From NCBI GenBank assembly GCA_041691775.1, contig JBEPUB010000013.1:11913-75912 (forward strand): a DNA stretch of 64,000 nt. Reading direction: 5' to 3'. The notes under the pieces are model-generated. The model was not told the DNA's origin. It was given only the letters and a program-made list of their open reading frames with translations, and did no database searches. This document shows, one piece after another, positions 1 to 64,000 of the stretch (positions are counted from its first letter, which is position 1; the number at the start of each line of letters is the position of its first letter). The translations under genes and the position numbers were made by a program. Source of the stretch: Gemmatimonadota bacterium. GTDB lineage: Bacteria; Gemmatimonadota; Gemmatimonadetes; Gemmatimonadales; Gemmatimonadaceae.

Positions 1-282
1 ATCGTACCAGGGTCGCCGAACCATACCAGCGTAGAGCGGTGATTGCCCCATTTCCCAGATCCAGTGCAGTGGGAACGCGAGTACCGCGAGTGTCAACCAG
101 GGTTGTGCATCGCGGCGTACCGAACGGTCCAGATGTGCTCCTTTGCTGCGCCTTCCAGCGAGTAGTGCAAGTCGTGCCGGTACCTGGAAGAGTGCGAGTT
201 AGCTACGAGGGAAGCAAGCCCGATAGACTGCCCGCTCGGTCCCACTGGAACTTCCTACCCCAAGTCGGTACTATCAAAGGCC

Positions 283-681
283 ATGTTCACAGCTTCCAGG
301 CGCCGTTCAACGGTGTCCTCCATCCTCGCCACGCTCCTATCCGGCGTAATGGCCCTCCAGTTCATGCTGGCGGGTAGCGGGATGCTGTGCGCCATGTCGC
401 ATCGAGAGAGCATGGCCGGCATGCAGATGGGCCCGCGTACGGCCACCACGTTTGTGCAGCAGCTCACGGCGACCGGGACCGCAGCCGATCCGCCGTGTGA
501 CCGTGGTCATGGTGTTCCCATTCAATGCGTGAGCATGGCTGCCTGCGCACCGAGCGCACTTCCGAGTACGGCTCCCGTCGTGCCCGGCGCGCTGCGTGTG
601 CCATCGGTCGTTGTGTCAGCGCCTGCCGTAACATTTTTCTCGCACACGTCAGCTCCAGAGCTCCCGCCTCCACGGGCATAG
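283..681 (+). CDS. small Cys/Met/His-rich hypothetical protein upstream of the cus-type efflux genes; possible metal-binding accessory
   Basis: 132-aa ORF on the same strand, 140 nt upstream of cusC. It has an N-terminal hydrophobic segment (ILATLLSGVMALQFMLAG) and clustered C/M/H residues (CAMSHRESMAGMQM, PPCDRGHG, QCVSMAAC). I cannot assign a family by eye. Confidence 0.3.
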   Translation: MFTASRRRSTVSSILATLLSGVMALQFMLAGSGMLCAMSHRESMAGMQMGPRTATTFVQQLTATGTAADPPCDRGHGVPIQCVSMAACAPSALPSTAPVVPGALRVPSVVVSAPAVTFFSHTSAPELPPPRA

Positions 682-698
682 TCAGACCTCTGTAACGC

Positions 699-752
699 AC
701 GGCTAAATCCCGTAGCCGTTCACAGGTCGCCTGGGCGCTTCATGCGCCAGGC
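699..752 (+). promoter_or_regulatory. two consecutive stem-loops in the leader between the small ORF and cusC
   Basis: ACGGCTA-aatcccg-TAGCCGT (699-719) is a perfect 7-bp stem. GCCTGGgCGC-ttcat-GCGCCAGGC (729-752) is a 9-bp stem with one bulge. Confidence 0.3.
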
Positions 753-821
753 AGGATCGACAGTGCAGCGCCGCCACGCCTGGCGGTTCGGTTGCCATCC
801 CGGACTTTACTCGAAGGACAC

Positions 822-2276
822 ATGTATCTCGAAATTTGCGTGCACAAAGCGCGTGCAGCACGGTGCAATGTTGCGGCGGTATTCCTCACCCTGTTGTTGT
901 TGCTGCTGCTAATAGCTCCGCACGAGGCTCGCGGGCAAGCCGCACTAAACGTTCTGCCGCAGCCCCATCACGCACAACCCGCCACCTCGGCGGATAGTCG
1001 TGCGTCTCAGTCGCCGCCGTCCGATGAAGGCACGCTGGATTCGCTTGTCGCGTTGGCCCTCAGGTCAAACCCATCCATCCGAGCCGCTGCGAGTCGCGCA
1101 ATGGCCACTCATGCCGGGATCGCACCGGCAGGAGCCAGACCCGACCCGATGCTCATGGCGGGTATCCAAAACTTCCCGATCTCGTCGCCCGGCTTCTCTG
1201 CCGAGATGACAATGAAGATGGTGGGCGTCTCACAGACGTTCCCGTATCCGGGAAAGCTCGGCCTCGAAACCCGTGTGGCCGAGTACCGGTCCGACGCGGC
1301 AAGCGACCAGCTCGCACAGACCAAACTCGACGTCGTACGGGATGTGCGGGAAGCCTACTACGACCTCGTGTTCGCCGACAGGGCACTTGAGATTGTGCAG
1401 CGCAACGCCGGCCTATTGCAGTCGCTCGTCTCTGTGAGCCAGGCGCAATACACGACCGGAAGAGGCACTCAGTCCGATGTGCTGCGGGCACGCACCGAAG
1501 CAGTGCGTGTGAACGTGGAAGCGAGCCAGCTCACGGTACAGCATCGAACGGCGCTCGCGCAGCTCAACGCACTGCTGGATCGAGCGAGTGACGTTCCGGT
1601 GAACCATCTTGCCATTGCCGCGCGCCTACGCCGCGCAGCGGTAGCCGATTCGGCGGACCAGGTGCACTTCGCCTCCACTGCACTGGGAGCGCCTGCTGCC
1701 GATTCTCCGCTCCTCCCGCTCGATTCGCTGCAGGCGCTTGCGGTGATCCACAATCCTCAGCTCCGCGCTCAGGAAGCCGCGATTGCGGCGCAGAGTGCGC
1801 GCGTGGCGCTGGCGCGCAAGGCAACGCTGCCGGACATCAACGTGGCGCTCTCGTACGGGCAGCGGCAGAACCTGAGCGACATGGTGTCGGCAACTGTGTC
1901 GATCCCCATCCCGTTGCAGCGGGGACGAAAGCAGTACGCTGAGGTGGCTGCCGCGAACGCAGACCTGACGGCGTTCGAAGCCACTCGGCAAGCCCTGGCC
2001 AACACGATCCGAGCCGACATCGCCAGGCGCATTGGAGACACCGGGCAGGCGCGGACGGAGCTGGCGCTCTACAAGCGTGCGATTCTCCCGCAGGCACAGG
2101 CTACGTTCGCATCCGCCACGGCAAGTTACCAGGTGGGCCGCGTGGACTTCACGTCAGTGGTCGACGCACAGGCAGCTGTGTTCAACTACGAGACCGCGTA
2201 CTGGAGATCGCTCACCAACTTCGCCAAGGCAATCGCCGAGCTCGAGCGAATCGTGGGCGCTGAGGTGCTTCGATGA
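822..2276 (+). CDS. cusC: outer-membrane efflux factor, TolC/CusC-CzcC family
   Basis: ORF 792..2276. I prefer the ATG at 822, which is preceded by GAAGGA. It has a signal-like N-terminus (VFLTLLLLLLLIAPHEARG) and two OEP-type repeats. Its stop overlaps the adaptor start (ATGA at 2273-2276). Confidence 0.8.
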   Translation: MYLEICVHKARAARCNVAAVFLTLLLLLLLIAPHEARGQAALNVLPQPHHAQPATSADSRASQSPPSDEGTLDSLVALALRSNPSIRAAASRAMATHAGIAPAGARPDPMLMAGIQNFPISSPGFSAEMTMKMVGVSQTFPYPGKLGLETRVAEYRSDAASDQLAQTKLDVVRDVREAYYDLVFADRALEIVQRNAGLLQSLVSVSQAQYTTGRGTQSDVLRARTEAVRVNVEASQLTVQHRTALAQLNALLDRASDVPVNHLAIAARLRRAAVADSADQVHFASTALGAPAADSPLLPLDSLQALAVIHNPQLRAQEAAIAAQSARVALARKATLPDINVALSYGQRQNLSDMVSATVSIPIPLQRGRKQYAEVAAANADLTAFEATRQALANTIRADIARRIGDTGQARTELALYKRAILPQAQATFASATASYQVGRVDFTSVVDAQAAVFNYETAYWRSLTNFAKAIAELERIVGAEVLR

Positions 2277-3610
2277 ACGCCAACCTCAACACAAACATGA
2301 ACACGAATATGCGGCGACCGATTGTTGTTGGCGTGGCGACCGTGCTACTCGCACTCCTCGCTTTTCTTGGGTGGGCAGTCGTGTCGCATCGCTCCAGCGC
2401 CACCGCTGCGATGCCGACCGACGGCAAGGCCACTACTTCCAGTACGGCCGGTATGACTGGTATGACCGCCGCGCAGGACGGTTCTGTTCAGCTGACGGCT
2501 TCGCAGATTCGCCAGTTCGGTGTGACTTTCGGCACGGCAGCGAACCGCCGACTTACGAGTGACACCAGGACGGCCGGCGTGGTCACGTTCGACGAGACGA
2601 AGATGGCGCAGGTCGCACCCAAGTTCGGTGGTTTCGTCGAGCGGCTCTTCGTCAATTCCACGGGCCAGCAAGTGCGGCGCGGTCAACCGATGCTGACCAT
2701 CTACTCACCGGAGCTCGTTGCAGCACAAGAAGAGCTGCTGCTCGCCGCAAAACTTGATAGCAGCATTGGCAAGAGCAGTGTACCGGGCGCCACACGTGGA
2801 TCAGTCGACCTTGCAGATGCGTCCCGGCGCCGGCTCCAGCTCTGGGATATCTCGAACGCACAGATCGACGATATTCTGCGAACGGGTCAGGTGCGCCGCA
2901 CCTTGACGTTGTACGCGCCAGTTTCGGGCATCGTCGTCGACAAGAAGGTGCTGCAGGGACAGGCGATCACGTCCGGTGAGGAACTGTACACGATCGCGGA
3001 CCTGTCGGTCGTGTGGGTCGACGCCGAGTTACGCGAGGCCGATGCTGCGAATGTGCGCGTAGGCTCAGCCGTCGGCATCCAGTTTACGGGACTGCCCGGC
3101 CGGCAGTACCGAGGCACGGTTGCATACGTATATCCGACGCTGCAACAGGAAGCACGTACGGTTAAAGCGCGAATCGTCATCTCGAACGCGGACGGTGTGC
3201 TCAAGCCCGGGATGTACGGTACAGTCCAGGTAACAACTCCCAGTCGTTCGGCCCTCACCGTTCCCAGTTCCGCAATTCTTCGCACGGGGGATCGCAACGT
3301 AGTCTTCGTTGACATGGGCAGCGGCCAACTGACACCACATGACGTCGAACTCGGAAGTGCAGCGGGCGACTACACGGAAATTCTCTCTGGGCTCTCCTCC
3401 GGGCAGCGCGTCGTCACTTCCGCGCAGTTTCTCCTCGACTCCGAATCGAACCTGGGCGACGTGATGAAGAGCATGATCGCGAACCAGGGCGCCGGGGACA
3501 AGAGTTCTGGAAGCCCGGCCGGCATGAAGATGGGTGCGGACAACCCGCCGCCAGCACCAAAACCGTCGCCGAACTCAGCGGTTAAGTCTGTATCAAAGCC
3601 GCGGAGGTAG
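2273..3610 (+). CDS. cusB: RND periplasmic adaptor, CusB/HlyD family
   Basis: 445 aa with an N-terminal TM segment and a Met-rich stretch (TAGMTGMTAAQ). It has a typical MFP barrel-sandwich/beta-barrel sequence (LYAPVSGIVVDKKVLQGQAI..) and lies between the OMF and the RND pump. Confidence 0.85.
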   Translation: MNANLNTNMNTNMRRPIVVGVATVLLALLAFLGWAVVSHRSSATAAMPTDGKATTSSTAGMTGMTAAQDGSVQLTASQIRQFGVTFGTAANRRLTSDTRTAGVVTFDETKMAQVAPKFGGFVERLFVNSTGQQVRRGQPMLTIYSPELVAAQEELLLAAKLDSSIGKSSVPGATRGSVDLADASRRRLQLWDISNAQIDDILRTGQVRRTLTLYAPVSGIVVDKKVLQGQAITSGEELYTIADLSVVWVDAELREADAANVRVGSAVGIQFTGLPGRQYRGTVAYVYPTLQQEARTVKARIVISNADGVLKPGMYGTVQVTTPSRSALTVPSSAILRTGDRNVVFVDMGSGQLTPHDVELGSAAGDYTEILSGLSSGQRVVTSAQFLLDSESNLGDVMKSMIANQGAGDKSSGSPAGMKMGADNPPPAPKPSPNSAVKSVSKPRR

Positions 3611-3614
3611 GACG

Positions 3615-6600
3615 ATGCTCAAGCGAATCATCGAGTGGTCTGTCGATCACAAGTTCATCGTCCTTCTCGGAACGTTCGCGCTTGTAATCGCCGGCGTCTG
3701 GGCGATGTTCAAGACACCGGTGGATGCGATTCCGGATCTCTCGGACGTTCAGGTCATCGTGATGACGGAATGGCCCGGACAGGCACCGCAAACGGTGGAG
3801 GATCAGGTCACTTATCCTCTCTCGACCGAGATGCTCAAGGTACCGCACGCCAAGTTCGTGCGCGGCATGAGTCAGTTCGGTCTGTCAGCGGTCTACGTTG
3901 TATTCGAGGACGGCACGGATCTGTACTGGGCGCGGAGTCGCGTGCTGGAATACCTGAATAGTGTTCGCAGCAAACTTCCCGGGAACGCGACCACAACGAT
4001 GGGCCCGGACGCGACAGGGGTCGGCTGGGTGATGCAGTACATCCTCGCTGACACGAGCGGCACTCTCAACCTGGCGCAGCTACGCGGGTTGCAGGACTTT
4101 ACCGTGCGTCCTGCACTCACCGCGGTGCCAGGTGTGGCTGAGATCGCATCCCTTGGGGGATATGATAAGCAGTATCAGGTCGACGTCGATCCCGCGAAAC
4201 TACTCGCGTACAACATCTCGATCTCGAAGGTGAGCCAGGCTGTTCGCGCGTCGAACGAGGACGTCGGTGGACGAGTGATCGAGATGGGCGGCTCGGAATA
4301 CGTCGTGCGCGGCCGCGGGCGATTCACGAGTCTCGACGACATCAGGAGTGTGGCCATCGGTACGGGGCCGGGCGGCGCACCTGTTACGGTTGGCGACGTT
4401 GCCAATGTGCAGTTCGGACCAGAGATCCGGCGCGGTATCACTGACCTCGACGGCAAGGGCGAGATAGTGACGGGTTGGGTCATCATGCGCTACGGTGGTA
4501 ACCCGCTCGACGTGATTAATGGCGTCAAGTCAAAAATGGCGGAGCTGCAGAAGGCACTTCCCAAGGGTGTTGTCTTCGTCGACGGTTATGATCGCTCCAA
4601 TCTCATCGAGAGCGCAATCGCAACTCTTCGCAGCAAGCTCGTCGAGGAGTCGATCATAGTTGCGGCTGTGACGCTGCTATTCTTGTTGGACCTGCCCAGT
4701 GCACTGGTCGCGATCCTGACGCTCCCAGTTGGAATCCTCATGGCGCTGTTGGCGATGCACCTCTTGGGGTTGAGTGCGAACATAATGAGCCTGGGTGGCA
4801 TCGCCATCGCGATCGGTGCGATGATTGACGCGGCGATAGTGATGGTGGAGAACATGCACAAGCACATTGAGCGAAACGAGCGGGCGGGTAATCCCCAAAC
4901 TCACTGGGAGCTGGTGATCGACTCCGCTAAGGAAGTGGGGCCATCGCTCTTCGTCTCGCTTCTCATCATCACGGTCTCGTTCATTCCCGTGTTCGCGCTG
5001 CAGGATCAGGAAGGACGCCTGTTCAAACCGCTCGCGTGGACCAAGACGCTCGCGATGGCGTCGGCTTCGTTGCTGGCGATCACGTTGGTGCCCGTGATGA
5101 TGGGACTCTTCATCCGGGGCAACGTGAAACCCGAGTCGGCCAATCCGATCAATCGGTTTCTGATTCGGGTGTACCGGCCTGTCATCCACTTCGTGCTCAG
5201 GCATCGCTGGCCGACGATCATCGCGGCGTGTGCCGTGCTGGTCGCGACCATCTTTCCGTGGTCACACATAGGAAGCGAGTTCATGCCGCCCCTGAATGAA
5301 GGATCGATCATGGACATGCCGTCCCTCTTCCCGGGTGTTGGGAGTGAGCAGGCCAAGCTGATTCTCACACAGCGTGACGCGGCGCTCGCAGCGATTCCGG
5401 AAGTGAAGTTTGTGTTGGGCAAGATCGGTCGCGCAGAGACCGCAACCGACATGGCGCCGATGTCGATGATCGAAACCATAGCAATCCTGAAGGACAAAAA
5501 GGATTGGCGCCCAGGTGTGAGCTACGACTCCATCGTAGCTCAGGCTAACGCCACCGTGAAGACACCCGGGGTCGGCAACATGTGGTCCATGCCGATCAAG
5601 AACAGAACTGACATGCTGGCGACCGGTATCAAGACGCCAGTCGGAATCAAGATTTTCGGGCCGAACTTGGATACACTGGATCAGATCGGCAAGAAGATCG
5701 AAGGGATTCTGCCCGCAGTGGCAGGGACGAATACGGTCTTTGCCGAGCGCGCCGTGGGCGGCAAGTATCTGGATGTCAGCATTGATCGGGACGCAGCCGC
5801 GCGATACGGACTCACGAGTGACGACGTGCAGATGGCATTGAGCACCGCCGTCGGTGGCTCGGACGCGGGTCAGGTGATTGATGGTCGCGAGCGCTACAGC
5901 GTGCTCGTACGATATCCGCGCGCGTTGCGCGACAATCCGGACCAGGTTGGCGACGTATTGGTAGCGACACCGTCGGGCGCGCAGGTAGCGCTCCGCGAAC
6001 TCGCCCGCATCCGGGTTGTGAAGGGTCCCACGCTGATCAAGTCCGAGAACGCCTACCTCAACAACATCGTGTACGTAGATGTCGAGGGCCGCGACATTGG
6101 GAGTTATGTTGGTGATGCTAAGAAACTGCTTGAAGACAAGCTCATACTGCCTACAGGCTATCGGCTCGAATGGTCTGGACAATACGAATCACTTGAGCGT
6201 GCGAACAGGAAGCTCAAGGTCGTAGTACCGATCACGCTGGCGATCATCTTTGGCTTGCTCTTCTTCAACTTTAGAAGTGTCACAGAAAGCGCGATCGTGA
6301 TGCTGTCGCTCCCATTTGCGCTCGTTGGTGGGATCTGGCTCATGTGGCTGCTGCATTACAGTATGAGCGTCGCTGTCGCGATCGGGTTCATTGCGTTGGC
6401 CGGTGTCGCTTCCGAAACGGGGGTAATCATGCTCATCTATCTGGACCAGGCGTATCACGCATGCGGCGAGCGTGATGAACTGCGTAATCGGTCCGACGTG
6501 GACGCCGCCGTCGAACGCGGCGCGGTGGGTCGGGTACGTCCCAAGATTATGACGGTGGTGGCGATTATGGCTGGCCTGATTCCAATTCTCTGGAGTCAGG

Positions 6601-6797
6601 GCACGGGCGCCGACGTGATGAAACGCATTGCTGCGCCGATGGTAGGTGGCATGCTCACCAGTGCGACGCTCACTCTCGTTGTGATCCCCGCCGTCTACTC
6701 GCTGTGGAAGGAGCGGGAGGTCTGGCGCCGCATTCGTCTGAGCCCGAGTGACCCAGAGCGAAGTGAAGACCATCGCGTAACCAGGGGGACAACATGA
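3615..6797 (+). CDS. cusA: heavy-metal efflux RND pump, CusA type (Cu(I)/Ag(I))
   Basis: The ORF starts at 3534, but homology begins at MLKRIIEWSV (ATG 3615). There is strong CusA-like sequence (TPVDAIPDLSDVQVIVMTEWPGQAPQTVEDQVTYPL, FEDGTDLYWARSRVLEYLN). The three Met residues that align with the CusA Met triad are present (IMDMPS, SMIET, TDMLATG). Confidence 0.9.
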   Translation: MLKRIIEWSVDHKFIVLLGTFALVIAGVWAMFKTPVDAIPDLSDVQVIVMTEWPGQAPQTVEDQVTYPLSTEMLKVPHAKFVRGMSQFGLSAVYVVFEDGTDLYWARSRVLEYLNSVRSKLPGNATTTMGPDATGVGWVMQYILADTSGTLNLAQLRGLQDFTVRPALTAVPGVAEIASLGGYDKQYQVDVDPAKLLAYNISISKVSQAVRASNEDVGGRVIEMGGSEYVVRGRGRFTSLDDIRSVAIGTGPGGAPVTVGDVANVQFGPEIRRGITDLDGKGEIVTGWVIMRYGGNPLDVINGVKSKMAELQKALPKGVVFVDGYDRSNLIESAIATLRSKLVEESIIVAAVTLLFLLDLPSALVAILTLPVGILMALLAMHLLGLSANIMSLGGIAIAIGAMIDAAIVMVENMHKHIERNERAGNPQTHWELVIDSAKEVGPSLFVSLLIITVSFIPVFALQDQEGRLFKPLAWTKTLAMASASLLAITLVPVMMGLFIRGNVKPESANPINRFLIRVYRPVIHFVLRHRWPTIIAACAVLVATIFPWSHIGSEFMPPLNEGSIMDMPSLFPGVGSEQAKLILTQRDAALAAIPEVKFVLGKIGRAETATDMAPMSMIETIAILKDKKDWRPGVSYDSIVAQANATVKTPGVGNMWSMPIKNRTDMLATGIKTPVGIKIFGPNLDTLDQIGKKIEGILPAVAGTNTVFAERAVGGKYLDVSIDRDAAARYGLTSDDVQMALSTAVGGSDAGQVIDGRERYSVLVRYPRALRDNPDQVGDVLVATPSGAQVALRELARIRVVKGPTLIKSENAYLNNIVYVDVEGRDIGSYVGDAKKLLEDKLILPTGYRLEWSGQYESLERANRKLKVVVPITLAIIFGLLFFNFRSVTESAIVMLSLPFALVGGIWLMWLLHYSMSVAVAIGFIALAGVASETGVIMLIYLDQAYHACGERDELRNRSDVDAAVERGAVGRVRPKIMTVVAIMAGLIPILWSQGTGADVMKRIAAPMVGGMLTSATLTLVVIPAVYSLWKEREVWRRIRLSPSDPERSEDHRVTRGTT

Positions 6798-7038
6798 AGC
6801 CATTGCTAAATCGCTTGCCCGTGATCACTGGCGCCAAGGCGTCACAGTATGAACTGCTGATGCGAGCCGCTCATATGCGCTTGGCTAGCCTGGTGGTGCG
6901 TACGCGGATGTGAGAAGCTGTACTTGCTTCAGCGCGCATTAACTACGAAGATCAATGTGGAGACGGCAGGCAGGACGACAGAGCCGCCGCAGTACCTTGT
7001 AGCCGCCCAGAAGGAATAAGCCCCAGTGGTGCCCGCTA

Positions 7039-8448
7039 TCAGTCCGTTCTCTCGGGCAGCGGGTTGTGCCAGCCTCCCGAGCGTGCGATCAGCGCGTCAG
7101 CCGCCTTGGGACCCCAGGTTCCCTTGCGGTACGGTAGCGCGTGCGGGTGCTTCGTCAGGACCGGGTCGACTGCGGCCCATGCGGCCTCGACAGCGTCCTC
7201 CCGGCTGAACAACGCCCCGTCACCGATCATGGCGTCGCTCAACAGACGCTCGTACGGTTCCTCGGCTCCAGACAGCTCTTCGAGCAGGTAAAGTTCCCGC
7301 AGGTCGCCGAGGAATTCCTTTCCGGGACGCTTGACCCGGGCGGCGATAGCGACGGCGGGATCCGGCGATATCCGGAACCGCACGTAGTCTCCCGGCCCGG
7401 CGCCCGGTGCCGCATCCGAGAACAGGGCGGTCGGTGGCGCCTTGAGCTCAACTCGAACCTCGGCGGCCGTCGTCGCGAGGCACTTGCCCGATCGCAGGTA
7501 CCACGGAACGCCCTGCCAGCGCCATGAATCGATGAACAGACGCACGGCGCAATAGGTCTCGACGTCGGAATTGCGGGCGACGTGCGGCGTCTTTCGGTAT
7601 CCCGCGTACTGGCCGCGCACCATGTCGCGCGACCTGAGCGGGCGCATCGCTTCGAACACCTTCGCCTTCTCGGCGTGAACGGATCCATAGCCCTGCTGGG
7701 CCGGTGGTTCCATCGCGAGCAGGGCCACAACCTGAAAGAGATGATTCTGGATCACGTCACGCAGGCAACCCGCGGTCTCGTAGAACGCGCCGCGGCTGCC
7801 CACGCCAAAGTGCTCGGCGACGGTGATCTGCACACTGGCGATGTAGTTCCGGTTCCACACCGGCTCGAACAAGGAATTGGCGAAGCGGAAGTAGAGGATG
7901 TTCATGATCGCCTCCTTCCCGAGATAGTGGTCAATGCGGAAGATGTCATTCTCGGGAAACGCGGCGTGGGCGATCGCGTTGAGCTTGCGCGCAGAGGCCA
8001 GGTCCCGGCCAAACGGCTTTTCGACGATGACACGCGCGTTATGCGCCAGACCGGAAGTGCCCAGGCCCTCGATCACCGTCCCGAACAGTTCCGGTGGAAT
8101 GGCGAGATAGTGCGCTGGGCGATGCGCGTTGCCCAACGCACTCTTGAGCGCGACGAATGTGGCTGGGTCTTTGTAGTCGCCGGCTACGTAACGGAGGAGC
8201 GCAAGCAGTCGCTTGAGCACCGTTCGGTCGACCTTGGCTCCGGACTGTCGGATACTGTCGGTCGCCCGTTGTCGCAATTCGGCCAGCGTCCACGGTGAAG
8301 ACGCCACGCCGATCACCGGCACCTTCAATGTGCCGTGCTTGACCATCGCGTACAGTGCGGGGAAGATCATCTTGTGAGCAAGGTCTCCCGTCACGCCAAA
8401 GAGCACCAGCGCGTCAGAAGGTAGAGCGGAGTCTTTCATCGGTGCCAT
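7039..8448 (-). CDS. zwf: glucose-6-phosphate dehydrogenase
   Basis: 469 aa with the NADP-binding motif [11 protein letters not shown] and the active-site motif RIDHYLGKE. Confidence 0.93.
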
Positions 8449-8627
8449 TGCGAGTGTGTCGTTCGAGTCATTAGGTCGATCATCGTGTCTCCTCTCCGGG
8501 CGATGCGGCCGCGAGTGCCTCGCATCAACGCATTCCGCATGCCGGTATTAAGGTAAGCTCAAGAGGCGGTCGTCACGTGCGCTGTAGTTTCCTATGGCCC
8601 CAATCGTGCCCTTGCTTACCTCTGTTG

Positions 8628-9392
8628 ATGCTGAAACCAGCCGCCACTCGACCGATAGCCGCGCGAACGCAGACGGCGCGAACGAAGACGGCGCCGACTA
8701 AGCCCGACGGGCCCGGCACGTCGAGCCGGCCGATCGCGTTGGTGCTGATCGACGACAACCGGTTGCTGCGCGAAGGGATCACAGCGGTCATACGCTCGCA
8801 GACGGGATTCACGGTGCTAGCGGCATCGGCCGATGTCGAGGAGGCGCTCCGCAAGGTACGTGAGGCGAATCCCGATATTGTGTTGGTCGATTTCGGGTTG
8901 GCGAACCACGACAGTCTCCGCCTGACCGCGACCGTCCATCAGGAAGTGCCGGCGGCACGCGTTATCGTTATGGGTCTCTCGCCACTGCAGGACGATGTCG
9001 CGGCCTTCGTGCGCGCTGGTGCCTCCGGCTTCATCATGAAGGACGCATCGTTCGAGGACTTCTTCACCACCATCCGACGAGTAGCGGCTGGCGAAGAGGT
9101 GCTACCTGCAGTGCTGACCAATTCACTGTTCGCGCAGATCGCGAAGAACGCAGCCAGTGGAGACAAGGCACAGATTCTGGAATCAGTACGCCTGACCTCG
9201 CGCGAGCGCGAGGTCGTGGCCCTCCTGGGCGACGGCTTTAGCAACAAAGAAATCGCCAAGGAACTTCATATTGCGGTGCACACCGTCAAGAGCCATGTGC
9301 ACAACGTCCTGGAAAAGCTGGCGCTCCGCAGCCGGCTAGAGGTGGCGGCCTTCAGCCACAACTCACGCGATGTTGTCACTAATAAGCATTAG
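8628..9392 (+). CDS. NarL/FixJ-type response regulator (receiver + LuxR HTH); no adjacent histidine kinase
   Basis: Receiver domain (IALVLIDDN.., DIVLVDFGL) and LuxR HTH (LTSREREVVALLGDGFSNKEIAKELHIAVHTVKSHVHNVLEKL). The start is uncertain. ATG 8628 gives a 37-aa T/A/R/P-rich leader, while TTG 8739 or GTG 8742 would start directly at the receiver. Confidence 0.8.
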   Translation: MLKPAATRPIAARTQTARTKTAPTKPDGPGTSSRPIALVLIDDNRLLREGITAVIRSQTGFTVLAASADVEEALRKVREANPDIVLVDFGLANHDSLRLTATVHQEVPAARVIVMGLSPLQDDVAAFVRAGASGFIMKDASFEDFFTTIRRVAAGEEVLPAVLTNSLFAQIAKNAASGDKAQILESVRLTSREREVVALLGDGFSNKEIAKELHIAVHTVKSHVHNVLEKLALRSRLEVAAFSHNSRDVVTNKH

Positions 9393-9558
9393 CGATCGCA
9401 GGCATCAGGGTTCTGTACGACGCGTTCACCGCCAATAGGGTCGTCGGACCGGTGTTCAAAGCGGCGTGGCCGATCATCATGCTGTTCTTCTCCGTTATCG
9501 GCGCGATGGTCATCACGAGACTGTTCTCAGCCGGCGGCGATCCATGGCCCCGCTAACC

Positions 9559-9816
9559 TCAGTTCTTGTTGTTCCTCCCCCGTGCGACGATCCATGCCAC
9601 TAGCGCGACGATAACGACAACCAGGATCAGCATCCATGGTCCGCCATGCCCGCCCATCCAGCCGTAGCCATCGCCGCCTCCCATCATGCCGCGTCCCATC
9701 ATGCCGCCACCACTACCGTGGCGCTGGGCGGCTCCCGCGCAGGCCACCAGGGTCAGTGCGCCGATCGATACCGCGGCGCCGAACATCCTGCGAATGTCAA
9801 TGTGTTTCATGATCAT
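9559..9816 (-). CDS. small Gly/Met-rich membrane-anchored (lipo)protein
   Basis: The inner start MIMKHIDIRR gives a signal peptide with lipobox-like LVAC. This is followed by a GGGMMGRGMMGGGDGYGWMGGHGG tract and a C-terminal TM helix (WMLILVVVIVALVAWIVARG). The first 60 codons of the 147-aa ORF look non-coding. Confidence 0.45.
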   Translation of the reverse strand: MIMKHIDIRRMFGAAVSIGALTLVACAGAAQRHGSGGGMMGRGMMGGGDGYGWMGGHGGPWMLILVVVIVALVAWIVARGRNNKN

Positions 9817-10120
9817 GGTCCGTGGGATGGTGTCACGTTCACGAAAGCCGGGCTCACTTCTCGGCGTCGGCGGCCTGCGTGTGATAGCTCTGACGAATAT
9901 GGTATCGTACCCGATCACGCTTGCAAGCACCATCGCTCGAAAGAATGAGCGGAACCAGCGCGGCCAGAGCGACAAGAGCGTCATCATCTCAAGCTGGCTC
10001 ATGAGCGCTCCAGTGCGCTGCCGGCCGCTCCACTCATCCCTTTGAGCGATACCCGCGGCACGGTCGCACGCCTAGCTTGCATATGCCGCCCATCGCGGCG
10101 GCCATTCCATTGGAGGATTG

Positions 10121-10315
10121 ATGAAGGAGCCAAAATCGAAAGCGCGCCATTCACCGGCGCCAGAAACGGGGGATCCCAAGGATCCAAAGGCAGCCAAGCA
10201 GGACAAAGTCGATGGTAACCCGCCGTTCACGACCAAGTGGGGCATCACCAGCCCCAAGTTCGGCAGCGCCGGATCCGGCGGTGCAGAGGACTCGCCGGGA
10301 CCCGAAGCCGACTGA
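10121..10315 (+). CDS. small hydrophilic hypothetical protein (64 aa)
   Basis: ATG at 10121 is preceded by GGAGG (10112-10116) with a 4-nt spacing. It is a Lys/Pro/Gly-rich sequence with GC-rich third codon positions. I recognise no family. Confidence 0.35.
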   Translation: MKEPKSKARHSPAPETGDPKDPKAAKQDKVDGNPPFTTKWGITSPKFGSAGSGGAEDSPGPEAD

Positions 10316-10407
10316 CACTGACTACCGGAGGTTGACATTTCCCAGCGCCCCCGGACGCACAATACGAACGGGATCCGCCACGGTCATAGAGCATTGAAGT
10401 CCACAAA

Positions 10408-11340
10408 CTAGCCATTTTCGGACATGGCTTTGGCGGCACCTCCGTTCGATCCACGTTTTGCGCTGAGCGCCTCGAAGCCCGAGACGACGTCGAACAGTTC
10501 TTCATCAATGGCACTTTGGCGCACACGGTGAAACGTTCCGGTAAGCGTCTCCAACAACTCGTCGATGTTCTTGTCCGCGCGCTGCATGGCGGCAAGACGG
10601 CTGGCGTTCTCGCTTGCAAGCGACTCGGCGCACGCTCGGAAGAGCGAGATGAACAGATACTCATCGACGAACATGCGTAGCGTCAACGAAGCGTCACCGA
10701 GAACCTGGGGAATACTTTTGGTCGGCCAGGGGGTTTTGGCCACGCCTTGTTTCCACTGCGCGTCGAGAGGCAATAGCCGAAGGCCAACAGGTTCATAGAG
10801 CGCACCGGCAAGCGGACGATTGTGGAAGACAAAAAGCCGCGCGTATTCTCCTTTGGCTCGATGCGCTTCGCTTTGGATCTGAATCTGTCCGACGAGCGGC
10901 GTGATGGCGTTAACTGAATTCGGCACGTCGAAAAGCCCCACCACCGGTATCCCGGCGTCGACCAGCCGCGCGCGAACGCGTTCACCGACGGCCCATACTT
11001 GGGGTGTGGCTGGAAGTGTCGCGAGGCTCTTTATCGCGTAGTCGGCGACCACTTCGTTGAACTGTCCGACCAATCCCTGATCAGAACCAAACACAATGGC
11101 GCCAACAGCGCTCGCATCGGGTTTTCGGCTCTGCCCTGCTGCTGACGTGGTAGCTTTGGTTTCCCGAAAGCAGGCTTCCAGTCCCAGCTCCACGGTTCGA
11201 TAGTAGTCGGCCAACGCTCGCACAGAATTCTCGTACTGCGTGATACTCGATGCAGCCAAGACTTTCATCGTGCGGACGACAGACTGAAGCTCGCCAGCAC
11301 TGCTAACCTTTCGTCGCAGGCTCGACGTCGTGTCACTCAT
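10408..11340 (-). CDS. atpG: N-type ATPase gamma subunit
   Basis: 310 aa with a gamma-like N-terminus ([25 protein letters not shown]) and C-terminus ([19 protein letters not shown]). ATGA overlap with atpA. It is the last gene of the N-ATPase order. Confidence 0.85.
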
Positions 11341-12971
11341 GATTTCCCCTTTACCGCTGGAGCGGCCACCGGATTGACTTCAGGCCTGGGTTCTGGTTTA
11401 ATCGCGGTGTCGGCTTTGGCTGGCGGCGTGGCGGCGGGCTTTGGCTGGAAGCTGATGAGCGCCTTACGCGCAATTTCGATAATCGCATTACGGTCGTCAT
11501 CGCTCAACTTGTCGGCCGATACGAACCGTGCAGAGACCTCCGCTGGAATACTCGACGCAGCGGCCTCCACGGCGTTTTCAGCAACGGTCATTTTTTCAAG
11601 CGGCACCGCGTCGAAGAGTTCCGCCGTCAACGCGAGGAGAACCGTAATCTGTGCAGGCACCGAGACTGGTGTGAATTGCGGTTGCTTGAGACACGCACGA
11701 ATGCGCCGTCCGTGTTCGATACTCTTGCGGGTGCTCTCGTCCAGACGTGCGCCGAATCGTGCGAATGTCTCCAGCTCCTCGAATTGCGCGTAGGCGAGCT
11801 TGAGGTCTCCCGCCACCGCGCGATAGGCAGCGCGTTGCGCCTTGCCGCCGACACGCGAAACCGATTTCCCGACGTCGACCGCCGGCAGCACGCCGAGTTC
11901 GAACAGCGATGGCGAAAGATAGATTTGCCCATCTGTAATGGAAATGAGATTTGTCGGGATGTAGGCGGAGATGTCCTGCGCCTCCGTCTCGATGATTGGT
12001 AGCGCGGTGAGTGAACCGCCGCCAAGCTCGGTGCGCAAGTGTGTGGCGCGCTCAAGCAGACGCGAGTGGATGTAGAAGATGTCGCCGGGAAATGCCTCGC
12101 GACCCGGCGGTCGACGCAGCAACAGGGACAATTCGCGATAGGCACGCGCGTGCTGCGTGAGGTCGTCGTACACGATCAGGACGTCGCGCCCCGCTTCCAT
12201 GAAATGTTCCGCGATGCTGGTGGCGGCGTAGGGCGTGATGTACTCAAGCCCGGGCGCGTCGTTGCCCTCGGCCACCATCACCACGGTGTAGTCCATCGCT
12301 CCTCTCTCCCGGAGCGTGGCTATGACTTTCGCAACCGCCGACGCGCGCTGGCCGATGGCGCAATACACGCAAATGACGTTCTGGCCGCGCTGATTGAGAA
12401 TGGCGTCGATCGCAATGGCCGTCTTGCCAGTCTGGCGGTCGCCCAGAATCAACTCTCGCTGGCCACGTCCGATGGGAATGAGCGCATCGATGACTTTCAG
12501 GCCGGTTTGCAGAGGCACGGTCACCGGTGCACGATCCATGATCGCAGCCGCGGGGCGTTCGATAGGTAGGCGGGCGCTGGTGCCCACCGGTCCATTGCGA
12601 TCAAGTGGCCGACCGAGAGGGTCGATGACACGTCCAAGCAATTCATCGCCGACTGGCACGTCCATAACGCGCCCCGTACGCTGCACTTCATCGCCAGCCT
12701 GCAGGTGCCAAAATTCACCAAGGAGCACGACGCCGACTTCGGCTTCGTCCACGTTGAACGCGATGCCGAAGACGCCGCCGGGAAACTCGAGTATCTCGTC
12801 GTAGCCGACGCCGGGAATGCCGCTGACCCTCGCGATGCCGGTGGAGATACTCGTGATCGTGCCCACCTCCCGCGGTGACAGTTGCGGCGTGAAGGCATCG
12901 CGCGCCTTATCGATTCCCGCGAACGTGCGATCGAAGACGCTCTGCAGTGATTCAGGCTCGGCGGTCGTCAT
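11337..12971 (-). CDS. atpA: N-type ATPase alpha subunit, with a 35-aa Pro/Ala/Lys-rich C-terminal tail
   Basis: 544 aa with Walker A GDRQTGKT and typical alpha blocks ([19 protein letters not shown]). ATGA overlap with atpF. Confidence 0.93.
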
Positions 12972-13786
12972 TGCTTGACTTCCGGGGCAGTTTCATCAGG
13001 CTTGACTTGAGCGGGGATCTTTGGCTTGACGTTCTCTTTCAGAAGTTCGCCAACGCCTTGTTGCAGTGACGCGAGGTAATCGCCGATGCTCCACGCTACT
13101 TTTTGCCCGTTGGCCGTTAGTTCGATGCCGCTGACCAGGTCCGGCGAAGTCTCGAACTGCAGATGGATATCCGCCGAGAATGTTTCATTGATCGCGGTTT
13201 GGATTGCAGCGCGCTGCTCCGGGGGCAGATCAGTCGAGCTGCGTACGAGCGCGGGTCCAGTATTCGTTTTGAGGGCCTTGCCGAGGTCGTCCTTTGGCTG
13301 GCCATTCATTGCGCGCAGGCGGTGCGTGAACACACCGACCATGCGTTCCTCCAACGTTGTATCGGCGAGATCCGTCAGCGCCTTGCGAGCGATTGCAAAT
13401 ACTTCTTGCTGCGCCCGAAGACTGATGGCTTGATTCAGGCGATCGGCTTCGTTGCTTAGCGCTGCCTGTCGCGTGACGCTCAAGGCATCTGCAGTCTTGT
13501 GCGCTTCGTCAATTAATCGCTGGCGCTCAGCGTTCGCTTCTTCGGTCGCCTTGTTGAGCAGGTCCCCGCGTTGCTTGTCGAAGTCCTCGTTTTTTTGCTG
13601 GAATTCGTCGTGCTCTTCTTGTGCCTCCGCCTTTTTTGCGTCGGCGTCCGCCAATTCCTTTGCAATTCGTTTTTCCCGCTCGTCGATGGCGTGCAGTATG
13701 GGCTTGTAAAGGAAACGCTTCATCAACCACACCAGGATAAGGAAGTTGAGCGCCTGGGCGCCGACTGTGAACCAGTCGATCAGCAT
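12968..13786 (-). CDS. atpF: N-type ATPase b subunit, long form with a delta/OSCP-like C-terminal half
   Basis: 272 aa with an N-terminal TM helix ([22 protein letters not shown]) and a charged coiled-coil. The C-terminus ([26 protein letters not shown]) resembles delta-subunit C-termini. The operon has no separate delta gene. Confidence 0.8.
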
Positions 13787-13790
13787 CGGT

Positions 13791-14072
13791 TCACTTCCCT
13801 ACCGCCTGGGTAATGACGTGACTCCAGAACGGGTTGGCGAAAATGAGAATCATCGAGACCACGAAGCAGTAAATGGCCGTGGACTCGATCATCGCCAAAC
13901 CGACAAAGAGCGTGCGTGTGATTGTGGCTGACGCATCCGGTTGCTGCGCCAGCGCCGCCAGCGCCGACGCTACCGAGCGCCCTTCCCCCAGCGCTGGCAT
14001 CATGCATCCAATACCTGTTGTCAGGCCAGCGGTGACAATCGAGGCAACTGCAATAAGGGTCATGCTATCCAT
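13791..14072 (-). CDS. atpE: N-type ATPase c subunit (proteolipid)
   Basis: I prefer the start ATG 14072, preceded by AAGGAG with a 5-nt spacing. It is a two-helix hairpin with the loop AQQPDA and the ion site IESTAIY. It aligns well by eye to the Ilyobacter tartaricus c subunit. Confidence 0.9.
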   Translation of the reverse strand: MDSMTLIAVASIVTAGLTTGIGCMMPALGEGRSVASALAALAQQPDASATITRTLFVGLAMIESTAIYCFVVSMILIFANPFWSHVITQAVGK

Positions 14073-14085
14073 CGGGTCTCCTTGG

Positions 14086-14784
14086 TTATTTCGTGATCGG
14101 TTCAACTATGGGCGCCGACTCGCGCGTGCGCGTGGCCGCGGCGATATACACCGCAGCCAGGATGCTGAAGATGTAGGCTTGTACCATGCCGGTGAGCAAT
14201 CCGAGTGCGGTCATGACGATCGGAAAGATGAAAGGCGTGATGGTAAGTAGAATGGCGACGATCATCGCGCCGCTCATCATGTTTCCGAACAGACGCACTG
14301 CCAGCGCCAGAGTACGTGACAGCTCGCTGATGATGTTGAATGGCAGCATGATGACGGTCGGCTGCGCATACGATTTGAGATAGCCACCGAAGCCTTGATC
14401 CTCGATGCCGAACAGCGGGACGGCCACGAATACACACAGTGCCAGTGCTGCGGTCGTCGATAGCGAGGCCGTCGGCGGCTCATAGCCAGGAATGACAATG
14501 CAGACGCTCGCGAGTGCGATAAAGAGAAAAAGCGTGCCCAGAAAGCCGAGATATTTCTCGGGATGTCTGAGGCCGACTTCTCCTATCTGTTTTTCGATCC
14601 CGGTCACAACGATTTCGAGGAGATTTTGCCAGCGAGACCGATGCAGCTCGACCGACAGCTTGCGCGTGATGAGTTTTGAGCCTATCACCAGCACGAGCAT
14701 CAGTGCCCATGTAAACGCAATGGTTGCGTTGAGCTTGAAAGCGCCGTAGTGCCAATAGACTACCTGATCGGGACTAAGATGCAT
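14086..14784 (-). CDS. atpB: N-type ATPase a subunit
   Basis: 232 aa, polytopic, with the essential Arg motif LALAVRLFGNMMSG. Confidence 0.88.
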   Translation of the reverse strand: MHLSPDQVVYWHYGAFKLNATIAFTWALMLVLVIGSKLITRKLSVELHRSRWQNLLEIVVTGIEKQIGEVGLRHPEKYLGFLGTLFLFIALASVCIVIPGYEPPTASLSTTAALALCVFVAVPLFGIEDQGFGGYLKSYAQPTVIMLPFNIISELSRTLALAVRLFGNMMSGAMIVAILLTITPFIFPIVMTALGLLTGMVQAYIFSILAAVYIAAATRTRESAPIVEPITK

Positions 14785-15091
14785 GGCTTCCCTGCGCTAC
14801 CGGAGGCTGGCTGCCTTCAACACGTGGTCGCGTCAGCCAGGTCACGATGAGACGCGCCATGACAAATCCGACAAGGCAGCTCACGATACTTTGCCACCGA
14901 TGGCTGCGCGCGATCACAAAGAAACCAGCCAGGACAATGCCCATGCGCGCCAACAAGCTGCCAAAGAACCACAAGGCCGCCCGATCGGACGAAACGCCCT
15001 TGCCAATCGTCCACCAGAGACCGCCGAAGAAAATCGCGCCGAGGATCAATCCAGCAATCAACGCCGGCACCAGTGCTACAGTTTCATCCAT
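14774..15091 (-). CDS. atpR: N-ATPase accessory subunit AtpR
   Basis: The true start is the internal ATG at 15091 (MDETVALVPALIAGLILGAIFFGGLWWT), which overlaps the atpQ stop by 8 nt. It is about 105 aa with 3 TM helices, in the diagnostic position between atpQ and atpB. The upstream part of ORF 14774..15298 is the alternative frame of the atpQ repeat. Confidence 0.75.
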   Translation of the reverse strand: MDETVALVPALIAGLILGAIFFGGLWWTIGKGVSSDRAALWFFGSLLARMGIVLAGFFVIARSHRWQSIVSCLVGFVMARLIVTWLTRPRVEGSQPPVAQGSHAS

Positions 15092-15453
15092 CGTGATTCT
15101 CCTGTTCGTCATGCAGCTCGTCATGCGTCTCGTCATGCGTCTCGTCATGCGTCTCGTCATGCATCGCCTTTTGTTCATTCGCGACCCAGTGCCACGCGTT
15201 GAGGCACCCGACTGACAACCCTGCCACCAGGAGCGCAAGCGTCCAGGAATGGCCGGCTGGATGGTGCTTGTCCAGCCAAAGACCAAGTGCTGCTCCAAGC
15301 AGCGTAGGAACGACCACCGACCAACCGATCAGTCCGATCATGCCGAGCCCGGACCAGACGTCCTGCGTCGAATTACGAGCGTCGATTTTGCGCGTCGCCT
15401 TCGCGCCGATCAGGTTGGCGAAGTCGTCGCTTGCGGGAATCTTCCCGGGATCT

Positions 15454-15461
<8 letters not shown>
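15084..15461 (-). CDS. atpQ: N-ATPase accessory subunit AtpQ (AtpI-like, ATPase_gene1 type) with a repetitive (HDET)n C-terminal tail
   Basis: 125 aa with two TM helices (GLGMIGLIGWSVVVPTLLGAALGLWLD ; WTLALLVAGLSVGCLNAWHW). It sits after atpC. The tail reads MHDETHDETHDETHDELHDEQENHDG. Confidence 0.75.
15107..15166. repeat. 12-bp tandem repeat, 5 units (3 perfect cgtcatgcgtct plus 2 degenerate)
   Basis: Read directly: cgtcatgcagct / cgtcatgcgtct x3 / cgtcatgcatcg. It encodes the HDET repeats at the end of atpQ. Confidence 0.9.
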
Positions 15462-17293
<1,832 letters not shown>

Positions 17294-19720
17294 TCAGGCT
17301 GAGTGGTTCCATGTCCAATTGCGAATCTCCGGCATGTCCTGGCCGTGTTCGTTGATGTACCGCTTGTGTTGGATCAGCTTGTCGGCCATCAATTGCTTGA
17401 GATACGCGCCCGGACCGCCGAGGTTTGGGACCCGATCTACAACGTCCTGCACGAGATGGAAACGGTCCAGGTCGTTCTGCACCCGCATGTCAAACGCCGT
17501 GGTGATCGTTCCCTCTTCCTTGTATCCACGAACATGCATCTTGTGATTGGTGCGGCGGTAAGTCAGTCGGTGCACCAGCCATGGATAGCCGTGAAATCCA
17601 AACACGACGTGCTTGTCGGTGGTGAAGAGCGAGTCGTAGTCGATGTCGCTCAGCCCGTGCGGATGTTCGGACTTGGGCTGCAGCTTCATCAGATCGACGA
17701 CGTTGATCACCCGGATTTTCAATTCGGGAAGATGCTCGCGCAGAATGGACACCGCGGCGAGAATCTCCAGCGTGGGTGTGTCGCCGCAACAGGCCATCAC
17801 GACGTCGGGCTCACTGCCCTGGTCGTTGCTCGCCCACGGCCAGATGCCGATGCCTTCCGTGCAATGGGTCACGGCGGCATCCATGGTCAGCCACTGCGGC
17901 AACGCGTGCTTGCCGGCCACGATGACGTTGACGTAATGCCGACTGCGTAAGCAGTGGTCAACGACCGACAGCAGGCAGTTGGCATCGGGCGGCAGATACA
18001 CGCGCACCACATCTGCCTTCTTGTTGACGACGTGATCGAGAAAGCCCGGATCCTGGTGCGTGAATCCGTTGTGGTCCTGCTGCCAGACGTGCGACGCCAA
18101 CAGATAGTTGAGCGATGCTATGGGCCGGCGCCACGGCAGCTCACGCGTGACCTTGAGCCACTTGGCGTGTTGGCTGAACATCGAATCGACAATGCGCACG
18201 AACGCTTCGTAGCAGTTGAAGATGCCGTGTCGCCCGGTGAGCAGGTAACCTTCCAGCCATCCTTCGCACTGATGCTCGCTGAGCATCGAATCGTGGACCA
18301 TGCCTGACGGAGCGAGGAACTCGTCGTTCGGGATCGTTCGTGCGTCCCACTGGCGATTGGTGGTCTCGAAGACTGCACCGAGTAGATTGGACAGCGTCTC
18401 GTCGGGACCGAAGACGCGGAAGTTGCGATGCTCCTTGTTCAGCGTGACGACGTCACGGAGGAAACCTCCGAGCACGAGCGTATCCTGCGCGGTGACAGCG
18501 CCGGGTGCCAGCACCGTAACGGCGTGTGCGCGGAAGTCCGGCATCTGCAGGTCGCGCAGCAGGATGCCTCCGTTGGTATGTAGGTTGGCGCCCATCCGCC
18601 GATCGCCCTTGGGCGCAAGCTCGGCAAGCTCCGCCACAAGCCGCCCGTGTTCGTCGAACAACTCCTCCGGCCTGTAGCTCTTCATCCAGGCTTCCAGCAG
18701 CTTGACGTGATCGGGGTGCTCGGGATCAACCAGGATCGGCACCTGATGTGATCTAAACGTCCCTTCGATTTGCAGACCGTCGACCGCTTTCGGCCCCGTC
18801 CAGCCTTTCGGTGACTTGAGCACGATCATCGGCCAGCGCGGCCGAGTGGTGTCGTTCCCAGTGCGCGCATTCTCCCGGATCCTCCGGATCTCCTCGATGA
18901 CTTGATCCAGCGTCGACGCCATCAACTCATGCATCTTGTCCGGATCGTCGCCTTCAACGAACCACGGCGTCCAGCCGCAGCCGCGGATGAACTGCTCCAG
19001 CTCCTCGTGCTCGATGCGCGCCGGGATGCTCGGGTTGCTGATCTTGTATCCGTTGAGATGCAGAATCGGTAGCACCGCGCCGTCGGTGATCGGATCGAGC
19101 AGCTTGTTGGAGTGCCACGCCGTCGCCAGCGGTCCGGTTTCCGATTCGCCGTCGCCGACGACGCAAGCAACAATCAAATCCGGATTGTCGAACACCGCGC
19201 CAAATGCGTGGCTGAGCGAATATCCCAACTCACCGCCCTCGTGAATCGACCCCGGTGTAGTCGGTGCCACATGGCTCGATATGCCGCCCGGAAACGAGAA
19301 CTGCTTGAACAGCTTCTTGAGTCCCGCTTCATCCTGCGTGATGTTGGGATACACCTCGCTCCAGGTACCCTCGAGATACACGTTGCCGACAATCGCCGGA
19401 CCGCCGTGACCTGGGCCGGCGACGTAGAACATGTCGAGATCGTATTTCTTGATGACCCGATTCAGATGCACGTAGATGAAGTTCTGGCCCGGTGTCGTAC
19501 CCCAATGACCGACAACCAGTGGCTTCACGTCTGACAGCTTCAGCGGCTCCTTCAGCAGCGGATTGTTGTACAGATAAATCTGGCCGACCGAGAGATAGTT
19601 GGCGGCTCGCCAGTATGCATTCATTTTCTGAAGCAGGTCTGGAGCTAGAGTCGCCGCTTCTGTGTTCATGGATGTTGCGTTCATTGAAAGCACAGTAATG
19701 GGATCATGTTCGTTCATCAT
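17294..19720 (-). CDS. xfp: xylulose-5-P/fructose-6-P phosphoketolase
   Basis: Signatures [15 protein letters not shown] and [16 protein letters not shown], and an N-terminal [15 protein letters not shown]. The ORF opens at GTG 19738. ATG 19720 gives an N-terminal length typical of Xfp, so the start is uncertain by about 20 nt. Confidence 0.92.
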
Positions 19721-20933
19721 GCGCTGCGTTGCCGCCACTCACGTCCAGTCCAAGTACACTGCACACCGAGCGCGCAATAACGAGCTCTTCATCCGTACGA
19801 ATGACCCGAACGGTGACACGGCTCGCATCCGTAGAAATCACGGCCGCGCTCTCCGCATTGCGCGCGGCATGCAGTTCGACGCCGAGGAAGCCCAGTCCAT
19901 CGCAGATACGCGCGCGCACGACCGGCGCGTTCTCGCCGATGCCCCCGGCAAAGACGAGCGTATCCAATCCACCAAGCGCCGCGGCATATGAGCCGATGCG
20001 TTTCTTTATCTCGTAGCAAAACAGCGCGACCGCTTCTGCCGCACGCACGTCATGCGCTTCGTGCTCGAGCAGGTCACGCATGTCCGAACTTGTCTCGGAC
20101 ACGCCGAGGAGTCCCGATTGTGAGGTGACCATCTCGTTGAACTGCTTGGCGCTCATGCGTTCGGTGCGGGCGAAATACCACGCGAGTGCTGGATCGAGAT
20201 CGCCCGACCGCGTGCCCATCGGCACGCCGGCTGTGGGAGTGAAACTCATGCTAGTATCCACGGACTTACCGTCACGCACCGCCGCCAGACTCACGCCGTT
20301 GCCAAGATGGCCCAGAACAACTCGACCTCGTGCCACGTGCGATCCAGCCAGGCGGGCGAGTTCTCCGATGAGGAATTCGTACGACAGTCCGTGAAACCCA
20401 TACCGCCGCACTCCCTTTGCCTCATACCGGCGCGGGATAGGTAGCAGTTGCGCCACCCGAGGCATGTCATGGTGAAACGCCGTGTCGAAGCACGCTACCT
20501 GGGGGATCGCGGGGAAGCGCCGATGAAATGCCTCGGTCACCAGGATCTCCTCCGGCAGATGCTCAGGATCGAATGGGCTGAGCCGGCGTAACTCCTCGAT
20601 TATTTCCGGAGTGATCCACTGGGGACTGCTATACTTCGGGCCGCCATCAACCACTCGATGTCCCACTGCAGTTATTGCGTCGCGCTCGGTGTGTTCATCG
20701 ATCCAGTCCAGCAGGGCGTTCACCGCGACGGTGTGGGTTGGCGCCGTCATTGGTTGGGAAACGTTGTCCGCTGAGTTCACAGCCGTCGCGCGAAATGTTG
20801 ACCCCGGCTGGCCAATTCGCTCAATTCCACCCTTCAGCAGACGCCGGAACGACTCACCGGCTTCGAATAACGCAAACTTGAGGCTGGACGAGCCTCCGTT
20901 GAGCGTCAATATGCGTGGGCTAGCGGTTGCCAT
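19704..20933 (-). CDS. ackA: acetate kinase
   Basis: 409 aa with motifs [20 protein letters not shown] and [11 protein letters not shown]. Confidence 0.92.
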
Positions 20934-21677
20934 GAACGGCTCGCGCCAACGGGACCTGTATCGATGTCGAGAAATACACTTGTGATTGCAGAAGCCGCGA
21001 CATTGCCTTTTCTTCCATCGACCTGCTCATTACTGGGCACTCGATCCAGCACAGGCGATTGCGCTGGCCGCGCGATGTCACAAGATCAGGCAGTGATCCC
21101 TGTTCACAAGGCATTTAGTAAGCCACCTTCAGTAAAGCGGCAGCCGTAGCGAGCCGAAGTCCGACCCGCCTCAAGTGGCGACCCCGCGGCGTTTCGCGCG
21201 GGCCACTGTAGGCAGTTGATCTACCACCGTCCCACGAATATGGCAAATCAAATGAAAAGACTTCACATGCGGATTGCGATTGGTGCAGTGATTCTTCTGC
21301 TCGTCGGCGCCTTCTGGTTTTATCGCATCAGTTTCCTTGGGCGATAAACGGCGGCTCGCAGCGGACTGCGTTCTCGGGCTGGTAAAGACGCGAAAGGACC
21401 AGCGGAGCGATGGCGAAAGCACGACACTGTTCTTGCACGTACTCGACGCGTACAGGGCACGCGGAGACCGTAACGGCTACTGAATCCCTTGGCTGCTGGC
21501 GCTGCTCGGCGTAGCCCTAAGAGAGCGCAACGTTAGGATGGACCCAACCAACAACATGCTCCATGCCTCGGCCGCTAGCAACCTCAAGCAACAGTCAGTG
21601 ACCGGCGAGTAGGCCGGATTTCGGTGCCGGCGTGAGGCGCTGGGCCACGGACATACCGTGCAGCCGCCGAATCGCAC

Positions 21678-22013
21678 TCATGCGCGCTCCTCTGCGCGCC
21701 GAAGCGCCTCCGTGCGGCCCAGGGTGTTCTCGATCAGCGAAACCAGACTGTCGGCTGCGCCGTGGACGGCGAGCGGAATCGTGTCGGCATGGTGAGTCGC
21801 TGCGATCGGCTGGCGCCCTGCAATGCGAGCCTCCAAAGTGCAGCGTATGTCGTCATGGCCACTCTTCGGGCCATTCTCGTCCGCAAGATGCACTTCCACC
21901 CGCGTGATGTTATCGCTGAACCGTTCCAAGGCAGACGCGATGACTTCCTTAATTTCTGTCGCCATCGGCTCGCGCACCTCTGTATTGGGGCCGGTACTGA
22001 TCTGGATCAGCAT
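21678..22013 (-). CDS. HPF/RaiA-family ribosome-associated (hibernation) protein, short form
   Basis: 111 aa. The pattern IQISTG..EV.E.M..EIKEVIASALERFSDNITRVEVHLADENG resembles S30EA/sigma-54-modulation proteins. It starts 3 nt after the PPK2 stop. Confidence 0.6.
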   Translation of the reverse strand: MLIQISTGPNTEVREPMATEIKEVIASALERFSDNITRVEVHLADENGPKSGHDDIRCTLEARIAGRQPIAATHHADTIPLAVHGAADSLVSLIENTLGRTEALRRAEERA

Positions 22014-22016
22014 GCA

Positions 22017-22958
22017 TTACTCCTGGTTTTGTGATTGAATACTCGGCCCATTTTCGGGCACCGCGTCGGGATTCCGTCCGGACTGCCCCTTTGACAATGC
22101 CACGCGAGCCTCCTCCAGCTCGCGCTGACGCTTCGCCGTCGGCCGCGGGTACGCCATCTTGAGTCCGTCGAGCGCATCGAGAACGATCCGGGACACAATT
22201 AGTCGGGCATTGTCCTTATCGTCGGCGGGCACCACGTACCATGGAGCATGATGCGTGCTCGTTGCCTGGAGACACTCCGCATACACCGTCATATACTTGG
22301 GCCAGAAGGCGCGTTCGTGGATGTCTGAGAGACTGAATTTCCAGTGCTTGCCTGGCTCGTCCAGACGGTCGAGAAATCGCCGTCGCTGCCCTTCGTACGA
22401 CAGATGAAGAAAGATCTTGACGACCCGAGTGCCGTTGCGGTGAAGATGCTTTTCCAACTGCTTGATCGAGCGATACCGGTCCTTCCAGAACCGGCCGCTG
22501 TCAGGCTCGGGATCGGGAAGCCGCTCGTTTAGCAGCAGCTCCGGATGAACACGCACCACGAGCACTTCCTCGTAGTAGGAGCGATTGAAAATTCCGATTC
22601 GTCCCCGTTCCGGAAGCCGACGATCGGTCCGCCAAAGAAAATCATGCTCCAATTCCTCTGCACTCGGCTGCTTGAAGGAGAATACTTCGCAACCCTGCGG
22701 ATTGACCCCCGACATGACATGACGGATGGCGCCGTCTTTCCCGGCCGCATCCATTCCTTGAAAGATCAGCAACAAGGCGTAACGATTGGACGCGGCGTGC
22801 AGACGCTGCAGGTCACTCAACCTGCTGACGTGTTCGGCAAGGAGATGCTCGTATTCTTTTTTTGAGTCGCAGAAGGCCTTCACGCTGGTCGGCCACTTCT
22901 CAAGATTGACCTTCGCCCCGGGCTTCACCTGGAAATCGTGGGACTCGATGGTGCTCAT
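22017..22958 (-). CDS. ppk2: polyphosphate kinase 2 family protein
   Basis: 313 aa with PPK2 Walker-A-like [15 protein letters not shown] and the lid region [18 protein letters not shown]. Confidence 0.88.
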
Positions 22959-23405
22959 GCTCGCTCCTCGCTATGGGTTATCGCAATACCCGAGCTTCGC
23001 GTAAAGCGCGCCAAGCGTGCGCATAGGTCGCCTCCGTGACGCCGCCGCATGTGCTGTCGCGTGTGTCGTCGCGTGTGTTGTCGCCGATTCACTCGCCGGC
23101 TGAACGGGAGGGCGTAAGCAAGTAGCGCGGAGCCCAGCTTCTGCTGACCTCCACCAGGGGCTCCGTTTTCAGATCGTTCGCGACGCGGCGGCGGGCCCTG
23201 ATCGCACCTCACCGCCCGGAGACTCGCGCCGAACCTGAAGATCCAGAGGATGAGTATGATCCAGGCAACATCGCCGCCTCAGCGTGTAAGAGTTGCGCGC
23301 AGCTGGTTAGCGCGTATCGCTTGTCGCGTCACAATTTCGGCTCTTCAGGGATTTTGTGGGCACTTCTCATCTTCACGATGAATCTCCGAGAGGATATGTA
23401 CCTAT

Positions 23406-23678
23406 GTCGTCATCCCGCCGAAGGCCGGGAACCACGGACGACGATCGCGGAATGCGTCTCGCGTTTGCAGGTGTAGATGGACTTTACGCGAGACGAGTTC
23501 GCGGCTGTGCCAATGACTTTACGCACCGTTCTTTAGGGCGCGCGCACGTAAGGACCAGCACGCGACGCCACGGTAACTGCAATGGCTACTACTACATCCA
23601 GCGAGCGCTTACACCTGCAAATGTGGACTCAAACTCAACGGCTCGTCCATGGATCCCAGCCTTCGGCGGGATGACGAC
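23406..23678. mobile_element. palindromic MITE-like / structured intergenic element, copy 1 (273 bp)
   Basis: 35-bp terminal inverted repeats gtcgtcatcccgccgaaggccgggaaccacggacga (23406-23440) and its reverse complement (23643-23678), with 3 mismatches. Internal blocks are shared with the element at 31727-32037. Confidence 0.6.
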
Positions 23679-23894
23679 TTTCAAAGAGGCCGCCGTTCTC
23701 CAAGCGAAGTAGTCCCGCCAGCTCCAGTCCAGGCGGTGCGCTCGCTGCTGATGATCCCGCTGTGCACCCGAATTATGGACGGACGGACGGGCAGGCGACG
23801 CCGTCTCGAGCCGCCGGGCGGGTACATGTGCGCTGCCAGCCGGCCTGTAATCAGAATGAATGCGACATGTGAATACAGCGTCGATTGCGTATGA

Positions 23895-24512
23895 TTGAAC
23901 GTGTTTGATACATTCTTGCGCGCTCTGAAGGATTCGCTGCTCGCGCCGGTAGCCCGTGCGCTCGGGACACGACTTCACCCGAACGTGGTCACAATTGTGG
24001 CATGGCTGGCCGGCGTCCTGGCAGCAGTCGCTGCGGGACGCGGCATTTTCCTGGGCGCGCTGGGGCTTTGGATCGTGAACCGGATGCTCGACGGCCTCGA
24101 CGGAACGCTCGCGCGCGTGGCCGGCACGCAGAGTGATTTCGGCGGCTATCTGGATATCGTATCCGACTTCTCAGTCTATGCCATGGTGGTGGTCGGACTG
24201 ATACTCGGAAGCCACACGTGGCCAGCCGCTGTCGCCGGCGCAGCCCTCATCGGCACGTTCTACGTCAATGCCGCGTCATGGATGTATCTCGCTGCCATCC
24301 TTGAGAGGCGTGAGCTGGGCGCCTCCGCGACAGGTGAGCGCACGACGATTACAATGCCACCTGGTCTCATCGCGGGGACTGAAACGTTCGTCTTCTACGT
24401 TCTCTTCCTGCTCATCCCTGCGCACCTTCCTGTCCTCTTCACGTTGATGAGCATCGGTGTGGCGGCGACGATAGTGCAGCGCATCGTGTGGGCGCGGCGC
24501 CATTTGGCGTGA
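23895..24512 (+). CDS. CDP-alcohol phosphatidyltransferase family protein
   Basis: Exact family motif DG-x2-AR-x8-G-x3-D-x3-D in DGTLARVAGTQSDFGGYLDIVSD. Polytopic, 205 aa. TTG start (alternative GTG 23901). Confidence 0.85.
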   Translation: MNVFDTFLRALKDSLLAPVARALGTRLHPNVVTIVAWLAGVLAAVAAGRGIFLGALGLWIVNRMLDGLDGTLARVAGTQSDFGGYLDIVSDFSVYAMVVVGLILGSHTWPAAVAGAALIGTFYVNAASWMYLAAILERRELGASATGERTTITMPPGLIAGTETFVFYVLFLLIPAHLPVLFTLMSIGVAATIVQRIVWARRHLA

Positions 24513-24617
24513 GCGGCCCGGGAATTAGCACGAAAATTCGCACGGGAACTCGCAGAGGCACTGCGGAGTTGTCGAGACGGCAGCATTCACCTTCCCCAAC
24601 GTATAAAACAATCCATC

Positions 24618-27533
24618 ATGACTCGTAAGAGAATCCGCGCGGCGTTCGTTACTTGGTCGATCAGTGCGATCTTGCTCGTGGGCATCTCGATATTCACCGC
24701 GGCCGCAAATGCTCAGGCGACCGTGGCTACCCTTACGGGCCTCGTTCGACGGGCCGATGGTGCACCGGCGACGGGCGCCTTCGTCGTGGTCGCTGGACAG
24801 AGAGACACTCTCTCAACGGACGGTGCAGGCCGGTTCTCGGTACAAGTTCAAGCGAGCGTCGCGGGAACTGTACACGCATTTCAGGGTGGCGATTCAGCTA
24901 CGGCCAGCTTCTCCGCGATACCGGCTGGTGGAACGCGCGTGCTAACGCTGACGCTCGCCTCAGCTGGCGCAATGCGTGGCGCAATGTCGCAAAGCGAGGC
25001 ACGTCCTGGGGAACCACCTGTGGCGACTCCGGCGTTACGTCCCGTCGTCATAACTGCGGGGTCGGAGAATCCCGCCACGCTTCGGCCACTTCTCGACACC
25101 AGCTCGGCAACGACCGGAGGGACAATCTCCTACGCCGAAATGCGCTCGCTGCCGGCCGACGCACGCGATCCCTTGGCGCTCGCGTTCACTGTGCCGGGCG
25201 CCGCCCAGGCCACCGGATTCTTTGACACGGCACCGATCCTGTCGCTCGATGGCCAGAATTCGCTCTACACACAGTATTACATCGACGGCTTCGACAATAA
25301 CGAAGGCGTACTCGGGGGGCCCAGAATCGATCTCCCGCTCTCGGCGATCAAGCGGCTGGACGTGCGGGCCTCGACCTACGACGCAACGCTGGGCCGGAGC
25401 TCCAATGGCGTCGTTAATGAGGAAACGATGTCCGGTACCAATGCGTGGCGTGGTGAAGCGTTCGTGTACGGACACCCGGGACACTCGTTCGACGCGCACC
25501 AGGCGGTACTACCTCCAAACACGTCAGCTGGCTTTCGCCGCTCGCAGATCGGTGGGTCACTTGGCGGCCCCATCGTAAAGGGCCGAACGTTCTTGTTCGC
25601 TGCTGGCGAACGCCTGGATGAAACACAGGATCAGCCAATCGTCACGCATTACGGCAATGCCACGGGCGCGACGCAACGCACGAAGACCAAACTCTTTGCC
25701 CGCATTGATCAGCGATGGAGTAGCACGCAGACTACGACCTTGCACGCGGCGCTGAGCGACGAGCAGTACATCGGCCGAGGTGGTGGCAACGTTGTGCCCG
25801 AGGCCGACGTCGCGCAGCACCGGTTCGGCGCGCTTGTAGGCATGTCACACCACAGTGCGCTCGATCCAGCTACCACCAACACGTTCGATGCACAGGTCGC
25901 TGCATATCATTGGTACTATCCGCCAACGACGAGCTCGCTCAACACGCCGCAGATTGCGATCCTGAGCCGCGGACTTGACTCTACACTTGCGGTGGTGGGA
26001 TCGAGTGGCTTCCAGTACGACTCGCACGAGACGCAGCTCAACCTCAAGGATGAAATCGAGCGCCACGCGGGTGCGCACGACATTCGACTCGGCGCTGACA
26101 TGATCGCGGGCCGATTCCGTCTGCACGGCGACGGATCGAATCTCGCGGGGACTTACAGCGTGATCGACAGCGGACAGATACACGTGAGCGGGCGGCTCCC
26201 AACTGCGGCAGACGTGCCGAGTAATATCCCGGTGTACAACTTCTCCATCGACGCCACGCCGCAGTTCGTCGCGGCGTCTCAGACCGTTGTGGGTGCTTAC
26301 GCACAGGATAGTTGGGACGCAACGCACTCACTCAAATTGACTTACGGCGTGCGCTGGGACTATGACGACCTCACATCGCGGGGAGCCAGCTCACCCGATC
26401 TGAGCAACGTGCAGCCTCGTGCGTCGTTCAACTGGCGACCCGATTCGGCGAGCGTCATGCGTGGTGGATTCGGGATCTACTCCGGGAAGCTTCCGTACAC
26501 GATCTACTCGGACGCCTTGCAGTTCGGACCGAACGGAAGCGAGTTCGTTACACTTTACAACTCGCCGGCCACACCGTTGTCGCTTGGCCACGCGCCGTCT
26601 GCCGCGACCCTTGCCGCAGCGCGCGGGGATCTTCCGCCCCGAGAGATTCGCACTACGTTCGCGCGTGGACTCAAGAGCCCGCGCAGCTACCAATCTTCGC
26701 TCGGTTTCGAGCACGCCTTCGGTAACTCGTGGGGAATCTCGCTGGATGCCGTGTACGTTCAGACCACACATCTCCCACGTCTCTTTGATCTCAACGCAAT
26801 CACGCGTGAGATCGGTCCCGCCGACACGACCAATCTCGATCCCGCGGCGGGCGATCCGCTCAGACCGATCGCACCACGGAACGGTAGCTTTCGTCAGCAC
26901 ACCACCACCGAGACCGGTGGCAGAAGCTGGTACGCCGCCATGTTCTTCACTCTTCGGCACCAGTTCACCGAGTCATTCACCGGAGACGCGAGTTACGTGC
27001 TATCGCACGCGCGCGACAACACGGCGGACATCAACTTCGCCGCGACCAATGGCAACAACGACTTTGCCAAGGAATGGGGCGACGCTGTGAACGACCGCAG
27101 ACACAAGGTAAACGTGCGCGGTGTGTACACATGGTCGCGCCGGCTGCAGCTGAGTGGCGTCGTCGACTACCAGACGGGACAGCCGATCAACCGCGTATCG
27201 GGCCTGGATCTAATCGGGTCGGGCGGCAGTTATGGAGACGGCTTCATACGAAATACGCAACGCTTCTACGGCGTGCCCCGAAACGGCGAGAGGCTTCCGT
27301 ACGCTCTGGAGATCAATCCTGGACTGGCATATCTGCTGCCTGTCACGGGCGGCAATCTTGAACTGCGGATTGACGCGTTCAACCTTCTGAATCGCGCGAA
27401 TTTCTCCGGTTTCCCGAGTGGCCTCGCGTCGCTCGACCCGCGCACGCAGGTTGGCCGGCCTGGTGACCCGATTGTGTATCAGTTGTCCGGGCGGCCGCGC
27501 CAGATCCAGCTTTCCGCACGATACGCATTCTGA
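24618..27533 (+). CDS. TonB-dependent outer-membrane receptor with an N-terminal carboxypeptidase-regulatory-like domain
   Basis: 971 aa with a signal peptide (ILLVGISIFTAAANAQA) and a CarboxypepD_reg-like beta-sandwich (TLTGLVRRADGAPATGAFVVV..GRFSVQV). It has a long beta-barrel with a terminal aromatic residue (..QLSARYAF). Confidence 0.8.
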   Translation: MTRKRIRAAFVTWSISAILLVGISIFTAAANAQATVATLTGLVRRADGAPATGAFVVVAGQRDTLSTDGAGRFSVQVQASVAGTVHAFQGGDSATASFSAIPAGGTRVLTLTLASAGAMRGAMSQSEARPGEPPVATPALRPVVITAGSENPATLRPLLDTSSATTGGTISYAEMRSLPADARDPLALAFTVPGAAQATGFFDTAPILSLDGQNSLYTQYYIDGFDNNEGVLGGPRIDLPLSAIKRLDVRASTYDATLGRSSNGVVNEETMSGTNAWRGEAFVYGHPGHSFDAHQAVLPPNTSAGFRRSQIGGSLGGPIVKGRTFLFAAGERLDETQDQPIVTHYGNATGATQRTKTKLFARIDQRWSSTQTTTLHAALSDEQYIGRGGGNVVPEADVAQHRFGALVGMSHHSALDPATTNTFDAQVAAYHWYYPPTTSSLNTPQIAILSRGLDSTLAVVGSSGFQYDSHETQLNLKDEIERHAGAHDIRLGADMIAGRFRLHGDGSNLAGTYSVIDSGQIHVSGRLPTAADVPSNIPVYNFSIDATPQFVAASQTVVGAYAQDSWDATHSLKLTYGVRWDYDDLTSRGASSPDLSNVQPRASFNWRPDSASVMRGGFGIYSGKLPYTIYSDALQFGPNGSEFVTLYNSPATPLSLGHAPSAATLAAARGDLPPREIRTTFARGLKSPRSYQSSLGFEHAFGNSWGISLDAVYVQTTHLPRLFDLNAITREIGPADTTNLDPAAGDPLRPIAPRNGSFRQHTTTETGGRSWYAAMFFTLRHQFTESFTGDASYVLSHARDNTADINFAATNGNNDFAKEWGDAVNDRRHKVNVRGVYTWSRRLQLSGVVDYQTGQPINRVSGLDLIGSGGSYGDGFIRNTQRFYGVPRNGERLPYALEINPGLAYLLPVTGGNLELRIDAFNLLNRANFSGFPSGLASLDPRTQVGRPGDPIVYQLSGRPRQIQLSARYAF

Positions 27534-28864
27534 TGCGATTTCCGGTAGGTCCTACCGAGTCGCGAATTGATCGACTGCGTTTCAACATTCGCGGCGCGAT
27601 TCGCGGTGTGCGAACGACTCTGCTCGGCGCTCTCTCTTTCAGCATCGCAATCAGCATCGCAATCAGCGTCGCAATCAGCGCTTGCAGCCCCGCACCAGCT
27701 CCAAGCGCGGCTAAGCTCAGTTCTGTTCCATGGGATTCCGTCGTCGCACGAGCGCGGGGAACTACGGTGACCTGGCTCATGTGGCGCGGTGATCCATCGA
27801 TCAATCGGTACGTAGACGATTGGGTCGCGCCGCGCCTCAAGCGAGAATACGGCATTACACTCAATCCGGTTGACGCGCAGGGCCCATCGATTCTCAATCA
27901 ACTCGCGGTCGAGCGCGAAGCCCGGTCTGGTACGAGTACGGGCACGGCTGACCTTGTGTGGATCAACGGCGAGACGTTCTACAATCTGAAGAAAAGCGGA
28001 CTCTTGTACGGCCCGTGGAGTGGGCGGCTTCCCAACGCACAATACGTGGACAGCGCGTCAGTGATCATCTCGCGTGATTTTGGCCAGCTGCCGGCTGGCT
28101 ACGAGTCGCCTTGGGGGACGGTACAGTTTGCGCTGATCTACGACACGGTCCGGACGCCGAATCCGCCGCGTAACGTCGCGGAGCTCGGCGCGTGGATCCG
28201 CGCGCATCCAGGACGTTTCACGTACGACCAGTCGTTTACAGGCGTCACCTTCATGAAGGTGCTCATGTATGCGCTCGCCGGCGGCGTTGAACATTTCCAG
28301 GGACCTTTCGACGAGGCGAAGTATCGCGAAGGAAGCGGCAAGGTGTGGCAGTGGCTTGCCGGTGTGCGCCCTTATCTCTGGCGCCACGGGCAGACGTATC
28401 CCGACGGCGTCGCGGATCTGCACCGGCTCTTTGCAAATGGCGAGATCGATTTCTCGATGTCGGACAATCAGAATGACGTGGTAACGAAAGCGCGACAGGG
28501 AATTCTTCCCGCCACAGCGCGGCCGCTTCTCCTGGAAGACGGCACCATTGCGAACACGCACTATCTCGGCATTGCGTTCACCGCGCCAAATCCCGCCGGA
28601 GCCATGGTCGTTGCGAATTTCCTTCTCTCGCCCGCGGCACAATTCGAGAAACAGAAACCAGACGTCTGGGCCGATGGGACCGTTCTCGCAATGTCTCGCC
28701 TTCCCCGCGCATGGGCTGCGCAATTTCGAGCACTGGTCGCCGATCCGCATGCGCTGACCCGCGACTCTCTCACGAAGTATGCGCGACCGGAGATCGCTCC
28801 GCGGTACAGCGAGCGCCTTCAGCGCGATTGGCGCGCGAGGATACGCGCGGCGCCGCAAGAATGA
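27533..28864 (+). CDS. ABC-transporter periplasmic substrate-binding lipoprotein (YnjB-like)
   Basis: 443-aa ORF with lipobox AISAC and YnjB-like blocks (TADLVWINGETFYNLK). ATG 27533 overlaps the receptor stop by 1 nt. In-frame GTG 27608 would give a textbook lipoprotein signal (MRTTLLGALSFSIAISIAISVAISAC). Confidence 0.7.
   Translation: MRFPVGPTESRIDRLRFNIRGAIRGVRTTLLGALSFSIAISIAISVAISACSPAPAPSAAKLSSVPWDSVVARARGTTVTWLMWRGDPSINRYVDDWVAPRLKREYGITLNPVDAQGPSILNQLAVEREARSGTSTGTADLVWINGETFYNLKKSGLLYGPWSGRLPNAQYVDSASVIISRDFGQLPAGYESPWGTVQFALIYDTVRTPNPPRNVAELGAWIRAHPGRFTYDQSFTGVTFMKVLMYALAGGVEHFQGPFDEAKYREGSGKVWQWLAGVRPYLWRHGQTYPDGVADLHRLFANGEIDFSMSDNQNDVVTKARQGILPATARPLLLEDGTIANTHYLGIAFTAPNPAGAMVVANFLLSPAAQFEKQKPDVWADGTVLAMSRLPRAWAAQFRALVADPHALTRDSLTKYARPEIAPRYSERLQRDWRARIRAAPQE
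27641..27676. repeat. 12-bp tandem repeat x3 (agcatcgcaatc, agcatcgcaatc, agcgtcgcaatc) inside the signal peptide
   Basis: Read directly. It encodes (SIAI)3 in the hydrophobic core immediately before the lipobox Cys. Confidence 0.9.
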
Positions 28865-28880
28865 AACGAAGAACGCAACA

Positions 28881-29741
28881 ATGACGGTCACGGACCGCCG
28901 CAGAACATTGGCGCTGCTTGGCGCCGCGCTCGTCGCGACGCCAGTGCTACTCGGTGTTGCGTATGCCGCAGCCAGTGCCATCGGTATCACAGGGATCGGC
29001 GCGACAGGTTTTTCGCTGACTCGTCTGGCGCACGTCCTGGGCGAGCGCACGGTATGGCGCAGCGTTGCGTGGAGCATATGGGTGGCGGGAGCCGCGACGC
29101 TGCTCGCAGTCGCGGCGGCAGCATGCGCGGCTATCATATTTGGTGGGCGAAGCGTCATTGACCGAACTGCACGCGCACTCGCTATTGCGCCGCTCGCCGT
29201 GCCGTATGTGGTAGCCGGTGCGCTGGGACTTCTCATACTCGGCCAGAGCGGATACCTAGCAAGGCTCGCGTACGCATGGGGTTGGATAGCATCACCCAAT
29301 AACATGCCCGCACTTGTTTACGACACTCGTGGTATCGGTGTAATCCTGACTCTCGCCTGGAAGGAATTTCCGTTCCTCGCGCTCGTCGCATTTTCACTCA
29401 TCGCCGCACGAGGTGTTGCCTTGGAGGAAACTGCGCATACACTAGGAGCTGGACGCTGGGCCACGCTGTCGCGGGTTACGTGGCCGCTCCTGTGGCGCGG
29501 TCTGCTCCCGGCAGCGACCGCTGTCTTCATATTCAGCATGGGAAACTACGAGGCGGCCGCTTTGCTGGCGCCGAGCGATCCGCTCCCGCTGCCGATGCTC
29601 ACGCTCGAGCGATATTTCGCCCTCGACCTTTCGCAGCGCGCCGACGCGTACGTACTCACGCTCGCCGGGTTGCTCATCGGACTTGCAGCGGTCGGCGTGC
29701 ATGAATGGACGCGGCAGCATGCGGAGCTCTTCGACCAGTGA
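28881..29741 (+). CDS. ABC transporter permease (YnjC N-half-like)
   Basis: I prefer the start ATG 28881 (MTVTDRRRTLALLGAALVATP). Six TM segments and the EAA loop EETAHTLGAGRWATLSRVTWPLL. Confidence 0.8.
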   Translation: MTVTDRRRTLALLGAALVATPVLLGVAYAAASAIGITGIGATGFSLTRLAHVLGERTVWRSVAWSIWVAGAATLLAVAAAACAAIIFGGRSVIDRTARALAIAPLAVPYVVAGALGLLILGQSGYLARLAYAWGWIASPNNMPALVYDTRGIGVILTLAWKEFPFLALVAFSLIAARGVALEETAHTLGAGRWATLSRVTWPLLWRGLLPAATAVFIFSMGNYEAAALLAPSDPLPLPMLTLERYFALDLSQRADAYVLTLAGLLIGLAAVGVHEWTRQHAELFDQ

Positions 29742-30559
29742 ATTCGCGAGCTAAGTCCCGATTCGCCGACGTGGACGCTGTAGCCCGTTACTTCGGCCTC
29801 ACCGCGTTGACAATATCTGCCATTGGCCCGCTGGTACTTCTCGTACTCTGGTCCGCGAGTGGCGAATGGTTCTTCCCCGCACTGATGCCACAGCGATGGA
29901 GCCCCGATGGTTGGGGATGGTTGTTCCAGAGCGGCGATCGGGTCGCGGTCGCCGTTCGCAACAGCGTCTTACTCGGAATCGCGGACGGCTTTATCGGCTG
30001 CGCAATTGCGTTTCCGATCGGCCGCGCGATCTCCCGCCTGACGGGATGGCGACGATACATGGCCGCCGCGGCCGTGTTCTCTCCGGTCGCGGCGCCACCG
30101 ATCGCATTGGGGATCGGCATCCAGTACTTCCTTTTGCGAATCGGCGTGGGCGGCACGGCCGTAGGCGTATTGCTCGCTCACCTTGTGCCGACGGTCGGCT
30201 ATCTATCGCTGTACTTCCTGAGCGTATTCGTCGTATTCGACAGCAAGATCGAGGACGAAGCGCGAACGCTCGGCGCAACGTCTCGCCAAGTGCTGTTCTA
30301 CGTAACGCTGCCGATGATGCGCAGGCAGGTCACGGAGGCCGTCGCGATTGGCTTCCTGATCTCCTGGGCGCAGTACGCACTCACACTCACGGTCGGAGGA
30401 GGAACGGTGCACACTCTTCCGCTCGAAGTGTTTTCGTACATGCGTGCGGGAAGCGGCAATTTTGCGGCATCAGCGGCGCTCGTCATGATCGTCCCGCCCA
30501 TTCTCGCACTTGCCGCTGCGCGATATGCAGCTGGACGCACTGTCGTGTCGCCGGTATGA
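29738..30559 (+). CDS. ABC transporter permease (YnjC C-half-like)
   Basis: GTG 29738 overlaps the upstream stop (GTGA). EAA loop EDEARTLGATSRQVLFYVTLPMM. Polytopic. Confidence 0.8.
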   Translation: MNSRAKSRFADVDAVARYFGLTALTISAIGPLVLLVLWSASGEWFFPALMPQRWSPDGWGWLFQSGDRVAVAVRNSVLLGIADGFIGCAIAFPIGRAISRLTGWRRYMAAAAVFSPVAAPPIALGIGIQYFLLRIGVGGTAVGVLLAHLVPTVGYLSLYFLSVFVVFDSKIEDEARTLGATSRQVLFYVTLPMMRRQVTEAVAIGFLISWAQYALTLTVGGGTVHTLPLEVFSYMRAGSGNFAASAALVMIVPPILALAAARYAAGRTVVSPV

Positions 30560-31644
30560 GGCATGATGGCACGTCGGAAACAGTGCCGGGCCGACCGACT
30601 GCGCTCCGCCTGCGCGATGTCTCCGCAGACTTCGGCGACGAAGCTGGGCTTCGCGACGTCTCGTTCGACGTCGCCAACGCCGAGCGGTTCGTCATCGTCG
30701 GTCCCTCCGGCGCGGGCAAGACCACGCTGCTGCGAGCGATCGCTGGATTGATCCCCGTAACACGTGGCACCGTCGAGATCGCCGGACACGACCGCACGCA
30801 TCTTGTTCCCGAGCGACGCGACGCGGTCTATCTGCACCAGACGCCACTGCTCTTCCCGCATCTCGACGTGTTCGAGAACGTCGCATTCCCGCTACGCGTT
30901 AGGGGAGTTGCCGCGGCCGAGATCCGCTCTCGCGTCGCAAGCGTGCTCGACTCCGTGCAGCTCGGCGCATTCGCAACTCGGCCGCCGCATGCCCTGAGCG
31001 GCGGCCAGCGCCATCGCGTTGCGCTCGCACGGGCAATCGTTGCGCGTCCGGCAGTACTGCTACTCGATGAGCCGCTCTCGTCATTGGATCCGTCGCTGCG
31101 CGTTGACGTCCGCGAGGTAATCCTCGGCGCTGCGCGTGAATACCGGCTCGCACTTGTGATAGTCACTCACGACCTGGACGACGCAGCCTTGATGGGTGAT
31201 CGCATCGGCGTACTGCTCGAGGGACGCCTCAAGCAAGTTGCAACTCCCGCCACGTTGTTCGCACACCCTGCATCGCTTTCTATCGCGAGATTGCTCGCGA
31301 TCCCGAACGAGGTGCGTGGAGTCATCGAGGGTGAGCGTGCGTTTTCCTCGCCACTCAACGAGATGCCACTCATCTCAAACTCGCAGAACGGGAGCGCCAT
31401 CATGGTATTTCGCCCCGACGCGGTGCAGATCATGCCTGAGAGCGCTGACACCGCCCAATGCACCGGCGAAATCGTCGAGATACGCCACCGGCCGCAGCAG
31501 ACGACGGTGCGAGTGCGAGTCGCGACGCGGCTCGGGACAATAATGATCGAAGCCGCCATTGACGCTATGAGCGTTCCCGCAATCGGTACCATTGTTGGAT
31601 TGTCAATCGATGCTCGCCGCGTTTCAGTGTTCGCTGATTCGTAG
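30556..31644 (+). CDS. ABC transporter ATP-binding protein with a C-terminal TOBE-like domain
   Basis: The true start ATG 30556 overlaps the permease stop (ATGA). Walker A GPSGAGKTT, signature LSGGQRHRVALARA, Walker B LLLDEP. The 5' 690 nt of ORF 29866..31644 is an out-of-frame artefact over the permease gene. Confidence 0.88.
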   Translation: MRHDGTSETVPGRPTALRLRDVSADFGDEAGLRDVSFDVANAERFVIVGPSGAGKTTLLRAIAGLIPVTRGTVEIAGHDRTHLVPERRDAVYLHQTPLLFPHLDVFENVAFPLRVRGVAAAEIRSRVASVLDSVQLGAFATRPPHALSGGQRHRVALARAIVARPAVLLLDEPLSSLDPSLRVDVREVILGAAREYRLALVIVTHDLDDAALMGDRIGVLLEGRLKQVATPATLFAHPASLSIARLLAIPNEVRGVIEGERAFSSPLNEMPLISNSQNGSAIMVFRPDAVQIMPESADTAQCTGEIVEIRHRPQQTTVRVRVATRLGTIMIEAAIDAMSVPAIGTIVGLSIDARRVSVFADS

Positions 31645-31689
31645 CCGGATGCGCAGGTCCGGCGCGCGACCTGGAGTGGTTCCCCGCTG

Positions 31690-31720
31690 TTGAGAGTCGT
31701 CATCCCGCCGAAGGCCGGGA
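31690..31720. repeat. solo extra copy of the element arm core (ttgagaGtcgtcatcccgccgaaggccggga)
   Basis: It duplicates 31741-31771 with 1 mismatch, 51 bp upstream of it. Confidence 0.8.
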
Positions 31721-31726
31721 GTTGAT

Positions 31727-32037
31727 ACGCACGGAGATCGTTGAGACTCGTCATCCCGCCGAAGGCCGGGAACCATGGACGAGGACTTAGGCGTACACCT
31801 CCGCCATGCAGGTGTGGTCAGGACCAGAGGCGCGACGAGTCCACGGCTGTTGAAAACGACATGCACAGATCTTCACCGTTGCTTCAGAAGATGAGCGGTG
31901 CGCGGTGCACGGTAACCGAACCGACCCGTCGCTTTGCCGAGTTCTCCGACGCCTGCAAGCCGGGAATTCACTCGTACATCCTCGTCCATGGTTCCCGGCC
32001 TTCGGCGGGATGACGAGTCTCAACGATCTCCGTGCGT
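31727..32037. mobile_element. palindromic MITE-like / structured intergenic element, copy 2 (311 bp)
   Basis: Perfect 58-bp inverted repeat: acgcacggagatcgttgagactcgtcatcccgccgaaggccgggaaccatggacgagg (31727-31784) and its exact reverse complement (31980-32037), around a 195-bp core. It lies between two convergent genes. Confidence 0.7.
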
Positions 32038-32112
32038 GATGGAGAACATAGCTCCCCGCTTCGCAAGCTTTCTACTGTTATCCGTCAGACGCACGCTCAC
32101 CCGAAAGCCGAT

Positions 32113-33540
32113 CTAGCTTGTCGCGAACCAACGGGCGATCGTCTTCACCAGTCCCGTGAACCGGGACTTCTGAAAATCGTCGGCCGCCTGCTTGATCGCT
32201 TCCGGATAGGTCGGGTAGGGATGAATCGTATTTGCCAGTTTGGCGGCTGACAGTCCGTTGCGCATGGCGACGGTGATCTCGCCGATCATGTTGCCCGCAC
32301 CGTAGCCGAGTATGTGACCGCCGAGGATTTTGCCGCGGGAAGTGGTGATGAGCTTCACCATTCCGTCGGTATGACCGTCGGTCACCGCTCGATCCACATC
32401 GCTGAATTTTCTGCGCCAGACTCGCACGGAGTCACCGTATTTTTCTCGCGCCTCATTCTCCGTGAGCCCAACGTGCGCCAGTTCCGGTGCGGTGTACGTT
32501 ACCCAGGGAACGGCATCATAGTTGGCCTTCCCCGCGAATGGAAAGAATGCGTTGCGCACGACGAGGCGCGCCTGGTAGTCGGCGACATGCGTGAAACGGA
32601 GCGGTCCGACACAATCGCCAGCTGCCCAGACATCGGACGCTGTGGTTTTAAGCGTATGATCTACAACGATCCCGTGCTTGTTCGCCTCGATACCGGCCCT
32701 TTCGAGATCCAGAGTTGCGACGTTGGGCGCTCGCCCGGTCGCGACGAGCAAGGCATCGCCCTCAAGCGTGACCGCGCGGCCATCGCTCGTGATCGCGTCA
32801 AGTTGGATGCGTCCATTCGCGCTGGCGACGCGGGTTGCCTTGGTACCGAGCAGTAGTGTAACGCCATCGGCGATGAGGCAGGCGCCGAGCATGTCAGCTA
32901 GCTCCCGGTCCTCGCGCGGAAGGATCTGCGCAGCGGCCTCGATGATCTGTACCGATGTACCAAGGCGCGCGAAGGCCTGGGCGAGTTCCAGTCCAATCGG
33001 ACCGCCGCCCAGGATGAGTAGCGTATGGGGTTGCTGCTCGAGCGAGAAGATGGTCTCATTGGTAAGGTAGGGAACCTTGTCGAGCCCCTCGATAGATGGA
33101 ATCGCTGGTTTGGATCCCGTTGCGATGGTTATCCGCTTGGCTGTGAGGGTGTCACCGTTCACCGTGAGAGTGCGTTCACCGACGAAACGGGCGGCACCGT
33201 CGATGACATCAACGCCTAACGACCGGAACCGGTCCGGGCTGTCATGTGGCGCGATGCGCTCCTGCGCTTCGCGTACCCAGCGCGTTACACCGGAGAAGTT
33301 CACCTCTACATCGTGAGCCGCGATGCCAAAGCGTGCGGCATTTCGTGCTTCGTGCGCTATGCGTGCACACGCGATCATGGCCTTGCTCGGTACGCAGCCA
33401 TTCCACAAACATTCGCCTCCCAGGCGGCTCTGTTCGATCAACGCGACGCGCGCGCCGATCCCCGCACTTCCCGCGCTCGTTACGAGACCGGCCGTGCCGC
33501 CACCGATCACGATCATGTCGTAGTGCGTCGCGCTCGCCAT
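32113..33540 (-). CDS. class-I pyridine-nucleotide disulfide oxidoreductase (dihydrolipoyl dehydrogenase / MerA-like, no metal-binding extensions)
   Basis: True start ATG 33540 (MASATHYDMIVIGGGTAGLV). Redox-active disulfide GGECLWNGCVPSK, second dinucleotide fold LILGGGPIGLE, and dimerisation motif IHPYPTYPEA. The upstream 93 codons of the ORF look non-coding. Confidence 0.8.
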   Translation of the reverse strand: MASATHYDMIVIGGGTAGLVTSAGSAGIGARVALIEQSRLGGECLWNGCVPSKAMIACARIAHEARNAARFGIAAHDVEVNFSGVTRWVREAQERIAPHDSPDRFRSLGVDVIDGAARFVGERTLTVNGDTLTAKRITIATGSKPAIPSIEGLDKVPYLTNETIFSLEQQPHTLLILGGGPIGLELAQAFARLGTSVQIIEAAAQILPREDRELADMLGACLIADGVTLLLGTKATRVASANGRIQLDAITSDGRAVTLEGDALLVATGRAPNVATLDLERAGIEANKHGIVVDHTLKTTASDVWAAGDCVGPLRFTHVADYQARLVVRNAFFPFAGKANYDAVPWVTYTAPELAHVGLTENEAREKYGDSVRVWRRKFSDVDRAVTDGHTDGMVKLITTSRGKILGGHILGYGAGNMIGEITVAMRNGLSAAKLANTIHPYPTYPEAIKQAADDFQKSRFTGLVKTIARWFATS

Positions 33541-33742
33541 TGCTGCGTTCTCCGTATATAAAGCAGATGAAGCACACGTGAGGTACCGATCTGGCAATTC
33601 CCATGTGACTGACAAAGTTCCGGCCCGCGTCCTGCACAGCATTCGTATACCGAAACGCGATCGATGGCACAGATCGATCCGTCTGGCGCTACGAGGCAGG
33701 AACTTCTGGCGCCATCTGTGAATTCTAAAGCATGAAGAAAAT

Positions 33743-34101
33743 ATGACGATTCCGTACCCGCGCATTCCACCCGTCATCGTGTCTATCGGGCCGCTCGCCG
33801 TCCGATGGTACGGAGTCATGTACGGCGTTGGCTACCTGCTCGGGTATCGCCTCGCACAGACTCGCACCGCGCGGGCTATCCTACCGATTGAAAAGGCCGA
33901 CCTGGACAGTTGGATAGGCTACCTCGTCGTCGGCATGCTCGTGGGCGCTCGTCTGACACGCGACAGCCCGACGCTCAACTGGGACTCATCGTTGGACCCT
34001 TCAGCATGGGACAGCTCCTGTCGGTAGGTATGCCGGCCCTGGGAGGCTTGCTACTCATTTTTGTCTTTGTTCCGCAGAGCCGACGTGCTACCGCGCCCTG
34101 A
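33743..34101 (+). pseudogene. lgt: remnant of prolipoprotein diacylglyceryl transferase (lgt) with a large out-of-frame internal deletion
   Basis: Frame 1 (33743-) encodes an Lgt N-terminus (PPVIVSIGPLAVRWYGVMYGVGYLLGY..LVVGMLVGARL). A different frame (to 34101) encodes an Lgt C-terminus (RQPDAQLGLIVGPFSMGQLLSVGMPALGGLLL, compare E. coli RQPDAQF..YISMGQILSIPMIVAG). Roughly 160 central codons are missing. Confidence 0.65.
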
Positions 34102-34149
34102 CCTGTTTCGTTCTGCCTACGCCCGAATTTTAACGAAGGATTCACTACC

Positions 34150-35529
34150 GTGGCCGAGTCATTTGATCTCGTAGTGGTGGGAACGGGAGCCGGCGCGTCG
34201 GCTCCGGTCTCCAGGTGTCGCGCAGCTGGGTGGCGCGTCGCAGTTGTCGATGACCAGTCGTATGGCGGCACCTGCGAGCTACGTGGCTGCGATCCCAAGA
34301 AGGTTCTCGTCGGCGCGGCTGATGTGATCGCCTGGCACCGGCGCATGATCGGCCATGGCCTTGCAGGCGAAGCAGCGATTGATTGGCCCGCACTCATGTG
34401 CTTCAAGCGAACTTTCACCGATCCTGCGCCGGCCAAGCACGAAACCGCATTCGAAAAGGCAGGTGTCGTCATGTACCACGGCAGCGCGCGGTTCACGGGC
34501 GAAACCAGCATGATCGTCACCGCCATTGACACGCATGCTCGCGAAGTCGAGTGTGAGCTAGAGGCAAACCACTTTGTCATCGCCAGTGGCGCCGAGCCGG
34601 TGACGCTTGGAATCCCGGGTGAAGAACACGTACGAACCAGCACCGACTTCCTGGAACTCGACAATCTGCCGCCCCGTATCGCTTTCATAGGCGCTGGTTA
34701 CATCGCCTTTGAGTTTGCGCACATCGTGCAGCGCGCCGGAGCGCAAGCCATCGTGCTCGGGCGTGGAGCGCCGCTGCGTCGGTTCGATCAGGATCTCGTC
34801 GCGCTCCTGATAACTCATTCCCGGAGCGTGGGGATAGATATTCACACCGGTGCCAACGTAGTCTCTGTGGAGAAGCAGACTGATGGATACCGAGTTCACT
34901 TTGCGACCAGTGCAGGCCCGCAGATCGTAGATGCCGATCTCGTTGTCCATGGTGCCGGCAGAATTCCCAAGACAAAGCAACTGGAGTTGAGTCGGGCGAA
35001 CGTGACCGTGGACGAACGAGGATCAGTCACGGTAAACGAGTTCCTTCAGAGCGTCTCGAACACGCACGTCTACGCCGCGGGTGACTGCACGCTTCCACCG
35101 GGCTCGATGCCGCTCACGCCTGTGGCAGGTCACGAGGGGATCGTCGTCGCTTCCAACCTGCTGCATGGCAACAGCAAGAAGCCCGACTATCGTGGCATTC
35201 CGAGCGTTGTGTTCACGGTGCCGCCGCTCGCCGCCGTAGGCCTTACCGAGGCGGAGGCGCGCGGTCAGGGGCTCAGTGTGCGCGTCAAGTGCGAGGACAC
35301 GGCGACTTGGTTCTCAAACCGACGGGTGAGCGAGTCCGCTGCGATGTTCAAGACGGTCGTCGAGAACGGGACGGACCGCGTCCTCGGAGCGCACCTCCTG
35401 GGGCCTGATGCACCCGACGTAATCAATGTCTTCGCACTCGCTGTGCGGCATGGAATCACCGCCACGGACTTGAAGCACATGATCTACGCATATCCGACGA
35501 GCACATCGGACGTGAGCTATATGTTCTAG
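34150..35529 (+). CDS. glutathione-reductase-like NAD(P)/FAD-dependent disulfide oxidoreductase
   Basis: 459 aa with a GTG start. Motifs are FDLVVVGTGAGA, redox disulfide GGTCELRGCDPKK, second fold AFIGAGYIAFE, and C-terminal YAYPTSTSD. Confidence 0.8.
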   Translation: MAESFDLVVVGTGAGASAPVSRCRAAGWRVAVVDDQSYGGTCELRGCDPKKVLVGAADVIAWHRRMIGHGLAGEAAIDWPALMCFKRTFTDPAPAKHETAFEKAGVVMYHGSARFTGETSMIVTAIDTHAREVECELEANHFVIASGAEPVTLGIPGEEHVRTSTDFLELDNLPPRIAFIGAGYIAFEFAHIVQRAGAQAIVLGRGAPLRRFDQDLVALLITHSRSVGIDIHTGANVVSVEKQTDGYRVHFATSAGPQIVDADLVVHGAGRIPKTKQLELSRANVTVDERGSVTVNEFLQSVSNTHVYAAGDCTLPPGSMPLTPVAGHEGIVVASNLLHGNSKKPDYRGIPSVVFTVPPLAAVGLTEAEARGQGLSVRVKCEDTATWFSNRRVSESAAMFKTVVENGTDRVLGAHLLGPDAPDVINVFALAVRHGITATDLKHMIYAYPTSTSDVSYMF

Positions 35530-35838
35530 CAGGTCGCTGAAAAACTATTTTGCGGCACACTTACAAACACCGCGAGCTCCGCATTTGCTGCAAGATCCAC
35601 GACCCTCGGTCGGTCAATTATTTCGCAAGGTTACATTTGCTCCATTTGATGCCGCATGCACTTCGCGCTAAGCCTGGGCTGAACCCACTACGCGAAGAAG
35701 ACGACCCCCGTCGGAAGGCCGACAGGTGATCCCGCGCTACCGCGCGTATCGGGACTGCCGTCGTGCGGCTCTCGACCTATTCGCCGTGGACATATATGTC
35801 TCAACACGCCACCACAAGCAGCCCCAGCCAACGGTTCG

Positions 35839-37221
35839 ATGCGCCCTACTTTAGCGAACGACTCCCCGGCAGACGAGCATCGGATTGAGGTCTTGCAGCG
35901 CGCCACCTTCGGCTATTTCGAGCGGGTGGCGAATCCCTCGAATGGTCTCGTCCGCGACAACACCCGAACCGACTCGCCGGCTAGCATCGTTGGAAGCGGG
36001 CTCGCGATGGCGTGTTATGCCGTGGCAGCAGAGCGCGGATACGTGCCACGGGAACACGCAGCGGAGCGGGTTCTGGCAACGCTTCGCTTCTTCTGGAATT
36101 CCGAACAGAGCGAGCACCCCGAAGCCACGGGATATCGTGGCTTCTTCTACCACTTCCTGGACATGCAAACGGGCACTCGTTTCCGCGAGTGCGAGCTCTC
36201 GTCCATCGACTCGGCTGTCGTGTTCATCGGCGGCCTGGTTGCGGCTGCGTACTTCGACGGCGACAGCGCGAACGAGCGAGAGATACGCTGGCTGGCAGAC
36301 GCGCTCTATCGACGAGCCGATTGGAACTGGCTGCTCGACGCGCACGGCGCGGTGGGACATGGTTGGCGGCCGGAGCGAGGATTCATCCCGTACGCATATT
36401 GTGGTTACAACGAAGCGCTCTTCCTCTATATCCTGGCACTTGCCTCTCCAACGCACCCGATTCCAAGCGACAGCTACTCTCGATGGCTGTCGACCTACAA
36501 ATGGAAGACGATCTACGGCTATGAGTTCCTGTACGCCGGACCGCTATTCATTCACCAGTTGAGCCATGTCTGGATCGACTTCCGTGGCATTCAGGATGAG
36601 TTCATGCGCGGCAAGAAGATCGATTATTTCGAGAACAGCCGGCGCGCGACGTACGTGCAGCAGCAATACGCGCGGCGGAACCCACGCAAATTCGATGGCT
36701 ACGGTGATCACTCATGGGGGATCACAGCTAGCGATGGACCCGGTCCAGGGAAGTGCAAGGTGCACGGTAGAGAGCAGAATTTCTACGCGTACCGCGCGCG
36801 TGGCGTTCCGTACGGCCCCGATGATGGGACCCTGTCACCCTGGGCGATCGTGGCGTCGCTCCCGTTCGCTCCGGAGATTGTGCTGCCCACATTGGAGTAC
36901 CTGGACGCCGCACATCCGGCAATGACCGGCCAGTACGGCTACAAGTGCAGCTTCAACCCGTCGTTCTGCAGGCCTCCGGTGGTAGTGGCTGGACCCGAAC
37001 AGAGCGGGAGGCCCGCTGCGGAATACACACACGACGCCGGATGGCTGTCAGAGGGTTATTACGCCATCGATCAGGGACCCGTGGTGTTGATGATCGAGAA
37101 CTATCGCACCGGACTGATCTGGCGGCTAATGCGCGATTGCCCTTACATCGTGGACGGATTACGCCGCGCCGGGTTTCAGGGCGGGTGGCTCACCACCCCG
37201 GACACAGTCGCTGCATCGTAG
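35839..37221 (+). CDS. glucoamylase-family protein (GH144/DUF3131-like, possible beta-1,2-glucanase)
   Basis: 460 aa with (alpha/alpha)6-type sequence features I recall from proteins annotated as glucoamylase family (NGLVRDNT..SPASIVGSGLAMACY, GFFYHFLDM, ELSSIDSA). No signal peptide is visible. The family call is from memory only. Confidence 0.5.
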   Translation: MRPTLANDSPADEHRIEVLQRATFGYFERVANPSNGLVRDNTRTDSPASIVGSGLAMACYAVAAERGYVPREHAAERVLATLRFFWNSEQSEHPEATGYRGFFYHFLDMQTGTRFRECELSSIDSAVVFIGGLVAAAYFDGDSANEREIRWLADALYRRADWNWLLDAHGAVGHGWRPERGFIPYAYCGYNEALFLYILALASPTHPIPSDSYSRWLSTYKWKTIYGYEFLYAGPLFIHQLSHVWIDFRGIQDEFMRGKKIDYFENSRRATYVQQQYARRNPRKFDGYGDHSWGITASDGPGPGKCKVHGREQNFYAYRARGVPYGPDDGTLSPWAIVASLPFAPEIVLPTLEYLDAAHPAMTGQYGYKCSFNPSFCRPPVVVAGPEQSGRPAAEYTHDAGWLSEGYYAIDQGPVVLMIENYRTGLIWRLMRDCPYIVDGLRRAGFQGGWLTTPDTVAAS

Positions 37222-37270
37222 CGCCGCAATAATTGACATCTGCCACCTCAAGCGTGCTCGAGACCCGTGA

Positions 37271-37294
37271 CGGCATGATCCGCGGATCATGCCG
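37271..37294. terminator. perfect 24-bp palindrome between convergent genes (candidate bidirectional terminator)
   Basis: cggcatgatccg|cggatcatgccg. It is located between the stop at 37221 (+) and the stop at 37321 (-). There is no U-tract. Confidence 0.4.
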
Positions 37295-37320
37295 CCGCAC
37301 GCTCCGGTCAAGACCGCTTC

Positions 37321-38091
37321 CTAGGCGCGCCCCTTGATCGCCGCAATGAACGTGCGGATTCTGCGCGCATTTGTGCCCACGTCACTGCCGCCGACACGCG
37401 AGAGCGACCTGATATCTACCTGTGAGCCAGCCGGCGTTGGTTTTACGCGTACAACCTGGTCATCCGTAAATCCGAACCACGGAGTACGATCGCTCGACTC
37501 CATCCGGCCGGCGACTGTATCCAGCGCTACGACTGTCCAGCCAAGCTGATGCGCGACCGTTGCAGCACGTTCGAGCGCCTGCGCAGGAGGAACGTTGAGA
37601 ATCACGGGCGCGATGTCTGGATATCCCGCCTGTTGCTTCGCCGCTACCGCAGGACCACCGTAGTCCACAGGATTGAGCGCGCCGGGCCTGCGATCGTGCA
37701 ACGCAACAAAGACCGGCGGATCATTCGTATCCGTCGTGATGTCATGAATCGGCGGCAGTGCACGCGCCGCACGCAGCATACGCCAGGGCACTGACACGAT
37801 GCCAAACGCAACTGCTACGGCAACCGCAGCGATGATCAGACTCCGGTTTCGGCGTGCGCCAATAACGAGAAGAGCCGCCACTACCGTCACAATCGCGGCT
37901 GCGATGGCAGCGTAAGCGGCCCATTTCAACAGGGTGAATCCAGTTGTGAAATACCACCAGCCCCAGCGCGAGCCCAATCCTGCGAACGCCATCAGTATCA
38001 CGGCCAGCGCAACGAACACCGCGCCAACCGTTACTGCCGTAGTACTCTCCCGCGCCGGACGAGGGGCCTGTGCTTGAGCGAATTCAGCCAT
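37321..38091 (-). CDS. DUF1499-family membrane protein
   Basis: 256 aa with three N-terminal TM helices, then the pattern PPIHDITTDTNDPPVF...TPWFGFTDDQVVRV...DIRSLSRVGGSDVGTNARRIRTF, which is typical of DUF1499. Confidence 0.65.
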   Translation of the reverse strand: MAEFAQAQAPRPARESTTAVTVGAVFVALAVILMAFAGLGSRWGWWYFTTGFTLLKWAAYAAIAAAIVTVVAALLVIGARRNRSLIIAAVAVAVAFGIVSVPWRMLRAARALPPIHDITTDTNDPPVFVALHDRRPGALNPVDYGGPAVAAKQQAGYPDIAPVILNVPPAQALERAATVAHQLGWTVVALDTVAGRMESSDRTPWFGFTDDQVVRVKPTPAGSQVDIRSLSRVGGSDVGTNARRIRTFIAAIKGRA

Positions 38092-38899
38092 GAGACTTTC
38101 CCGAGTTTAGGTGTGCGTCGACGAATGGCATTTCGAGAATCCTGGGGAGCGTCACGTCCCGCGGATCCTGGTAACCGGAGATTCCGATCGTGATGCCCGC
38201 CTGCGCAACATCGCTACGAAGTGTTCCGTGAAGCAAGTCCCAGAATATAAGACCACTGGACCAGTTCGAGTTGACTTCGTCCGCCGCCGCGGAGTGATGG
38301 ATACCGTGTAGCCGCGGCGTCATGATCAGCCGGCCCAGCCACCGCTCGAGTTTGCGGGGTAGCTTCACGTTCGAGTGGTGAAACATTACGGACGCCATGA
38401 GCAACCGTTGATACAGAGCAAGCGATCGAGGTGTCACGCCGACCAGAAGTATCGTCGCCGCACGCCACGGTACCGACGCCGCAAGCTCGCCGAAGTGAAA
38501 ACGTAGCGCAGTGGATGCGTCCAGATCGAGGTCCACGTGATGTACAGCGTGAAAGCGCCAGAGCGGTTGGATTCGATGCTCCAGTACGTGCCATGCATAC
38601 AGCGAGTAGTCCAGCAGGACCACGGCCAGAGTCGTCTCGAGCCACCGAGGCAGCGCAAACTGCTGCAGTAGTCCGAATCGGCGCCGCTCGACCCATCGCG
38701 CAACCGGAAGCGATACGGGGCGCTCGACAAGTTGCAGCGCCACGGCACCCATCCCCGCAAGCGCCAGATTGCGCGCCACTCGGCGCTGCTTGCTCTCTAC
38801 CGTGTCACGCAGCGCAGCTCGGTGTTCGAGCCATAGCAACAGGCCAAAGCCGGCGACACCGAGGACACCCGACCAGCCGAACCGCCGGTTATCTGCCAT
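38084..38899 (-). CDS. fatty-acid hydroxylase / sterol-desaturase superfamily membrane protein
   Basis: His boxes HVLEH, HAVHH, HHSN and HGIHH. The ORF opens at TTG 38917, but I prefer ATG 38899. Confidence 0.8.
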   Translation of the reverse strand: MADNRRFGWSGVLGVAGFGLLLWLEHRAALRDTVESKQRRVARNLALAGMGAVALQLVERPVSLPVARWVERRRFGLLQQFALPRWLETTLAVVLLDYSLYAWHVLEHRIQPLWRFHAVHHVDLDLDASTALRFHFGELAASVPWRAATILLVGVTPRSLALYQRLLMASVMFHHSNVKLPRKLERWLGRLIMTPRLHGIHHSAAADEVNSNWSSGLIFWDLLHGTLRSDVAQAGITIGISGYQDPRDVTLPRILEMPFVDAHLNSGKSHG

Positions 38900-38935
38900 T
38901 GTACCAGTAAGACGCAAGCTCGGTTGCCACAGTCT

Positions 38936-39655
38936 CTACGATCCTGGACGCGGTTGCTCGCGCCCACGCTCCAATTCTCCCAGTTGACGAGTCGCCAGTC
39001 GCGTGATGACGAAGATGACGGCAATGGTCGCAATCACTCCGGCTGCCATGAGGCCATAAAACGCGGTTCCCCGGCGTACATCGGCGGTGAGACCCGTCAG
39101 GTTGGCGACTACTGTTCCGTAGTAGGTATAGACGAGCGTGCCCGGGAGGATGAACATCGTTCCGACTATGTAATCGCGCGTGCTGATGCGCGTGACACCG
39201 AGCGCGTAATTGAGAACGGTATACGGCAGCACCGGTGAGAGTCGTAGGAGTGCCACGAGCTTGATCCCACCCCGGGTAGCGGTCGAATCGATAAGGGCGA
39301 ACCGCTTGTCGTCTTGCAACCGGCGGGTGACCATCGGTCGTACAACGTAGCGAGCCATCAAGAATGCCGCGAGCGAGCCCAGCATTGCACCGATGAACGC
39401 GTAAGCGGAACCCGCAACGAATCCAAACAACGCTCCCGCCGCGAGAGTCAGCACGCTCGCCGGAATCAGGAATATCTCAACTACGGTGTACGTCACCACG
39501 AATGCGATCGGCCCCCATGCGCCAAGTCCATGAACCCAGCGCGCGAACGGCAAGACGTACTGCTTGGAGTAGTGCCCCAGTGCCCAGAGTAGCAAGCCCA
39601 GGCCCGCGATCACAGCGAGCCATCGGAGCAGAATGGACAGACGTGGTAGCTTCAC
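38936..39655 (-). CDS. TVP38/TMEM64 (DedA-related) family membrane protein
   Basis: 239 aa, polytopic, with family-like blocks (IPASVLTLAAGALFG, LRLSPVLPYTVLNYALGVT). GTG start 3 nt after the anti-sigma stop. Confidence 0.7.
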   Translation of the reverse strand: MKLPRLSILLRWLAVIAGLGLLLWALGHYSKQYVLPFARWVHGLGAWGPIAFVVTYTVVEIFLIPASVLTLAAGALFGFVAGSAYAFIGAMLGSLAAFLMARYVVRPMVTRRLQDDKRFALIDSTATRGGIKLVALLRLSPVLPYTVLNYALGVTRISTRDYIVGTMFILPGTLVYTYYGTVVANLTGLTADVRRGTAFYGLMAAGVIATIAVIFVITRLATRQLGELERGREQPRPGS

Positions 39656-39658
39656 GAT

Positions 39659-39937
39659 CTAGACGCCACTAAATCCGCTACGCTGTAGCGCGCCCATCAA
39701 CCGTTCTCGCAGAGCCCCGGGGTTGGAATGCTCGCGCCGAAGCCGAGTGAGGCTCGTAAGAAACTCTCGTTCGAAGTCGTATTGTGGATAGCACCGCGCG
39801 CACATCGCCACATGGGCGCGAATGGCGCCCATCCGTTCGGCAGTCAGTTCTTCATCCAGGTAGTCCCATAGCTGCTTCATCACTTCCTCACAGTCGAGCA
39901 TGGGGGACTTCCACGGAAGTCTTAAACCTAGCTTCAT
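39659..39937 (-). CDS. zinc-binding anti-sigma factor (ZAS, RsrA-like)
   Basis: 92 aa with the motif H-x3-C-x2-C (HVAMCARC) plus an upstream Cys (LDCEEV). ATGA overlap with the sigma gene. Confidence 0.8.
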   Translation of the reverse strand: MKLGLRLPWKSPMLDCEEVMKQLWDYLDEELTAERMGAIRAHVAMCARCYPQYDFEREFLTSLTRLRREHSNPGALRERLMGALQRSGFSGV

Positions 39938-40536
39938 GTCGTCAACTCCGAATTGGAGGAGTCACCGCTGGAGCGGGCCAAGCCCGCATCCTTCGCGTAC
40001 TCGAGCAGGGATTGCTGCAGGAGCCGTCTGCCGCGAAACAACCGAGATCGTATTGTGCCCACCGGAACGTCCAGCACCTCTGATGCGACAGCATATGATT
40101 CGTCCTGAACATCCACCAGAATCACAACCTCGCGGAACGCTTCCGGCAACTCATGCAGTGCTCGCTCCAACGCCGGCTCCAGATCGATCTGCACGAAAAG
40201 ATCGCCCAGCCCTCCCTGCACAGCCGAAGCGTGGAGAGCAGCGGCCGCCAGCGCCTCCAACTCCGCGTCCTCGCACGCGACCTGGCGCTTATCGCGCCGG
40301 TGACCGCGCAGGAACACGTTTCGGCAGATCGTGAATAGCCATCCGCGACACTCAGTGCCAACCTGGTAGCTAGGCCACGCGGTGTACGCTCTCAGGAACG
40401 TCTCCTGCACGAGGTCATCCGCGTCCGGCTCACTACGAGAGAGCGAGAGCGCATACCCAGTCACGTCGGGAAGCCAGCACAGCGCCTCATCCGCAAACTG
40501 GCGGTCCTTGAGCGCTTTCGGGTCGATGTTGCTCAT
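39934..40536 (-). CDS. ECF-type RNA polymerase sigma-70 factor
   Basis: Region 2 (DADDLVQETFLRAYTAW) and region 4 (YAVASEVLDVPVGTIRSRLFRGRRLL). The ORF opens at TTG 40560, but I prefer ATG 40536 (MSNIDPK). Confidence 0.85.
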   Translation of the reverse strand: MSNIDPKALKDRQFADEALCWLPDVTGYALSLSRSEPDADDLVQETFLRAYTAWPSYQVGTECRGWLFTICRNVFLRGHRRDKRQVACEDAELEALAAAALHASAVQGGLGDLFVQIDLEPALERALHELPEAFREVVILVDVQDESYAVASEVLDVPVGTIRSRLFRGRRLLQQSLLEYAKDAGLARSSGDSSNSELTT

Positions 40537-40902
40537 TGCATGGTCATGACGCCGAGACAATCCCGGAATGTTGAAGTTAGTTCCGCATGGGCGTGCGGGA
40601 TTGTCTGATAGCCGGTTAAGGAGTGACCCAATGATACCCGGTTACTTCTCCCGAGAGCGGTCGACTTCGCTGCAGACGATGAGCGTGGCCATCGCGGTAT
40701 CACCGCCGCGTAGCCAGCAGCGCGTGGACAAAGGCGTACCCGACAATCGGGATTGCGATTATGACGTACAGGCGCAGGAGAATCAGCAGAGCCACGGTTC
40801 CCCGACCCAGCTCACGGCGCGGCAGCGGAAGCTCTGATACGGCCGTGCGCTGGTCGGCTTCGAGAGCATCGATCAACTTCGGATCGTACTGCACGGTGGC
40901 CC

Positions 40903-42273
40903 TCACTTGGGCAACAGGTTCGGAAAGACCGTGATCACGCCATACAGCGCGCCAATCAGGGATATCGCAACTACGATCGTTCCTCCGGCTAGGTTCGCCC
41001 GCCATCCATTGGCGAGGTCGCCCATGATCTCTCGGTCATTGACGAGCAGTAGCAGGAACAGAAGTGCCGGCGCCATCAGCAGGGTGGCGATGACATTGAC
41101 CGTCAGCGTCATCGCGAGCAGGGGCGCCCCAGGGATCAGCACGATCGCGGCGCCCACCAGAGTCGAGCCGATCGCCGACCCATAGAACAGCCGGCCCTCT
41201 GAGAAGTCGAGGTTGAGACTATGCCGCGCCGCCACAGTCTCGGCTAGCGCATACGACGAGCTCGTGGAGATCGTCATCGCAGCGAGCAGGCCCGCCTCCA
41301 CGATGCCGAGCGCGAACAGTGTAGCGCCGGTGGTGCCGATTAGTGGGCGAAGTGCCGTCGCGAAATCGGCCCCGCTTGCGAACTGCGACACATCAACGTG
41401 CGCAGCGAACAGTGGAGCCGTGGCGACAACCGTTGCGATCGCGGCCGCCGCGGCCACGATAGCGCCGATCGCCGTATCCATTCGACCCTGTGACAGGTCT
41501 GCCCGCGTAAGCCCCTTGTCCACAACGGCACTCTGCTGGAAGAAAATCATCCACGGCGTGACGGTCGCGCCGACGTTGGCAAGGATCAAGGTCACGAACA
41601 CTATGCCGAAGCCGCCCGGTAACGGACCCCACGTCGCGACCGCGTCGGCCAGCTTCGCTCCGCTTGGGTGCGCAAGCAACGCCGCGGGAATGAAAAGCAG
41701 ATTGCCGACGGCAAGCGTCATCAACGCGCGTTCCCATGTGGCGTACCGCCGCAGTGCGAGCGAGGCAACCACCAGCACGCTCCCGAGGGTCACTGAGAGC
41801 CACGCCGGAATTCCGAAATAGAGGCCGCCGGCCTGGATCGCGATGAACTCGGTAACCAGTGTTAGCAGGTTCCCGAATACGAGATCACCCATCGCGAAGT
41901 AGCCCCAAAACGGTCCGAAGCGCTGGAAGATGAGCTCGGCGTGACCGCGATGGGTCGCTGCACCGAGCCGTACAGTCATTTCCTGGACCACAAAGGCCAT
42001 CAGGAAGGTGAGCAGGATGAATGGGACGAAGAAGCCAATGCCGTAGGTCGCACCCGTTGTTGCGTACGATACCATGCTCGGGCCATCATTCTCGGCGAGC
42101 ATTACCAGCACGCCCGGTCCGGCCAGAAGCCAGAGCAGCCGAAACCGCCGCTTGGCTGACCGAGTCTCCAGAATCTTCAGACGGTCGCGCGCCCGGAGGA
42201 TATCCTCTCGCGTGACGACCTCCTCGACCATTTCGCGAGGCGCGGCCGGAGATGTTGCGGGACTGGCGGTCAC
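40903..42273 (-). CDS. Nramp-family cation transporter with a non-canonical metal-binding site
   Basis: 456 aa with 11-12 TM segments. It aligns by eye to E. coli MntH. TM1 reads AENDGPSM where MntH has IDPGNF. TM6 reads GATVTPW where MntH has GATIMPH. GTGA overlap with the upstream regulator. Confidence 0.85.
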   Translation of the reverse strand: MTASPATSPAAPREMVEEVVTREDILRARDRLKILETRSAKRRFRLLWLLAGPGVLVMLAENDGPSMVSYATTGATYGIGFFVPFILLTFLMAFVVQEMTVRLGAATHRGHAELIFQRFGPFWGYFAMGDLVFGNLLTLVTEFIAIQAGGLYFGIPAWLSVTLGSVLVVASLALRRYATWERALMTLAVGNLLFIPAALLAHPSGAKLADAVATWGPLPGGFGIVFVTLILANVGATVTPWMIFFQQSAVVDKGLTRADLSQGRMDTAIGAIVAAAAAIATVVATAPLFAAHVDVSQFASGADFATALRPLIGTTGATLFALGIVEAGLLAAMTISTSSSYALAETVAARHSLNLDFSEGRLFYGSAIGSTLVGAAIVLIPGAPLLAMTLTVNVIATLLMAPALLFLLLLVNDREIMGDLANGWRANLAGGTIVVAISLIGALYGVITVFPNLLPK

Positions 42274-42968
42274 GCGCCACGCTCCTTCCTGCTCGGGTTC
42301 GCTCCAAGTTCATCGACCACTGCATCGACGAAGACCTGCCGAGCCACGTGCGGAGTTAGCCGTACGAGCTTGCCGCCTACGTTGAGTACGAGCGGACCGT
42401 CGAACGGCTCCTGCGTGACGAATTCGATCGCCGTACCAGGGGTCATTCCCAGTGTCTGGAGATGGCGCAATAACTTCGCGTCCTCATCGCGCACCCGGCG
42501 GATGACCAGTTGGGAGGGTGCACTCTGCTCCGCGAGAGTCACATTCGATGTCGAAGCGATCGTTCCGGCCCGCGTGGGAATCGGATCGCCGTGCGGGCAC
42601 GTTGTGGGGTGTCCAAGCAGCTGATCAATCCGATCTTCGAACTCCTCGCTGATGTGATGTTCGAGTCGCTCCGCCTCCTCGTGGACACTGTCCCAGGAGA
42701 AGCCCATGGCCTGGACAAGGTAAAGTTCGATGAGTCTGTGATGCCGGATAATCTCAAGGGCCATTTTCTCGCCGGCCCGCGTGAGCTTTACCCCTTGATA
42801 TGGAGTGTGCGAGATCAGCCTCAACTCCGAGAGCCGTCGCAGCATCTTGCTCACCGCGGGCGCGCTCACCTCTAGCCGGTGCGCCAACTCCTGCGTCGCA
42901 ACATTTCCATTTTCAGCGTGCGCTTTGTAGATGGCCTTGATGTAGTCTTCGACAGATGGTGAGAGCAT
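42270..42968 (-). CDS. DtxR/MntR-family metal-dependent transcriptional regulator with a C-terminal FeoA/SH3-like domain
   Basis: 232 aa with an N-terminal wHTH (EDYIKAIYKAH.., VATQELAHRLEVSAPAVSKMLRRL), a dimerisation/metal region (HHRLIELYL..HEEAERLEHHIS), and a C-terminal FeoA-like part. Confidence 0.85.
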   Translation of the reverse strand: MLSPSVEDYIKAIYKAHAENGNVATQELAHRLEVSAPAVSKMLRRLSELRLISHTPYQGVKLTRAGEKMALEIIRHHRLIELYLVQAMGFSWDSVHEEAERLEHHISEEFEDRIDQLLGHPTTCPHGDPIPTRAGTIASTSNVTLAEQSAPSQLVIRRVRDEDAKLLRHLQTLGMTPGTAIEFVTQEPFDGPLVLNVGGKLVRLTPHVARQVFVDAVVDELGANPSRKERGA

Positions 42969-42984
42969 TGATGCAGAAGGTTGT

Positions 42985-43031
42985 ATTAACTTTGGTTAAC
43001 TTATCCTAGGACCGCAGTTAACATTTGTCAA
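42985..43031 (-). promoter_or_regulatory. candidate sigma-70 promoter of the regulator-Nramp operon with embedded (G/A)TTAAC hexamers (putative operator)
   Basis: On the minus strand: TTGACA (43031-43026), a 17-nt spacer, then TAGGAT (43008-43003). GTTAAC sits at 43017-43022 and 42995-43000, and ATTAAC at 42985-42990. TTAAC-N4-GTTAA forms a dyad at 42986-42999 over the predicted +1 region. Confidence 0.4.
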
Positions 43032-43032
43032 G

Positions 43033-43087
43033 TTCCATGTAGCGGTTTCCATGTAGTGGTTCCCATGTAGCGGTTCCATGTAGCATC
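43033..43087. repeat. 14-bp tandem repeat x4 (ttccatgtagcggt and variants)
   Basis: Units: ttccatgtagcggt / ttccatgtagtggt / tcccatgtagcggt / tccatgtagcatc. It lies in the divergent intergenic region directly upstream of the -35 above. Confidence 0.9.
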
Positions 43088-43212
43088 AGGTCGCGCGGGT
43101 TGTGGCTGAACTATGCGAACATCGCTTTCTCTTGCTTTACCATTCCTCGCGCGTTTCCGCCGAAGGGCGCATATTGCCCTCTGCCGTTCGCCCTTATCGA
43201 GAGATTGCCGAC

Positions 43213-44856
43213 ATGCGCCGCGTTCCATTTTTGCCGACCTTACCAGCGCTCACTTTAGCCCTCTGGGCCTGCGCCAGTTCCGGTGTACCCGGGAGTTCGT
43301 CCATCACTAAGGACGCGCTTTCCGCCGATGTGTACGCGATCTCCGCGGACTCCATGCGCGGCCGCCTCGTCGGAACGCGCGAGGACTCCGAAGCGGGTGA
43401 CTGGATCCGCGCACGCTTCCAATCGCTGGGTCTTGTACCTGCCGGCGATGACGGCTTCGTCCAGCGCTTCGACATGAACTGGTTCAGCCTGGAGTCAGGG
43501 AACAGCCTCACGATCGCGGGCGCCGGCGCTGCGCGTGAGCCCGGTCAGGGCTGGACGCCTGCAAACTTCGCGGCGACGTCGTCGGCATCGGGGCCGGTCG
43601 TCTACGCGGGATACGGCATCGTCGAGCCTCACCTCGGCTGGGACGACTACAAAGGCCAGGATGTGCGCGGCAAGGTGGTGCTCGTGCTAGACGGCGAGCC
43701 CGGTGCAAACGATCCGGCGAGCCAGTTCGACGGCTTGGTGGCGTCCGAGGGTGGGCGTGCGTGGCGGAAAGCGGTTACCGCTGCAAAGAACGGGGCCGCG
43801 GCCATACTGTTCGTGCGCCCCGACACGAACGCGACTCCTGACAAGTGGAAAGCGATAAACGCCGTGGCGTGGCCCGCCAAACCGCGTCGTATCGAGCGAT
43901 TCCTGCTCGCGGACGGTGTGAACGAGATCACGATTCCCGCGGCCGACATATCCGTAGAGTTGGCCGACGCACTCGTGAAGGGAAGCGGTCGCACGCTCGC
44001 CGAGTTGGCCACGCAAGCGGAGGACGCACCGCACGGCCTGGGCGTTGTTCCGCTGAAGGACGCGCGCGCAAGCCTCACTACCGCCGTTGAACGCCACGTC
44101 ACGCCCGGTCGCAACATTCTGGCGATGATTCAAGGTTCCGACTCCACACTTCGCAACGAAGTCGTGATCGTCAGTGGCCACTACGATCACGAAGGCGCAG
44201 ACAGCGTAGAGATATTCCACGGAGCCGACGACAACGGCTCCGGCGCGGTCGGCGCCATGGCCGTCGCTCAAGCGTACGCGCGCGCGGCGAAACAGGGCCA
44301 TCGGCCCCGCCGCACCGTTCTCTTCGCGGCATGGGACGCAGAAGAGCGTCCCGAACTGGGATCGTGGTTCTATACGCTGCATCCGCGCTTCCCTTTGAAG
44401 AGCACGGTGGCTGTCCTCAACATGGACATGATCGGTCGCAACGAAGAAATACCCGCGAACGGCGGTGCGCGTTTCCGTGGTCTCACGCCGCAGACTGCCG
44501 AATCCAACGCCAACGCAATGAACATCGTCGGATCGAGTCGCTCGCCCGACCTAGCGGCCGACATCAAGGCAGCCGATAAACCGTTGGGACTCACAATTCA
44601 CTTTCGCTACGACAACAACGAGTCGAACCTGCTCCGGCGAAGCGATCAGTGGCCCTTCCTCAACAACGGCGTGCCCGCCGTCTGGTTCTTCACGGGACTA
44701 CACCCCGATTACCACAGACCCAGCGACATCGCGAACAAGCTCAACTACGAAAAGATGACGCGCGTCGTGAAGCTGCTACACGCAGTGAGTTGGAATCTGG
44801 CCAACGCGGACGGCCGGCCGGCCATCGAGCCGATGGGGAGTCGACCTCGGATGTAA
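43213..44856 (+). CDS. M28-family aminopeptidase lipoprotein with a PA domain
   Basis: True start ATG 43213 (MRRVPFLPTLPALTLALWACASS, with a lipobox). M28 metal-ligand blocks are present: GHYDH, GADDNGSG, WDAEE, NMDMIG. Confidence 0.85.
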   Translation: MRRVPFLPTLPALTLALWACASSGVPGSSSITKDALSADVYAISADSMRGRLVGTREDSEAGDWIRARFQSLGLVPAGDDGFVQRFDMNWFSLESGNSLTIAGAGAAREPGQGWTPANFAATSSASGPVVYAGYGIVEPHLGWDDYKGQDVRGKVVLVLDGEPGANDPASQFDGLVASEGGRAWRKAVTAAKNGAAAILFVRPDTNATPDKWKAINAVAWPAKPRRIERFLLADGVNEITIPAADISVELADALVKGSGRTLAELATQAEDAPHGLGVVPLKDARASLTTAVERHVTPGRNILAMIQGSDSTLRNEVVIVSGHYDHEGADSVEIFHGADDNGSGAVGAMAVAQAYARAAKQGHRPRRTVLFAAWDAEERPELGSWFYTLHPRFPLKSTVAVLNMDMIGRNEEIPANGGARFRGLTPQTAESNANAMNIVGSSRSPDLAADIKAADKPLGLTIHFRYDNNESNLLRRSDQWPFLNNGVPAVWFFTGLHPDYHRPSDIANKLNYEKMTRVVKLLHAVSWNLANADGRPAIEPMGSRPRM

Positions 44857-45016
44857 GCTCGGCCCGACCGTACGGACAGTGCTGCCGTCGATCCCATCCT
44901 GAGATCGAGCAAGTCCGCGCGGTCTGTGGGAAAGCGCGCTCCGACAAGCGCGATTGTACTAGTTTCCAAAGCTCAGCGCGACACCTCCATTCCGTCATCG
45001 ACGCCAGGGAAAGCGA

Positions 45017-46324
45017 ATGCATATACGTGTGACACTGTTGGTCGCCACCCTACTGGCATCCAGCGCTCCGATAGCAGCATCGATCAGTGCGCAAACAACA
45101 ACGATCGACAATGTCACGATCGTCGACGTAACCAACGGCCGGCTTCAGCCGCGAAAGACGATCGTCATCGAAGGCAATCGAATCGTCCGCATCGACGACG
45201 CGAGTGCGTCGACCCATGCCGCCGCCACGCTCGACGGTACCGGAATGTTCGTGATTCCGGGCCTGTGGGACATGCACGTGCATACGTACTTCACCAACGA
45301 TACCGCACGCTTCCACAGCACCAGTGAAGTGATGCTCCCGCTGTTCATCGTGAACGGCATCACCGGCGTGCGCGACATGGGCAGCAATCTCGACGCGACG
45401 CTCGCCGCGCGCGACAGCATCGCGGCGCACCAGTTGATCGGTCCGCGGATGTTGGTGTCGGGTCCGATGCTCGACGGTCCGACCACCCGCTATGCCGCCG
45501 CGATCAAAGTGGCGAATGATTCGGAAGCGCGCGCGGCAGTCCGAATGCTTAAGCGGCGCGGCGTCGACCTGATCAAGACGCAGTCGCTCGTTCCCAGAGA
45601 AGCCTATTTCCCGATTGCTGATGAAGCGGCTCGCATCGGCATTCCCTTCGAGGGACACGTGCCGAACGCAATCACGGGCATGGAGGCGATCGCGGCGGGC
45701 CAACGCAGCTTCGAGCATTTACTCGGCGTGAGCGACACAGCGACGGCGCTCATCGCGGAGCTCGCCCGCAAGCACGTTTGGCAGTGTCCGACGGTGATCA
45801 ACAGTGTCGGAACCGCCGCCGATTTCACGAGTGATCCAGGCGTGCCGTACTGGCTGCGGACGGCGGTCGAAGGTTGGCGGCGCACCGCAGTTACCCGTGC
45901 GGCGGCGAGTGACTCCGCGGCTCGGGCGGCTGAAGCGCGCGCGACGCGCCGGCTCGCTCTCATCAAGCGGATGTATGACGCGAAGATTCCGTTTCTCGCA
46001 GGCACCGATGCGCCTGCGGGATATGACCTCGTCCCCGGCGCGAGCCTCCATCGCGAGCTTCAACTGTTCGTGCGCGCGGGACTCACGCCGCTCCAGGCGC
46101 TACAGACGGCAACGATCAATCCTGCGGACTTTTTCGGCAAGACGGCGGAGTGGGGAACGGTTGCCGTCGGCAAGGTTGCGGATCTCGTCGTGCTCCGAGG
46201 GAATCCACTCGTCGACATCGCCAACACGCGTGCAGTCGTCGCGGTCGTCGCGGACGGTCGATACTACTCGCCGCGCGAACTCGAGCGTCTCCGGCTTCGC
46301 ATCATGGAACTGGCAGGAAAATGA
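45017..46324 (+). CDS. secreted amidohydrolase-family metallohydrolase
   Basis: Signal peptide (LLVATLLASSAPIAASISAQ), HxH motif (LWDMHVHTY), and C-terminal GTVAVGKVADLVVL, typical of the amidohydrolase superfamily. Confidence 0.8.
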   Translation: MHIRVTLLVATLLASSAPIAASISAQTTTIDNVTIVDVTNGRLQPRKTIVIEGNRIVRIDDASASTHAAATLDGTGMFVIPGLWDMHVHTYFTNDTARFHSTSEVMLPLFIVNGITGVRDMGSNLDATLAARDSIAAHQLIGPRMLVSGPMLDGPTTRYAAAIKVANDSEARAAVRMLKRRGVDLIKTQSLVPREAYFPIADEAARIGIPFEGHVPNAITGMEAIAAGQRSFEHLLGVSDTATALIAELARKHVWQCPTVINSVGTAADFTSDPGVPYWLRTAVEGWRRTAVTRAAASDSAARAAEARATRRLALIKRMYDAKIPFLAGTDAPAGYDLVPGASLHRELQLFVRAGLTPLQALQTATINPADFFGKTAEWGTVAVGKVADLVVLRGNPLVDIANTRAVVAVVADGRYYSPRELERLRLRIMELAGK

Positions 46325-46422
46325 GCGGGCGCTGACTGCAGAAGCGTCGGCGATCCCCAGTCGGATCGGCATCACATCACAGCCACGCTCTCCAGCGACA
46401 ACGAAATCATGTGAAAGGGGCT

Positions 46423-48984
46423 TCAGGCGTGCACGGGTGGTTCGAGCATTGCGTCGATCTCCGCGGCCACATCTGCGCTAGTCCAGTAGCGCGTGTGAGT
46501 GCCGGCTCCAAGGCATCTGTCGTACCGATCGAGCGGTGCGCCGCGCTGGGCTCGCTCAACGAACTCCTGCCGCCGCCATATGTCCGGCCAAGACATTGAG
46601 CGCCAAAGACTGCGGCCGACGTAGTCGCCGGTAGTAAATAGGTTCACCCACTCCGCCACGTTCAGTTCCGCCGGATCAGGGTGCGCATGATACGCCGACG
46701 TACCTACGGTATCGTCGTTGTTGGTATCCACCCACTCGTATAGATGCGGAAAATTCGCCGAGTAGAGCTGTCGCAGCGGCGAGCCCATCGTGAGCAGGCT
46801 CACCTTGACGCCGCTCATATCGGGATCCGTCGCCCCGACTGTCTTCAGAAAACGAAGCATGTCGGCCGCCATCACCGTGCCCTGGCTATGCGATACTATC
46901 ACGATCCTGTTGAACATCGGCTTGCCGGCGGCATCGCGCCGCTCAAGGATGTGCCGAAGCAGCGACGCGAAGCGCGCGGCCATCTTCGCTTTGGGTGTAG
47001 CCCAGCTTGGCGACTCGCGCAGATAGTTGTCCACGTCAAGTATGAGGCCGAGCGCCGGTCGGGCGTGACTCGCGAGCGCGGATACGCGAAGCCGAACCAC
47101 CGCGAGCCCAGCGGCAGAAGTCACGAGCGCGACCGCCAGCCAATTAACTATCGCATGCGTCGCTGCAGGGTCGAAGTCGCTCGTTCTGGCGCCAATCGAT
47201 AGCCAATCATGAATGCCGCCGACGAGTATGAATACGACGATTCCGACCACGAGACAGTCGCCCGCCACTCCCGCCCACGCGAAGCCCGAGCTCAACCAGC
47301 GACCGAGCGCCAGGCTGCCCTCATCGCTCGGATCACGTGATGATGGCGTCCACACACTGGTGACGGCAATCAGTACCACGAGCCACGATACCAGTACCGC
47401 CGTGATCGCGCCGGTAACGAGCACCAGCTTGAACCCCGATGTTCCGCTCGTCGTTATCAGCGCGGTAAAGAACTTCGACGCCGAGTTCACGGAGTCATCC
47501 GTAACTAGCGCCGGCACGATCTGTGGAAGGCATGCTCGTGCGCTCTCCACGCACGGCGGCAACAAGCTCAACTTTGCCTGTTGCGAATCGGCGATTCTTA
47601 CAACTGCTTGGTATCCGACCAGCGCGAATACGATGAACAGAAACGCACTCAGAGCGAGCGTCACGCGCGCGGTTCGCGCGACGCGACGCGCGCGCATCGT
47701 GGAGTCTTTGAACGCCGCCTTGTACATAACGGGAATGGAGGCGATCAGGGCGAGCGACGCGGCGACCCAGAACAGCCCCCAGCATATGGTGAGCGCGAGG
47801 TATCCCGACTCGAAGCCAAGCAACGCTGCGTATCTGATCCGTTCCGCAAGATTTGCGGCGGGAATCGCCGACCAGTTAACAGCGACAAGCAATAGCGCCA
47901 TCAGGAGCACGCTGTAGCCAACGACTCGCGCATGCGATCGCACACGATTGTAAGATCTGACGATCGCCCAGAACGCCACAGCACTTGTCAACCCGAGCAG
48001 ACACGAAACGATTACGGTTCCGGCGGGCTCACGTGCGACAACTCCATTGCGGAATAGCCACCACATCATGCCGCAAACAACGATAAGGAATCCGACGAAG
48101 AGATTGGATCCCCAGTGAAGCGCGGTGAGGCGGTAAAGACCGTAACCGAAACCGGCGACAACGATCACGGCCGCCGCGACGACCCCGATCGTGAAGCGTG
48201 CATCCGCCGCTATAGCCGCGGGAATGAACAGCGGTAGAAAGACGAGCATCACAAGTGTAGACAGCGGTACCAGCAGCGTGAATGCGCGCACAGCGGTCGT
48301 GTGCGCGCACGAGTAGAACTTCCATCGCCGCGCGACCGCGCCGTCTTCCTTATAGAGTTCCTTCGCCACGTCGACGCCCTTACGTCCAAGATGGCTGACG
48401 TGTAACAGAAGCTGATAGATCGCACCGAAAACGCGCAGCACACCGCTTCCGAGTCGTGATAGGTCGGCCCAGTGCATCTCGAACACGTGGATCGTCTGAG
48501 TGGATCCGGTGCTCCGCCCTCGCCGGCTACCGCATATCTCGATGGTTGCGTAAGCATCCTGATGACCCGCGCCATCGAACCCAGCTAGTTGCTCACGCAT
48601 GAAGGCGACGCCCGCCCCCTCCCCATAGCTCAGTGTGGGAAGCGCAGTGCGGTCGGAAGCCGCGTGCGATTGATGTGGCGCGTCCCGTCCCGCGCCCTGT
48701 GCCGCCGCGCTGGCTTGGTGCGCGGGACCGTTCTCGCTCGCAGCCTCGGCCCCTTGTACCAGCGCCGCTACGGGCGGCGGCGCAATGAGCGGATCGACTG
48801 CGACGTAGATCGATCTTTCATCGAAGCCGACGTATTCGCCGGCTGGCGCGAACTCGGTCAATAAAGCAGCAATCGCGCGGGCGGTGCTGAACGGAGGTGG
48901 TCCGCCCACGCCGTGCACGCCGATAATCGCTACGTGCTCTTCAGCCCGCGTTTCAGCGTTGGTCACGTTCGATCCCAGCGGCAA
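46423..48984 (-). CDS. large polytopic membrane protein; putative alpha/beta hydrolase split by about 10 TM helices
   Basis: 853 aa. The N-terminus has VAIIGVHGVGG (an oxyanion-hole-like HG motif). About ten hydrophobic helices lie between roughly aa 230 and 640. The C-terminus has IVIVSHSQGT (nucleophile elbow, Ser ~700), FTTGDYVGR (Asp ~787) and GAGTHTRYW (His ~830). TTG start (alternative GTG 48966). Confidence 0.6.
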   Translation of the reverse strand: MPLGSNVTNAETRAEEHVAIIGVHGVGGPPPFSTARAIAALLTEFAPAGEYVGFDERSIYVAVDPLIAPPPVAALVQGAEAASENGPAHQASAAAQGAGRDAPHQSHAASDRTALPTLSYGEGAGVAFMREQLAGFDGAGHQDAYATIEICGSRRGRSTGSTQTIHVFEMHWADLSRLGSGVLRVFGAIYQLLLHVSHLGRKGVDVAKELYKEDGAVARRWKFYSCAHTTAVRAFTLLVPLSTLVMLVFLPLFIPAAIAADARFTIGVVAAAVIVVAGFGYGLYRLTALHWGSNLFVGFLIVVCGMMWWLFRNGVVAREPAGTVIVSCLLGLTSAVAFWAIVRSYNRVRSHARVVGYSVLLMALLLVAVNWSAIPAANLAERIRYAALLGFESGYLALTICWGLFWVAASLALIASIPVMYKAAFKDSTMRARRVARTARVTLALSAFLFIVFALVGYQAVVRIADSQQAKLSLLPPCVESARACLPQIVPALVTDDSVNSASKFFTALITTSGTSGFKLVLVTGAITAVLVSWLVVLIAVTSVWTPSSRDPSDEGSLALGRWLSSGFAWAGVAGDCLVVGIVVFILVGGIHDWLSIGARTSDFDPAATHAIVNWLAVALVTSAAGLAVVRLRVSALASHARPALGLILDVDNYLRESPSWATPKAKMAARFASLLRHILERRDAAGKPMFNRIVIVSHSQGTVMAADMLRFLKTVGATDPDMSGVKVSLLTMGSPLRQLYSANFPHLYEWVDTNNDDTVGTSAYHAHPDPAELNVAEWVNLFTTGDYVGRSLWRSMSWPDIWRRQEFVERAQRGAPLDRYDRCLGAGTHTRYWTSADVAAEIDAMLEPPVHA

Positions 48985-49092
48985 GTGAACTCAAACGGCG
49001 CATCGGGGAGCTTCATCCTGTTCTGTTCCGTAAAGGGTTTCCCGGCCGGCACATCGACCGACACATCGACCGACACGCGAACGCCTCGGGCG

Positions 49093-50346
49093 TCACTTCG
49101 GCTGGTTGGCTACGGCTTGCGACTTCGCATTTTCGATGTCAGCCGCCGTGAGTGCGGCGATGCCGGGATCTTTGCCGAACTTCCATTTGAGGTTCGCAAT
49201 CGCGATCAGCGAGCCAGCCCGACCGGACTCGAAGTCCTTGCCAAAGGTCACGTTCAGCCATTGACTGTCACCAGTCTTGACGCTGAATCCAAGATCGGCA
49301 CGATACTGCCGGCTCGTTGTCGTGTCGCGATAGTGCCGCGCCACGAACTCACCGGATACGGCGTAGCTCGACCAGGCTCCGACTTCCCGGAACCCCAGGT
49401 CAACCGAGTGCGCGCTCAGTCGCGATGCGCCATCGGAACGCGCCCAGCGCAACAGGAGAATGTGGCTCATCGATGTGGTGACGTACGCGGGAGTGAGCCA
49501 GAACGCATACGCCGACAACGTACCCTTGTCCGCGGCCGCTGCAGGGAAACGGAAAGCCGTGCCCGCTGCTCCGCTCACGAGAAAGCCAGTGTTTATCGGA
49601 CCGTTTCGAATGCACGGTGCGTGAGTTGTATCCGACGCAAAGATGGAGTCGACAATGACCTTCTGCTGCGCGTCCGTCAGAACCACAGCCCTACCATTCG
49701 GCAATGACTGCCGCCGACTCAACTCTTTGGACGCCTTTTCGTCCAATGCGAGGAGCACTCCGACACACTTCGTATCCGGCCGAGCGGCGTTGTACAATAC
49801 CGTCCGCATCCCCGCGCCGATTCTCGATACGGAGGTATCGTGTGGCGTCGCGCCGGCTGTCTTGAACGCGGAGTCGCTGGTTGCAACGGAAAATCCGAGA
49901 AGGCGGTAGATGCTCGCGAAACCCGGCTTACGATACTCGGTGAAACTCAGCGACGGATGCGAGACGAGCCAGTACGGCGCCACGTCGATCGCGTAGTTGC
50001 TCGGGATTACCGCGTGCGTTCCGTTCGTGAAAGCCGCGAGAGCAGACACCGCCACCGCATCCGGAGACGAAGGCCGCTCGATGACCGAGGGCGCCAAGCC
50101 CAATATGAGAAACGCAGGTGACTCGGGCGTCCGAAGCTTGGAGAATTCCGGTATCGCGCTCGGGTCGGTTGAATTCTTCACCGGGCTACTGGCATCTTGC
50201 GACCAAAGGTTCACAGACACGGCGAAATTCGACACGAAGAGCAGACAGATCACCAAGGCCAATGAAAACCGGCCACTCGATTGCGAGCGCACGACGCGAC
50301 GCGGCTTCACAAAGGACGCGTCAACATCGCTAGAGACTAGCCGCAT
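49093..50346 (-). CDS. secreted hypothetical protein, possible outer-membrane beta-barrel
   Basis: 417 aa with a signal-anchor-like N-terminus (FSLALVICLLFVSNFAVSVNLWSQ). Alternating beta-strand-like sequence ends in SLIAIANLKWKF, followed by a 24-aa tail. It overlaps the upstream gene by 17 nt. Confidence 0.5.
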   Translation of the reverse strand: MRLVSSDVDASFVKPRRVVRSQSSGRFSLALVICLLFVSNFAVSVNLWSQDASSPVKNSTDPSAIPEFSKLRTPESPAFLILGLAPSVIERPSSPDAVAVSALAAFTNGTHAVIPSNYAIDVAPYWLVSHPSLSFTEYRKPGFASIYRLLGFSVATSDSAFKTAGATPHDTSVSRIGAGMRTVLYNAARPDTKCVGVLLALDEKASKELSRRQSLPNGRAVVLTDAQQKVIVDSIFASDTTHAPCIRNGPINTGFLVSGAAGTAFRFPAAAADKGTLSAYAFWLTPAYVTTSMSHILLLRWARSDGASRLSAHSVDLGFREVGAWSSYAVSGEFVARHYRDTTTSRQYRADLGFSVKTGDSQWLNVTFGKDFESGRAGSLIAIANLKWKFGKDPGIAALTAADIENAKSQAVANQPK

Positions 50347-50695
50347 GGCCTTCGAACGAGATCTGAAACGCGAGCGCGACTCTCTCGTGCGCAGCTTGCG
50401 CCGTGAATTCTTGCAGATACGGTTGCGAGCTCGGCCCGCCGCGCAGAGTCACGGTCGCACTCATGAGATTGGTCGGCGCGCCTTCGTTCTGCATCACGCT
50501 AGTGACAACGAGCGTCTGCCCTCGCAGCGTCGCACCGACGCCGACTGGTACGCCTGTAAGTTGAATCGCCCCACTTCCGAGCTCCTGGCCAGCAAGATAC
50601 ACAGTTGACGCGCCTGGATGACCATTCCCAATCTCTACATCACACACCACGTGATCTCCATCCCGCACCACGTAGGTACCCAGCTTGGTCGGCAT
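50330..50695 (-). CDS. small beta-rich hypothetical protein (121 aa)
   Basis: ATG 50695 is preceded by GGGAGA with a 5-nt spacing. No signal peptide is visible. It is Gly/Val/Thr-rich, and I recognise no family. Confidence 0.5.
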   Translation of the reverse strand: MPTKLGTYVVRDGDHVVCDVEIGNGHPGASTVYLAGQELGSGAIQLTGVPVGVGATLRGQTLVVTSVMQNEGAPTNLMSATVTLRGGPSSQPYLQEFTAQAAHERVALAFQISFEGHAASL

Positions 50696-50721
50696 CGCGA
50701 TCTCCCATTCGTGAACGTGCG

Positions 50722-50750
50722 ATAATAGACGCGACGTAAGGTAACGGCAA
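50722..50750 (-). promoter_or_regulatory. candidate sigma-70 promoter of the three-gene cassette
   Basis: On the minus strand: TTGCCG (50750-50745), a 17-nt spacer, then TATTAT (50727-50722). It lies about 27 nt upstream of the ATG at 50695. Confidence 0.45.
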
Positions 50751-50751
50751 G

Positions 50752-50779
50752 TGTTGACTTGAGACGATGTTGACTTGAG
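50752..50779. repeat. direct repeat tgttgacttgag x2 (16-bp period) abutting the -35
   Basis: 12-bp perfect copies at 50752-50763 and 50768-50779. Confidence 0.85.
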
Positions 50780-50810
50780 CCGGCTGCTGCCTCGAGCCGA
50801 CTGTGCAATG

Positions 50811-51770
50811 CTATCCAGCGTTTATCGCGACGGACGGTTGCCGCCCCTGCTTTCCGAGCCATTCTGCGTACATGGCGCTCACATGCGCTATCTGGCGAGG
50901 CGTCGATCCGTGCTCATCGTCCACTCGACACACGAAAAGTACGTGCGAACCAATCCGGTGTGTCTGGAGCACGGAGAGTTCCCGGACGAAGCCTTGCGAC
51001 AGTATAGGGCGACCGTGCAGCGGTGACGCGTCTATGTCGAATGGAAGGGCGGCGACATCGACGGTTGCCATCCGGTGATGCGCCCCGAGTGCATACACCG
51101 CCGCTAGCTGGTCCCCGGGCGCGGCGCTCATCGCGATCACCCGTGACGCCTCCATCAACTCGATGGAGGGACTCGTCGCGCGCAGGGCGAGCAGAAAATC
51201 ACCCGAGCCGACGCGGCCAACCAGATCCATCGGGAATAGATTGGTTCGACCACCACTCGCCACTCCGATGAGGTAGACTCGGCGCGGAGACATGTAATAA
51301 ACGTTCAGACAACGCAAATCGGGCGCGGTCATGCATAGCCGATCCCCGCGCGAACGCGCTCTCCGTGCGTGGACCCAGGCCAGCGCGTAGCGCCACCAAC
51401 GAACCGTCGTCGGCGCTGTCCAGTTTCGGCAACCATCCGTCCGGAATAACGACAGTGAGCCTTGCGACAGTTGCAGGGTTCCTTCGCTCGTAACATCGAT
51501 TGCCCCCAACTCGCTCCCCGTCGTAGCGTCGCGAACGACGAGCGAGCAATTGGGACGCGCGGCCCCCTGCCACTCTATCTCTCTCTCGCTCCATACACCG
51601 ATTACCAACGGCCTCAGCGAGACCGGAATGTGGTCAGTCGTGATGTCACGCGGCCCCTCCGGCAATCCGTGCAATTCAAAACGGACCTTGGGTTCGTTGG
51701 ATTCCCCAAGAACGATCGGTACATGGCGAAGCCCGTCGCCATGCCAGAGCCTAGTCAGAAGTCGCGTCAC
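50811..51770 (-). CDS. two-domain protein: unknown N-terminal half plus a flavin-reductase-like (split-barrel) C-terminal half
   Basis: 319 aa with a GTG start. The C-terminal half (PRRVYLIGVASGGRTNLFPMDL..FLLALRATSPSIELMEASRVIAMSA..RIGSHVLFVCRVDDEH) follows the PF01613-type pattern as I remember it. Confidence 0.45.
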   Translation of the reverse strand: MTRLLTRLWHGDGLRHVPIVLGESNEPKVRFELHGLPEGPRDITTDHIPVSLRPLVIGVWSEREIEWQGAARPNCSLVVRDATTGSELGAIDVTSEGTLQLSQGSLSLFRTDGCRNWTAPTTVRWWRYALAWVHARRARSRGDRLCMTAPDLRCLNVYYMSPRRVYLIGVASGGRTNLFPMDLVGRVGSGDFLLALRATSPSIELMEASRVIAMSAAPGDQLAAVYALGAHHRMATVDVAALPFDIDASPLHGRPILSQGFVRELSVLQTHRIGSHVLFVCRVDDEHGSTPRQIAHVSAMYAEWLGKQGRQPSVAINAG

Positions 51771-51776
51771 GCCGGT

Positions 51777-52544
51777 TCAGGGGGTGCGTCGCAAGACGAT
51801 AAATAGGAACTGCTCACCCAGCATGACACCCGGTATCGCCCGCCTGAACGATTCCCATCCTGACGCATCGCAGCGAGCCGCCTCCACTAGCGTAAGAGTA
51901 GATGGCAGGATGCGCTGTATGGTCCGCACGAAATGGCGGTACGTCGTAACATCGCCGTGCAGAGTGATAGCGCCTGTTCGCAGCGAGCCGACCAATCCTC
52001 GCCACCACCACCGCTGTTTCATGTCGGCGCGATACCAGGGGTTGAGCAGGGCCGCCACCAGTGATGCGCCGGGAGTCAAATGGGATGAAAGCGAAGCAAG
52101 CAACGGTGCGAGATCATCGACGTGGTTCAACACGGCGAAGTTGGCTGCAATTGCGTCGACCGGGGACGCTCGCTGCAGTGTCAACTCTAGATCCCGGAAG
52201 TCACCGGGGATGACCGGAATGATTGTTCCTTGCGCAATCGCCTCCGCACAGCGGACGCGCAGCACGCCCAGCATTGCCGAAGAAATATCGTATGCGATAA
52301 CCCGGTGACCTTGGTCGGCGTACCATGCCGCATCGGTCCCGGTGCCGCAACCGAAATCAAGGATCGTCCCGCCTGGACCGGCGAGCATCGCCACTCTGCT
52401 ACGAAATGCATTCCGAATCGCGCGATTGTCGGGTACGCCATCGACTTGTGCGTCGTACATCGTAGCCATGCGATCGTAGTACGACGCGGTTCGCAGCAAA
52501 TCAGCGTTCAACTCCGTCTCTATCGACACAGAGTCGTCACGCAT
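51777..52544 (-). CDS. class I SAM-dependent methyltransferase
   Basis: 255 aa with motif I ILDFGCGTGTDA, followed by post-I VIAYDIS. Confidence 0.8.
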   Translation of the reverse strand: MRDDSVSIETELNADLLRTASYYDRMATMYDAQVDGVPDNRAIRNAFRSRVAMLAGPGGTILDFGCGTGTDAAWYADQGHRVIAYDISSAMLGVLRVRCAEAIAQGTIIPVIPGDFRDLELTLQRASPVDAIAANFAVLNHVDDLAPLLASLSSHLTPGASLVAALLNPWYRADMKQRWWWRGLVGSLRTGAITLHGDVTTYRHFVRTIQRILPSTLTLVEAARCDASGWESFRRAIPGVMLGEQFLFIVLRRTP

Positions 52545-52666
52545 TTCTACTCTTCATAGAATAAGAATGTAGCCGCGACGACCCAAGCCCGCACAACTGC
52601 AATGGTGAACCCTGTGTCCGACGCCTTGCGCAGGCGATCGGGTGCAAGCCGTGAGGACAGCTAACT

Positions 52667-52730
52667 GGATTTAAGAGGATAAATCCGGCCCGCCATGGCA
52701 AATCCAGAGTAACCCGATAGTTTCTATCGG
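52667..52730. promoter_or_regulatory. two perfect inverted repeats immediately upstream of the cytochrome c-FTR1 gene
   Basis: GGATTTA-agagga-TAAATCC (52667-52686). CCGATAG-ttt-CTATCGG (52714-52730), which ends 2 nt before the ATG at 52733. Confidence 0.35.
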
Positions 52731-52732
52731 AT

Positions 52733-54529
52733 ATGATCGTGAAGCGGCCAATAGTCCGGAAATGTGGCGTTGCGGCGCTGCTCCTCGGGTTACTCGTGGT
52801 TCCGGCAGCCTCAAGGGCCCAGGATTCGGGGGCAAGAAGACTGGCCAATATAGTTTCAGTCGCTGTGGCCGAATACGGCATGGCGGTGGACGGGCGCGGA
52901 GTGCTCATTTCGGCCCAGGAATACGAGGAGACTGTCGGCTTCCTGCAGGATGCGAATAGAGTCGCCAGCGAGCTTCGCGGCGCACATGCAGCCGACTCGC
53001 GAGCCGCTCTCAACGCACTGATCGCCGCCGTCGTATCGAGGCGCCCGCCGGCCGAACTCGCGGGTCTCCGCCAGCGCCTGATTGTCGCCCTTGGCGCGGA
53101 AGGAACCGTGGAGTTGCCGTCGGCACCGCTGGACGCCACGGAAGGACGCCATCTCTTTACGCAAAGCTGCGCATCGTGCCACGGTTCCAGAGGGATGGGC
53201 GACGGGCCACTCGCGCACGGGCTCTCGACCGCGGTTCCAGGAATCGGGAGCACCACCGTGACTCCGAAGCTGACACCTGCCCTGATTTACGACGTTATCT
53301 CCGTCGGAGTTCGTGGTACCGCGATGCCGGCGTTCGGAACGTCACTTTCGGCACAACAGCGATGGAACGTGATCAACTACGTGTACCTGCTGCGCGGACA
53401 ACCCATGTCGCTTCCGCGAAATGGCGCCGCGCACGAAACTCCCAGCGTGGCCGCAGCGACGATACTCACGCTGCTCGACAGCGCCCGCTCGCTCGCCAGC
53501 AGCGGCAACACGACTGCTGCCGGTGAGGCCGCATTCGACGCGTATATCGCATTCGAACCGCTGGAGCCGATAGCTCGCGCGAAGGATCCTGCACTCGTTT
53601 CATCGCTGGAACGCTCATTCGCCAACTTCAAGCTCGCCGTGCGCGGCGGTGACATTGCCGCTGCGGACGGCGCGCGCAATGCCATCGCGAGCGCAATGCC
53701 GCGCGTCGTCGCGCTCGCGAGCGAAACCGCGGCAAGCGCGGCGATGACGTTCTGGCAGTCGTTTCTCATCATCCTGCGCGAAGGATTCGAAGCGATCCTC
53801 GTCGTGGGCGCGGTAGTCGCGGTTCTGATCAAGACTGGCAACCGCCAGCGACTCCGGTCGATATGGATTGGAGCCGTACTAGGCGTCGTCGCGAGTCTGA
53901 TTACGGCGATCATCATCAAGACCGCCTTCTCCGCGATACCGGCGAGCGGCGAAATAGTAGAAGCCATATCACTGCTTATCGCGGTGATAGTGCTATTCTC
54001 GGTGAGTTACTGGCTGATTTCGAAGGTGGAGGCGGTCAAGTGGCAGAAATTCATCACAGGACAAGTTTCAGCCGCGCTCGAGCGCGGTGGCAGCGGTGCG
54101 TTGATACTCGTCGCATTCCTCGCGGTCTATCGTGAGGGCGCCGAGACTGCGCTGTTCTATCAGGCACTGTTCAGTCAGGCGCACGGGACGGCGCTGCCGC
54201 TGATACTCGGGATAGTCGCCGGAGCGATCGCGCTTGCGGCCGTTTTCATCATGTTCTACCGATTCGGCATCAAGATCCCGCTGCGTCCCTTCTTTGCGAT
54301 AACGGGCCTGCTGCTCTACTACATGGCGTTCGTCTTTGCAGGTCGTGGAATTCGGGAATTGCAGGAAGGAAATGTGATCTCGATGACACCTCTCCGGCAC
54401 ATACCAGATATTTCATGGCTTGGTCTCTTCCCGACCGTCGAGACGATTGCAATTCAGGCGGTGTTGTTGCTGTTGTTTGCGTTCGCGCTGATCAATACCT
54501 TCGTGTTCCGCACCGACACACGCGCATAG
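52733..54529 (+). CDS. cytochrome c domain fused to an FTR1/EfeU-family iron permease
   Basis: 598 aa with a signal peptide and haem motif CASCHG with downstream Met (GTAMPAF). Seven TM helices follow, carrying two REXXE motifs (REGFEA, REGAET). Confidence 0.85.
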   Translation: MIVKRPIVRKCGVAALLLGLLVVPAASRAQDSGARRLANIVSVAVAEYGMAVDGRGVLISAQEYEETVGFLQDANRVASELRGAHAADSRAALNALIAAVVSRRPPAELAGLRQRLIVALGAEGTVELPSAPLDATEGRHLFTQSCASCHGSRGMGDGPLAHGLSTAVPGIGSTTVTPKLTPALIYDVISVGVRGTAMPAFGTSLSAQQRWNVINYVYLLRGQPMSLPRNGAAHETPSVAAATILTLLDSARSLASSGNTTAAGEAAFDAYIAFEPLEPIARAKDPALVSSLERSFANFKLAVRGGDIAAADGARNAIASAMPRVVALASETAASAAMTFWQSFLIILREGFEAILVVGAVVAVLIKTGNRQRLRSIWIGAVLGVVASLITAIIIKTAFSAIPASGEIVEAISLLIAVIVLFSVSYWLISKVEAVKWQKFITGQVSAALERGGSGALILVAFLAVYREGAETALFYQALFSQAHGTALPLILGIVAGAIALAAVFIMFYRFGIKIPLRPFFAITGLLLYYMAFVFAGRGIRELQEGNVISMTPLRHIPDISWLGLFPTVETIAIQAVLLLLFAFALINTFVFRTDTRA

Positions 54530-54884
54530 AACACTCCGTGATGACATCCCATATGGCATCCCATGTTGTTTGATTCAACCGGACTCGGCTTCACAATCCG
54601 CGACGGACAGATTCTGGTGCACTATCCCACGCGTCGCACCGCTGCAAGTGGGAATGCGTCCGACGACGGCGAAGGTAGAGAAAGCCACGGCACAGGTACA
54701 CCCATCGGCCCGATACCAGAGTGGTACACCTTCGATCCACCAAACGACATAACCGCCGAACGTGTACACCTGTGGCAGCAATTGCGACAGCTCGCCGATT
54801 GAGCGATCGTCGGGGATTCCCCTATGATTTATCCAGCTTATCCCGACTGAATCACTTGGTAATCATGCCGTAGGTTCCGACGGC

Positions 54885-56312
54885 ATGGATACTGTACACG
54901 GTGACAAACGGCTTCCACGCATCATTCAGGGTGGAATGGGGGTTGGTGTCTCCAACTGGGTGCTTGCGCGCGCAGTCGCTAAGAGCGGCAATCTGGGCGT
55001 TGTCTCGGGCACCGCGCTCGACACTGTACTCGTGCGGCGTCTTCAGGATGGGGATCCTGGGGGACATATGCGCCGAGCGATCGCAAAGTTTCCGATCGCG
55101 AAAGTGGGAGAGGAAGTACTGAACCGCTACTTTCTTCCCGACGGCCGGCCGGTAGGCCAGCCGTACAGGATGCTACCGATGTACAAGCAGGTAGTCAGCA
55201 TCGCGCGCCAGCAGGTGACGATGCTCGCGAATTTTGTCGAAGTGTATTTGGCCCGGGAGGGACACGACGGTGTCGTCGGAGTCAACCTGCTCACGAAAGT
55301 ACAGTTGCCGAATCTCGCGTCGCTCTGCGGCGCGATGCTCGCGGGTGTGGACTACGTCTTGATGGGTGCCGGCATTCCGCGCGAGATCCCTGGTGTGCTC
55401 GACGCATTTTCGGAACACCGCACAGCGTCGCTACGGTTCGACGTCGAAGGATTGCCACCGACGGAAGCGGAATACCTCACGTTTGATCCCGCTATGCATG
55501 GCGTGGATCCGTCGACCCCGTTGAAACGGCCAAAGTTCATCGCCATAGTTGCTGCCACCTCACTTGCCATGACGCTTGCTCGCAAGGCGAACGGACGAGT
55601 CGACGCATTTGTCGTGGAAGGACCGACTGCCGGCGGCCACAATGCGCCGCCGCGGGGCGAGCCACATCTCAACGATCGCGGCGAACCGGTCTACGGCGAA
55701 CGGGATGTAGTCGATCTTAACCGCATCGCCGAGCTCGGCCTTCCATTTTGGATTGCCGGTGGTGCTGGATCGCCGGAGAGACTCGAAGAATCGCTCGCGG
55801 CGGGCGCAGCGGGGATTCAGGTCGGAACACTGTTCGCATATTGCGAGGAGTCGGGAATCGCGGACTCACTCAAGCAGGAAGTGTTGCAACACGCGGTGCT
55901 AGGGGAGGTGGACGTGGTCACCGATCCGCGCGCATCGCCAACCGGATACCCGTTCAAGGTGGTGCGGTGGAACGGCGACAACGCCGACGGACAACGACGC
56001 ACACGCAAGTGCGATCTCGGATATTTGCGCACAGCATACCGCGATCCCACCGGACGTATCGGATATCGCTGTCCCGCAGAGCCCGTTGACGCGTACGTGA
56101 AGAAGGGCGGCTCGATCGAGGAGACCGAAGGGCGCGAGTGCTTGTGCAACGGACTCACGGCGAACATCGCACAGGCCCAATTACGCAGCGGGGGTATCGA
56201 GGAGCCGCCACTTCTCACCAGCGGCGACGACCTGCGCAGCATTCAGCACTTCCTCGGCGCTCGGACGCACTATTCCGCGGCCGACGTCATTGACTACTTG
56301 CTCGGCGTCTGA
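54885..56312 (+). CDS. nitronate monooxygenase / 2-nitropropane dioxygenase-like FMN enzyme
   Basis: 475 aa with an NMO N-terminal motif IIQGGMGVGVSNWVLARAVAKSGNLGVVSG and a TIM-barrel-like remainder (AFVVEGPTAGGH). Confidence 0.75.
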   Translation: MDTVHGDKRLPRIIQGGMGVGVSNWVLARAVAKSGNLGVVSGTALDTVLVRRLQDGDPGGHMRRAIAKFPIAKVGEEVLNRYFLPDGRPVGQPYRMLPMYKQVVSIARQQVTMLANFVEVYLAREGHDGVVGVNLLTKVQLPNLASLCGAMLAGVDYVLMGAGIPREIPGVLDAFSEHRTASLRFDVEGLPPTEAEYLTFDPAMHGVDPSTPLKRPKFIAIVAATSLAMTLARKANGRVDAFVVEGPTAGGHNAPPRGEPHLNDRGEPVYGERDVVDLNRIAELGLPFWIAGGAGSPERLEESLAAGAAGIQVGTLFAYCEESGIADSLKQEVLQHAVLGEVDVVTDPRASPTGYPFKVVRWNGDNADGQRRTRKCDLGYLRTAYRDPTGRIGYRCPAEPVDAYVKKGGSIEETEGRECLCNGLTANIAQAQLRSGGIEEPPLLTSGDDLRSIQHFLGARTHYSAADVIDYLLGV

Positions 56313-58096
56313 GCCGACCCCCGAGGCGCGACACTCGCGCGTAGCGCGTTGAGTATCACCGCAATGTCGATCACCTCCTGAAGCAACGCTCCAGGAATCG
56401 GCGCAATCTTTCCTGCGGCCGCGAATAACATCGCAATGCCGCTCAGTCCGAGCCCAGCCCAGATGCTCTCGTGGGCGATCTTCATGCTCCGGCGTGCGAT
56501 TCGAATCGCAATCGGAACGCGATTGAGCTCGTCGACCAATATCACCAGATCGGCAGCTTCGGTTGTCACCCCGCCACCGTGACCCGCCAGGGCGATTCCG
56601 ACTGTTGCAGCACTGAGTGCCGGTGCGTCGTTGGTGCCATCACCAACCATCAAAACGCGCTCACCAGCTGAGACAAGATCTTTCACGACGGCGACCTTGT
56701 CTGCCGGCGTCATGTCGCCACGAACCTCGCGGATTCCAAGAGTAGCCGCTACTGCGTTCGTATTGTTTTCGTGATCACCCGAAAGCATCAGTACCCGTTG
56801 GATATCCAGCGCATGGAGATCCGCCAGGATGGCCGGCACGTCGCTTCGTATCTGATCGTCGTATGCGATTGTGCCGGCGAAGCGGCCGTTGATGGCTACG
56901 TATGCCCTGAGACCGCTGGATGATTCAGTGGCAACATCGTCGCCCGCCGTTGTCAACTGTGCCCGAATGTAGTTGTGCGCGCCTACCGCGACCAGGTCAT
57001 CACCGACGCGTCCGGAGACCCCACTACCAGCGGTCTCAGCGACATCGGTGACCGGAGGAAGCGGCGAGTTCTCAGCCCGCGCCGCATCGACCAGCGTGCG
57101 TGCGAGGAGATGCGCGGCGCCCTGCTCTACAGCTCCAGCGAGCCGCAACACGTTGGCGCGTGTGAACGGAGGCGATGGAATGACATCCCGTACAACCGGC
57201 TTGCCGACAGTGAGAGTGCCCGTCTTGTCGAGCACAGCTACATTCGCCGTTGCAAGTCGCTCGATGGCAGCACCGTTTCTTACGATGATCTGGCGCTTTG
57301 CGGCGCGATTGATTCCACCAATGATGGCGATCGGTGGTGCGAGAATTAGCGGGCATGGCGTTGCGACGACCAAAACAGCAAGAAAGCGCTCGTAGTCGCC
57401 CGACGCCGCAGCAGCGCCGATCGCTACGACGAGAGTAATCGGCGTGAACCAGACCGCGTACCGATCCGCGACCCTCTGAAACGGTGCTTTTGTCTTTAGG
57501 GCCGCACGCACCAGCTGCACAATCTGTTCGTACTGGCTCGCCTCCGCGACCGCGGTGGCGCGCATTTGAAACATGCGCTCGCCATTCACGCTGCCGCTGC
57601 CGACAGTCGCACCGGGTTCCACGGATCGCGGAACGGATTCGCCCGTCAGGCGTGACGTATCGAGCTCGGAAGTTCCTTCGGTCACCACTCCATCGCACGG
57701 TACGAGCTCCGCTGGTCGTATGACGATCGTCTCACCGACCAGTACGTCGTTGGCGCGAACGTCCACGACCTCACCATCGCGCATGACGTGCGCAAACTCA
57801 GGTCGGTCGGCTTCGAGCTGCTGAACTGCACGCGACGCGCGGCCTTCGGCGTATCGCTCCAGGGCCTCGCCGCCGGTCTGCATCACAACAACTATCAGGC
57901 CTGCGAGCGGCTGGTTCATGACCGCCGCGGTGATGATTGCCAGCGTTGCGACCACATCCGACGCCCACCTTCCGTGTAGCGCGCCTCTGATCGTACCGCT
58001 AACGACGACTGCGCCCGTCACGACGAGCGCCGTCAGCCATATGCGATCGGGCCAGAGCGGAGCGCCGGCCGCCCATGCGATAGCTCCGGCGAGCAC
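56294..58096 (-). CDS. compact P1B-type heavy-metal ATPase, TPCP transmembrane motif, no N-terminal metal-binding domain
   Basis: 600 aa with a GTG start. Motifs TGES (LTGESVP), DKTGTLT and GDGTNDAPAL are present. The TM metal motif is VVATPCPLILAPP. Only 1-2 TM helices precede the MDVL-like helix (ASDVVATLAIITA). Confidence 0.85.
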   Translation of the reverse strand: MLAGAIAWAAGAPLWPDRIWLTALVVTGAVVVSGTIRGALHGRWASDVVATLAIITAAVMNQPLAGLIVVVMQTGGEALERYAEGRASRAVQQLEADRPEFAHVMRDGEVVDVRANDVLVGETIVIRPAELVPCDGVVTEGTSELDTSRLTGESVPRSVEPGATVGSGSVNGERMFQMRATAVAEASQYEQIVQLVRAALKTKAPFQRVADRYAVWFTPITLVVAIGAAAASGDYERFLAVLVVATPCPLILAPPIAIIGGINRAAKRQIIVRNGAAIERLATANVAVLDKTGTLTVGKPVVRDVIPSPPFTRANVLRLAGAVEQGAAHLLARTLVDAARAENSPLPPVTDVAETAGSGVSGRVGDDLVAVGAHNYIRAQLTTAGDDVATESSSGLRAYVAINGRFAGTIAYDDQIRSDVPAILADLHALDIQRVLMLSGDHENNTNAVAATLGIREVRGDMTPADKVAVVKDLVSAGERVLMVGDGTNDAPALSAATVGIALAGHGGGVTTEAADLVILVDELNRVPIAIRIARRSMKIAHESIWAGLGLSGIAMLFAAAGKIAPIPGALLQEVIDIAVILNALRASVAPRGSAQTPSK

Positions 58097-58188
58097 GGCA
58101 AGGGCGGCGGCACCTGGGACAACGGCAGGGTGGGCCGCGATCCCGCGCAGCCCACCCGATGTCTCCTTTGGCGCTACCTCAGCACTGG

Positions 58189-58647
58189 TCAGTGCTCAAC
58201 CTCGAGGTGTCCCATCATCCCCGTCGCGGCGTGTGGGTCGCACTGGAAGTAGTATTTTCCGGGCGCCAGGTTAACCGGTATGTCGAGCGTCTGACCAGGG
58301 AGCTGCAACATGTCGCTCGCGTGAGGAAGGTTTGTCTTCCCCGGGTTCGAATCGGGAAGAAAGTCGACGTTGTGAACGCCGGTCTTGAGCGTGAAGCGAA
58401 TCACATCGCCACGATGCACTTCGAACTTCGCCGGCTTGAAGTAGTTGCCCTTTTCATCACTGTTGAGCTCGACCACAACGACCTTTCCCGTAGGCGTCGC
58501 CACCGGCCCGCCCGAAGCGGCGGCCGCGGTCGAGCTTTGGGCGGCAGAACTGGTATCGGCTGCCGGGTTTGCATTTTCCTTGCCGCCGCAGGCGATCGTG
58601 AGCGTGGATGCGGCGATGATACTGAATAGTGTACGAACTGACTTCAT
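58189..58647 (-). CDS. cupredoxin (plastocyanin/pseudoazurin-like) lipoprotein
   Basis: True start ATG 58647 (MKSVRTLFSIIAASTLTIACGG, with a lipobox). Type-1 Cu ligand pattern: H in TGVHNVDF, and C-x2-H-x4-M in YYFQCDPHAATGMMGH. Confidence 0.8.
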   Translation of the reverse strand: MKSVRTLFSIIAASTLTIACGGKENANPAADTSSAAQSSTAAAASGGPVATPTGKVVVVELNSDEKGNYFKPAKFEVHRGDVIRFTLKTGVHNVDFLPDSNPGKTNLPHASDMLQLPGQTLDIPVNLAPGKYYFQCDPHAATGMMGHLEVEH

Positions 58648-58703
58648 GCTTTTCTCGAAGGTTGATTGTGGAGGAGCGGCTTGAAGGACTTCAACAGCGA
58701 GTC

Positions 58704-59492
58704 TCAGAAATCCTTGCGTTGAAACACGCGCATACCGAGCGCGATGGGCGCTGAGACCCATACGGTGAGTGCGGTGATCGTTACCGCCATCCCAACGGTG
58801 CCACCGAAGAATTTCAGGAATACAGCACCGGTATAGCCCATCATCGCGGAATTGTCGAACCGCAATAGCAATCCGACCCGGGCGATATCTATCGGATTTG
58901 CCATCATCATCGCCAGCGTTGCATGCTCCAACGGATAGTCGGACATCACGGCGAGTACAAACAGGACCAATCCATCATACACGACCGTGAGCAGCAGCCA
59001 GACCGCGATGGCTGTCCCCAGGCCGCGAAGCCGGTCCTCGCAGCGGACGGCAATCAATGTGGCTATTGCCGTGAAAACGAAGGTCAGGACGACCCCGGCC
59101 ACGAGAAGAGCGATTAGCGTCGTCCACGCAGCCGCGTCGATTCCATGCAGCAAAAATGGGACGCCAATGCCGAGCATGAACGCCAGTGCCAGCGGCAGCG
59201 CAAGGCCGACATAGAGCCCGGCGTAGGTCTGAGCGCGGTTTACGGGCTGCGCGAGAATCAACTCGATGAACTCGCGCGCGTTGTACAGGTACACCGTTCC
59301 AAATACGATCGCCACCAACGGCACCACGAACAGCACGACGCTCACCAGGCTGAGCTGGGCCTTGACGGGATCGCCGCTGAATCGAAGCAACCCGTCGGTC
59401 ACCAGCGCGAAGAAGATTGCGTACGCGATCAACCAACGACTCCGTACCGCATCGCGCGCCTGGTATTTTAGGACCTTGCGTATCGTGTTCAT
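58704..59492 (-). CDS. nosY: ABC-2 type permease NosY
   Basis: ATG 59492 overlaps the nosF stop (ATGA). About 262 aa with six TM segments. It is in the nosDFY position. Confidence 0.8.
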   Translation of the reverse strand: MNTIRKVLKYQARDAVRSRWLIAYAIFFALVTDGLLRFSGDPVKAQLSLVSVVLFVVPLVAIVFGTVYLYNAREFIELILAQPVNRAQTYAGLYVGLALPLALAFMLGIGVPFLLHGIDAAAWTTLIALLVAGVVLTFVFTAIATLIAVRCEDRLRGLGTAIAVWLLLTVVYDGLVLFVLAVMSDYPLEHATLAMMMANPIDIARVGLLLRFDNSAMMGYTGAVFLKFFGGTVGMAVTITALTVWVSAPIALGMRVFQRKDF

Positions 59493-60223
59493 GCGGCCGC
59501 CTTTATCCATCCGCGGCTCATCATCGTCGCGACGGCACGCTCGAGCGTGATCTGATTGGTGATTCGCTTGAGCTCGTCGAGTGTACCAACAAACGCAGCG
59601 CGCCCTTCCAGCATGAACGCGACGTCGTCCGCCAGCTCCTCGAGCTCGTTCATGATGTGCGATGTCACCACAACTGTCTTGCCGGCACCGCGCTCTGCAA
59701 GAATCTTGTCCTTGAGAATGCTGCTAGCCAATGGATCAAGCCCCGCTGTTGGCTCATCGAGTATCAGCAGTTGCGGGGAAAACAGGAACGCCATCGCAGC
59801 GTTGACTTTCTGCCGTGTTCCGCCGGACAGCACGCGTAGCGGCTGTTCCAGCGCCGCACCAAGTTCGAACGAGCTGATTAGCTCCACATCCTGCTCAGCG
59901 GTCTGCCCGCGAAGGTCCTTCAGCATGGCAATGAGCTCCGCGCCGGTAAGATTCTCGGGAAAGCGGGCGATCTGTGGCATGTACCCAATTCGCGCGCGAT
60001 AATCATCATGCCCAAGTACCTCTACGCCATCGACCATGATGCTTCCCGCGTCAGGCCTGGTCAGCCCAAGCACCGACTTGATGAGTGTCGTTTTGCCGGC
60101 GCCATTTGGCCCGACAATCGCGATCACTCGGCCCGCCCTCGCTGCCATATCTACTGAACGGAGCACTTCGAGCGTGCCGAACCGCTTCGACAGGTCGGTG
60201 ATCTGAATCTTTGGTCGGTTCAT
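59489..60223 (-). CDS. nosF: ABC ATPase NosF
   Basis: ATG 60223 overlaps the nosD stop (ATGA). Walker A GPNGAGKTT, signature LSGGTRQKV, Walker B LILDEP. Confidence 0.85.
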   Translation of the reverse strand: MNRPKIQITDLSKRFGTLEVLRSVDMAARAGRVIAIVGPNGAGKTTLIKSVLGLTRPDAGSIMVDGVEVLGHDDYRARIGYMPQIARFPENLTGAELIAMLKDLRGQTAEQDVELISSFELGAALEQPLRVLSGGTRQKVNAAMAFLFSPQLLILDEPTAGLDPLASSILKDKILAERGAGKTVVVTSHIMNELEELADDVAFMLEGRAAFVGTLDELKRITNQITLERAVATMMSRGWIKAAA

Positions 60224-61536
60224 TTTACCCATCGCATTGAGGGAGCGGAGTCCTCGAGAGTTGCCGGAGTCAGCGCCGGAAACGCGCGCTCCGCAGCGTC
60301 CAACAACTCCAGAAAGTTGCTGCGCAGTAGTATGAGAGCCGGCTCGTGCTCGGCAACGACGACCGATGTTAGCCGCACCGGGTGATGCGGCACATCTCCC
60401 TTACCGTCGCCATTCAGGTCGTAGCCCTCATACTGGGACCAGTAGTTGCCGATAAACTTCGAGCTTGTCGATCGGCTGTTGGTGCTGACGTCGAAAGTGT
60501 TGCCGGCGAAATTGTTGCCGATAAAGACGGCGTCCTCCGTGCTGGACTGAAGCTTCAGCGCCCAACCATTATCCAGAAACGTGTTGTGGCTCGCGTATAG
60601 CCGGGTGGCGCCGTCCGCGGAAAGACCAGATGTATTGCGAGCGAATATGTTGTCCACGAGCCGGCTGTCAGAGATCTCCTTGAGCAGCAGCCCGTATGCA
60701 GCCGCACCCTTGTTGTCCAGGAATCGATTGCCAATCATCTGCACATTGTGGGTGTACATGACGGCAACGCCAGCGCCGTTGTGCCGGAACGTATTGTTCT
60801 CGTAATCGCAACTGTCGGAGAACATGAAGTGCAGCCCGTAGCGAATGTTGTTCTCGCTCAGGTTGTCCCGCACATGTGCCTGCCGCACAAACTCGAAGTA
60901 GATCCCGTCCCGCTGGCCCGATACTTTGTTGCCCACGATGGTTATGTCCCGGGAATGCCAGAGATGTATTCCATTGCCGGAGGTCGCATCGCGTTCATGG
61001 GACGCCGAAATCACGTTCTTCTCAACTGTGCAGTCGGATGCTTCCTGGAGATAAATCCCAAAAAAAGCGTGTGCGATCCGATTGCCTGAGATCAGACAGT
61101 TGCGTCCGCGAATTACCTTGATCGCCGCAAGATCTTCCGTGTAGGCAACTCCCACATTTCGGAATTCGAGACCGCGCAGAGTAACGCTATCCGCGGTAAC
61201 CGTCATGATTTGCCGCTTGGACTCGCCGTCCAGGACGGGGTAGTGCTCGCCGATGATTGTGACGGGCTTGCTGACGACGATCGTCGTATCCCGGTACGTT
61301 CCCGAATGAACGATGATCGTGCCGCCACGCGCCACCAATGCGAGCGCAGCGGTAATACTGCGCACGGCACCGGTGGGTGACACGTTGACAACCGATGGTG
61401 ACCTGTTACTCTGAGCGGATACACCGCGAGGTGCCGACGCGACAGCTATCGCGGCGAGGAAAATTGTCGCCATGACAGTTGTTGCGGTCCGCAGCTGCAC
61501 GCCGGCCATCTCAGCTCTGTTAAGCGAGCGACGCAT
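60220..61536 (-). CDS. nosD: periplasmic beta-helix Cu-maturation protein NosD
   Basis: 438 aa with a signal peptide and repeated parallel beta-helix/PbH1-type repeats (..GIYLQEASDCTVEKN.., GNGIHLWHS.., DGIYFEF.., YGLHFMFS.., AGVAVMY..). Alternative starts are at 61509 and 61473. Confidence 0.85.
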   Translation of the reverse strand: MRRSLNRAEMAGVQLRTATTVMATIFLAAIAVASAPRGVSAQSNRSPSVVNVSPTGAVRSITAALALVARGGTIIVHSGTYRDTTIVVSKPVTIIGEHYPVLDGESKRQIMTVTADSVTLRGLEFRNVGVAYTEDLAAIKVIRGRNCLISGNRIAHAFFGIYLQEASDCTVEKNVISASHERDATSGNGIHLWHSRDITIVGNKVSGQRDGIYFEFVRQAHVRDNLSENNIRYGLHFMFSDSCDYENNTFRHNGAGVAVMYTHNVQMIGNRFLDNKGAAAYGLLLKEISDSRLVDNIFARNTSGLSADGATRLYASHNTFLDNGWALKLQSSTEDAVFIGNNFAGNTFDVSTNSRSTSSKFIGNYWSQYEGYDLNGDGKGDVPHHPVRLTSVVVAEHEPALILLRSNFLELLDAAERAFPALTPATLEDSAPSMRWVK

Positions 61537-62218
61537 TTGCTCGTAGCGTTCTTCGTGTCACAAGCAACGCGATCGCCGCCAGCCCAAACGCTCCCAGTGC
61601 AACCCAGGCGCCGATGTCGGGCCATGATACGGCCGTGAAGTTCAACAACTGCTTCACCCCCATGAGCGGTGGCTGGTAGTTCATGCCCGGTATCTTTATT
61701 ATCGCGTGCTGGAAATCGATGTTGTGCCCGTAGTCGTACTCCCATCGCCAGAAGTCAATCAGCCCCGCGACACCGACCACCAGAAAGGTCGCCAGCCACG
61801 CAATGAGGATCTTCCGCCGACCCATTAGCGTCGCGAGAAGTCCGAAAACGATCAGGGCACCCACGATCCACGGCATGTATTGGAGTTCCGGAATCGCCGA
61901 CGGCGTGATACGCTTCATGCCGATGTAATGATTGAGACCGTTGATGTTGGCCAGATCGTTGACCGACGCCCCACGCACGGTGCTGATGCTGATTCGCATC
62001 CCGAGCCCTTCGGGGTACTGCGGCGCGACGAGTTGCACGCGCCACAGGGGCACAAAGAAGAGTCCGACAAGAGCGAGCGATGCGAGCGCCATGAGCGCTC
62101 GCGCGAGGATCGGCATGCGCCCTTGGCCACGCACCTTCACCGTCCCGGACGGCGAGCTTGCCAGCACGGCTGCCGAAGGCCCCTCAAGATAGGTGCTACG
62201 CGCCTCTGCCTGCTGCAT
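61520..62218 (-). CDS. four-TM membrane protein directly downstream of nosZ (NosB-like)
   Basis: ATG 62218 shares one base with the nosZ TAA stop (TAATG). It contains LWRVQLVAPQYPEGLGM and four hydrophobic helices. The upstream 61 codons of ORF 61520..62401 overlap nosZ and are not coding. Confidence 0.6.
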   Translation of the reverse strand: MQQAEARSTYLEGPSAAVLASSPSGTVKVRGQGRMPILARALMALASLALVGLFFVPLWRVQLVAPQYPEGLGMRISISTVRGASVNDLANINGLNHYIGMKRITPSAIPELQYMPWIVGALIVFGLLATLMGRRKILIAWLATFLVVGVAGLIDFWRWEYDYGHNIDFQHAIIKIPGMNYQPPLMGVKQLLNFTAVSWPDIGAWVALGAFGLAAIALLVTRRTLRANASLA

Positions 62219-64000
62219 TATTTCTCTCCTCCAGTCGACACCTTTCCGTCCCGAATCTGCGCGCTCTTGCTCACGTTTGCCGAGAGCGGGACGTGCATGG
62301 CGGGCGACGATACCCGTACGTACCCCTGCATCTCCTGGTGTAGCGCAGAACAGAAGTCTGTGCAGTAGAAGGGGAAAATGCCGATCGACTGCGGCACCCA
62401 CTTCACGGTCCGGGTCTCGCCCGGCGGAAGCGTTACGCCAGACGTGTTCGCTCCGAACACCGCGAATCCGTGCGCAATGTCCCAGTCCTGTTCGATATTC
62501 GTGACATGGAAGTAGACCGTGTCGCCCAGCTCGATGCCTTCGAGGTTATCCGGCGCAAAGTGGCTGCGAATCGCTATCATCTTGACATCCACGCGCTTGC
62601 CCTTCCGGGTAATTCCACCTGCCGCCTCGGAAGTCGTCACATTCGGGTTCTTGTTGTCAGTCAACTTCTCGAACTTGATCGAACCTGGTCGCAACAGCGA
62701 CGCCGGAACAGCCTGCGCATAGTGCGGCTCACCGACGGTCGGGAAGTCGAGTAACATTTTCATCTTGTCGCCGCTGATGTCTATCAACTGCGCCGCCCGT
62801 GAACCTTCCGGGCCCGTTGGCAGGTAGCGATCCTTTGTAATCTTGTCCAGCGCAAGCAGATACTTGCCCCACGGATGCTGGCTATCGCCGCCCGGAATCA
62901 TCACATGGCCCACCGAGTAGTAAACCGGAATGCGATCCAGCACCTGCCACGTACCGAGCCTCCACTTCACCACTTCGGACGAGATGAACATCGACGTGTA
63001 GGCGTTGCCCTTGCCATCGAATTCTGTGTGCAACGGGCCGAGCCCGGGATTCTTCACCTCTCCAGCGATGACTGCATCGTACCTGATGACCGGAATGCCG
63101 TCGATCGTCTTTTCGAATTGCTTGTCGGCAATTGCCTTGATCATCCTGCTGTACGAATGCACAGGGATGACTGTGGCAAGCTTGCCACCCGCGACTATGT
63201 ACTCGCCGCTGGGATCTATATCCACGCCGTGCGGAGACTTGGGCGTCGGGAGATAGTAGGCCAACCCATCGCAGTCGGCCGGGTACAGCATCGTCACGCC
63301 GGTCTTCGTCTCACTCGTCGCGATGCGGGTCGCCGGATCCACATAGTTGTGTACATAACTACCACCAAACTTCTTTCCCTTGCCAGCCGCGATGCACTCC
63401 TCAGCACGCTTGTAGTTGATCGCCGCGATGTAGTCCTTATCAGCCTGTGAAGCGTTCACTTCGAGCTTGGTGTTCGCTTCCTCGGAGTTGTATGTCGTGA
63501 AGAAGAACCATCCGTCGGATGGTCCCTTGCCGGCATGCCCCAGGTCGTAATCGAATCCTGGCATCATTATCTGGAAAGCGACGTCCATCTTGCCGGGCTT
63601 ATCGGCAGTGACAAAAGTGATGGTTCCCTTGAAGTTCTGCTTGTAACTGTTGATGGGAACATCTTTCTGCGGGATTGGAACGCTGAACCGGGTCGCCGAG
63701 ACGACGTACTTCGTGTCCGGTGTCGCAAATGGCGACGCGTGACCGCCGGCCGCATTGGGAATCTGCAGAATCTCTGTAGTCTCGAACCTCTTCAGATCGA
63801 TACGAGCTATGCGCGGTGTGTTGTTTCCATTGATGAAGAGCCAGCGTCCATCCGGCACACCGTTGGTAAGCGACATTTCCGTGTGGTGGGCATCATCCCA
63901 CGGTACGAAACCGAACGTCGTGTTCAGCATCGCCTTGGAATCCTCGTCGTAGCCATAGCCCGTTTGCGGGAACTGCGAGAAGACCGGGATCTGCTTGAAT
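62218..64000 (-). CDS. nosZ: nitrous-oxide reductase NosZ, C-terminal roughly 590 aa (N-terminus lies beyond the window end)
   Basis: The frame stays open through 63931-64000 (..FKQIPVFSQFPQTGYGYDEDSKA-MLNTTFG..). Seven-bladed propeller His motifs are present (WDDAHHTEMS). The CuA site is FYCTDFCSALHQEM. There is no C-terminal haem motif. Confidence 0.92.
   Translation of the reverse strand, partial: FKQIPVFSQFPQTGYGYDEDSKAMLNTTFGFVPWDDAHHTEMSLTNGVPDGRWLFINGNNTPRIARIDLKRFETTEILQIPNAAGGHASPFATPDTKYVVSATRFSVPIPQKDVPINSYKQNFKGTITFVTADKPGKMDVAFQIMMPGFDYDLGHAGKGPSDGWFFFTTYNSEEANTKLEVNASQADKDYIAAINYKRAEECIAAGKGKKFGGSYVHNYVDPATRIATSETKTGVTMLYPADCDGLAYYLPTPKSPHGVDIDPSGEYIVAGGKLATVIPVHSYSRMIKAIADKQFEKTIDGIPVIRYDAVIAGEVKNPGLGPLHTEFDGKGNAYTSMFISSEVVKWRLGTWQVLDRIPVYYSVGHVMIPGGDSQHPWGKYLLALDKITKDRYLPTGPEGSRAAQLIDISGDKMKMLLDFPTVGEPHYAQAVPASLLRPGSIKFEKLTDNKNPNVTTSEAAGGITRKGKRVDVKMIAIRSHFAPDNLEGIELGDTVYFHVTNIEQDWDIAHGFAVFGANTSGVTLPPGETRTVKWVPQSIGIFPFYCTDFCSALHQEMQGYVRVSSPAMHVPLSANVSKSAQIRDGKVSTGGEK

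Follow-up and report, generated by a model that had tools for sequence, protein, structure and literature searches.

Phosphoketolase and acetate kinase genes recurrently adjoin an N-type ATPase operon: a candidate cassette for energising membranes when respiration stops

N-type ATPases and related loci described to date

The N-type ATPase (N-ATPase) operon described by Dibrova, Galperin and Mulkidjanian in 2010 comprises nine genes, and the order atpDCQRBEFAG with AtpR is its hallmark (PMC2881411); the same order is given in PMC9927469. This operon has AtpQ and AtpR, a long b subunit, a c subunit with two membrane glutamates and an ESTxxY motif, no delta gene and strong signs of lateral transfer, and it was analysed as an insertion among unrelated neighbours (PMC2881411). 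An N-ATPase is always a second enzyme in a genome that also encodes a canonical F- or A/V-type ATP synthase, and is generally viewed as a pump (PMC2881411, PMC9927469). The N-type enzyme of Burkholderia pseudomallei is H+-coupled and has a c-ring of 17 subunits, and a passage of the same structural paper calls the cellular role of N-ATPases 'largely unexplored' (PMC5376962). The existing proposals for this role concern salt or acid tolerance only.

Phosphoketolase (Xfp) and acetate kinase (AckA) convert sugar phosphate to acetyl phosphate and then to ATP and acetate. The locus described here lies in a 64-kb window, that is, the whole stretch of Gemmatimonadota DNA that was analysed (64,000 nucleotides). 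Its ATPase genes share the gene order, the subunit features and the signs of lateral transfer of the Dibrova operon, but two enzymes of sugar-phosphate and acetyl-phosphate metabolism are added upstream and the xfp/atpD junction has no intervening base. As in the xfp–ackA pair of the phosphoketolase pathway, the genes for both enzymes are adjacent and co-oriented. Unlike most such pairs, this one runs straight into a predicted ATP-consuming ion pump. The extension is not mentioned in PMC2881411 or in the structural paper PMC5376962.

N-ATPase neighbourhoods also resemble loci of the low-oxygen or dormancy type. Acetate kinase, phosphate acetyltransferase, Zn-ADH and cation P-type ATPase are common to both, and the shared repertoire further includes USPs, nitroreductase, response regulators and storage-polymer genes. 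The mycobacterial DosR regulon is one gene set of this kind. The lxa locus of Burkholderia cenocepacia is another (PMC3721108); it was rejected as a prior description of the linkage because, as described, it includes acetate kinase while a rotary ATPase and a phosphoketolase are both missing. Acaryochloris CCMEE 5410 carries plasmid-borne duplicates of aldolase, phosphoketolase, acetate kinase, a PGM-family protein, glycogen phosphorylase and a P-type ATPase; for the sister strain the authors report a plasmid-borne 'alternative ATP synthase', to which they do not connect these carbon-metabolism duplicates (PMC3156569). The gene set of CCMEE 5410 is the same as that found here, whereas in A. 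marina pREB4 ppsA instead of xfp lies upstream of atpD, with USPs, nitroreductase and Hox hydrogenase nearby.

Gene content, packing and class of the cluster

The cluster at 10408-20933 on the minus strand consists of 11 genes, ackA, xfp and a whole N-ATPase set (atpD-C-Q-R-B-E-F-A-G), and all of its proteins exceed curated family cut-offs:

19704-20933, minus strand: ackA, acetate/propionate-family kinase, 409 aa, first of the 11 genes (PF00871 E=3e-117, 392 bits; TIGR00016 381 bits, cut-off 293)
17294-19720, minus strand: xfp, phosphoketolase, 808 aa from ATG 19720 (XFP_N/XFP/XFP_C; NF003619 1416 bits, cut-off 962)
15833-17293, minus strand: atpD, N-type F1 beta, 486 aa (TIGR03305 'alternate F1F0 beta' 857 bits, cut-off 752)
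15454-15855, minus strand: atpC, N-type epsilon, 133 aa (TIGR03166 166 bits; NF004871 200 bits)
15084-15461, minus strand: atpQ, AtpZ/AtpI-like, 125 aa (PF09527; TIGR02230 129 bits, cut-off 46.7)
14774-15091, minus strand: atpR, N-ATPase-specific membrane subunit, 105 aa from ATG 15091 (PF12966 E=1e-25; TIGR03165 87 bits, cut-off 55.5)
14086-14784, minus strand: atpB, N-type Fo a subunit, 232 aa (TIGR03306 378 bits, cut-off 302)
13791-14072, minus strand: atpE, N-type c subunit, 93 aa (TIGR03322 162 bits)
12968-13786, minus strand: atpF, long b subunit, 272 aa (TIGR03321 333 bits)
11337-12971, minus strand: atpA, N-type F1 alpha, 544 aa (TIGR03324 928 bits, cut-off 750)
10408-11340, minus strand: atpG, gamma subunit, 310 aa, last of the cluster (PF00231 E=1e-53)

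The match of AckA to PF00871 and TIGR00016 is full length, and the only model whose cut-off it passes is at the subfamily level, which does not separate acetate from propionate kinase. Xfp is full length with the three-domain XFP architecture and is a phosphoketolase by family match, a level at which preference for F6P or Xu5P is not separated. The start of atpR is ATG 15091 and not the TTG 15298 of the naive ORF, and the start of atpE was likewise corrected to ATG 14072.

The 11-gene order on the minus strand given in the first-pass annotation, with its overlaps and gaps, was borne out by gene calls and by junctions read from the sequence, as was the direct contact of xfp with atpD. Its reading of the delta-less order as the diagnostic N-ATPase layout agrees with PMC2881411, and in later literature the N-ATPase is likewise regarded as using ATP to pump ions (PMC9927469). 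At the xfp/atpD junction the stop TGA (17296-17294) touches the ATG (17293-17291) on the minus strand, giving TGAATG with zero intergenic bases. The ackA stop TGA is at 19706-19704, and an xfp start at ATG 19720 overlaps the end of ackA by 17 nt; an alternative ATG at 19684 would leave a 19-nt gap. The N-terminal stretch MMNEHDPI is conserved in Xfp relatives, and therefore the start at 19720 is supported. The atp genes overlap by 23 nt (atpD/atpC), 8 nt (atpC/atpQ and atpQ/atpR), 11 nt (atpR/atpB) and 4 nt (atpF/atpA and atpA/atpG), and are separated by 13 nt at atpB/atpE, the largest gap in the cluster, and by 4 nt at atpE/atpF.

The order beta-epsilon-Q-R-a-c-b-alpha-gamma, from 17293 down to 10408, matches the N-ATPase layout, and both AtpQ and the N-specific AtpR are present. 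By model scores, six subunits (beta, alpha, a, b, c and epsilon) pass the cut-offs of the 'alternate F1F0' exception models and match these better than the generic F-type models. No separate delta gene was found in the cluster; the 4-nt overlap of atpF with atpA leaves no delta ORF between them, and the C-terminal part of AtpF gives weak delta-subunit matches at residues 167-243. The AtpR translation has arginine within hydrophobic stretches (LLARMGIV, FVMARLIV). In the c subunit (...PALGEGR...MIESTAIY...) a helix-1 glutamate (ALGEG) accompanies the ESTAIY motif, and by published criteria, PMC9927469 among the sources, this constitutes the full Na+-ligand set. The motif suggests that the window N-ATPase pumps Na+. 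Many relatives have ESIAIY instead of the full Na+ motif, and in some relatives H+ may be the pumped ion. No canonical atp operon was found within the 64-kb window.

The marks of an operon here are the common strand of the 11 genes, their minimal spacing and an xfp–atpD adjacency that recurs across taxa; all 11 genes are probably on one transcript. Two flanking features bear on its ends:

20934-21677, minus strand: non-coding/small-ORF stretch upstream of ackA, the sole sizeable gap
10144-10160, minus strand: terminator-like hairpin, a candidate operon end on weak evidence, ~250 nt downstream of atpG (site count not above shuffled)

The stretch upstream of ackA is likely the promoter region of the cluster, and no sigma-70-like site was found in it by a scan that is uninformative for this lineage. 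At the ackA/xfp and xfp/atpD junctions the scan for sigma-70 promoters and intrinsic terminators, weak evidence for such organisms, found no promoter-like or terminator-like signal. Over 9800-23200 it returned 3 promoter-like sites, 0 of them on the operon strand and one within the cluster (17229-17257, plus strand), together with 10 terminator-like sites. Several of the terminator-like sites fall among the 11 genes, no site of either kind falls at a gene junction, and neither count exceeds that expected from shuffled sequence. The sigma-70 consensus is uninformative for Acidobacteriota- or Gemmatimonadota-like hosts, and internal promoters within xfp are possible. FNR/Anr-type boxes numbered 5 upstream of atpD against ~1 expected, with 1 upstream of ackA, an enrichment too weak for oxygen regulation through such boxes to be claimed.

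Recurrence and neighbourhood of the xfp–atpD linkage

Of 57 related genome loci with 3 kb or more of upstream sequence, 17 (30%) carry a co-oriented xfp 5' of atpD, and on the downstream side the count is 1 of 51 (Fisher p=6e-5), an adjacency well in excess of chance; these loci are connected by horizontal transfer and are not independent events. The locus scan used a 12-sequence a-subunit alignment, a 31-sequence version being too diverse. An adjacency peculiar to one strain would have refuted the first-pass annotation; instead, the link occurs in about 30% of the subfamily, in many phyla and mostly with overlapping codons. That annotation was also aware of no earlier description, and we found none in the open-access full-text literature. 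The N-ATPase operon itself is known, and its xfp–ackA extension appears to be undescribed there.

The xfp-linked loci span at least 8 phyla. They include Planctomycetota, Acidobacteriota, Gemmatimonadota, Elusimicrobiota, Actinomycetota, Verrucomicrobiota and Sumerlaeota, as well as Alpha-, Beta-, Gamma- and Delta-proteobacteria, and the metagenome contigs that carry the linkage are apparently largely from peat and soil, judging from sample numbering. Beyond the window, xfp abuts atpD at 9 genome loci, with overlapping or touching codons at 8 and a 22-nt gap at 1. Together with 2 metagenome loci, the 8 make up the set with overlap or abutment (L005, L015, L019, L032, L079, L044, L029, L033, L153 and L158). 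The stop/start forms at these junctions are TGAATG, ATGA, GTGA and TAATG. At L029, L061 and L068, decayed xfp remnants lie directly 5' of atpD, which suggests that the xfp–atpD link is ancestral.

The other 70% of subfamily operons have no upstream xfp within reach, and neither xfp nor ackA was found in the distant N-ATPase clades sampled through annotated plasmids (PCC 7002 pAQ7, Burkholderia pyrrocinia and Cereibacter sphaeroides pA). Therefore, the coupling is optional. The profile search reached only the same dominant subfamily, and one distant N-ATPase representative is a 3.9-kb contig without flanks. The linkage is a trait of this subfamily and not of all N-ATPases. Among close Xfp relatives, an N-ATPase lies downstream in only 10 of 61, the other 51 having no N-type atpD in the available downstream sequence, and 34 of 80 have ackA together with xfp.

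Between phyla, the linked Xfp proteins share 72-95% identity. Distances of Xfp and AtpA co-vary (Mantel r=0.54, p=0.0006) to a similar degree as those of AtpD and AtpA (r=0.56). The high identity and the co-variation fit transfer as a cassette. The coupling is conserved, it recurs, and its evolution is cassette-like. We consider it fairly probable that a substrate-level-phosphorylation module (AckA, Xfp) is translationally coupled to a whole N-type ATPase in one mobile operon cassette. Alternatively, xfp–ackA and the N-ATPase could be mere neighbours on a mobile island, compacted by deletion into an adjacency that has no function. Both gene sets are horizontally mobile, with 72-89% identity between phyla and locations on plasmids, and the linkage is often lost, as such hitch-hiking would allow. 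It is nevertheless very unlikely in view of the strong bias in side and orientation (17 upstream and co-oriented against 1 downstream) and of the start/stop overlaps kept in several different forms between loci. Where xfp is not adjacent, moreover, it is separated or flanked by genes of the same pathway (aldolase, PGM-like, PPK2 and glucan phosphorylase).

Of the families that flank N-ATPase loci, Xfp is the commonest with 19 loci and AckA the second with 13. P-type ATPase, DUF2254, PPK2, class I aldolase, Zn-ADH and a His-phosphatase/PMM protein come next, and glucan phosphorylase, PGM, PTA and Na+/H+ exchanger also occur. The flanks of the window cluster contain:

22017-22958, minus strand: PPK2 polyphosphate kinase, co-oriented upstream neighbour (recurs beside the N-ATPase in 6 loci)
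21678-22013, minus strand: HPF/S30AE-like ribosome hibernation factor, co-oriented upstream (HPF-like family recurs in 3 loci)
8577-9392, plus strand: NarL/LuxR-type response regulator, downstream context
7039-8448, minus strand: glucose-6-phosphate dehydrogenase (G6PD), downstream of the cluster

G6PD is also found at locus L017, upstream of xfp. On a Polymorphobacter plasmid the series tkt-zwf-rpe-ackA-gnd-tal-pgi-rpiA-xfp-FBA-HisPhos is divergent from the N-ATPase, and on a Hymenobacter plasmid TIM, N-ATPase, PGM and glucan phosphorylase are consecutive.

A proposed role in the absence of respiration

For the cassette we infer co-transcription, pump direction, ion specificity and inducing condition as follows. 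When respiration is halted by anoxia, or in energy starvation or dormancy, stored glucan would be supplied as sugar phosphate. Xfp would split fructose-6-P or xylulose-5-P to give acetyl phosphate with no net redox change required, and AckA would use acetyl phosphate and ADP to make ATP and acetate. The co-made N-ATPase would spend that ATP on expelling ions, Na+ according to the c-subunit motif and maybe H+ in relatives, so that the membrane potential and the homeostasis of ions and pH would be maintained. The idea that the ATP-making module would supply the pump while the cell cannot respire gains strength from the recurrent neighbours and from Nitrospira marina, in which N-ATPase subunits increase at low O2 (PMC8115632).

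The same pump could serve mainly against acid or ion stress, the acetate made by Xfp and AckA acidifying the cytoplasm and the N-ATPase expelling H+ (or Na+) for pH homeostasis and not chiefly for membrane potential. ESIAIY in place of ESTAIY in many relatives and the recurrent flanking Na+/H+ exchangers and P-type cation ATPases are consistent with this explanation, but the full Na+-ligand set of the window c subunit is not, and neighbours such as PPK2, the HPF-like factor, glucan phosphorylase and PGM suggest energy reserves and dormancy instead. We regard it as unlikely; it also overlaps heavily with the main explanation, as one pump may do both jobs.

A large c-ring favours ATP synthesis at low ion-motive force. 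The 17-subunit ring of the B. pseudomallei enzyme would thus suit an N-ATPase that acts as a synthase on a weak ion gradient, co-regulated with Xfp and AckA under the same low-energy condition, neither module feeding the other, and both directions were left open by the Nitrospirales authors. Such parallel ATP sources seem quite unlikely, given that a canonical ATP synthase is always present in addition to the N-ATPase, which is generally deemed a pump, that no gradient source is obvious without respiration, and that ion export fits the co-located Na+/H+ antiporters and P-type ATPases. Assimilation of acetate by Xfp and AckA in reverse for a synthase-mode enzyme was excluded, because phosphoketolase cleavage is effectively irreversible.

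Feeding of the pump by Xfp and AckA can be placed in a broader picture, which we put forward tentatively. The subfamily, apparently the dominant N-ATPases of soil and peat, may not be primarily a salt-tolerance device; it may instead energise the membrane as the last part of a self-contained 'anoxia and dormancy survival kit' that passes horizontally between bacteria. Glycogen and polyphosphate would feed a redox-neutral phosphoketolase route, similar to non-oxidative glycolysis, to acetyl phosphate and ATP, and the rotary pump would hold the membrane potential in otherwise respiratory bacteria.

The xfp–atpD link is found amid glycogen, polyphosphate and ribosome-hibernation genes. A conserved, coupled ATP source that is oxygen-independent and redox-neutral gives a concrete and testable model in which membranes would be kept energised once respiration stops. 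The cassette could also serve engineering as a compact parts set of ATP generator and ion pump. Since it occurs in multiple phyla and is apparently common in peat and soil metagenomes, it could be relevant to the survival of aerobic bacteria in waterlogged or anoxic soil.

Gene content and packing of the cluster

Eleven open reading frames follow one another on the minus strand at 10408-20933 without sizeable spacing. Pfam and NCBIfam assign all of them unambiguously to families:

19704-20933, minus, ackA, acetate kinase (PF00871; TIGR00016, 381 bits)
17294-19720, minus, xfp, phosphoketolase (three XFP domains; NF003619, 1416 bits)
minus, atpD (TIGR03305, 857 bits against a cut-off of 752)
minus, atpC (TIGR03166)
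minus, atpQ (PF09527/TIGR02230)
start ATG 15091, minus, atpR (PF12966/TIGR03165)
minus, atpB (TIGR03306)
start ATG 14072, minus, atpE (TIGR03322)
minus, atpF, b subunit of 272 aa (TIGR03321)
minus, atpA (TIGR03324)
minus, atpG (PF00231)

The N-type ATPase (N-ATPase) set is full and the delta gene is absent; the b subunit is long, and its C-terminal part is faintly delta-like. The xfp TGA (17296-17294) directly abuts the atpD ATG (17293-17291). The ackA TGA (19706-19704) falls within the xfp reading frame, given an xfp start at ATG 19720. This arrangement is likely a 17-nt overlap, because the N-terminal residues from that ATG are kept in relatives. With atpR read from ATG 15091 and atpE from ATG 14072, the other junctions are overlaps of 23, 8, 8, 11, 4 and 4 nt and gaps of 13 and 4 nt. 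Family matches and junctions read from the sequence bore out every checked detail of the content, order and packing described in the first-pass annotation. A consensus scan, which is weak for a non-proteobacterial host, found no promoter- or terminator-like sites at the internal junctions of 10408-20933, and totals were not above shuffled expectation. The cluster mates of the window AtpD and AckA at 90% identity are named Acidobacteriota and Gemmatimonadaceae.

The approximately 740 nt upstream of ackA hold no convincing gene. The nearest neighbours on either side are:

22017-22958, minus, PPK2 polyphosphate kinase, co-oriented, upstream of ackA
21678-22013, minus, HPF/S30AE-like ribosome hibernation factor, co-oriented, upstream of ackA
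two small unassigned ORFs, downstream of atpG
8577-9392, plus, NarL/LuxR-type response regulator, downstream of atpG
7039-8448, glucose-6-phosphate dehydrogenase, downstream of atpG

The PPK2 and HPF/S30AE-like pair (21678-22958) lies just upstream of the likely ackA promoter region, and PPK2 stands beside the N-ATPase in five other loci. Read by eye, a 31-codon ORF on the plus strand upstream of ackA (21252-21347) would encode a small hydrophobic peptide, MKRLHMRIAIGAVILLLVGAFWFYRISFLGR, and could be due to chance. An RND efflux system, a TonB-dependent receptor, a sugar ABC transporter and a glucoamylase-like protein are encoded farther from the cluster.

Recurrence and inheritance of the xfp link

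A representative search first gave 31 full-length N-type a subunits (alignment A1), all of which match the alternate-F1F0 a-subunit model. Twelve of them were aligned, and with this 12-sequence alignment 80 loci were retrieved from the genomes of species representatives. Their a subunits are 74-86% identical to that of the window. The hosts are Acidobacteriota, Verrucomicrobiota, Planctomycetota, Gemmatimonadota, Elusimicrobiota, Actinomycetota, Chloroflexota, Nitrospirota, Sumerlaeota, all proteobacterial classes and Methanosarcina, a spread that fits the lateral mobility of N-ATPases reported by Dibrova et al. (PMC2881411).

The first-pass annotation had called for a neighbourhood survey in case the adjacency was a one-off; instead, it recurs. 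Using the window's proteins as tblastn queries, co-oriented xfp was found upstream of atpD in 17 of the 57 loci with at least 3 kb 5' of atpD (30%), near full length in 12 of the 17, and xfp lies at the contig edge in two additional loci. Downstream of atpG, co-oriented xfp was present in only 1/51 loci (Fisher p=6e-5 against 17/57). Either or both of xfp and ackA occur anywhere in 29/80 loci. In Frigoriglobus tundricola, which was identified independently of these loci, the order is xfp, class I aldolase, TIM, response regulator, N-ATPase. No xfp/ackA-type or carbon-pathway neighbours flank the more distant N-ATPases of PCC 7002 pAQ7, of a Burkholderia pyrrocinia plasmid and of Cereibacter sphaeroides pA.

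The xfp/atpD junction is TGAATG in locus L005, identical to the window, ATGA in L015, L019 and L032, GTGA in L079 and TAATG in L044; the genes overlap by 11 nt in L029 and L033 and are 22 nt apart in L011. Judged from sequence, the directly adjacent junctions are of the translational-coupling kind, in several different forms. Hitch-hiking on a mobile island was considered as the cause of the adjacency. Pure hitch-hiking is opposed by the strong side and orientation bias of xfp relative to atpD, by the conservation of overlap junctions in varied forms and by the coherence in pathway of the intervening genes.

Decayed xfp fragments of 41-63% identity lie immediately 5' of atpD in L029 (7340-7525), L061 (7268-7387) and L068 (4421-4660), covering the C terminus of Xfp in L029 and in L068, and residues 303-370 in L061. 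These loci are otherwise without xfp. The fragments resemble relics of a former linkage, which suggests that the xfp link was ancestral in part of the clade and was lost later.

N-ATPase-linked Xfp proteins share 72-95% identity regardless of phylum. Pairwise identities of Xfp and AtpA are correlated (Mantel r=0.54, p=0.0006, with a contribution from one close pair, L015/L019), as strongly as those of the same-operon subunits AtpD and AtpA (r=0.56). This fits transfer of the extended xfp and N-ATPase cassette as a unit; repeated recombination inside a shared mobile gene pool is compatible with the same co-variation.

For the reverse survey, the 80 relatives nearest to Xfp were taken from JGI metagenomes (82-86% identical); by sample numbering alone, they appear to come largely from peat and soil. 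N-type atpD lies downstream of xfp in 10 of the 61 with at least 1.5 kb 3' of xfp (16%). In three of these ten the genes abut directly (8-nt overlap in L153 and L158, 8-nt gap in L148). Since ackA is co-oriented with xfp in 34/80 loci, against 10/61 for atpD, the xfp-ackA pair is the commoner unit, joined by the N-ATPase in a minority.

Gene families beside the N-ATPase

Every ORF flanking the N-ATPase in the genome loci was assigned to a cluster, and the cluster representatives were annotated. Xfp (19 loci) and AckA (13) rank first and second, followed by a P-type cation ATPase (9), DUF2254 (8) and PPK2 (6, window included). Class I fructose-bisphosphate aldolase, Zn-alcohol dehydrogenase and a histidine-phosphatase/PMM protein were each counted in 5 loci. 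The PPDK_N/PEP-synthase-like, glucan phosphorylase, phosphoglucomutase, phosphate acetyltransferase and Na+/H+ exchanger families were each counted in 4, and an HPF-like family in 3, window included. Three typical layouts are:

L016: PGM, HAD, PPK2, AckA, Xfp, N-ATPase
L004: Xfp, DUF2254, FBA, N-ATPase, PPK2
L037: Xfp, FBA, unassigned ORF of cluster c40, HisPhos, N-ATPase, P-ATPase

On plasmid p29334-1 of Polymorphobacter sp. PAMC 29334 (L085, L172), one long cluster divergent from the N-ATPase, tkt-zwf-rpe-ackA-gnd-tal-pgi-rpiA-xfp-FBA(class I)-HisPhos, encodes nearly all the enzymes that cyclic, redox-neutral carbon recycling through phosphoketolase requires. A Hymenobacter plasmid carries TIM, N-ATPase, PGM and glucan phosphorylase consecutively. 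Acaryochloris marina pREB4 (L169) has ppsA directly 5' of atpD and genes for USPs, a nitroreductase and Hox hydrogenase downstream; a cation:proton antiporter gene (12298-13527) lies within its N-ATPase operon, between atpQ and atpR.

FNR/Anr-like boxes (TTGAT-N4-ATCAA, at most 1 mismatch) were observed upstream of atpD five times against about one expected (L014, L020, L049, L063 and L071, 17-226 nt 5' of atpD), and L044 has one 119 nt 5' of ackA. They hint at oxygen-responsive control in some hosts, too weakly for a claim.

Several loci show other arrangements. L008, L020 and L065 have an AckA-like gene (42-47% identity to the window's AckA) upstream of atpD without any xfp, at 140-210 nt in L008 and L020 and about 750 nt in L065, where the interval holds an 868-aa opposite-strand ORF and a 95-aa ORF. 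Farther upstream, L008 and L020 each carry one more AckA-family ORF along with a Zn-ADH. L084, a Legionella anisa plasmid, encodes a thymidine-phosphorylase-family protein and a ribose-phosphate pyrophosphokinase (78-2497) directly 5' of atpD, co-oriented and 50 nt away; here, too, a nucleotide/sugar-phosphate gene pair is joined to an N-ATPase. One Desulfobacterales contig, CAXXIG010000003.1, carries near-identical N-ATPase operons about 43 kb apart (L006, 372268-392957; L007, 415889-436578). In loci of the Desulfobacterales type, 0.6-3 kb of extra DNA splits atpA from atpG (L006, L007, L021) or atpF from atpA (L025), and the operon is therefore interrupted there. The database entries P0092 and P0108 (648-649 aa) and P0297, P0300 and P0312 (331-333 aa) combine epsilon and beta or AtpR and a domains in single products, which represent either genuine fusions or overlapping genes that were called wrongly.

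Proposed role of the cassette

Phosphoketolase converts F6P or Xu5P and phosphate to acetyl-phosphate without net oxidation, and acetate kinase makes ATP from acetyl-phosphate. N-ATPases coexist with a normal ATP synthase and are regarded as ATP-driven ion pumps (PMC2881411, PMC9927469). The tight translational coupling of xfp and atpD implies joint production. In a respiratory bacterium lacking an electron acceptor, the cassette would keep the membrane energised and the ions in balance, fuelled by reserve carbohydrate. This is the simplest reading; gene identity, packing, recurrence and co-evolution are what was observed, and all else, role and mechanism included, is what we infer. It was also considered that the pump chiefly offsets acidification caused by acetate formation, or that the N-ATPase is a low-gradient synthase merely co-regulated with Xfp/AckA; the comparative evidence is compatible with both of these readings as well as with the main one. 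A reserve-fuelled low-energy state fits the presence of neighbours supplying hexose phosphate (glucan phosphorylase, PGM) or recycling carbon (aldolase, TIM, tkt/tal and the His-phosphatase, which might act as a bisphosphatase), and of PPK2 with the ribosome hibernation factor. The increase of N-ATPase subunits in Nitrospira marina at low O2 (PMC8115632) is an independent experimental hint for ATP made without respiration being spent on ion export.

The helix-1 Glu and ESTAIY motif of the window c subunit predict Na+ as its ion. In many relatives the motif reads ESIAIY, and the N-type enzyme of Burkholderia pseudomallei binds H+ (PMC5376962), so ion choice may differ among N-ATPases.

The linkage had been put forward as undescribed, in agreement with the open-access full text searched, where no account of it was found. 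Neither the defining N-ATPase paper (PMC2881411) nor the c-ring structure paper (PMC5376962) mentions it, and the same holds for a paper on ATP-synthase evolution and for several genome papers discussing N-ATPases, including PMC8115632. In an Acaryochloris study (PMC3156569), the same set of carbon-metabolism genes is listed, as is an 'alternative ATP synthase', but its authors did not connect them. The low-oxygen locus lxa of B. cenocepacia (PMC3721108) has part of the repertoire in common, but is without a rotary ATPase or phosphoketolase. With the comparative evidence in its support, the finding is real and its functional interpretation reasonable. What is new relative to that open-access text is the extension of the N-ATPase operon by a module for substrate-level phosphorylation. 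For the N-ATPase family, this offers a testable physiological role.

What the first reader, a model, noticed from the sequence alone, without database searches (positions are those of the whole stretch)
23406..23678. Second family member shares five collinear internal blocks: conserved structure, not just conserved ends
The 273-bp element at 23406-23678 has 35-bp arms homologous to the 31727 element, with 3 arm mismatches.

Its interior shares ordered blocks with that copy:
- TGCAGGTGT: 23466 / 31807
- GCG(A)GACGAGTyCrCGGCTGT: 23488 / 31830
- CACCGTT: 23524 / 31874
- CACGGTAAC: 23569 / 31908
- C(A/G)CCTGCAA: 23612 / 31950

Sequence between the blocks has diverged. The first and last blocks are mutually complementary (GCAGGTG / CACCTGC in copy 1, GCAGGTG / CGCCTGC in copy 2).

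Conserved islands with long-range pairing are what a structured RNA (or the functional core of a non-autonomous element) would show. I cannot match it to a known RNA family by eye.
Basis: seen in the sequence. Interest (0 to 1): 0.6.

Follow-up and report, generated by a model that had tools for sequence, protein, structure and literature searches.

The report
Gene-less hairpin repeat of Ssn nuclease
The 273-bp element is a gene-less copy of a small repeat unit whose full version carries a tiny single-strand DNA nuclease gene (Ssn, described in 2025) between the same hairpin ends; it is an insertion-type repeat of a known system, not a new structured RNA.

Summary
Window 23406-23678 has 36-nt inverted arms. 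It shares ordered internal blocks with the copy at 31747-32017 and with about 30 other copies in this genome and four congeners (uncultured Gemmatimonadaceae).

The arms match the published Ssn-related motif (SRM) of Chenal et al. 2025. The same arms flank the genome's only intact ssn gene (a single-domain GIY-YIG nuclease, G000 C17:56477-56968) and an internally deleted copy (C5:263-648).

- Blocks 1 and 5 (TTGCAGGnGT / ACnCCTGCAAAC) are the subterminal part of the roughly 75-nt ends shared with ssn-bearing units.
- Blocks 2-4 belong to a core found only in the gene-less elements. It has no significant similarity to ssn.

I found no Rfam match. RNAalifold supports only the arm-arm stem. Covariation in the interior is not significant.

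Four loci that carry an element here, including the second window copy, lack it in congeners. The elements are therefore gained or lost as units. I found no target duplication and no near-identical dispersed copies. Arms are about 94% identical between copies; interiors are at most 81%.

Verdict: a new member of a known kind, namely SRM-bounded, NIME/REPIN-like, probably Ssn-dependent repeats. Mobilisation by Ssn is inferred, not shown.

The parts
23406..23678 (.). Gene-less SRM-bounded element W1 (273 bp)
   Evidence: Inverted arms. It aligns end to end with C1:211941-212219 of the same genome and with three copies in congener G017.
23406..23441 (+). Left arm. It contains the Ssn-related motif CGTCATCCCGCCGAAGGCCGGGAACCAC (23408-23435): a GTCAT tag plus a short hairpin with a GAAG loop.
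   Evidence: Matches the published SRM degenerate motif. Conservation starts sharply 2 nt before GTCAT and runs to GGACGA.
23643..23678 (-). Right arm. The SRM is on the minus strand: CGTCATCCCGCCGAAGGCTGGGATCCAT (23649-23676).
23463..23475 (.). Subterminal block 1 (TTTGCAGGTGTAG), inverted partner of block 5
   Evidence: Pairwise identity is 0.80 among copies in this genome. The block is also present about 45 nt upstream of the ssn start in the G000, G010 and G019 units.
23609..23621 (.). Subterminal block 5 (TACACCTGCAAAT)
   Evidence: In the G010 ssn unit the same block encodes the C-terminal TPAN followed by the stop codon.
23487..23600 (.). Central core specific to the gene-less elements. 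It holds blocks 2-4: GACGAGT mini-palindrome, GGCwGTGmCAAT, ACGCACsGTTC and CACGGyAACTGCAATGG.
   Evidence: Shared with other gene-less copies in G000 and G017. There is no significant match to ssn units (nhmmer best E=0.46; alignment against shuffles z=2.3).
31747..32017 (.). Second family member W2 (271 bp core). Its inverted repeat extends outward to 31727-32037.
   Evidence: The 468-bp intergenic region that holds it is only 6-40 bp in five congeners.
31689..31720 (+). Extra solo arm (truncated SRM), 51 bp upstream of W2's left arm
   Evidence: The same 51-bp stutter of a terminal arm is seen at G000 C12:5164-5337.

Best explanation
W1 is a non-coding member of the Ssn/SRM repeat system.

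What is shown:
- Each 36-nt arm is an Ssn-related motif: an oriented GTCAT tag followed by a short GC hairpin. This is the kind of site that single-domain GIY-YIG Ssn nucleases bind and cut in single-stranded DNA.
- The full unit in this genome is arm, about 85 nt, a 96-codon ssn gene, about 50 nt, then an inverted arm.
- W1 and about 16 other 235-280-bp copies keep roughly the outer 75-80 nt of both ends (arm, variable stretch, GCAGGnGT / ACnCCTGCAAAC block). Where the full unit has the gene, they carry a 80-130-nt core found only in the gene-less copies.
- Elements are gained or lost as blocks in intergenic DNA.
- Arms stay almost invariant while interiors drift.

What is inferred:
- The arms are kept by selection because they are the working parts, namely the sites recognised in trans by the single-copy Ssn.
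- Because the two arms are inverted, Ssn would nick just outside each end, once on each strand.
- That nicking would drive copying or recombination of the element, in the manner of REPIN/RAYT or Neisseria NIME arrays.
- The conserved inner blocks are cis sequence motifs of the element ends and core. They are not base-pairing partners of an RNA.
For: - The arm matches the SRM degenerate motif of Chenal et al. 2025 (PMC11893778).
- There are 182 SRM hits in the genome against about 23 expected, in three variants.
- 65 arm cores were found, about 17 of them as inverted pairs 235-280 bp apart.
- Identical arms flank the only intact ssn gene (Pfam GIY-YIG, E=4e-13) and an internally deleted, stop-containing copy.
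- In the genus, every ssn gene whose flanks could be read is flanked by inverted SRMs of its own variant. Four of six genomes with at least 5 arms have ssn, against one intact copy in the other 16.
- Small GIY-YIG genes in seven other lineages (several phyla) are also bracketed by GTCAT-hairpin inverted repeats.
- nhmmer with a model of ssn units matches both ends of every short element (E 1e-8 to 1e-15) but not the core.
- Sites without the element in congeners: W2, C1:211941, C6:2426 and C3:88958.
- Arms are 0.94 identical between copies, against at most 0.81 for interiors of dispersed copies.
- The three Y1-transposase genes in the genome have no SRM within 3 kb.
Against: - No movement was observed, and nothing here tests the activity of the G000 Ssn.
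- No target-site duplication was found.
- No near-identical dispersed copies were found, so there is no sign of recent transposition. Tandem and segmental duplication explain the most similar copies.
- GIY-YIG nucleases hydrolyse DNA and are not known to catalyse strand transfer.
- The origin and role of the core (blocks 2-4) remain unexplained.
- At W1's own locus synteny is broken in the nearest relatives, so no site lacking the element could be shown there.
- The assembly breaks at these repeats, so copy numbers are lower bounds.
Confidence: 0.75

Rival explanations
1. Structured non-coding RNA gene. The conserved islands and the long-range complementarity would reflect an RNA fold.
For: Both window copies fold far better than shuffles (z=-7.9 and -14.4). 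A local hairpin in the 235-bp subfamily shows a few compensatory changes (columns 71-77 / 88-94).
Against: - The low folding energy follows from the inverted repeat.
- No Rfam hit at E<=1.
- The consensus fold of 27 copies keeps only the arm stem.
- Interior covariation is not significant, and the covariation term is unfavourable (+2.75).
- No promoter-like or terminator-like sites were found.
- The arms are DNA motifs of a nuclease specific for single-stranded DNA. Chenal et al. report no binding to RNA.
Confidence: 0.07
2. Degraded ssn pseudogene. The interior blocks would be the remains of the nuclease coding sequence after internal deletions.
For: - C5:263-648 is such an intermediate: an 84-nt in-frame deletion plus a stop codon.
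- In W1 one frame reads FAGV..ARRV..RGCANDFTHR...IQRA..TPAN, collinear with the Ssn sequence YAGVTSDVVKRVWQHREGCADGFTSR...IQRA...TPAN (tblastn E=0.037).
Against: - The match is not significant: nhmmer E=0.46; local alignment z=2.3, with 5 of 200 shuffles as good, among about 56 tests.
- The family consensus of the same block is less like ssn than W1 is.
- Other members have stops and frameshifts in that frame.
- W2 scores best on the opposite strand.
- The 118-aa ORF spanning W1 has no Pfam match.
Confidence: 0.12
3. Classical MITE derived from an insertion sequence and moved by a DDE or Y1 transposase.
For: Terminal inverted repeats, small size, intergenic positions and presence/absence between species. 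The genome encodes three Y1_Tnp homologues.
Against: - No target duplication was seen.
- No transposase gene lies between or beside such arms. The Y1 genes have no SRM within 3 kb.
- The only coding partner of the arms is ssn.
- Dispersed copies are at most 81% identical in the interior.
Confidence: 0.04

Closest known systems
Ssn nucleases and their NTS/SRM hairpin repeats (Chenal et al., Nat Commun 2025, PMC11893778)
   Same: The arm fits the published SRM degenerate motif. It is multi-copy, oriented, hairpin-forming and flanks a single-domain GIY-YIG gene of about 96 residues in inverted orientation. A second repeat in this genome (CGTCATTCCCGCGAAAGCGGGAATCC) is almost the Neisseria NTS itself.
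   Different: The paper describes 20-50-nt motifs. In the sections I read (Introduction, part of the Results, Discussion, SRM methods) and in term searches, it does not describe 235-280-bp gene-less units with shared subterminal blocks and a conserved core, it shows no sites lacking the repeat, and it does not mention Gemmatimonadota. Nuclease activity was not tested here.
Neisserial intergenic mosaic elements (NIMEs: dRS3 - RS element - dRS3; Bentley et al. 2007, PMC1797815)
   Same: Short inverted hairpin repeats flank families of 50-214-bp repeat segments, clustered in intergenic arrays whose content varies between relatives. This genome has such arrays (C17:1-1400, C6:111550-111900).
   Different: W1's arms do not fit ATTCCCN8GGGAAT. 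The arms are longer (36 nt). The interior is itself a long imperfect palindrome with conserved blocks. In 2007 NIMEs were said not to occur outside Neisseria.
REP / REPIN sequences with a single-copy RAYT (cited from my own knowledge and from the Discussion of PMC11893778)
   Same: Inverted doublets of a hairpin repeat form a longer hairpin. They are dispersed in intergenic DNA, and the partner gene is single-copy and flanked by the same repeats.
   Different: The partner here is a GIY-YIG nuclease, not a Y1 (HUH) transposase. The Y1 genes of this genome are not associated with the repeats.
Bacterial MITEs such as Correia elements (CREE)
   Same: About 150-300 bp, terminal inverted repeats, intergenic, gene-less.
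   Different: No target duplication, no related transposase, and copies far more divergent inside than at the ends.

Membership tests
SRM repeats of the Ssn system | Sequence fits HGTCWYN(0-2)YYVSBRHN(0-5)WNVSBRGN(0-2)RNCYNB | tested here: met
   Both W1 arms and both W2 arms match the regular expression.
SRM repeats of the Ssn system | Semi-palindrome able to form a hairpin, preceded by a conserved oriented tag | tested here: met
   TCCCGCC-GAAG-GCCGGGA gives a 7-pair stem with one C-C mismatch, after the GTCAT tag. Genus variants (CCCCGC/GCGGGG, TTCCCGC/GCGGGAA, CCCGGC/GCCGGG) keep the stem through changes on both sides.
SRM repeats of the Ssn system | Many copies, enriched over a shuffled genome | tested here: met
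   182 hits against about 23 expected from a first-order Markov model.
SRM repeats of the Ssn system | Flank a single-domain GIY-YIG (cd10448) ssn gene on both sides | tested here: met
   C17:56477-56968: identical arms on both sides of a 96-codon gene, Pfam PF01541 E=4e-13. Assignment to cd10448 itself could not be tested because that library is not available. There was no NCBIfam hit.
SRM repeats of the Ssn system | Bound and cut by the cognate Ssn as single-stranded DNA, on one strand only | not testable with these tools
   Needs biochemistry.
NIME (dRS3-RS-dRS3) | Flanking 20-bp repeat ATTCCCNNNNNNNNGGGAAT | tested here: not met
   W1's arms read ATCCCGCCGAAGGCCGGGAA. Only the genome's second SRM variant fits dRS3.
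NIME (dRS3-RS-dRS3) | Repeat-flanked segments in sequence families, in intergenic arrays that vary between relatives | tested here: met
IS-derived MITE | Target-site duplication | tested here: inconclusive
   No consistent duplication was seen at W1, W2, C1 or C6. An 8-nt TCCCCGCT occurs on both sides of W2, but 16 nt away from the right end.
IS-derived MITE | A full-length IS with the same ends encoding a transposase | tested here: not met
   The only gene between such ends is ssn. The Y1 genes are unlinked.
REPIN/RAYT | Y1 (HUH) transposase gene flanked by the repeat | tested here: not met
Structured RNA family | Match to a curated family, or significant covariation for a conserved fold | tested here: not met
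   Rfam gave none. Covariation is not significant.
Structured RNA family | Discrete transcript | not testable with these tools

The most novel reading that the evidence does not exclude
The gene-less 235-280-bp elements are true non-autonomous transposons, moved in trans by a roughly 96-residue GIY-YIG nuclease that cuts only single-stranded DNA at the hairpin ends. The conserved core (blocks 2-4) is a cis-acting part needed for that movement. This would be a minimal, nuclease-only mode of transposition with its own MITE-like derivatives.
Probability: 0.25. Interest if true: 0.75.

Novelty: new member of a known kind. Interest (0 to 1): 0.38.

Why it matters
Chenal et al. showed what Ssn does in vitro and in Neisseria transformation. 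They only raised the idea that SRM-ssn-SRM is, or was, a mobile element.

This genome adds three things that make the idea testable:
- a graded series: an intact unit, an internally deleted unit and gene-less units with the same ends;
- sites in sister species that lack the element;
- a sharp contrast between nearly invariant arms and drifting interiors.

It also shows NIME-like mosaic arrays in Gemmatimonadota, far from Neisseria. For annotation, it explains many contig breaks and spurious ORFs in such MAGs, for example the 118-aa ORF across W1.

Tried and rejected
- **Rfam:** searched at the gathering threshold over the whole window and at E<=1 on both elements. Nothing found.
- **Consensus folding and pair counting:** only the inverted arms are supported.
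- **Core as an ssn remnant:** tested with tblastn, nhmmer and alignment against dinucleotide shuffles. Only a non-significant hint, in W1 alone.
- **Promoter and terminator scan:** nothing found.
- **Element-free site at W1's own locus:** not obtainable. The nearest relatives have the flanking genes on different contigs.
- **RAYT or IS200 partner:** Y1 genes exist but are not linked to the repeats.
- **Literature:** searches for GIY-YIG together with MITE, REP or COG2827 found nothing relevant. The Ssn paper was reached through an earlier scan note.
- **NCBIfam:** no named family for the nuclease.
- **PDB:** the only meaningful hit is the UPF0213 GIY-YIG protein 1zg2.

Full report
**Observation**

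The element at 23406-23678 has 36-nt inverted arms with 3 mismatches. The 21-nt arm core TCATCCCGCCGAAGGCCGGGA occurs 5 times in the window against 0.02 expected.

In the second copy the inverted repeat runs 89 nt at 87%. The complementarity of the first and last blocks is therefore simply the inner part of a long inverted repeat.

**Family in the genome**

The window is contig C13 of a 3.36-Mb, 29-contig assembly.
- The arm core occurs 65 times with at most 3 mismatches.
- About 17 pairs form inverted doublets 235-280 bp apart.
- Several contigs end in arms, so copy numbers are lower bounds.
- Arrays also occur: three identical tandem copies at C17:364-1262, and terminal arms repeated with periods of 51 or 56 bp. 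One of the 51-bp cases is the solo arm at window 31689-31720.

**The coding partner**

Two longer members carry an open reading frame.
- C17:56477-56968 encodes a protein of about 96 residues with a GIY-YIG domain (Pfam PF01541, E=4e-13). The only meaningful PDB relative is the UPF0213 protein 1zg2.
- C5:263-648 is the same gene with an 84-nt internal deletion and a stop codon.
- There is no other copy in the assembly.

**Link to the Ssn system**

An earlier scan note pointed to Chenal et al. 2025 (PMC11893778). That paper characterises single-domain GIY-YIG proteins (cd10448) as Ssn, site-specific nucleases for single-stranded DNA. Ssn proteins bind hairpin repeats (NTS, generalised as SRM) and cut just upstream of them. 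The repeats occur in hundreds of copies and flank ssnA in inverted orientation.

- The W1 and W2 arms match the published degenerate SRM motif.
- So does a second repeat in this genome, CGTCATTCCCGCGAAAGCGGGAATCC.
- The motif has 182 hits in the genome against about 23 expected, in three variants.

**Distribution**

The closest ssn loci come from Gemmatimonadetes / Gemmatimonadaceae MAGs from peat.

- Arms occur in 10 of 22 genomes of the genus, and in none of 19 genomes from other genera of the family and order.
- The ssn gene is single-copy wherever it is present. It occurs in 4 of the 6 genomes with at least 5 arms. In the other 16 it is intact in one genome and a pseudogene in two.
- Every ssn gene whose flanks could be read lies between inverted SRMs of its own variant.
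- In seven distant lineages the small GIY-YIG gene is likewise bracketed by inverted repeats that start GTCAT followed by a hairpin.

**What the five blocks are**

I aligned 31 gene-less copies from five species. They share one direction-specific architecture:
1. arm;
2. about 20 variable nt;
3. TTyGCAGGnGT;
4. a core with GGCwGTkACAA and CACGGyAACTGC;
5. ACnCCTGCrAAC;
6. about 20 variable nt;
7. arm.

Mean pairwise identity among 14 copies in this genome:

| Region | Identity |
|---|---|
| Arms | 0.94 |
| Blocks 1 and 5 | 0.80 |
| Blocks 2 and 4 | 0.56-0.59 |
| Elsewhere | 0.2-0.5 |

A profile of six ssn-bearing units matches both ends of every short element over about 75-80 nt (E 1e-8 to 1e-15), but not the core. 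In the G010 unit, block 5 encodes the C-terminal TPAN followed by the stop codon. Block 1 lies about 45 nt upstream of the start codon. Blocks 1 and 5 are therefore the subterminal part of the unit's ends. Blocks 2-4 belong to a core found only in the gene-less elements.

**Is the core a decayed ssn?**

In W1 one frame gives FAGV..ARRV..RGCANDFTHR...IQRA..TPAN, which is collinear with Ssn. The support is weak:
- tblastn E=0.037 in a tiny database;
- nhmmer E=0.46;
- alignment score z=2.3 against shuffles, among about 56 tests.

The family consensus is less like ssn than W1 is. Other members have stops and frameshifts in that frame. W2 scores best on the other strand. I treat this as unproven. 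The 118-aa ORF across W1 has no Pfam match.

**Structure tests**

- Both window copies fold far better than shuffles, but that follows from the inverted repeat.
- There are no Rfam matches, even at E<=1.
- RNAalifold on 27 copies keeps only the arm-arm stem. Its compensatory positions are species-specific arm variants that change on both arms together.
- On the subfamily holding W1 and W2 the covariation term is unfavourable.
- With the arms excluded, interior pairing is 85.0% against 82.7% in shuffles (18/500). The covariation score is reached by 13/500 shuffles, and the number of pairs changed on both sides by 94/500. None of these is significant by the tool's own calibration.
- The variable base in GCAGGnGT does not covary with its partner.
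- A local hairpin in the 235-bp subfamily shows a few compensatory changes. It remains unexplained.

**Gain and loss**

- W2 sits in a 468-bp spacer between convergent ABC-ATPase and pyridine-nucleotide oxidoreductase genes. The same spacer is 6-40 bp in five congeners.
- The C1:211941, C6:2426 and C3:88958 elements are also absent from the orthologous intergenic regions of congeners.
- At two of these sites a congener carries a different SRM-type mini-hairpin (G002 at the C1 locus, G007 at the C6 locus). This suggests preferred landing spots or ancient occupancy.
- No consistent target duplication was seen.
- At W1's own locus the nearest relatives have the flanking genes on different contigs. 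A fragment of about 90 bp of a sequence that is longer in four congeners lies next to W1. The neighbourhood has been rearranged.

**Age of the copies**

Dispersed copies are at most 81% identical in the interior, while arms are 94-100% identical. This is unlike a recent MITE burst. It points to selection on the arms, or to their homogenisation.

**Mechanism**

Shown: the arms are SRMs, they are physically linked to ssn, the ends are shared, and elements are gained or lost as units.

Taken from the literature: Ssn binds the hairpin in single-stranded DNA and cuts a few nt upstream, on one strand only.

Inferred: with inverted arms, the cuts would fall just outside each end, one per strand. This fits the sharp start of conservation 2 nt before GTCAT. 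Such nicks could promote copying or recombination of the element, or mark DNA for Ssn-controlled recombination as in Neisseria.

I rate the classification at 0.75 and Ssn-driven mobility at about 0.25-0.4.

**Comparison with known systems and novelty**

The element works like, and by four tested criteria belongs to, the Ssn/SRM repeat system. It resembles NIMEs and REPINs in architecture. It fails their defining sequence feature (dRS3) or partner enzyme (a Y1 transposase).

It is a new member of a known kind. The gene-less composite units, their shared core and the sites lacking the element are not in the parts of the 2025 paper that I read, nor in term searches of it.

**Limits**

Noticed in passing
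G000 C17:1-1400, C6:111550-111900, C5:1-720 (same genome, outside the window): Mosaic arrays interleave the arm with a second SRM variant (GTCATTCCCGCGAAAGCGGGAAT, at least 67 copies, nearly the Neisseria NTS/dRS3). They include elements of about 112-142 bp bounded by one SRM of each type and repeated with a period of 140-142 bp. No second ssn gene is present in the assembly.
   Followed up: partly
window 31689-31739; G000 C12:5164-5337; C17:56937-57240: The terminal arm plus its adjacent flank is duplicated in tandem. The period is exactly 51 bp at two unrelated loci with different flank sequences, and 56 bp at a third. This looks like a stutter at element ends.
   Followed up: no
window 23790-23875: A stretch of about 90 bp is 81-86% identical to part of a longer sequence conserved in congeners G009, G005, G021 and G002. 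Its flanks do not align. It looks like a gene fragment left beside W1, at a point where synteny with G002 breaks.
   Followed up: partly
window 23356-23712 (+): A 118-aa ORF runs through the whole of W1. It has no Pfam match and is probably spurious. Repeats of this kind will generate false hypothetical proteins in annotations.
   Followed up: partly
L100 (G002:C2, orthologue of the G000 C1:211941 site) and L107 (G007:C126, orthologue of the C6:2426 site): The same intergenic spots that hold a 240-280-bp element in G000 hold different, shorter SRM-type hairpin elements in other species.
   Followed up: partly
G000 C2:24385-24708, C2:347955-348170, C2:358074-358406: Three Y1_Tnp (IS200/RAYT-type) homologues, one with an internal stop codon. 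None has an SRM within 3 kb.
   Followed up: partly
G000 C17:1-77: A tRNA-like sequence sits at the contig start, immediately next to the large SRM array. I judged this by eye and did not run a tRNA scan.
   Followed up: no

What the first reader, a model, noticed from the sequence alone, without database searches (positions are those of the whole stretch)
31690..32037. 311-bp element with a perfect 58-bp inverted repeat plus a solo extra arm
31727-31784 and 31980-32037 are exact reverse complements (58/58) around a 195-bp core. The region could therefore fold into a very long hairpin as RNA or ssDNA.

The arm contains the REP-like core gtcatcccgccgaaggccggg. A further copy of the arm core sits 51 bp upstream (31690-31720, 1 mismatch).

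GAT flanks both ends (31724-31726 and 32038-32040). That is a possible 3-bp target duplication but could be chance.

The element fills the space between two convergent genes. Perfect arm identity suggests recent mobility or strong structural selection. No transposase is present in the window.
Basis: seen in the sequence. Interest (0 to 1): 0.6.

Follow-up and report, generated by a model that had tools for sequence, protein, structure and literature searches.

The report
Genus-specific REP-like palindromic repeat copy
The long hairpin between two convergent genes is real. It is one copy of a short non-coding palindromic repeat family scattered about 60 times through this genome and found only in its genus, so it is an ordinary kind of bacterial "junk" repeat for which no transposase could be identified.

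Summary
Window 31727-31785 and 31979-32037 are exact reverse complements (59/59, one more than reported) around a 193-bp core. An extra arm lies 51 bp upstream.

It is a family member, not a singleton. The 22-nt arm core GTCATCCCGCCGAAGGCCGGGA ("REP-A") occurs 65 times in the 3.36-Mb genome. It appears as at least 16 inverted doublets of 242-279 bp (arm core to arm core), as solo arms and as tandem arm arrays. All 33 clusters are intergenic, and 16 sit at contig ends.

The family is multi-copy only in this genus: 12 of 22 species there, and none of the other 89 genera sampled in the order. At 4 of 4 loci where both flanks could be traced, relatives have no doublet, including relatives that carry the family.

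No consistent target duplication exists, so the GAT flank is chance. The Y1 (RAYT-type) genes in this genome and genus are flanked by other repeats, never by REP-A.

This copy has no near-identical source copy; its core is only about 60% identical to any other. The perfect arms therefore do not show recent transposition.

Verdict: a new member of the REP/REPIN/BIME-like kind, with the mobilising enzyme unknown. Low to moderate interest.

The parts
31689..31720 (+). Extra (third) REP-A arm unit, in direct orientation 51 nt upstream of the left arm core
   Evidence: It matches 31740-31771 at 31/32. The exact core lies at 31699-31720. Tandem outer arms at a 51-52-nt period recur in other family members.
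31727..31785 (+). Left arm of the perfect 59-nt inverted repeat: 23 nt of outer arm, then the 35-nt conserved arm TCGTCATCCCGCCGAAGGCCGGGAACCATGGACGA
   Evidence: The outer 23 nt follow the weaker family consensus tGCGCCGgGtTCGccGAATGTC.
31750..31771 (+). REP-A core hairpin: 7-bp stem, one bulged base, GAA loop
   Evidence: Exact core match. DNA fold of -5.3 kcal/mol with a bulge at core position 13.
31786..31978 (.). 193-bp non-coding interior. It carries the family's inner blocks (ATGCAGGTGT near 31806; ACGCCTGCAAG near 31948) and is otherwise diverged.
   Evidence: Alignment of 16 doublets. Interior identity to other members is at most 0.61. ORFs overlapping it have no Pfam match above threshold. 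No Rfam match.
31979..32037 (-). Right arm of the perfect 59-nt inverted repeat
   Evidence: The core lies at 31993-32014 on the minus strand.
23406..23678 (.). Second full family member in the same window (arm cores 23409-23430 + and 23654-23675 -), of the same long-core subfamily
   Evidence: it is C13_35321 in genome coordinates.
30559..31644 (+). Upstream flanking gene: ABC-transporter ATPase (3' end at 31644; start approximate)
   Evidence: Pfam ABC_tran and TOBE_2. Translation.
32113..33540 (-). Downstream convergent gene: pyridine-nucleotide-disulphide oxidoreductase (stop at 32113-32115; start approximate)
   Evidence: Pfam Pyr_redox_2 and Pyr_redox_dim. Translation.

Best explanation
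The element is one copy of a genus-restricted, non-coding, non-autonomous repeat family that I call REP-A. The basic unit is a roughly 35-nt arm containing an imperfect-palindrome hairpin. [quoted passage not shown] This matches the organisation of REP, REPIN and BIME elements.

Shown here: the family exists; its copies are strictly intergenic; they occupy different loci in different species; they carry no target-site duplication; and they encode nothing.

Inferred: spread occurs through a single-stranded hairpin intermediate, handled in trans by an HUH/Y1 (RAYT or IS200-like) or other enzyme. That enzyme is not linked to the repeats and was not identified.

Inferred: the perfect 59-nt arms of this copy come from copying or conversion of one arm onto the other within the locus, not from a recent transposition.
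For: Family and copy number: 65 core matches with 3 or fewer mismatches and 128 BLAST matches in the genome. At least 16 plus/minus pairs are spaced 214-251 nt apart.

Defined subfamilies: one roughly 243-bp type has 11 polar copies whose interiors are 64-91% identical. This copy groups, weakly, with the 271-279-bp type.

Hairpin: the core folds as a 7-bp stem with a bulge. The species-level variant (C to T) falls exactly on the bulged base, and that position is the only hot spot among the stem positions of the core.

Location: 0 of 33 clusters lie inside genes. Of 17 clusters that could be placed, 8 lie between convergent genes, against 17% expected (P = 0.004).

Distribution: multi-copy in 12 of 22 species of the genus, with 4-75 copies each. 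Of the 295 sampled genomes from the other 89 genera of the order, three have a single one-mismatch hit and the rest have none.

Unoccupied sites: at this locus G007 and G002 keep the same convergent gene pair with spacers of only tens of bp, against 468 bp here. The C1, C3 and C6 doublets are absent in relatives that themselves carry the family.

No target duplication at the boundaries of 39 elements.

No coding or known RNA.

Same anatomy elsewhere: 24 soil and peat metagenome contigs hold the arm, several of them as full doublets with the same layout.
Against: No cognate transposase was found:
- The RAYT-type gene of the genus is flanked by a different repeat (GGGGTCAGAGTGCA) and is a pseudogene in this genome.
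- The Y1+HTH gene is flanked by its own 20-mer.
- No Y1 gene lies in any fetched locus that holds a REP-A arm.
- No protein family recurs next to the arms.

The doublet spacers (140-195 nt) are longer than in described REPINs (34-110 nt in SBW25, PMC3337134).

The roughly 243-bp subfamily behaves like a discrete unit, which also fits a MITE.

Mobility is inferred only from between-species presence and absence at about 70-80% DNA identity.
Confidence: 0.8

Rival explanations
1. It is a classical terminal-inverted-repeat MITE: a deletion derivative of a DDE-transposase insertion sequence, mobilised in trans by cut-and-paste or copy-paste with target-site duplication.
For: The roughly 243-bp subfamily is a discrete polar unit with homology along its whole length, 35-60-nt terminal inverted repeats and 11 copies. 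This copy has a GAT on both flanks.
Against: None of the other 38 elements has a flank match longer than 2 bp, and the outer ends of the inverted repeat vary from 0 to 25 nt. Solo arms and tandem arm arrays are common. No plus/minus arm pair encloses a gene, and no protein family recurs next to arms. The element has no match in the plasmid or phage collections.
Confidence: 0.12
2. It is a host-functional structured element kept by selection for its hairpin, for example a transcription-terminating or mRNA-stabilising stem-loop between convergent genes, or a protein-binding site.
For: The family is strictly intergenic and enriched between convergent genes. The fold is very stable. REP and BIME elements in E. 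coli have such secondary roles (established knowledge; PMC3479197 abstract).
Against: It is absent from the orthologous sites of related species. The variable arm segment shows no compensatory co-variation. There is no T-tract terminator or promoter and no Rfam match. Both orientations occur.
Confidence: 0.06
3. The perfect arms are an assembly artefact (a palindromic chimera or collapsed repeat), not a real feature.
For: The family breaks the assembly: 16 of 58 contig ends carry it. Read support could not be checked.
Against: The interior is non-palindromic and unique, and both flanks continue into intact convergent genes that are syntenic with relatives. The outer 23 nt of the arms occur only at this locus, so they cannot be a consensus collapsed from other copies. 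Other members also have perfect extended arms of 18-24 nt.
Confidence: 0.02

Closest known systems
REP / REPIN elements with RAYT transposases (Bertels & Rainey 2011, PMC3116915; PMC3337134)
   Same: The unit is a short imperfect palindrome. It occurs as singlets, inverted doublets that form hairpins, and higher-order clusters. It is extragenic, lineage-specific and lacks a target duplication. Spacers differ between copies.
   Different: No RAYT is flanked by this repeat in any genome examined. The doublets are 242-311 bp rather than about 90-150 bp. There are about 60 copies rather than hundreds. The interiors fall into conserved polar subfamilies.
BIMEs (bacterial interspersed mosaic elements) of E. 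coli
   Same: It is a mosaic of palindromic units. Here REP-A arms adjoin a second palindrome, GTCATTCCCGCGAAAGCGGGAATGAC, and conserved linker blocks. It lies at the 3' ends of genes.
   Different: The sequences are unrelated. Arms in arrays are in direct rather than alternating orientation. No binding of IHF, gyrase or Pol I has been tested.
Long palindromic MITE-like repeats (ERIC, Correia/NEMIS, RUP)
   Same: It is a 100-300-bp imperfect palindrome, non-coding, intergenic, and able to fold as one long hairpin.
   Different: As I recall (not checked here), Correia elements duplicate a TA target and RUP has a proposed IS partner. Here neither a target duplication nor a partner was found.

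Membership tests
REP (repetitive extragenic palindrome) | Short (about 20-40 nt) imperfect palindrome able to form a stem-loop | tested here: met
   The core folds as a 7-bp stem with one bulge and a GAA loop, -5.3 kcal/mol. Sequence variation concentrates at the bulged position.
REP (repetitive extragenic palindrome) | High copy number, exclusively extragenic | tested here: met
   65 cores in 33 clusters, with 0 inside genes on an approximate ORF map. The copy number is modest compared with the hundreds seen in Pseudomonas or E. coli.
REPIN | Two REPs of the same class in inverted orientation that form a hairpin with a spacer | tested here: met
   At least 16 plus/minus doublets in the genome. 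All fold strongly. The spacers (140-195 nt) are longer than those described (PMC3337134).
REPIN-RAYT system | A single-copy RAYT (Y1 HUH transposase) flanked by REPs/REPINs of the same class | tested here: not met
   Three PF01797 loci are present in the genome. None is flanked by REP-A, and they carry other repeats. No Y1 gene lies in any fetched REP-A locus from relatives or metagenome contigs.
REPIN-RAYT system | Conserved 5' GTAG-type tetranucleotide next to the palindrome, as in E. coli and Pseudomonas REPs | tested here: inconclusive
   In this genome the arm starts GTCGTCAT. Some copies in relative G004 read GTAGTCAT. No cleavage data exist.
TIR-MITE (DDE-transposase derived) | Target-site duplication of fixed length at the element ends | tested here: not met
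   Of 39 elements, 38 have a 0-2-bp flank match and only this one has 3 bp; a chance occurrence among 39 has probability 0.46.
TIR-MITE (DDE-transposase derived) | An autonomous IS with the same terminal inverted repeats | tested here: not met
   No arm pair encloses a gene, and no protein family recurs near arms. There is no match in plasmids or phages. The assembly is fragmented at these repeats, so an unassembled partner cannot be fully excluded.
Structured non-coding RNA | Match to a curated family, or compensatory base changes that keep the fold | tested here: not met
   No Rfam match at E <= 1. Within-element arm complementarity is no higher than between-element similarity in the variable segment.

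The most novel reading that the evidence does not exclude
REP-A, together with its relatives GTCATTCCCGCGAAAGCGGGAATGAC and GTCATCCCCGCGAAAGCGGGGATC, could be a REP superfamily that spreads without any linked RAYT. Spread would then depend on an unrecognised enzyme or on a replication or repair route acting on hairpins. That same route would generate the tandem arm arrays and would homogenise the two arms of a doublet, giving 59/59 arms around a diverged core.
Probability: 0.12. Interest if true: 0.55.

Novelty: new member of a known kind. Interest (0 to 1): 0.25.

Why it matters
Mostly for annotation and assembly:
- The family explains a quarter of the contig breaks in this assembly.
- It should be masked as a repeat, so that the 60-90-codon ORFs that overlap it are not called as genes.
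- It gives a species-level marker for an uncultured soil and peat genus. A congeneric MAG is labelled Gemmatimonadetes bacterium palsa_1236 in NCBI.

Biologically, it adds a REP-like family with no RAYT flanked by it, alongside a decayed RAYT whose own repeat is nearly gone from this genome. That is a small data point for the idea that REPIN populations depend on their RAYT.

Tried and rejected
- Rfam scan of the region: nothing.
- Promoter and terminator scan: nothing.
- Tandem-repeat finder: only a trivial 7-mer.
- Pfam on the three ORFs overlapping the element: nothing above threshold.
- Plasmid and phage collections: no match.
- Exact-protein look-up of the flanking oxidoreductase, to find sister assemblies: not on record.
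- Metagenome scan with a unique flank, to find an empty-site allele: no hit.
- RAYT hypothesis: tested in the genome, the genus and metagenome contigs, and not supported for this repeat class.
- A gene flanked by the second palindrome (REP-B): only an unrelated ~427-codon ORF with a membrane-protein-like N-terminus (not searched).
- Integron attC-like reading: some arms have GTTGAAT/ATTCAAC at their outer ends. I rejected this by inspection, because the order of the two half-sites is the reverse of attC and the copies are dispersed in core intergenic spacers rather than in cassette arrays.
- Base-pair-exact insertion boundaries: not obtainable, because relatives are only 70-80% identical and the spacers do not align.

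Full report
**Observation**

The region was read directly and scanned for repeats. Window 31727-31785 and 31979-32037 are exact reverse complements. A genome-wide scan for perfect inverted repeats gives 59/59 with a 193-nt loop.

This is the longest perfect inverted repeat (loop of 700 nt or less) in the 3.36-Mb assembly; the next longest are 41 nt. With mismatches allowed, the arms extend to 89 nt at 87%.

A third arm at 31689-31720 matches 31740-31771 at 31/32, 51 nt upstream. GAT flanks both ends.

The 311 nt fold far better than shuffled controls: RNA -201.9 kcal/mol, z = -16; DNA -116.6 kcal/mol, z = -14.

The element fills most of a 468-bp spacer between an ABC-transporter ATPase gene (ends at 31644) and a convergent pyridine-nucleotide-disulphide oxidoreductase gene (ends at 32113).

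**It is a family member**

The window is contig 13 of a 29-contig, 3.36-Mb assembly. The 22-nt arm core GTCATCCCGCCGAAGGCCGGGA has 65 matches with 3 or fewer mismatches. The full element gives 128 BLAST matches, nearly all of them to the arms.

Sixteen matches form plus/minus pairs spaced 214-251 nt apart. These are full doublets of 242-279 nt measured arm to arm. One of them lies in the same window at 23406-23678.

All doublets share three features:
- the 35-nt arm TCGTCATCCCGCCGAAGGCCGGGAACCATGGACGA;
- a weaker outer arm of about 22 nt;
- inner blocks GTTCGCAGGxGT and ACACCTGCGAAC.

The remaining arms are solo, or stand in tandem at 51-56-nt periods, or alternate with a second palindrome, GTCATTCCCGCGAAAGCGGGAATGAC ("REP-B", 58-134 copies depending on how loosely the motif is matched), in units of about 142 nt.

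Metagenome relatives show arm-arm-core-arm-arm layouts at a 52-nt period. Two sister species show arrays of up to seven arms at 29-31 nt.

**Subfamilies**

With the arms stripped off, eleven copies in this genome form a polar subfamily of about 243 bp. Their interiors are 64-91% identical and occur in both orientations.

A second subfamily of 271-279 bp holds C1:211944, the window copy at 23406, and three copies from sister species G017.

The element under study falls closest to this second group, but at only 0.60-0.61 identity. Shuffled sequence gives a mean of 0.48 and a maximum of 0.55. It has no near-identical source copy anywhere in the assembly.

**Where the copies lie**

On an approximate ORF map, 0 of 33 clusters lie within genes. 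Sixteen clusters sit within a few hundred bases of contig ends, so the family breaks the assembly and its copy number is underestimated.

Of the 17 clusters that could be placed, 8 lie between convergent genes, 6 between tandem genes and 3 between divergent genes. The background share of convergent spacers is 17% (P = 0.004).

**Distribution and unoccupied sites**

The core is multi-copy in 12 of 22 species of the genus. Copy numbers are 75, 69, 63, 28, 23, 22, 18 and fewer. Two species carry a C-to-T variant.

In 301 genomes drawn from 90 genera of the order, only this genus has the family. Three other genomes each have a single one-mismatch hit.

Exact arm matches in public genome records occur only in two MAGs. 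One is labelled "Gemmatimonadetes bacterium palsa_1236"; its coordinates show that it is congener G031. Arm matches also occur in 24 soil and peat metagenome contigs.

At this locus, congeners G007 and G002 keep the same convergent gene pair with spacers of only tens of bp.

I joined the flanks of four other doublets and searched the genus with them:
- The C1, C3 and C6 sites align straight across the junction or with only tens of extra bases. This holds even in species that carry the family (G017, G018, G031, G013).
- At the C2 site synteny is not kept, and G031 has a lone arm in the opposite orientation after the same gene.

Copies thus occupy different loci in different species. This argues for gain after speciation. 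It is not a within-population polymorphism, and base-exact boundaries cannot be read at 70-80% identity.

**What kind of element**

*Target duplication.* At the inverted-repeat boundary of 39 full elements, the flank match is 0-2 bp in 38 and 3 bp only here. The chance of at least one such match among 39 is 0.46. The outward extent of the inverted repeat varies from 0 to 25 nt. This does not fit a DDE-type MITE.

*Hairpin.* The core folds as a 7-bp stem with one bulged base and a GAA loop. The between-species variant falls on the bulge. That position is the only variable hot spot among the stem positions of the core.

*Transposase.* The genome has three Y1_Tnp (PF01797) loci:
- A RAYT-like gene with an in-frame TAG, plus a fragment. 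The intact orthologues in G015, G018 and G004 are flanked by a different repeat, AAACCGGGGTCAGAGTGCA, of which this genome retains 9 or fewer copies.
- A Y1+HTH gene flanked by its own inverted 20-mer, GTCAGGTCTTGCGCCGTGCG, which has 13 copies.

No Y1 gene lies in any fetched REP-A locus, whether from this genome, from relatives or from metagenome contigs. No protein family recurs beside the arms.

The defining REPIN-RAYT linkage is therefore tested and not met, although the anatomy is REP/REPIN/BIME-like (definitions from PMC3337134).

*Coding or RNA function.* There is no Rfam match, no promoter or intrinsic terminator, and no Pfam match above threshold for the overlapping ORFs.

*Co-variation.* The 22-nt variable segment between the arm and the inner block is no more complementary within an element (0.54) than left and right segments are between elements (0.58-0.60). 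The palindromic symmetry therefore reflects two inverted copies of one arm module. It does not reflect selection on pairing.

**The perfect arms**

The outer 23 nt of both arms match the family consensus at only about 12 of 22 positions (my count from the consensus) and occur nowhere else in the genome. Yet the two arms are identical to each other. Complementarity then falls abruptly to about 60% (my count by eye) inside the 59 nt.

Combined with a diverged interior and no source copy, this points to one arm having been copied or converted onto the other at this locus. Plausible routes are template switching or repair on the hairpin. It does not point to recent transposition. This step is inference only.

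Two other members show the same behaviour, with perfect outer extensions of 18 and 24 nt.

**Limits**

- The gene map used for the context statistics is a heuristic based on ORF length and GC3.
- Relatives are MAGs of 67-99% completeness, so the absence of a transposase from them is weak evidence.

**Verdict**

The proposed target duplication is chance, and the inference of recent mobility from the perfect arms is not supported.

This is a new member of a well-known kind of element, and the enzyme that mobilises it is unidentified.

Noticed in passing
Genome-wide, e.g. G000 C15:69144-69229, C5:44717-44793, C3:1459-1538; adjoining many REP-A arms (e.g. C6:111569-111870): A second palindromic repeat, REP-B (GTCATTCCCGCGAAAGCGGGAATGAC), has 58-134 copies. 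It forms classic REPIN-sized inverted doublets with 25-32-nt spacers. It also alternates with REP-A arms in tandem units of about 142 nt. A third related class, GTCATCCCCGCGAAAGCGGGGATC, also exists. All three start with GTCAT and look like one superfamily. No flanked transposase was found.
   Followed up: partly
G000 C2:357699-358517 (-) and C2:347865-348239 (-), outside the window: A RAYT-type Y1 transposase gene with an in-frame TAG, plus a truncated second copy. Intact orthologues in congeners G015, G018 and G004 are flanked by inverted AAACCGGGGTCAGAGTGCA repeats. This genome keeps 9 or fewer copies of that repeat, which looks like a decaying REPIN-RAYT system.
   Followed up: partly
G000 C2:23856-24829, outside the window: A Y1_Tnp gene of about 295 aa with a C-terminal extension (start near 24744, minus strand). 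It is bracketed by inverted copies of a 20-mer, GTCAGGTCTTGCGCCGTGCG, that occurs 13 times in the genome. This looks like a separate small repeat-plus-Y1 system.
   Followed up: no
G000 C17:200-1275: Three almost identical REP-A doublets stand in tandem (341-bp and 324-bp repeat units) at a contig start. Overall, 16 of 58 contig ends carry REP-A, so the family is a main cause of assembly breaks.
   Followed up: partly
G018 C8:6406-6857 (L103) and G004 C42:6966-7275 (L111): In sister species the arm core is expanded into arrays of five to seven direct copies at a 29-31-nt period on one side of a doublet. This is minisatellite-like growth of a REP unit.
   Followed up: partly

Follow-up and report, generated by a model that had tools for sequence, protein, structure and literature searches.

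The stretch of DNA analysed here (the window) spans 64,000 nt of a Gemmatimonadota genome, and the locus under study comprises three open reading frames, A, B and C, on the minus strand downstream of one sigma-70-like promoter and a Shine-Dalgarno sequence. Both signals claimed in the original prediction are present: the promoter hexamers TTGCCG-N17-TATTAT, read from 50750 to 50722 (50722..50750, minus strand), and the Shine-Dalgarno sequence GGGAGA (50701..50706, minus strand), which lies 5 nt ahead of the ATG of gene A (GGGAGA-N5-ATG, 50706..50695). By itself the promoter match does not rise above chance (one site versus 1.2 ± 0.9 expected from shuffles of the 5.2-kb region). Its function is supported by L001, the closest orthologous locus, which is 84% identical to the window at the nucleotide level and in which both hexamers and the Shine-Dalgarno sequence have been kept while five bases of the promoter spacer differ.

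Genes A and B overlap by 17 nt (50330-50346), as originally described, whereas the distance between B and C depends on the start codon assigned to the latter. The longest frame of C (46423..48984) starts at a TTG and yields the 853 residues and the 108-nt gap first reported. This TTG is not conserved in the L001 ortholog, while a GTG at 48966 is, and the protein is 847 residues long in the database, so that a length of 847 aa (46423..48966, minus strand) and a gap of 126 nt are most likely. On the minus strand, the B-C spacer contains no predicted intrinsic terminator; it carries a tandem 12-nt repeat in 2.6 copies (49046..49076), and the three genes are probably co-transcribed in this genome. 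Within about 10 kb on either side we found genes for an amidohydrolase, an M28 peptidase, Nramp, a DtxR-like repressor, FTR1 and a P-type ATPase, and no T6SS, phage or mobile-element genes occur in the window. Searches of Pfam, NCBIfam, PADLOC and PHROGs returned no family above threshold for A, B or C, in agreement with the earlier statement that none of the three could be placed in a known family.

Gene A (50330..50695, minus strand, ATG start) encodes the expected protein of 121 aa with no signal peptide. It is 44% identical (E=1e-29) to a 115-aa protein encoded upstream of a B homolog in locus L004, and no Pfam or PDB relative was found for it. Judging from sequence comparison and a hidden Markov model of the family, A belongs to a group of small proteins, probably beta-rich, soluble and of about 115-120 aa, whose genes always precede B-family genes in the sampled loci. 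This arrangement, with A immediately ahead of B, was found in seven independent loci (the window, L004, L005, L006, L007, L010/L011 and L014), in which the two genes overlap or abut (by 17 nt in the window and 4 nt in L004), and at a further locus, that of P0021, a gene coding for 114 aa occupies the position of A beside the B homolog.

The second gene, B (49093..50346, minus strand, ATG start), encodes 417 aa, and several lines of evidence bear out its prediction as a secreted, barrel-forming protein. Its N-terminus, judged from sequence, is signal-like, the hydrophobic segment FSLALVICLLFVSNFAVSV coming after a basic n-region, and an equivalent segment is present in all aligned homologs. Further on lie a conserved N-terminal segment, IPEFxKLRTPxSPAF, possibly a plug, and an insertion of about 55 aa between strands 3 and 4 that forms a helical hairpin. 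The protein closes with the anticipated OMP-like strand (...LIAIANLKWKF) and a tail of 26 aa; across the family the last strand is conserved as ...ALANLQWxF and is followed in all members by 8-26 residues, so that it does not form the C-terminus. An AF2 model built from 63 sequences (pLDDT 81, pTM 0.74) consists of 11-12 long strands in a closed antiparallel barrel, for which Foldseek gave a probability of 1.0 to the EspP barrel, Bdellovibrio OmpA and OmpU/OmpC/OmpF, and of at most 0.99 to FadL. The model thus supports the identification of B as an outer-membrane beta-barrel of approximately 12 strands.

No Pfam family matched B itself at E<1, and none did so consistently across the 63 members (Porin_4 in 2/63, best E=0.023; OMP_b-brl in 1/63, E=0.00037), nor did a profile search of PDB sequences return any OMP match. 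B was therefore not assigned to the FadL/Toluene_X or general porin families. Its own family, large and unannotated, comprises 1,334 cluster representatives at E≤1e-3, of which 566 remain at E≤1e-10, the named member found being from Kofleriaceae.

Gene C encodes a predicted polytopic inner-membrane protein, in which polytopy and the previously noted lipase-like motifs (VHGVG, SHSQG, GDYVG and GTHTRYW) were recovered. Its sequence can be divided into an N-terminal half of a putative alpha/beta-hydrolase domain (residues 1-176; 48439..48966), defined by alignment and AF2 secondary structure and containing H18-G19 after a strand, as well as the invariant motif EMHWADLSR; a membrane insertion (residues 177-650; 47017..48438); and a C-terminal hydrolase half (residues 651-847; 46426..47016), delimited by alignment and sub-threshold profile matches, all on the minus strand. 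The candidate nucleophile S694 (verified codon 46885-46887, minus strand) sits in the elbow S-H-S694-Q-G, and the candidate acid and base are D781 (46624-46626) and H824 (46495-46497), whose codons on the same strand were likewise verified. Across 16 homologs with 28-84% identity, the VHGVG motif, S694, D781 and H824 are invariant or at least 90% conserved; the elbow has the consensus S/A/T-H-S694-Q/L-G, S694 being invariant and G696 at least 90% conserved, and D781 (GDYVGR) and H824 (GxHTxYW) both reach at least 90%.

In the AF2 model the motif residues each follow a beta-strand in canonical order. The elbow fits the Sm-x-Ser-x-Sm pattern at a strand-helix turn (strand 687-693, helix 695-710) with pLDDT of about 90, and D781 and H824, which complete the Ser-Asp-His order, each stand behind a predicted strand in a region (778-825) where pLDDT falls below 50. 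Profile matches of C were all sub-threshold and only to alpha/beta-hydrolase families, namely Tle3 (in 10/16 members), DUF676, DUF900 and DUF3089, those to Tle3, DUF676 and DUF900 covering the nucleophile elbow. None of the profile matches to this fold was significant: the best Pfam E-value was 0.006 (Tle3, below the gathering score), the PDB profile search gave 7x2p, a 'putative lipase', at E=0.15, and nothing significant was retrieved by Foldseek with the full-length model, in which alpha/beta-hydrolases came up only at E of about 3. From the motifs and these sub-threshold matches, on which the assignment rests, we infer that C is a lipase-type Ser694-Asp781-His824 alpha/beta-hydrolase with an HG oxyanion motif and the corresponding activity.

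Hydropathy, charge and AF2 helices place about 10 transmembrane helices between residues 230 and 624, with no signal peptide. As their number is even, both hydrolase halves would lie on one side of the membrane, and the short loops on that side carry 15 Lys/Arg residues against 6 on the other, to which the long TM7-TM8 loop with its Cys pair (C472/C479) would be exposed. On this simple hydropathy and charge count, the hydrolase domain probably faces the cytoplasm, which argues against a periplasmic or outer-membrane role in lipid turnover linked to B.

A comparison with L001 bears directly on the coherence of the locus. A segment of about 1.56 kb (approximately 49022..50585, minus strand), comprising the 3' two-thirds of A, all of B and the tandem repeat, is absent from L001; blastn and tblastn join window position 50592 to 49014, and the junction was read by eye. 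The promoter, the Shine-Dalgarno sequence and codons 1-35 of A have been kept and run into the sequence immediately ahead of C, which is intact directly behind the same promoter. Because the derived residues V9M and T32S occur both in the L001 remnant and in P0019, an intact A protein of 121 aa, the event is a recent deletion and not an insertion in the lineage of the window. The closest relative has therefore lost A-B and retained C, as would separate units. The order A-B-C was evidently already present in the common ancestor of at least two species, those of the window and the L001 lineage, and co-expression with some functional coupling is possible within this clade.

The same separation is apparent in the distribution of the genes, as judged from a small set of neighbourhoods, 7-8 around B and nine around C. 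A-B is a conserved, widespread and independent pair that occurs without C: genes flanking B homologs differ in every locus, and no C homolog was found near any of the seven other A-B pairs. Conversely, C homologs occur without B in eight other loci (L001, L002, L003, L015, L016, L017, L018 and that of P0003), seven of which show no trace of A, the exception being the 35-codon remnant in L001. The co-occurrence of the three genes across genomes, whose absence the original prediction had itself named as a ground for refutation, was thus not observed outside this genome, and the joint system that it proposed is largely refuted. The C family is also rare, having been found in Gemmatimonadaceae MAGs and one Cupriavidus megaplasmid, and the two families differ in size by about two orders of magnitude, although the 1,334 representatives of B and the C count (16 word-filtered matches plus one tblastn match) come from searches of different sensitivity.

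The surroundings of C homologs are varied. The Cupriavidus copy, which carries the same hydrolase motifs, neighbours genes for a patatin-like phospholipase, PG_binding+CHAP, H-NS and DUF4062; in L002 an M15_4 peptidase gene overlaps the start of C, and in L016 a PDDEXK_3 gene lies nearby. The divergent homologs in L002 and L018 are linked to another secreted protein ending in an OMP-like VPY[ML]F, so that a link of the C family to envelope proteins may exist.

Taken together, these results favour the view that two genetic units, independent of each other, have become neighbours in this particular lineage and share one promoter in this genome, a reading to which we assign a probability of roughly 0.7. 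The first unit would be A-B, a translationally coupled pair of a small soluble protein and a barrel of about 12 strands, in which B may be a substrate-specific channel or anchor in the outer membrane, with A as its dedicated partner. The second would be C, a stand-alone inner-membrane enzyme whose approximately 10 helices would separate the N-terminal strands from that of the nucleophile, with both hydrolase halves in the cytoplasm. Acting at the inner leaflet, it might cleave an ester or thioester bond in a substrate embedded in the membrane, most likely a lipid, which the transmembrane bundle would bind or present. That A-B is an undescribed, widespread outer-membrane device and C, jointly, a new architectural class of serine hydrolase is a tentative proposition that we regard as rather doubtful. 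If it held, A-B would constitute a two-component device of soil bacteria (Gemmatimonadota, Myxococcota and others) comprising over 1,300 sequence clusters, in which a novel type of plugged 12-stranded barrel has a small signal-less beta-protein as its dedicated partner, plug or cargo, and C would have a catalytic domain built from two halves around a lipid-delivering 10-helix membrane domain. More speculatively, the units may have been coupled under one promoter in the Gemmatimonadaceae lineage because B handles the product of C.

Within the A-B unit, A could alternatively be a cargo of B, in small-protein secretion or surface display, instead of a cytoplasmic partner, as its strict adjacency and translational coupling to B would allow. 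Most A proteins terminate in an alternating hydrophobic strand (...ITFV/VNFV/VQFV) reminiscent of an OMP-type terminal strand, and B resembles 12-stranded secretion barrels, with EspP ranking first and FapF 49th in Foldseek. However, every A-family member examined is devoid of a signal peptide or N-terminal hydrophobic segment, leaving no apparent route across the inner membrane, and in the A protein of the window a C-terminal extension, EGHAASL, masks the putative terminal strand; we therefore consider export of A unlikely.

For the second unit, a role as an accessory conflict gene, either a Tle3-like phospholipase toxin or a membrane-disrupting anti-phage or abortive-infection effector, would explain the patchy distribution of C, and is in keeping with its rarity, with neighbourhoods that change in every C locus and include the genes noted above in Cupriavidus, L002 and L016, and with the Pfam hint to the T6SS Tle3 phospholipase domain. 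That hint, however, amounts to 13.7 bits against a cut-off of 27 and spans no more than profile positions 164-205 of 321, some 45 residues at the nucleophile elbow, so that assignment as a T6SS Tle3 effector (PF24322) was rejected. Neither the Pfam annotations of the nine C loci nor the scanned window neighbours, which are metabolic and metal-homeostasis genes, include a T6SS context (VgrG/PAAR or a cognate Tli); PADLOC gave no match, and no immunity candidate is conserved beside C. A resident protein with 10 transmembrane helices is also implausible as a secreted effector, and a conflict function appears quite improbable.

Least probable of all is a single system that spans the envelope and serves the turnover or export of lipids or lipoproteins, since its supports (a common strand and conserved promoter, the A/B overlap, the lack of a predicted terminator before C, an arrangement older than the split from the L001 lineage, the OMP-like neighbours in L002 and L018, and predicted localisations that extend from the cytoplasm through the inner to the outer membrane, as first described) are outweighed by the mutual absence of A-B and C at other loci, the deletion in L001, the unequal family sizes from searches of differing sensitivity and the predicted cytoplasmic catalytic domain.

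Under the preferred reading of two juxtaposed units, each can be compared with known systems. B resembles the EspP beta-domain, FapF and NanC in that its model forms a closed antiparallel barrel with some 12 strands, and it has a predicted signal peptide; its aromatic strand ANLKWKF may correspond to the beta-signal of 12-stranded outer-membrane barrels, and it has a conserved, potential N-terminal plug segment in common with FadL and FapF. Resemblance to the matched barrels is nevertheless distant (TM-scores of 0.2-0.45, identity of about 10%), and B differs from EspP, FapF, NanC, FadL and the porins in its hairpin between strands 3 and 4, in the short tail past the last strand and in an obligate small gene partner, which those families do not have.

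With lipase-type alpha/beta-hydrolases that have an HG oxyanion motif and a G/A/S-H-S-x-G elbow (DUF676, DUF900, Tle3 (PF24322) and 7x2p), C shares the order of elements, from strand-HG through the elbow SHS694QG to the candidate Asp and then His behind later strands, and the 'TMGTP' of 7x2p aligns with 'TMGSP' in the strand after the elbow of C. All of these matches fall below curated thresholds, and C is set apart by its family-specific invariant motifs EMHWADLSR and LDVDNYLR, by the insertion of about 470 aa ahead of the nucleophile strand, which has no counterpart in any of them, and, relative to Tle3, by the lack of a T6SS context. Membrane-tethered lipases of the PlaF and PGAP1/Bst1 types couple a serine alpha/beta-hydrolase to transmembrane helices and act on membrane lipids. 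Neither a sequence match nor a fold match emerged from the profile searches and from Foldseek with the full-length model. C would likewise couple a serine hydrolase to transmembrane helices, but while in those enzymes the transmembrane segments flank an uninterrupted catalytic domain, in C the predicted transmembrane bundle splits the domain in two.

Our analyses support, with a probability of about 0.72, a reading of the cassette as two units that share a promoter by happenstance in this lineage: an A-B unit, in which an outer-membrane (OM) channel or anchor (B) would act with a small partner (A), and a second unit, C, which would be a membrane-integrated serine hydrolase. The layout of minus strand 46423-50779 given in the original prediction matches exactly. 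Gene A (50330..50695) is a 121-aa open reading frame, gene B (49093..50346; 417 aa) overlaps it by 17 nt, and gene C (46423..48984) is a long open reading frame of 853 aa if a TTG start is used, while the promoter TTGCCG-N17-TATTAT (50750..50722, minus strand) and a Shine-Dalgarno sequence (GGGAGA-N5-ATG) lie upstream of A.

A consensus scan found this promoter to be the sole promoter-like site in the 5.2-kb region, a match that by itself is not significant, as shuffled versions of the region contain 1.2 +/- 0.9 such sites. The promoter is nevertheless credible, because in the closest ortholog locus (L001, 84% nucleotide identity to the window) both hexamers and the Shine-Dalgarno sequence are identical whereas the spacer differs at five bases. 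A direct repeat, CTCAAGTCAACA, occurs twice on the minus strand (50779-50768 and 50763-50752) and abuts the -35 hexamer; its counterpart in L001 is one diverged copy, TCTCACATCAACA, and the repeat may represent an operator, or else a duplication specific to the lineage. With respect to the start of C, the GTG codon at 48966 is conserved in L001 and the TTG codon at 48984 is not, for which reason the latter was rejected; as the database copy also has 847 aa, C is most likely, judging from these sequences, 847 aa long and separated from B by 126 nt. No minus-strand terminator was predicted in this spacer, and scanning the region for tRNAs, Rfam families and terminators gave nothing relevant, with zero Rfam family matches. 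The spacer carries a 12-nt tandem repeat, CCGACACATCGA (49046-49076; 2.6 copies, 94% match), within a segment absent from L001, and gene A contains an imperfect 21-nt tandem repeat (50634-50673) encoding the internally repeated heptads YVVRDGD / HVVCDVE.

None of the three proteins had a match above threshold in Pfam, NCBIfam, PADLOC or PHROGs, and the initial impression that they could not be placed in a known family holds for curated libraries: A and B gave zero matches in these libraries, and C gave only a sub-threshold match to Tle3 (E=0.044; 13.7 bits against a cut-off of 27; ~45 residues). Searches of PDB sequences with profiles of C (A1), B (A2), the spliced hydrolase domain of C without its transmembrane (TM) part (A5) and A (A6) produced only local matches with E of at least 0.02. 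These were treated as chance, including the TIR-domain protein 8fz9 over GxxTHTxYW and the designed protein 9sgw. In the former case, the segment RCLGAGTHTRYWTSADV (window 46495-46560; C residues ~805-845) aligns locally with the 138-aa protein at E=0.03, a likeness of a strand-loop-helix element that is probably fortuitous. A literature search on Tle3, DUF676 and transmembrane hydrolases offered nothing pertinent.

The proposal that B is an OM barrel is supported by its AlphaFold2 model and by Foldseek, in which OM barrels were the only PDB matches. The model, built from the sequences of its family (pLDDT 81, pTM 0.74), consists of eleven to twelve long antiparallel strands, preceded by a signal-like N-terminal helix and a conserved segment (IPEFxKLRTPxSPAFxILG...ERPTTP...APYWL) and interrupted between strands by a helical hairpin of ~55 aa (residues 192-248). 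The matches comprised the EspP beta-domain, Bdellovibrio OmpA, FadL, OmpU/C/F, NanC and FapF, with E down to 8e-4, a probability of 1.0 for the top barrels and at most 0.99 for FadL, and low TM-scores (0.2-0.45). A word-indexed search retrieved a single match, a 99% identical copy, whereas an exhaustive HMMER search retrieved 1,334 cluster representatives at E<=1e-3, 566 at E<=1e-10 and 64 at E<=1e-30. All source names in the family read 'hypothetical protein', the one named member comes from a Kofleriaceae MAG, and no consistent Pfam match was found among 63 members. Profile scans of genomes and metagenomes for B loci yielded only one and four short loci, respectively, and tblastn against plasmids gave no match. 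On the modelled structure, B is recognisable as an OM barrel of a large and new family.

On the longer contigs, B homologs are directly preceded by a gene of ~115 aa without a Pfam match, and at one locus (L004) its product shares 44% identity with A across 114 residues (E=1e-29). An A-family HMM, built from eight small proteins encoded upstream of B homologs, matches the open reading frame directly upstream of B at seven independent loci (the window, L004, L005, L006, L007, L010/L011 and L014); it has no match in L012/L013, where B instead carries a long low-complexity N-terminal extension. The genes flanking the A-B pairs vary from locus to locus, and outside the window none of the pairs has a C homolog nearby. 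A-B is a widespread, translationally coupled pair, in which we infer B to be the dedicated OM channel or anchor and A its small partner. The obligate pairing within a large unannotated family is new, and since a large barrel family and its small partner have no Pfam or NCBIfam model, the pair merits a family definition. Two neighbouring genes were recorded at single loci: in L014 (4075-5550) a 491-aa protein encoded upstream of the pair and not seen near the other A-B pairs strongly matches phrog_2971 (E=1e-44) and phrog_1735 (E=2e-34), both of unknown function, and in L010 (2780-5545, minus strand) a gene convergent to the pair encodes a 921-aa secreted protein with ~17 Cys-rich repeats (...CGDGxC...GE...SCxxDC...) and zero Pfam matches.

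The strict pairing, together with the alternating hydrophobic strand (...ITFV/VNFV/VQFV) that ends most A proteins, makes it attractive, if rather doubtful, that A is cargo exported through B; a route for A across the inner membrane is lacking, however, as no family member has a signal peptide. A has no relatives in Pfam or the PDB.

C, in turn, is rare and stands alone. Sixteen homologs were found, the named ones being from Gemmatimonadaceae MAGs, and tblastn against plasmids and phages returned one match, a 751-aa hypothetical protein on a 689-kb megaplasmid of Cupriavidus pinatubonensis, which aligns with the family HMM from end to end (E=3e-93) and retains all motifs; used as a query in turn, it retrieved itself alone from plasmids and no phage sequence. 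At eight further C loci, a B homolog was found in none, and A sequence in L001 only, as a 35-codon remnant. The neighbours of C are Abhydrolase_1 and Pyr_redox genes in L001, a divergent PEP carboxylase gene in L003, a divergent Ser/Thr kinase gene and an isochorismatase gene in L015, a divergent beta-lactamase gene at the P0003 locus and His_Phos_1 in L016; in L002 the genes upstream of C code for two unknown proteins, of 324 and 310 aa, a 375-aa membrane protein and a 164-aa M15_4 peptidase, and in L018 a sensor kinase gene precedes C and genes for two unknown proteins (325 and 317 aa) follow it.

A conserved gene pair flanks two divergent C homologs, in L002 (4323-6259) and L018 (5502-7432). 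Its first member is a soluble protein (324/325 aa; 50% identity between loci) with HG and AHSLG serine-hydrolase motifs, and its second a secreted protein (310/317 aa; 39% identity) with an OMP-like VPY[ML]F end; the pair is absent by tblastn from the window and the other searched loci, and hhalign of the C hydrolase profile against the first member gave a probability of 4.6%, with no demonstrable homology. In two distant taxa, the C homolog has cell-wall hydrolase genes immediately upstream: the M15_4 peptidase gene of L002 (7517-8011; E=5e-10) overlaps the start of C, and Cupriavidus (L017; plasmid NZ_CP080769.1, record 374597-376852 and flanks) has genes for a PG_binding_1+CHAP protein, annotated as TIGR02594, and for a 162-aa protein that matches M15_4 weakly (E=0.04). 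Genes for a patatin-like phospholipase, H-NS and DUF4062 are likewise found in the Cupriavidus region.

A conflict or defence effector would fit the patchy distribution of C, neighbourhoods that vary between loci and the patatin, CHAP and DUF4062 genes around the Cupriavidus copy; we consider this role unlikely for C given zero PADLOC matches, the absence of a T6SS context and the lack of a conserved immunity-like partner. The wider context in the window is ordinary chromosomal DNA that showed no genes of T6SS, phages or mobile elements, with amidohydrolase and M28 peptidase genes among the surroundings. The flanks (39934-44856 and 50811-58096) abound in genes of metal homeostasis, among them those for an ECF-type sigma factor, Nramp, a DtxR-like repressor that has a FeoA domain, a fusion of FTR1 permease with cytochrome c, and a P-type ATPase, and directly upstream of A lie genes for a flavin-reductase-like protein (sub-threshold Pfam match, E=1e-4) and a SAM methyltransferase.

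The separation of the two units is shown most decisively by L001, in which, by blastn and tblastn, window 50829-50592 (the promoter, the Shine-Dalgarno sequence and A codons 1-35) joins window 49014-46423 (the last ~48 nt of the B-C spacer, and C), with the loss of ~1.56 kb comprising the remainder of A and the entire B. The remnant reads MPTKLGTCMVWDGDHVVCDVEIGNGHPGASSVCLATLPDAPFAFTSR followed by a stop. An intact 121-aa A protein from another sample (P0019), 88% identical to that of the window, carries the V9M and T32S residues of the remnant, so that on sequence grounds L001 is a recent deletion from an ancestral A-B-C arrangement; insertion of A-B into the window lineage was rejected, as L001 retains 35 A codons and P0019 shares the derived residues. 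The remnant has since acquired the non-conservative changes Y8C, R11W and Y34C, while C remains intact (84% identity) directly behind the same promoter. C evidently needs neither A nor B, and the natural deletion in a sister lineage constitutes a ready-made genetic control. The envelope-spanning system of three genes initially suggested is therefore unsupported: the three do not occur together elsewhere, B being absent from 8/8 further C loci and C from the other A-B loci. Such a system would have represented a new machine of the envelope; its dismissal spares effort on co-function experiments. A true tripartite system keeps a slight probability, because the gene order is ancestral to two species and the genes are probably co-transcribed, and is disfavoured by both the co-occurrence data and the deletion.

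In motif terms, C is recognisable as a lipase-type serine hydrolase. Segments invariant or at least 90% conserved in its alignment are VHGVG (17-20), EMHWADLSR (163-171), LDVDNYLR (643-650), HS694QG, MGSPLRQ (728-733), GD781YVGR and GxH824TxYW. In the AlphaFold2 model (pLDDT 70.5, with the D781 and H824 region of low confidence), HG immediately follows strand 10-18, Ser694 occupies the turn that links strand 687-693 to helix 695-710, Asp781 follows strand 772-777 and His824 follows strand 816-818, which is the canonical alpha/beta-hydrolase order. Residues ~177-650 are all-helical in the model, and hydropathy predicts that residues 230-624 contain ~10 TM segments, an even number that places both hydrolase halves on the same side of the membrane. 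This side would be the cytoplasm, because short loops carry 15 K/R on the hydrolase side versus 6 on the opposite one, the 58-aa TM7-TM8 loop with its Cys pair (C472/C479) lies opposite the hydrolase, and no signal peptide is present. At the cytoplasmic leaflet, C may then cleave an ester or thioester bond in a substrate embedded in the membrane, the 10-TM bundle acting as a substrate-binding or substrate-presenting module.

Compared with known families, full-length C had no significant Foldseek match in the PDB, and the sub-threshold Pfam matches of its family (Tle3 in 10/16 members; otherwise DUF676, DUF900 and DUF3089) are all to alpha/beta-hydrolases. The spliced profile aligns with the 'putative lipase' 7x2p over the HG strand, the elbow and the 'TMGSP' strand (E=0.15); beyond motifs and model, such likenesses point in one direction and suggest the fold weakly. 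What is new in C is that the hydrolase domain is split by a membrane domain. To our knowledge, the division of an alpha/beta-hydrolase domain by a polytopic insertion is an unusual design for a membrane enzyme, and C could reveal the way in which an active site of the soluble type is presented with lipid substrates.
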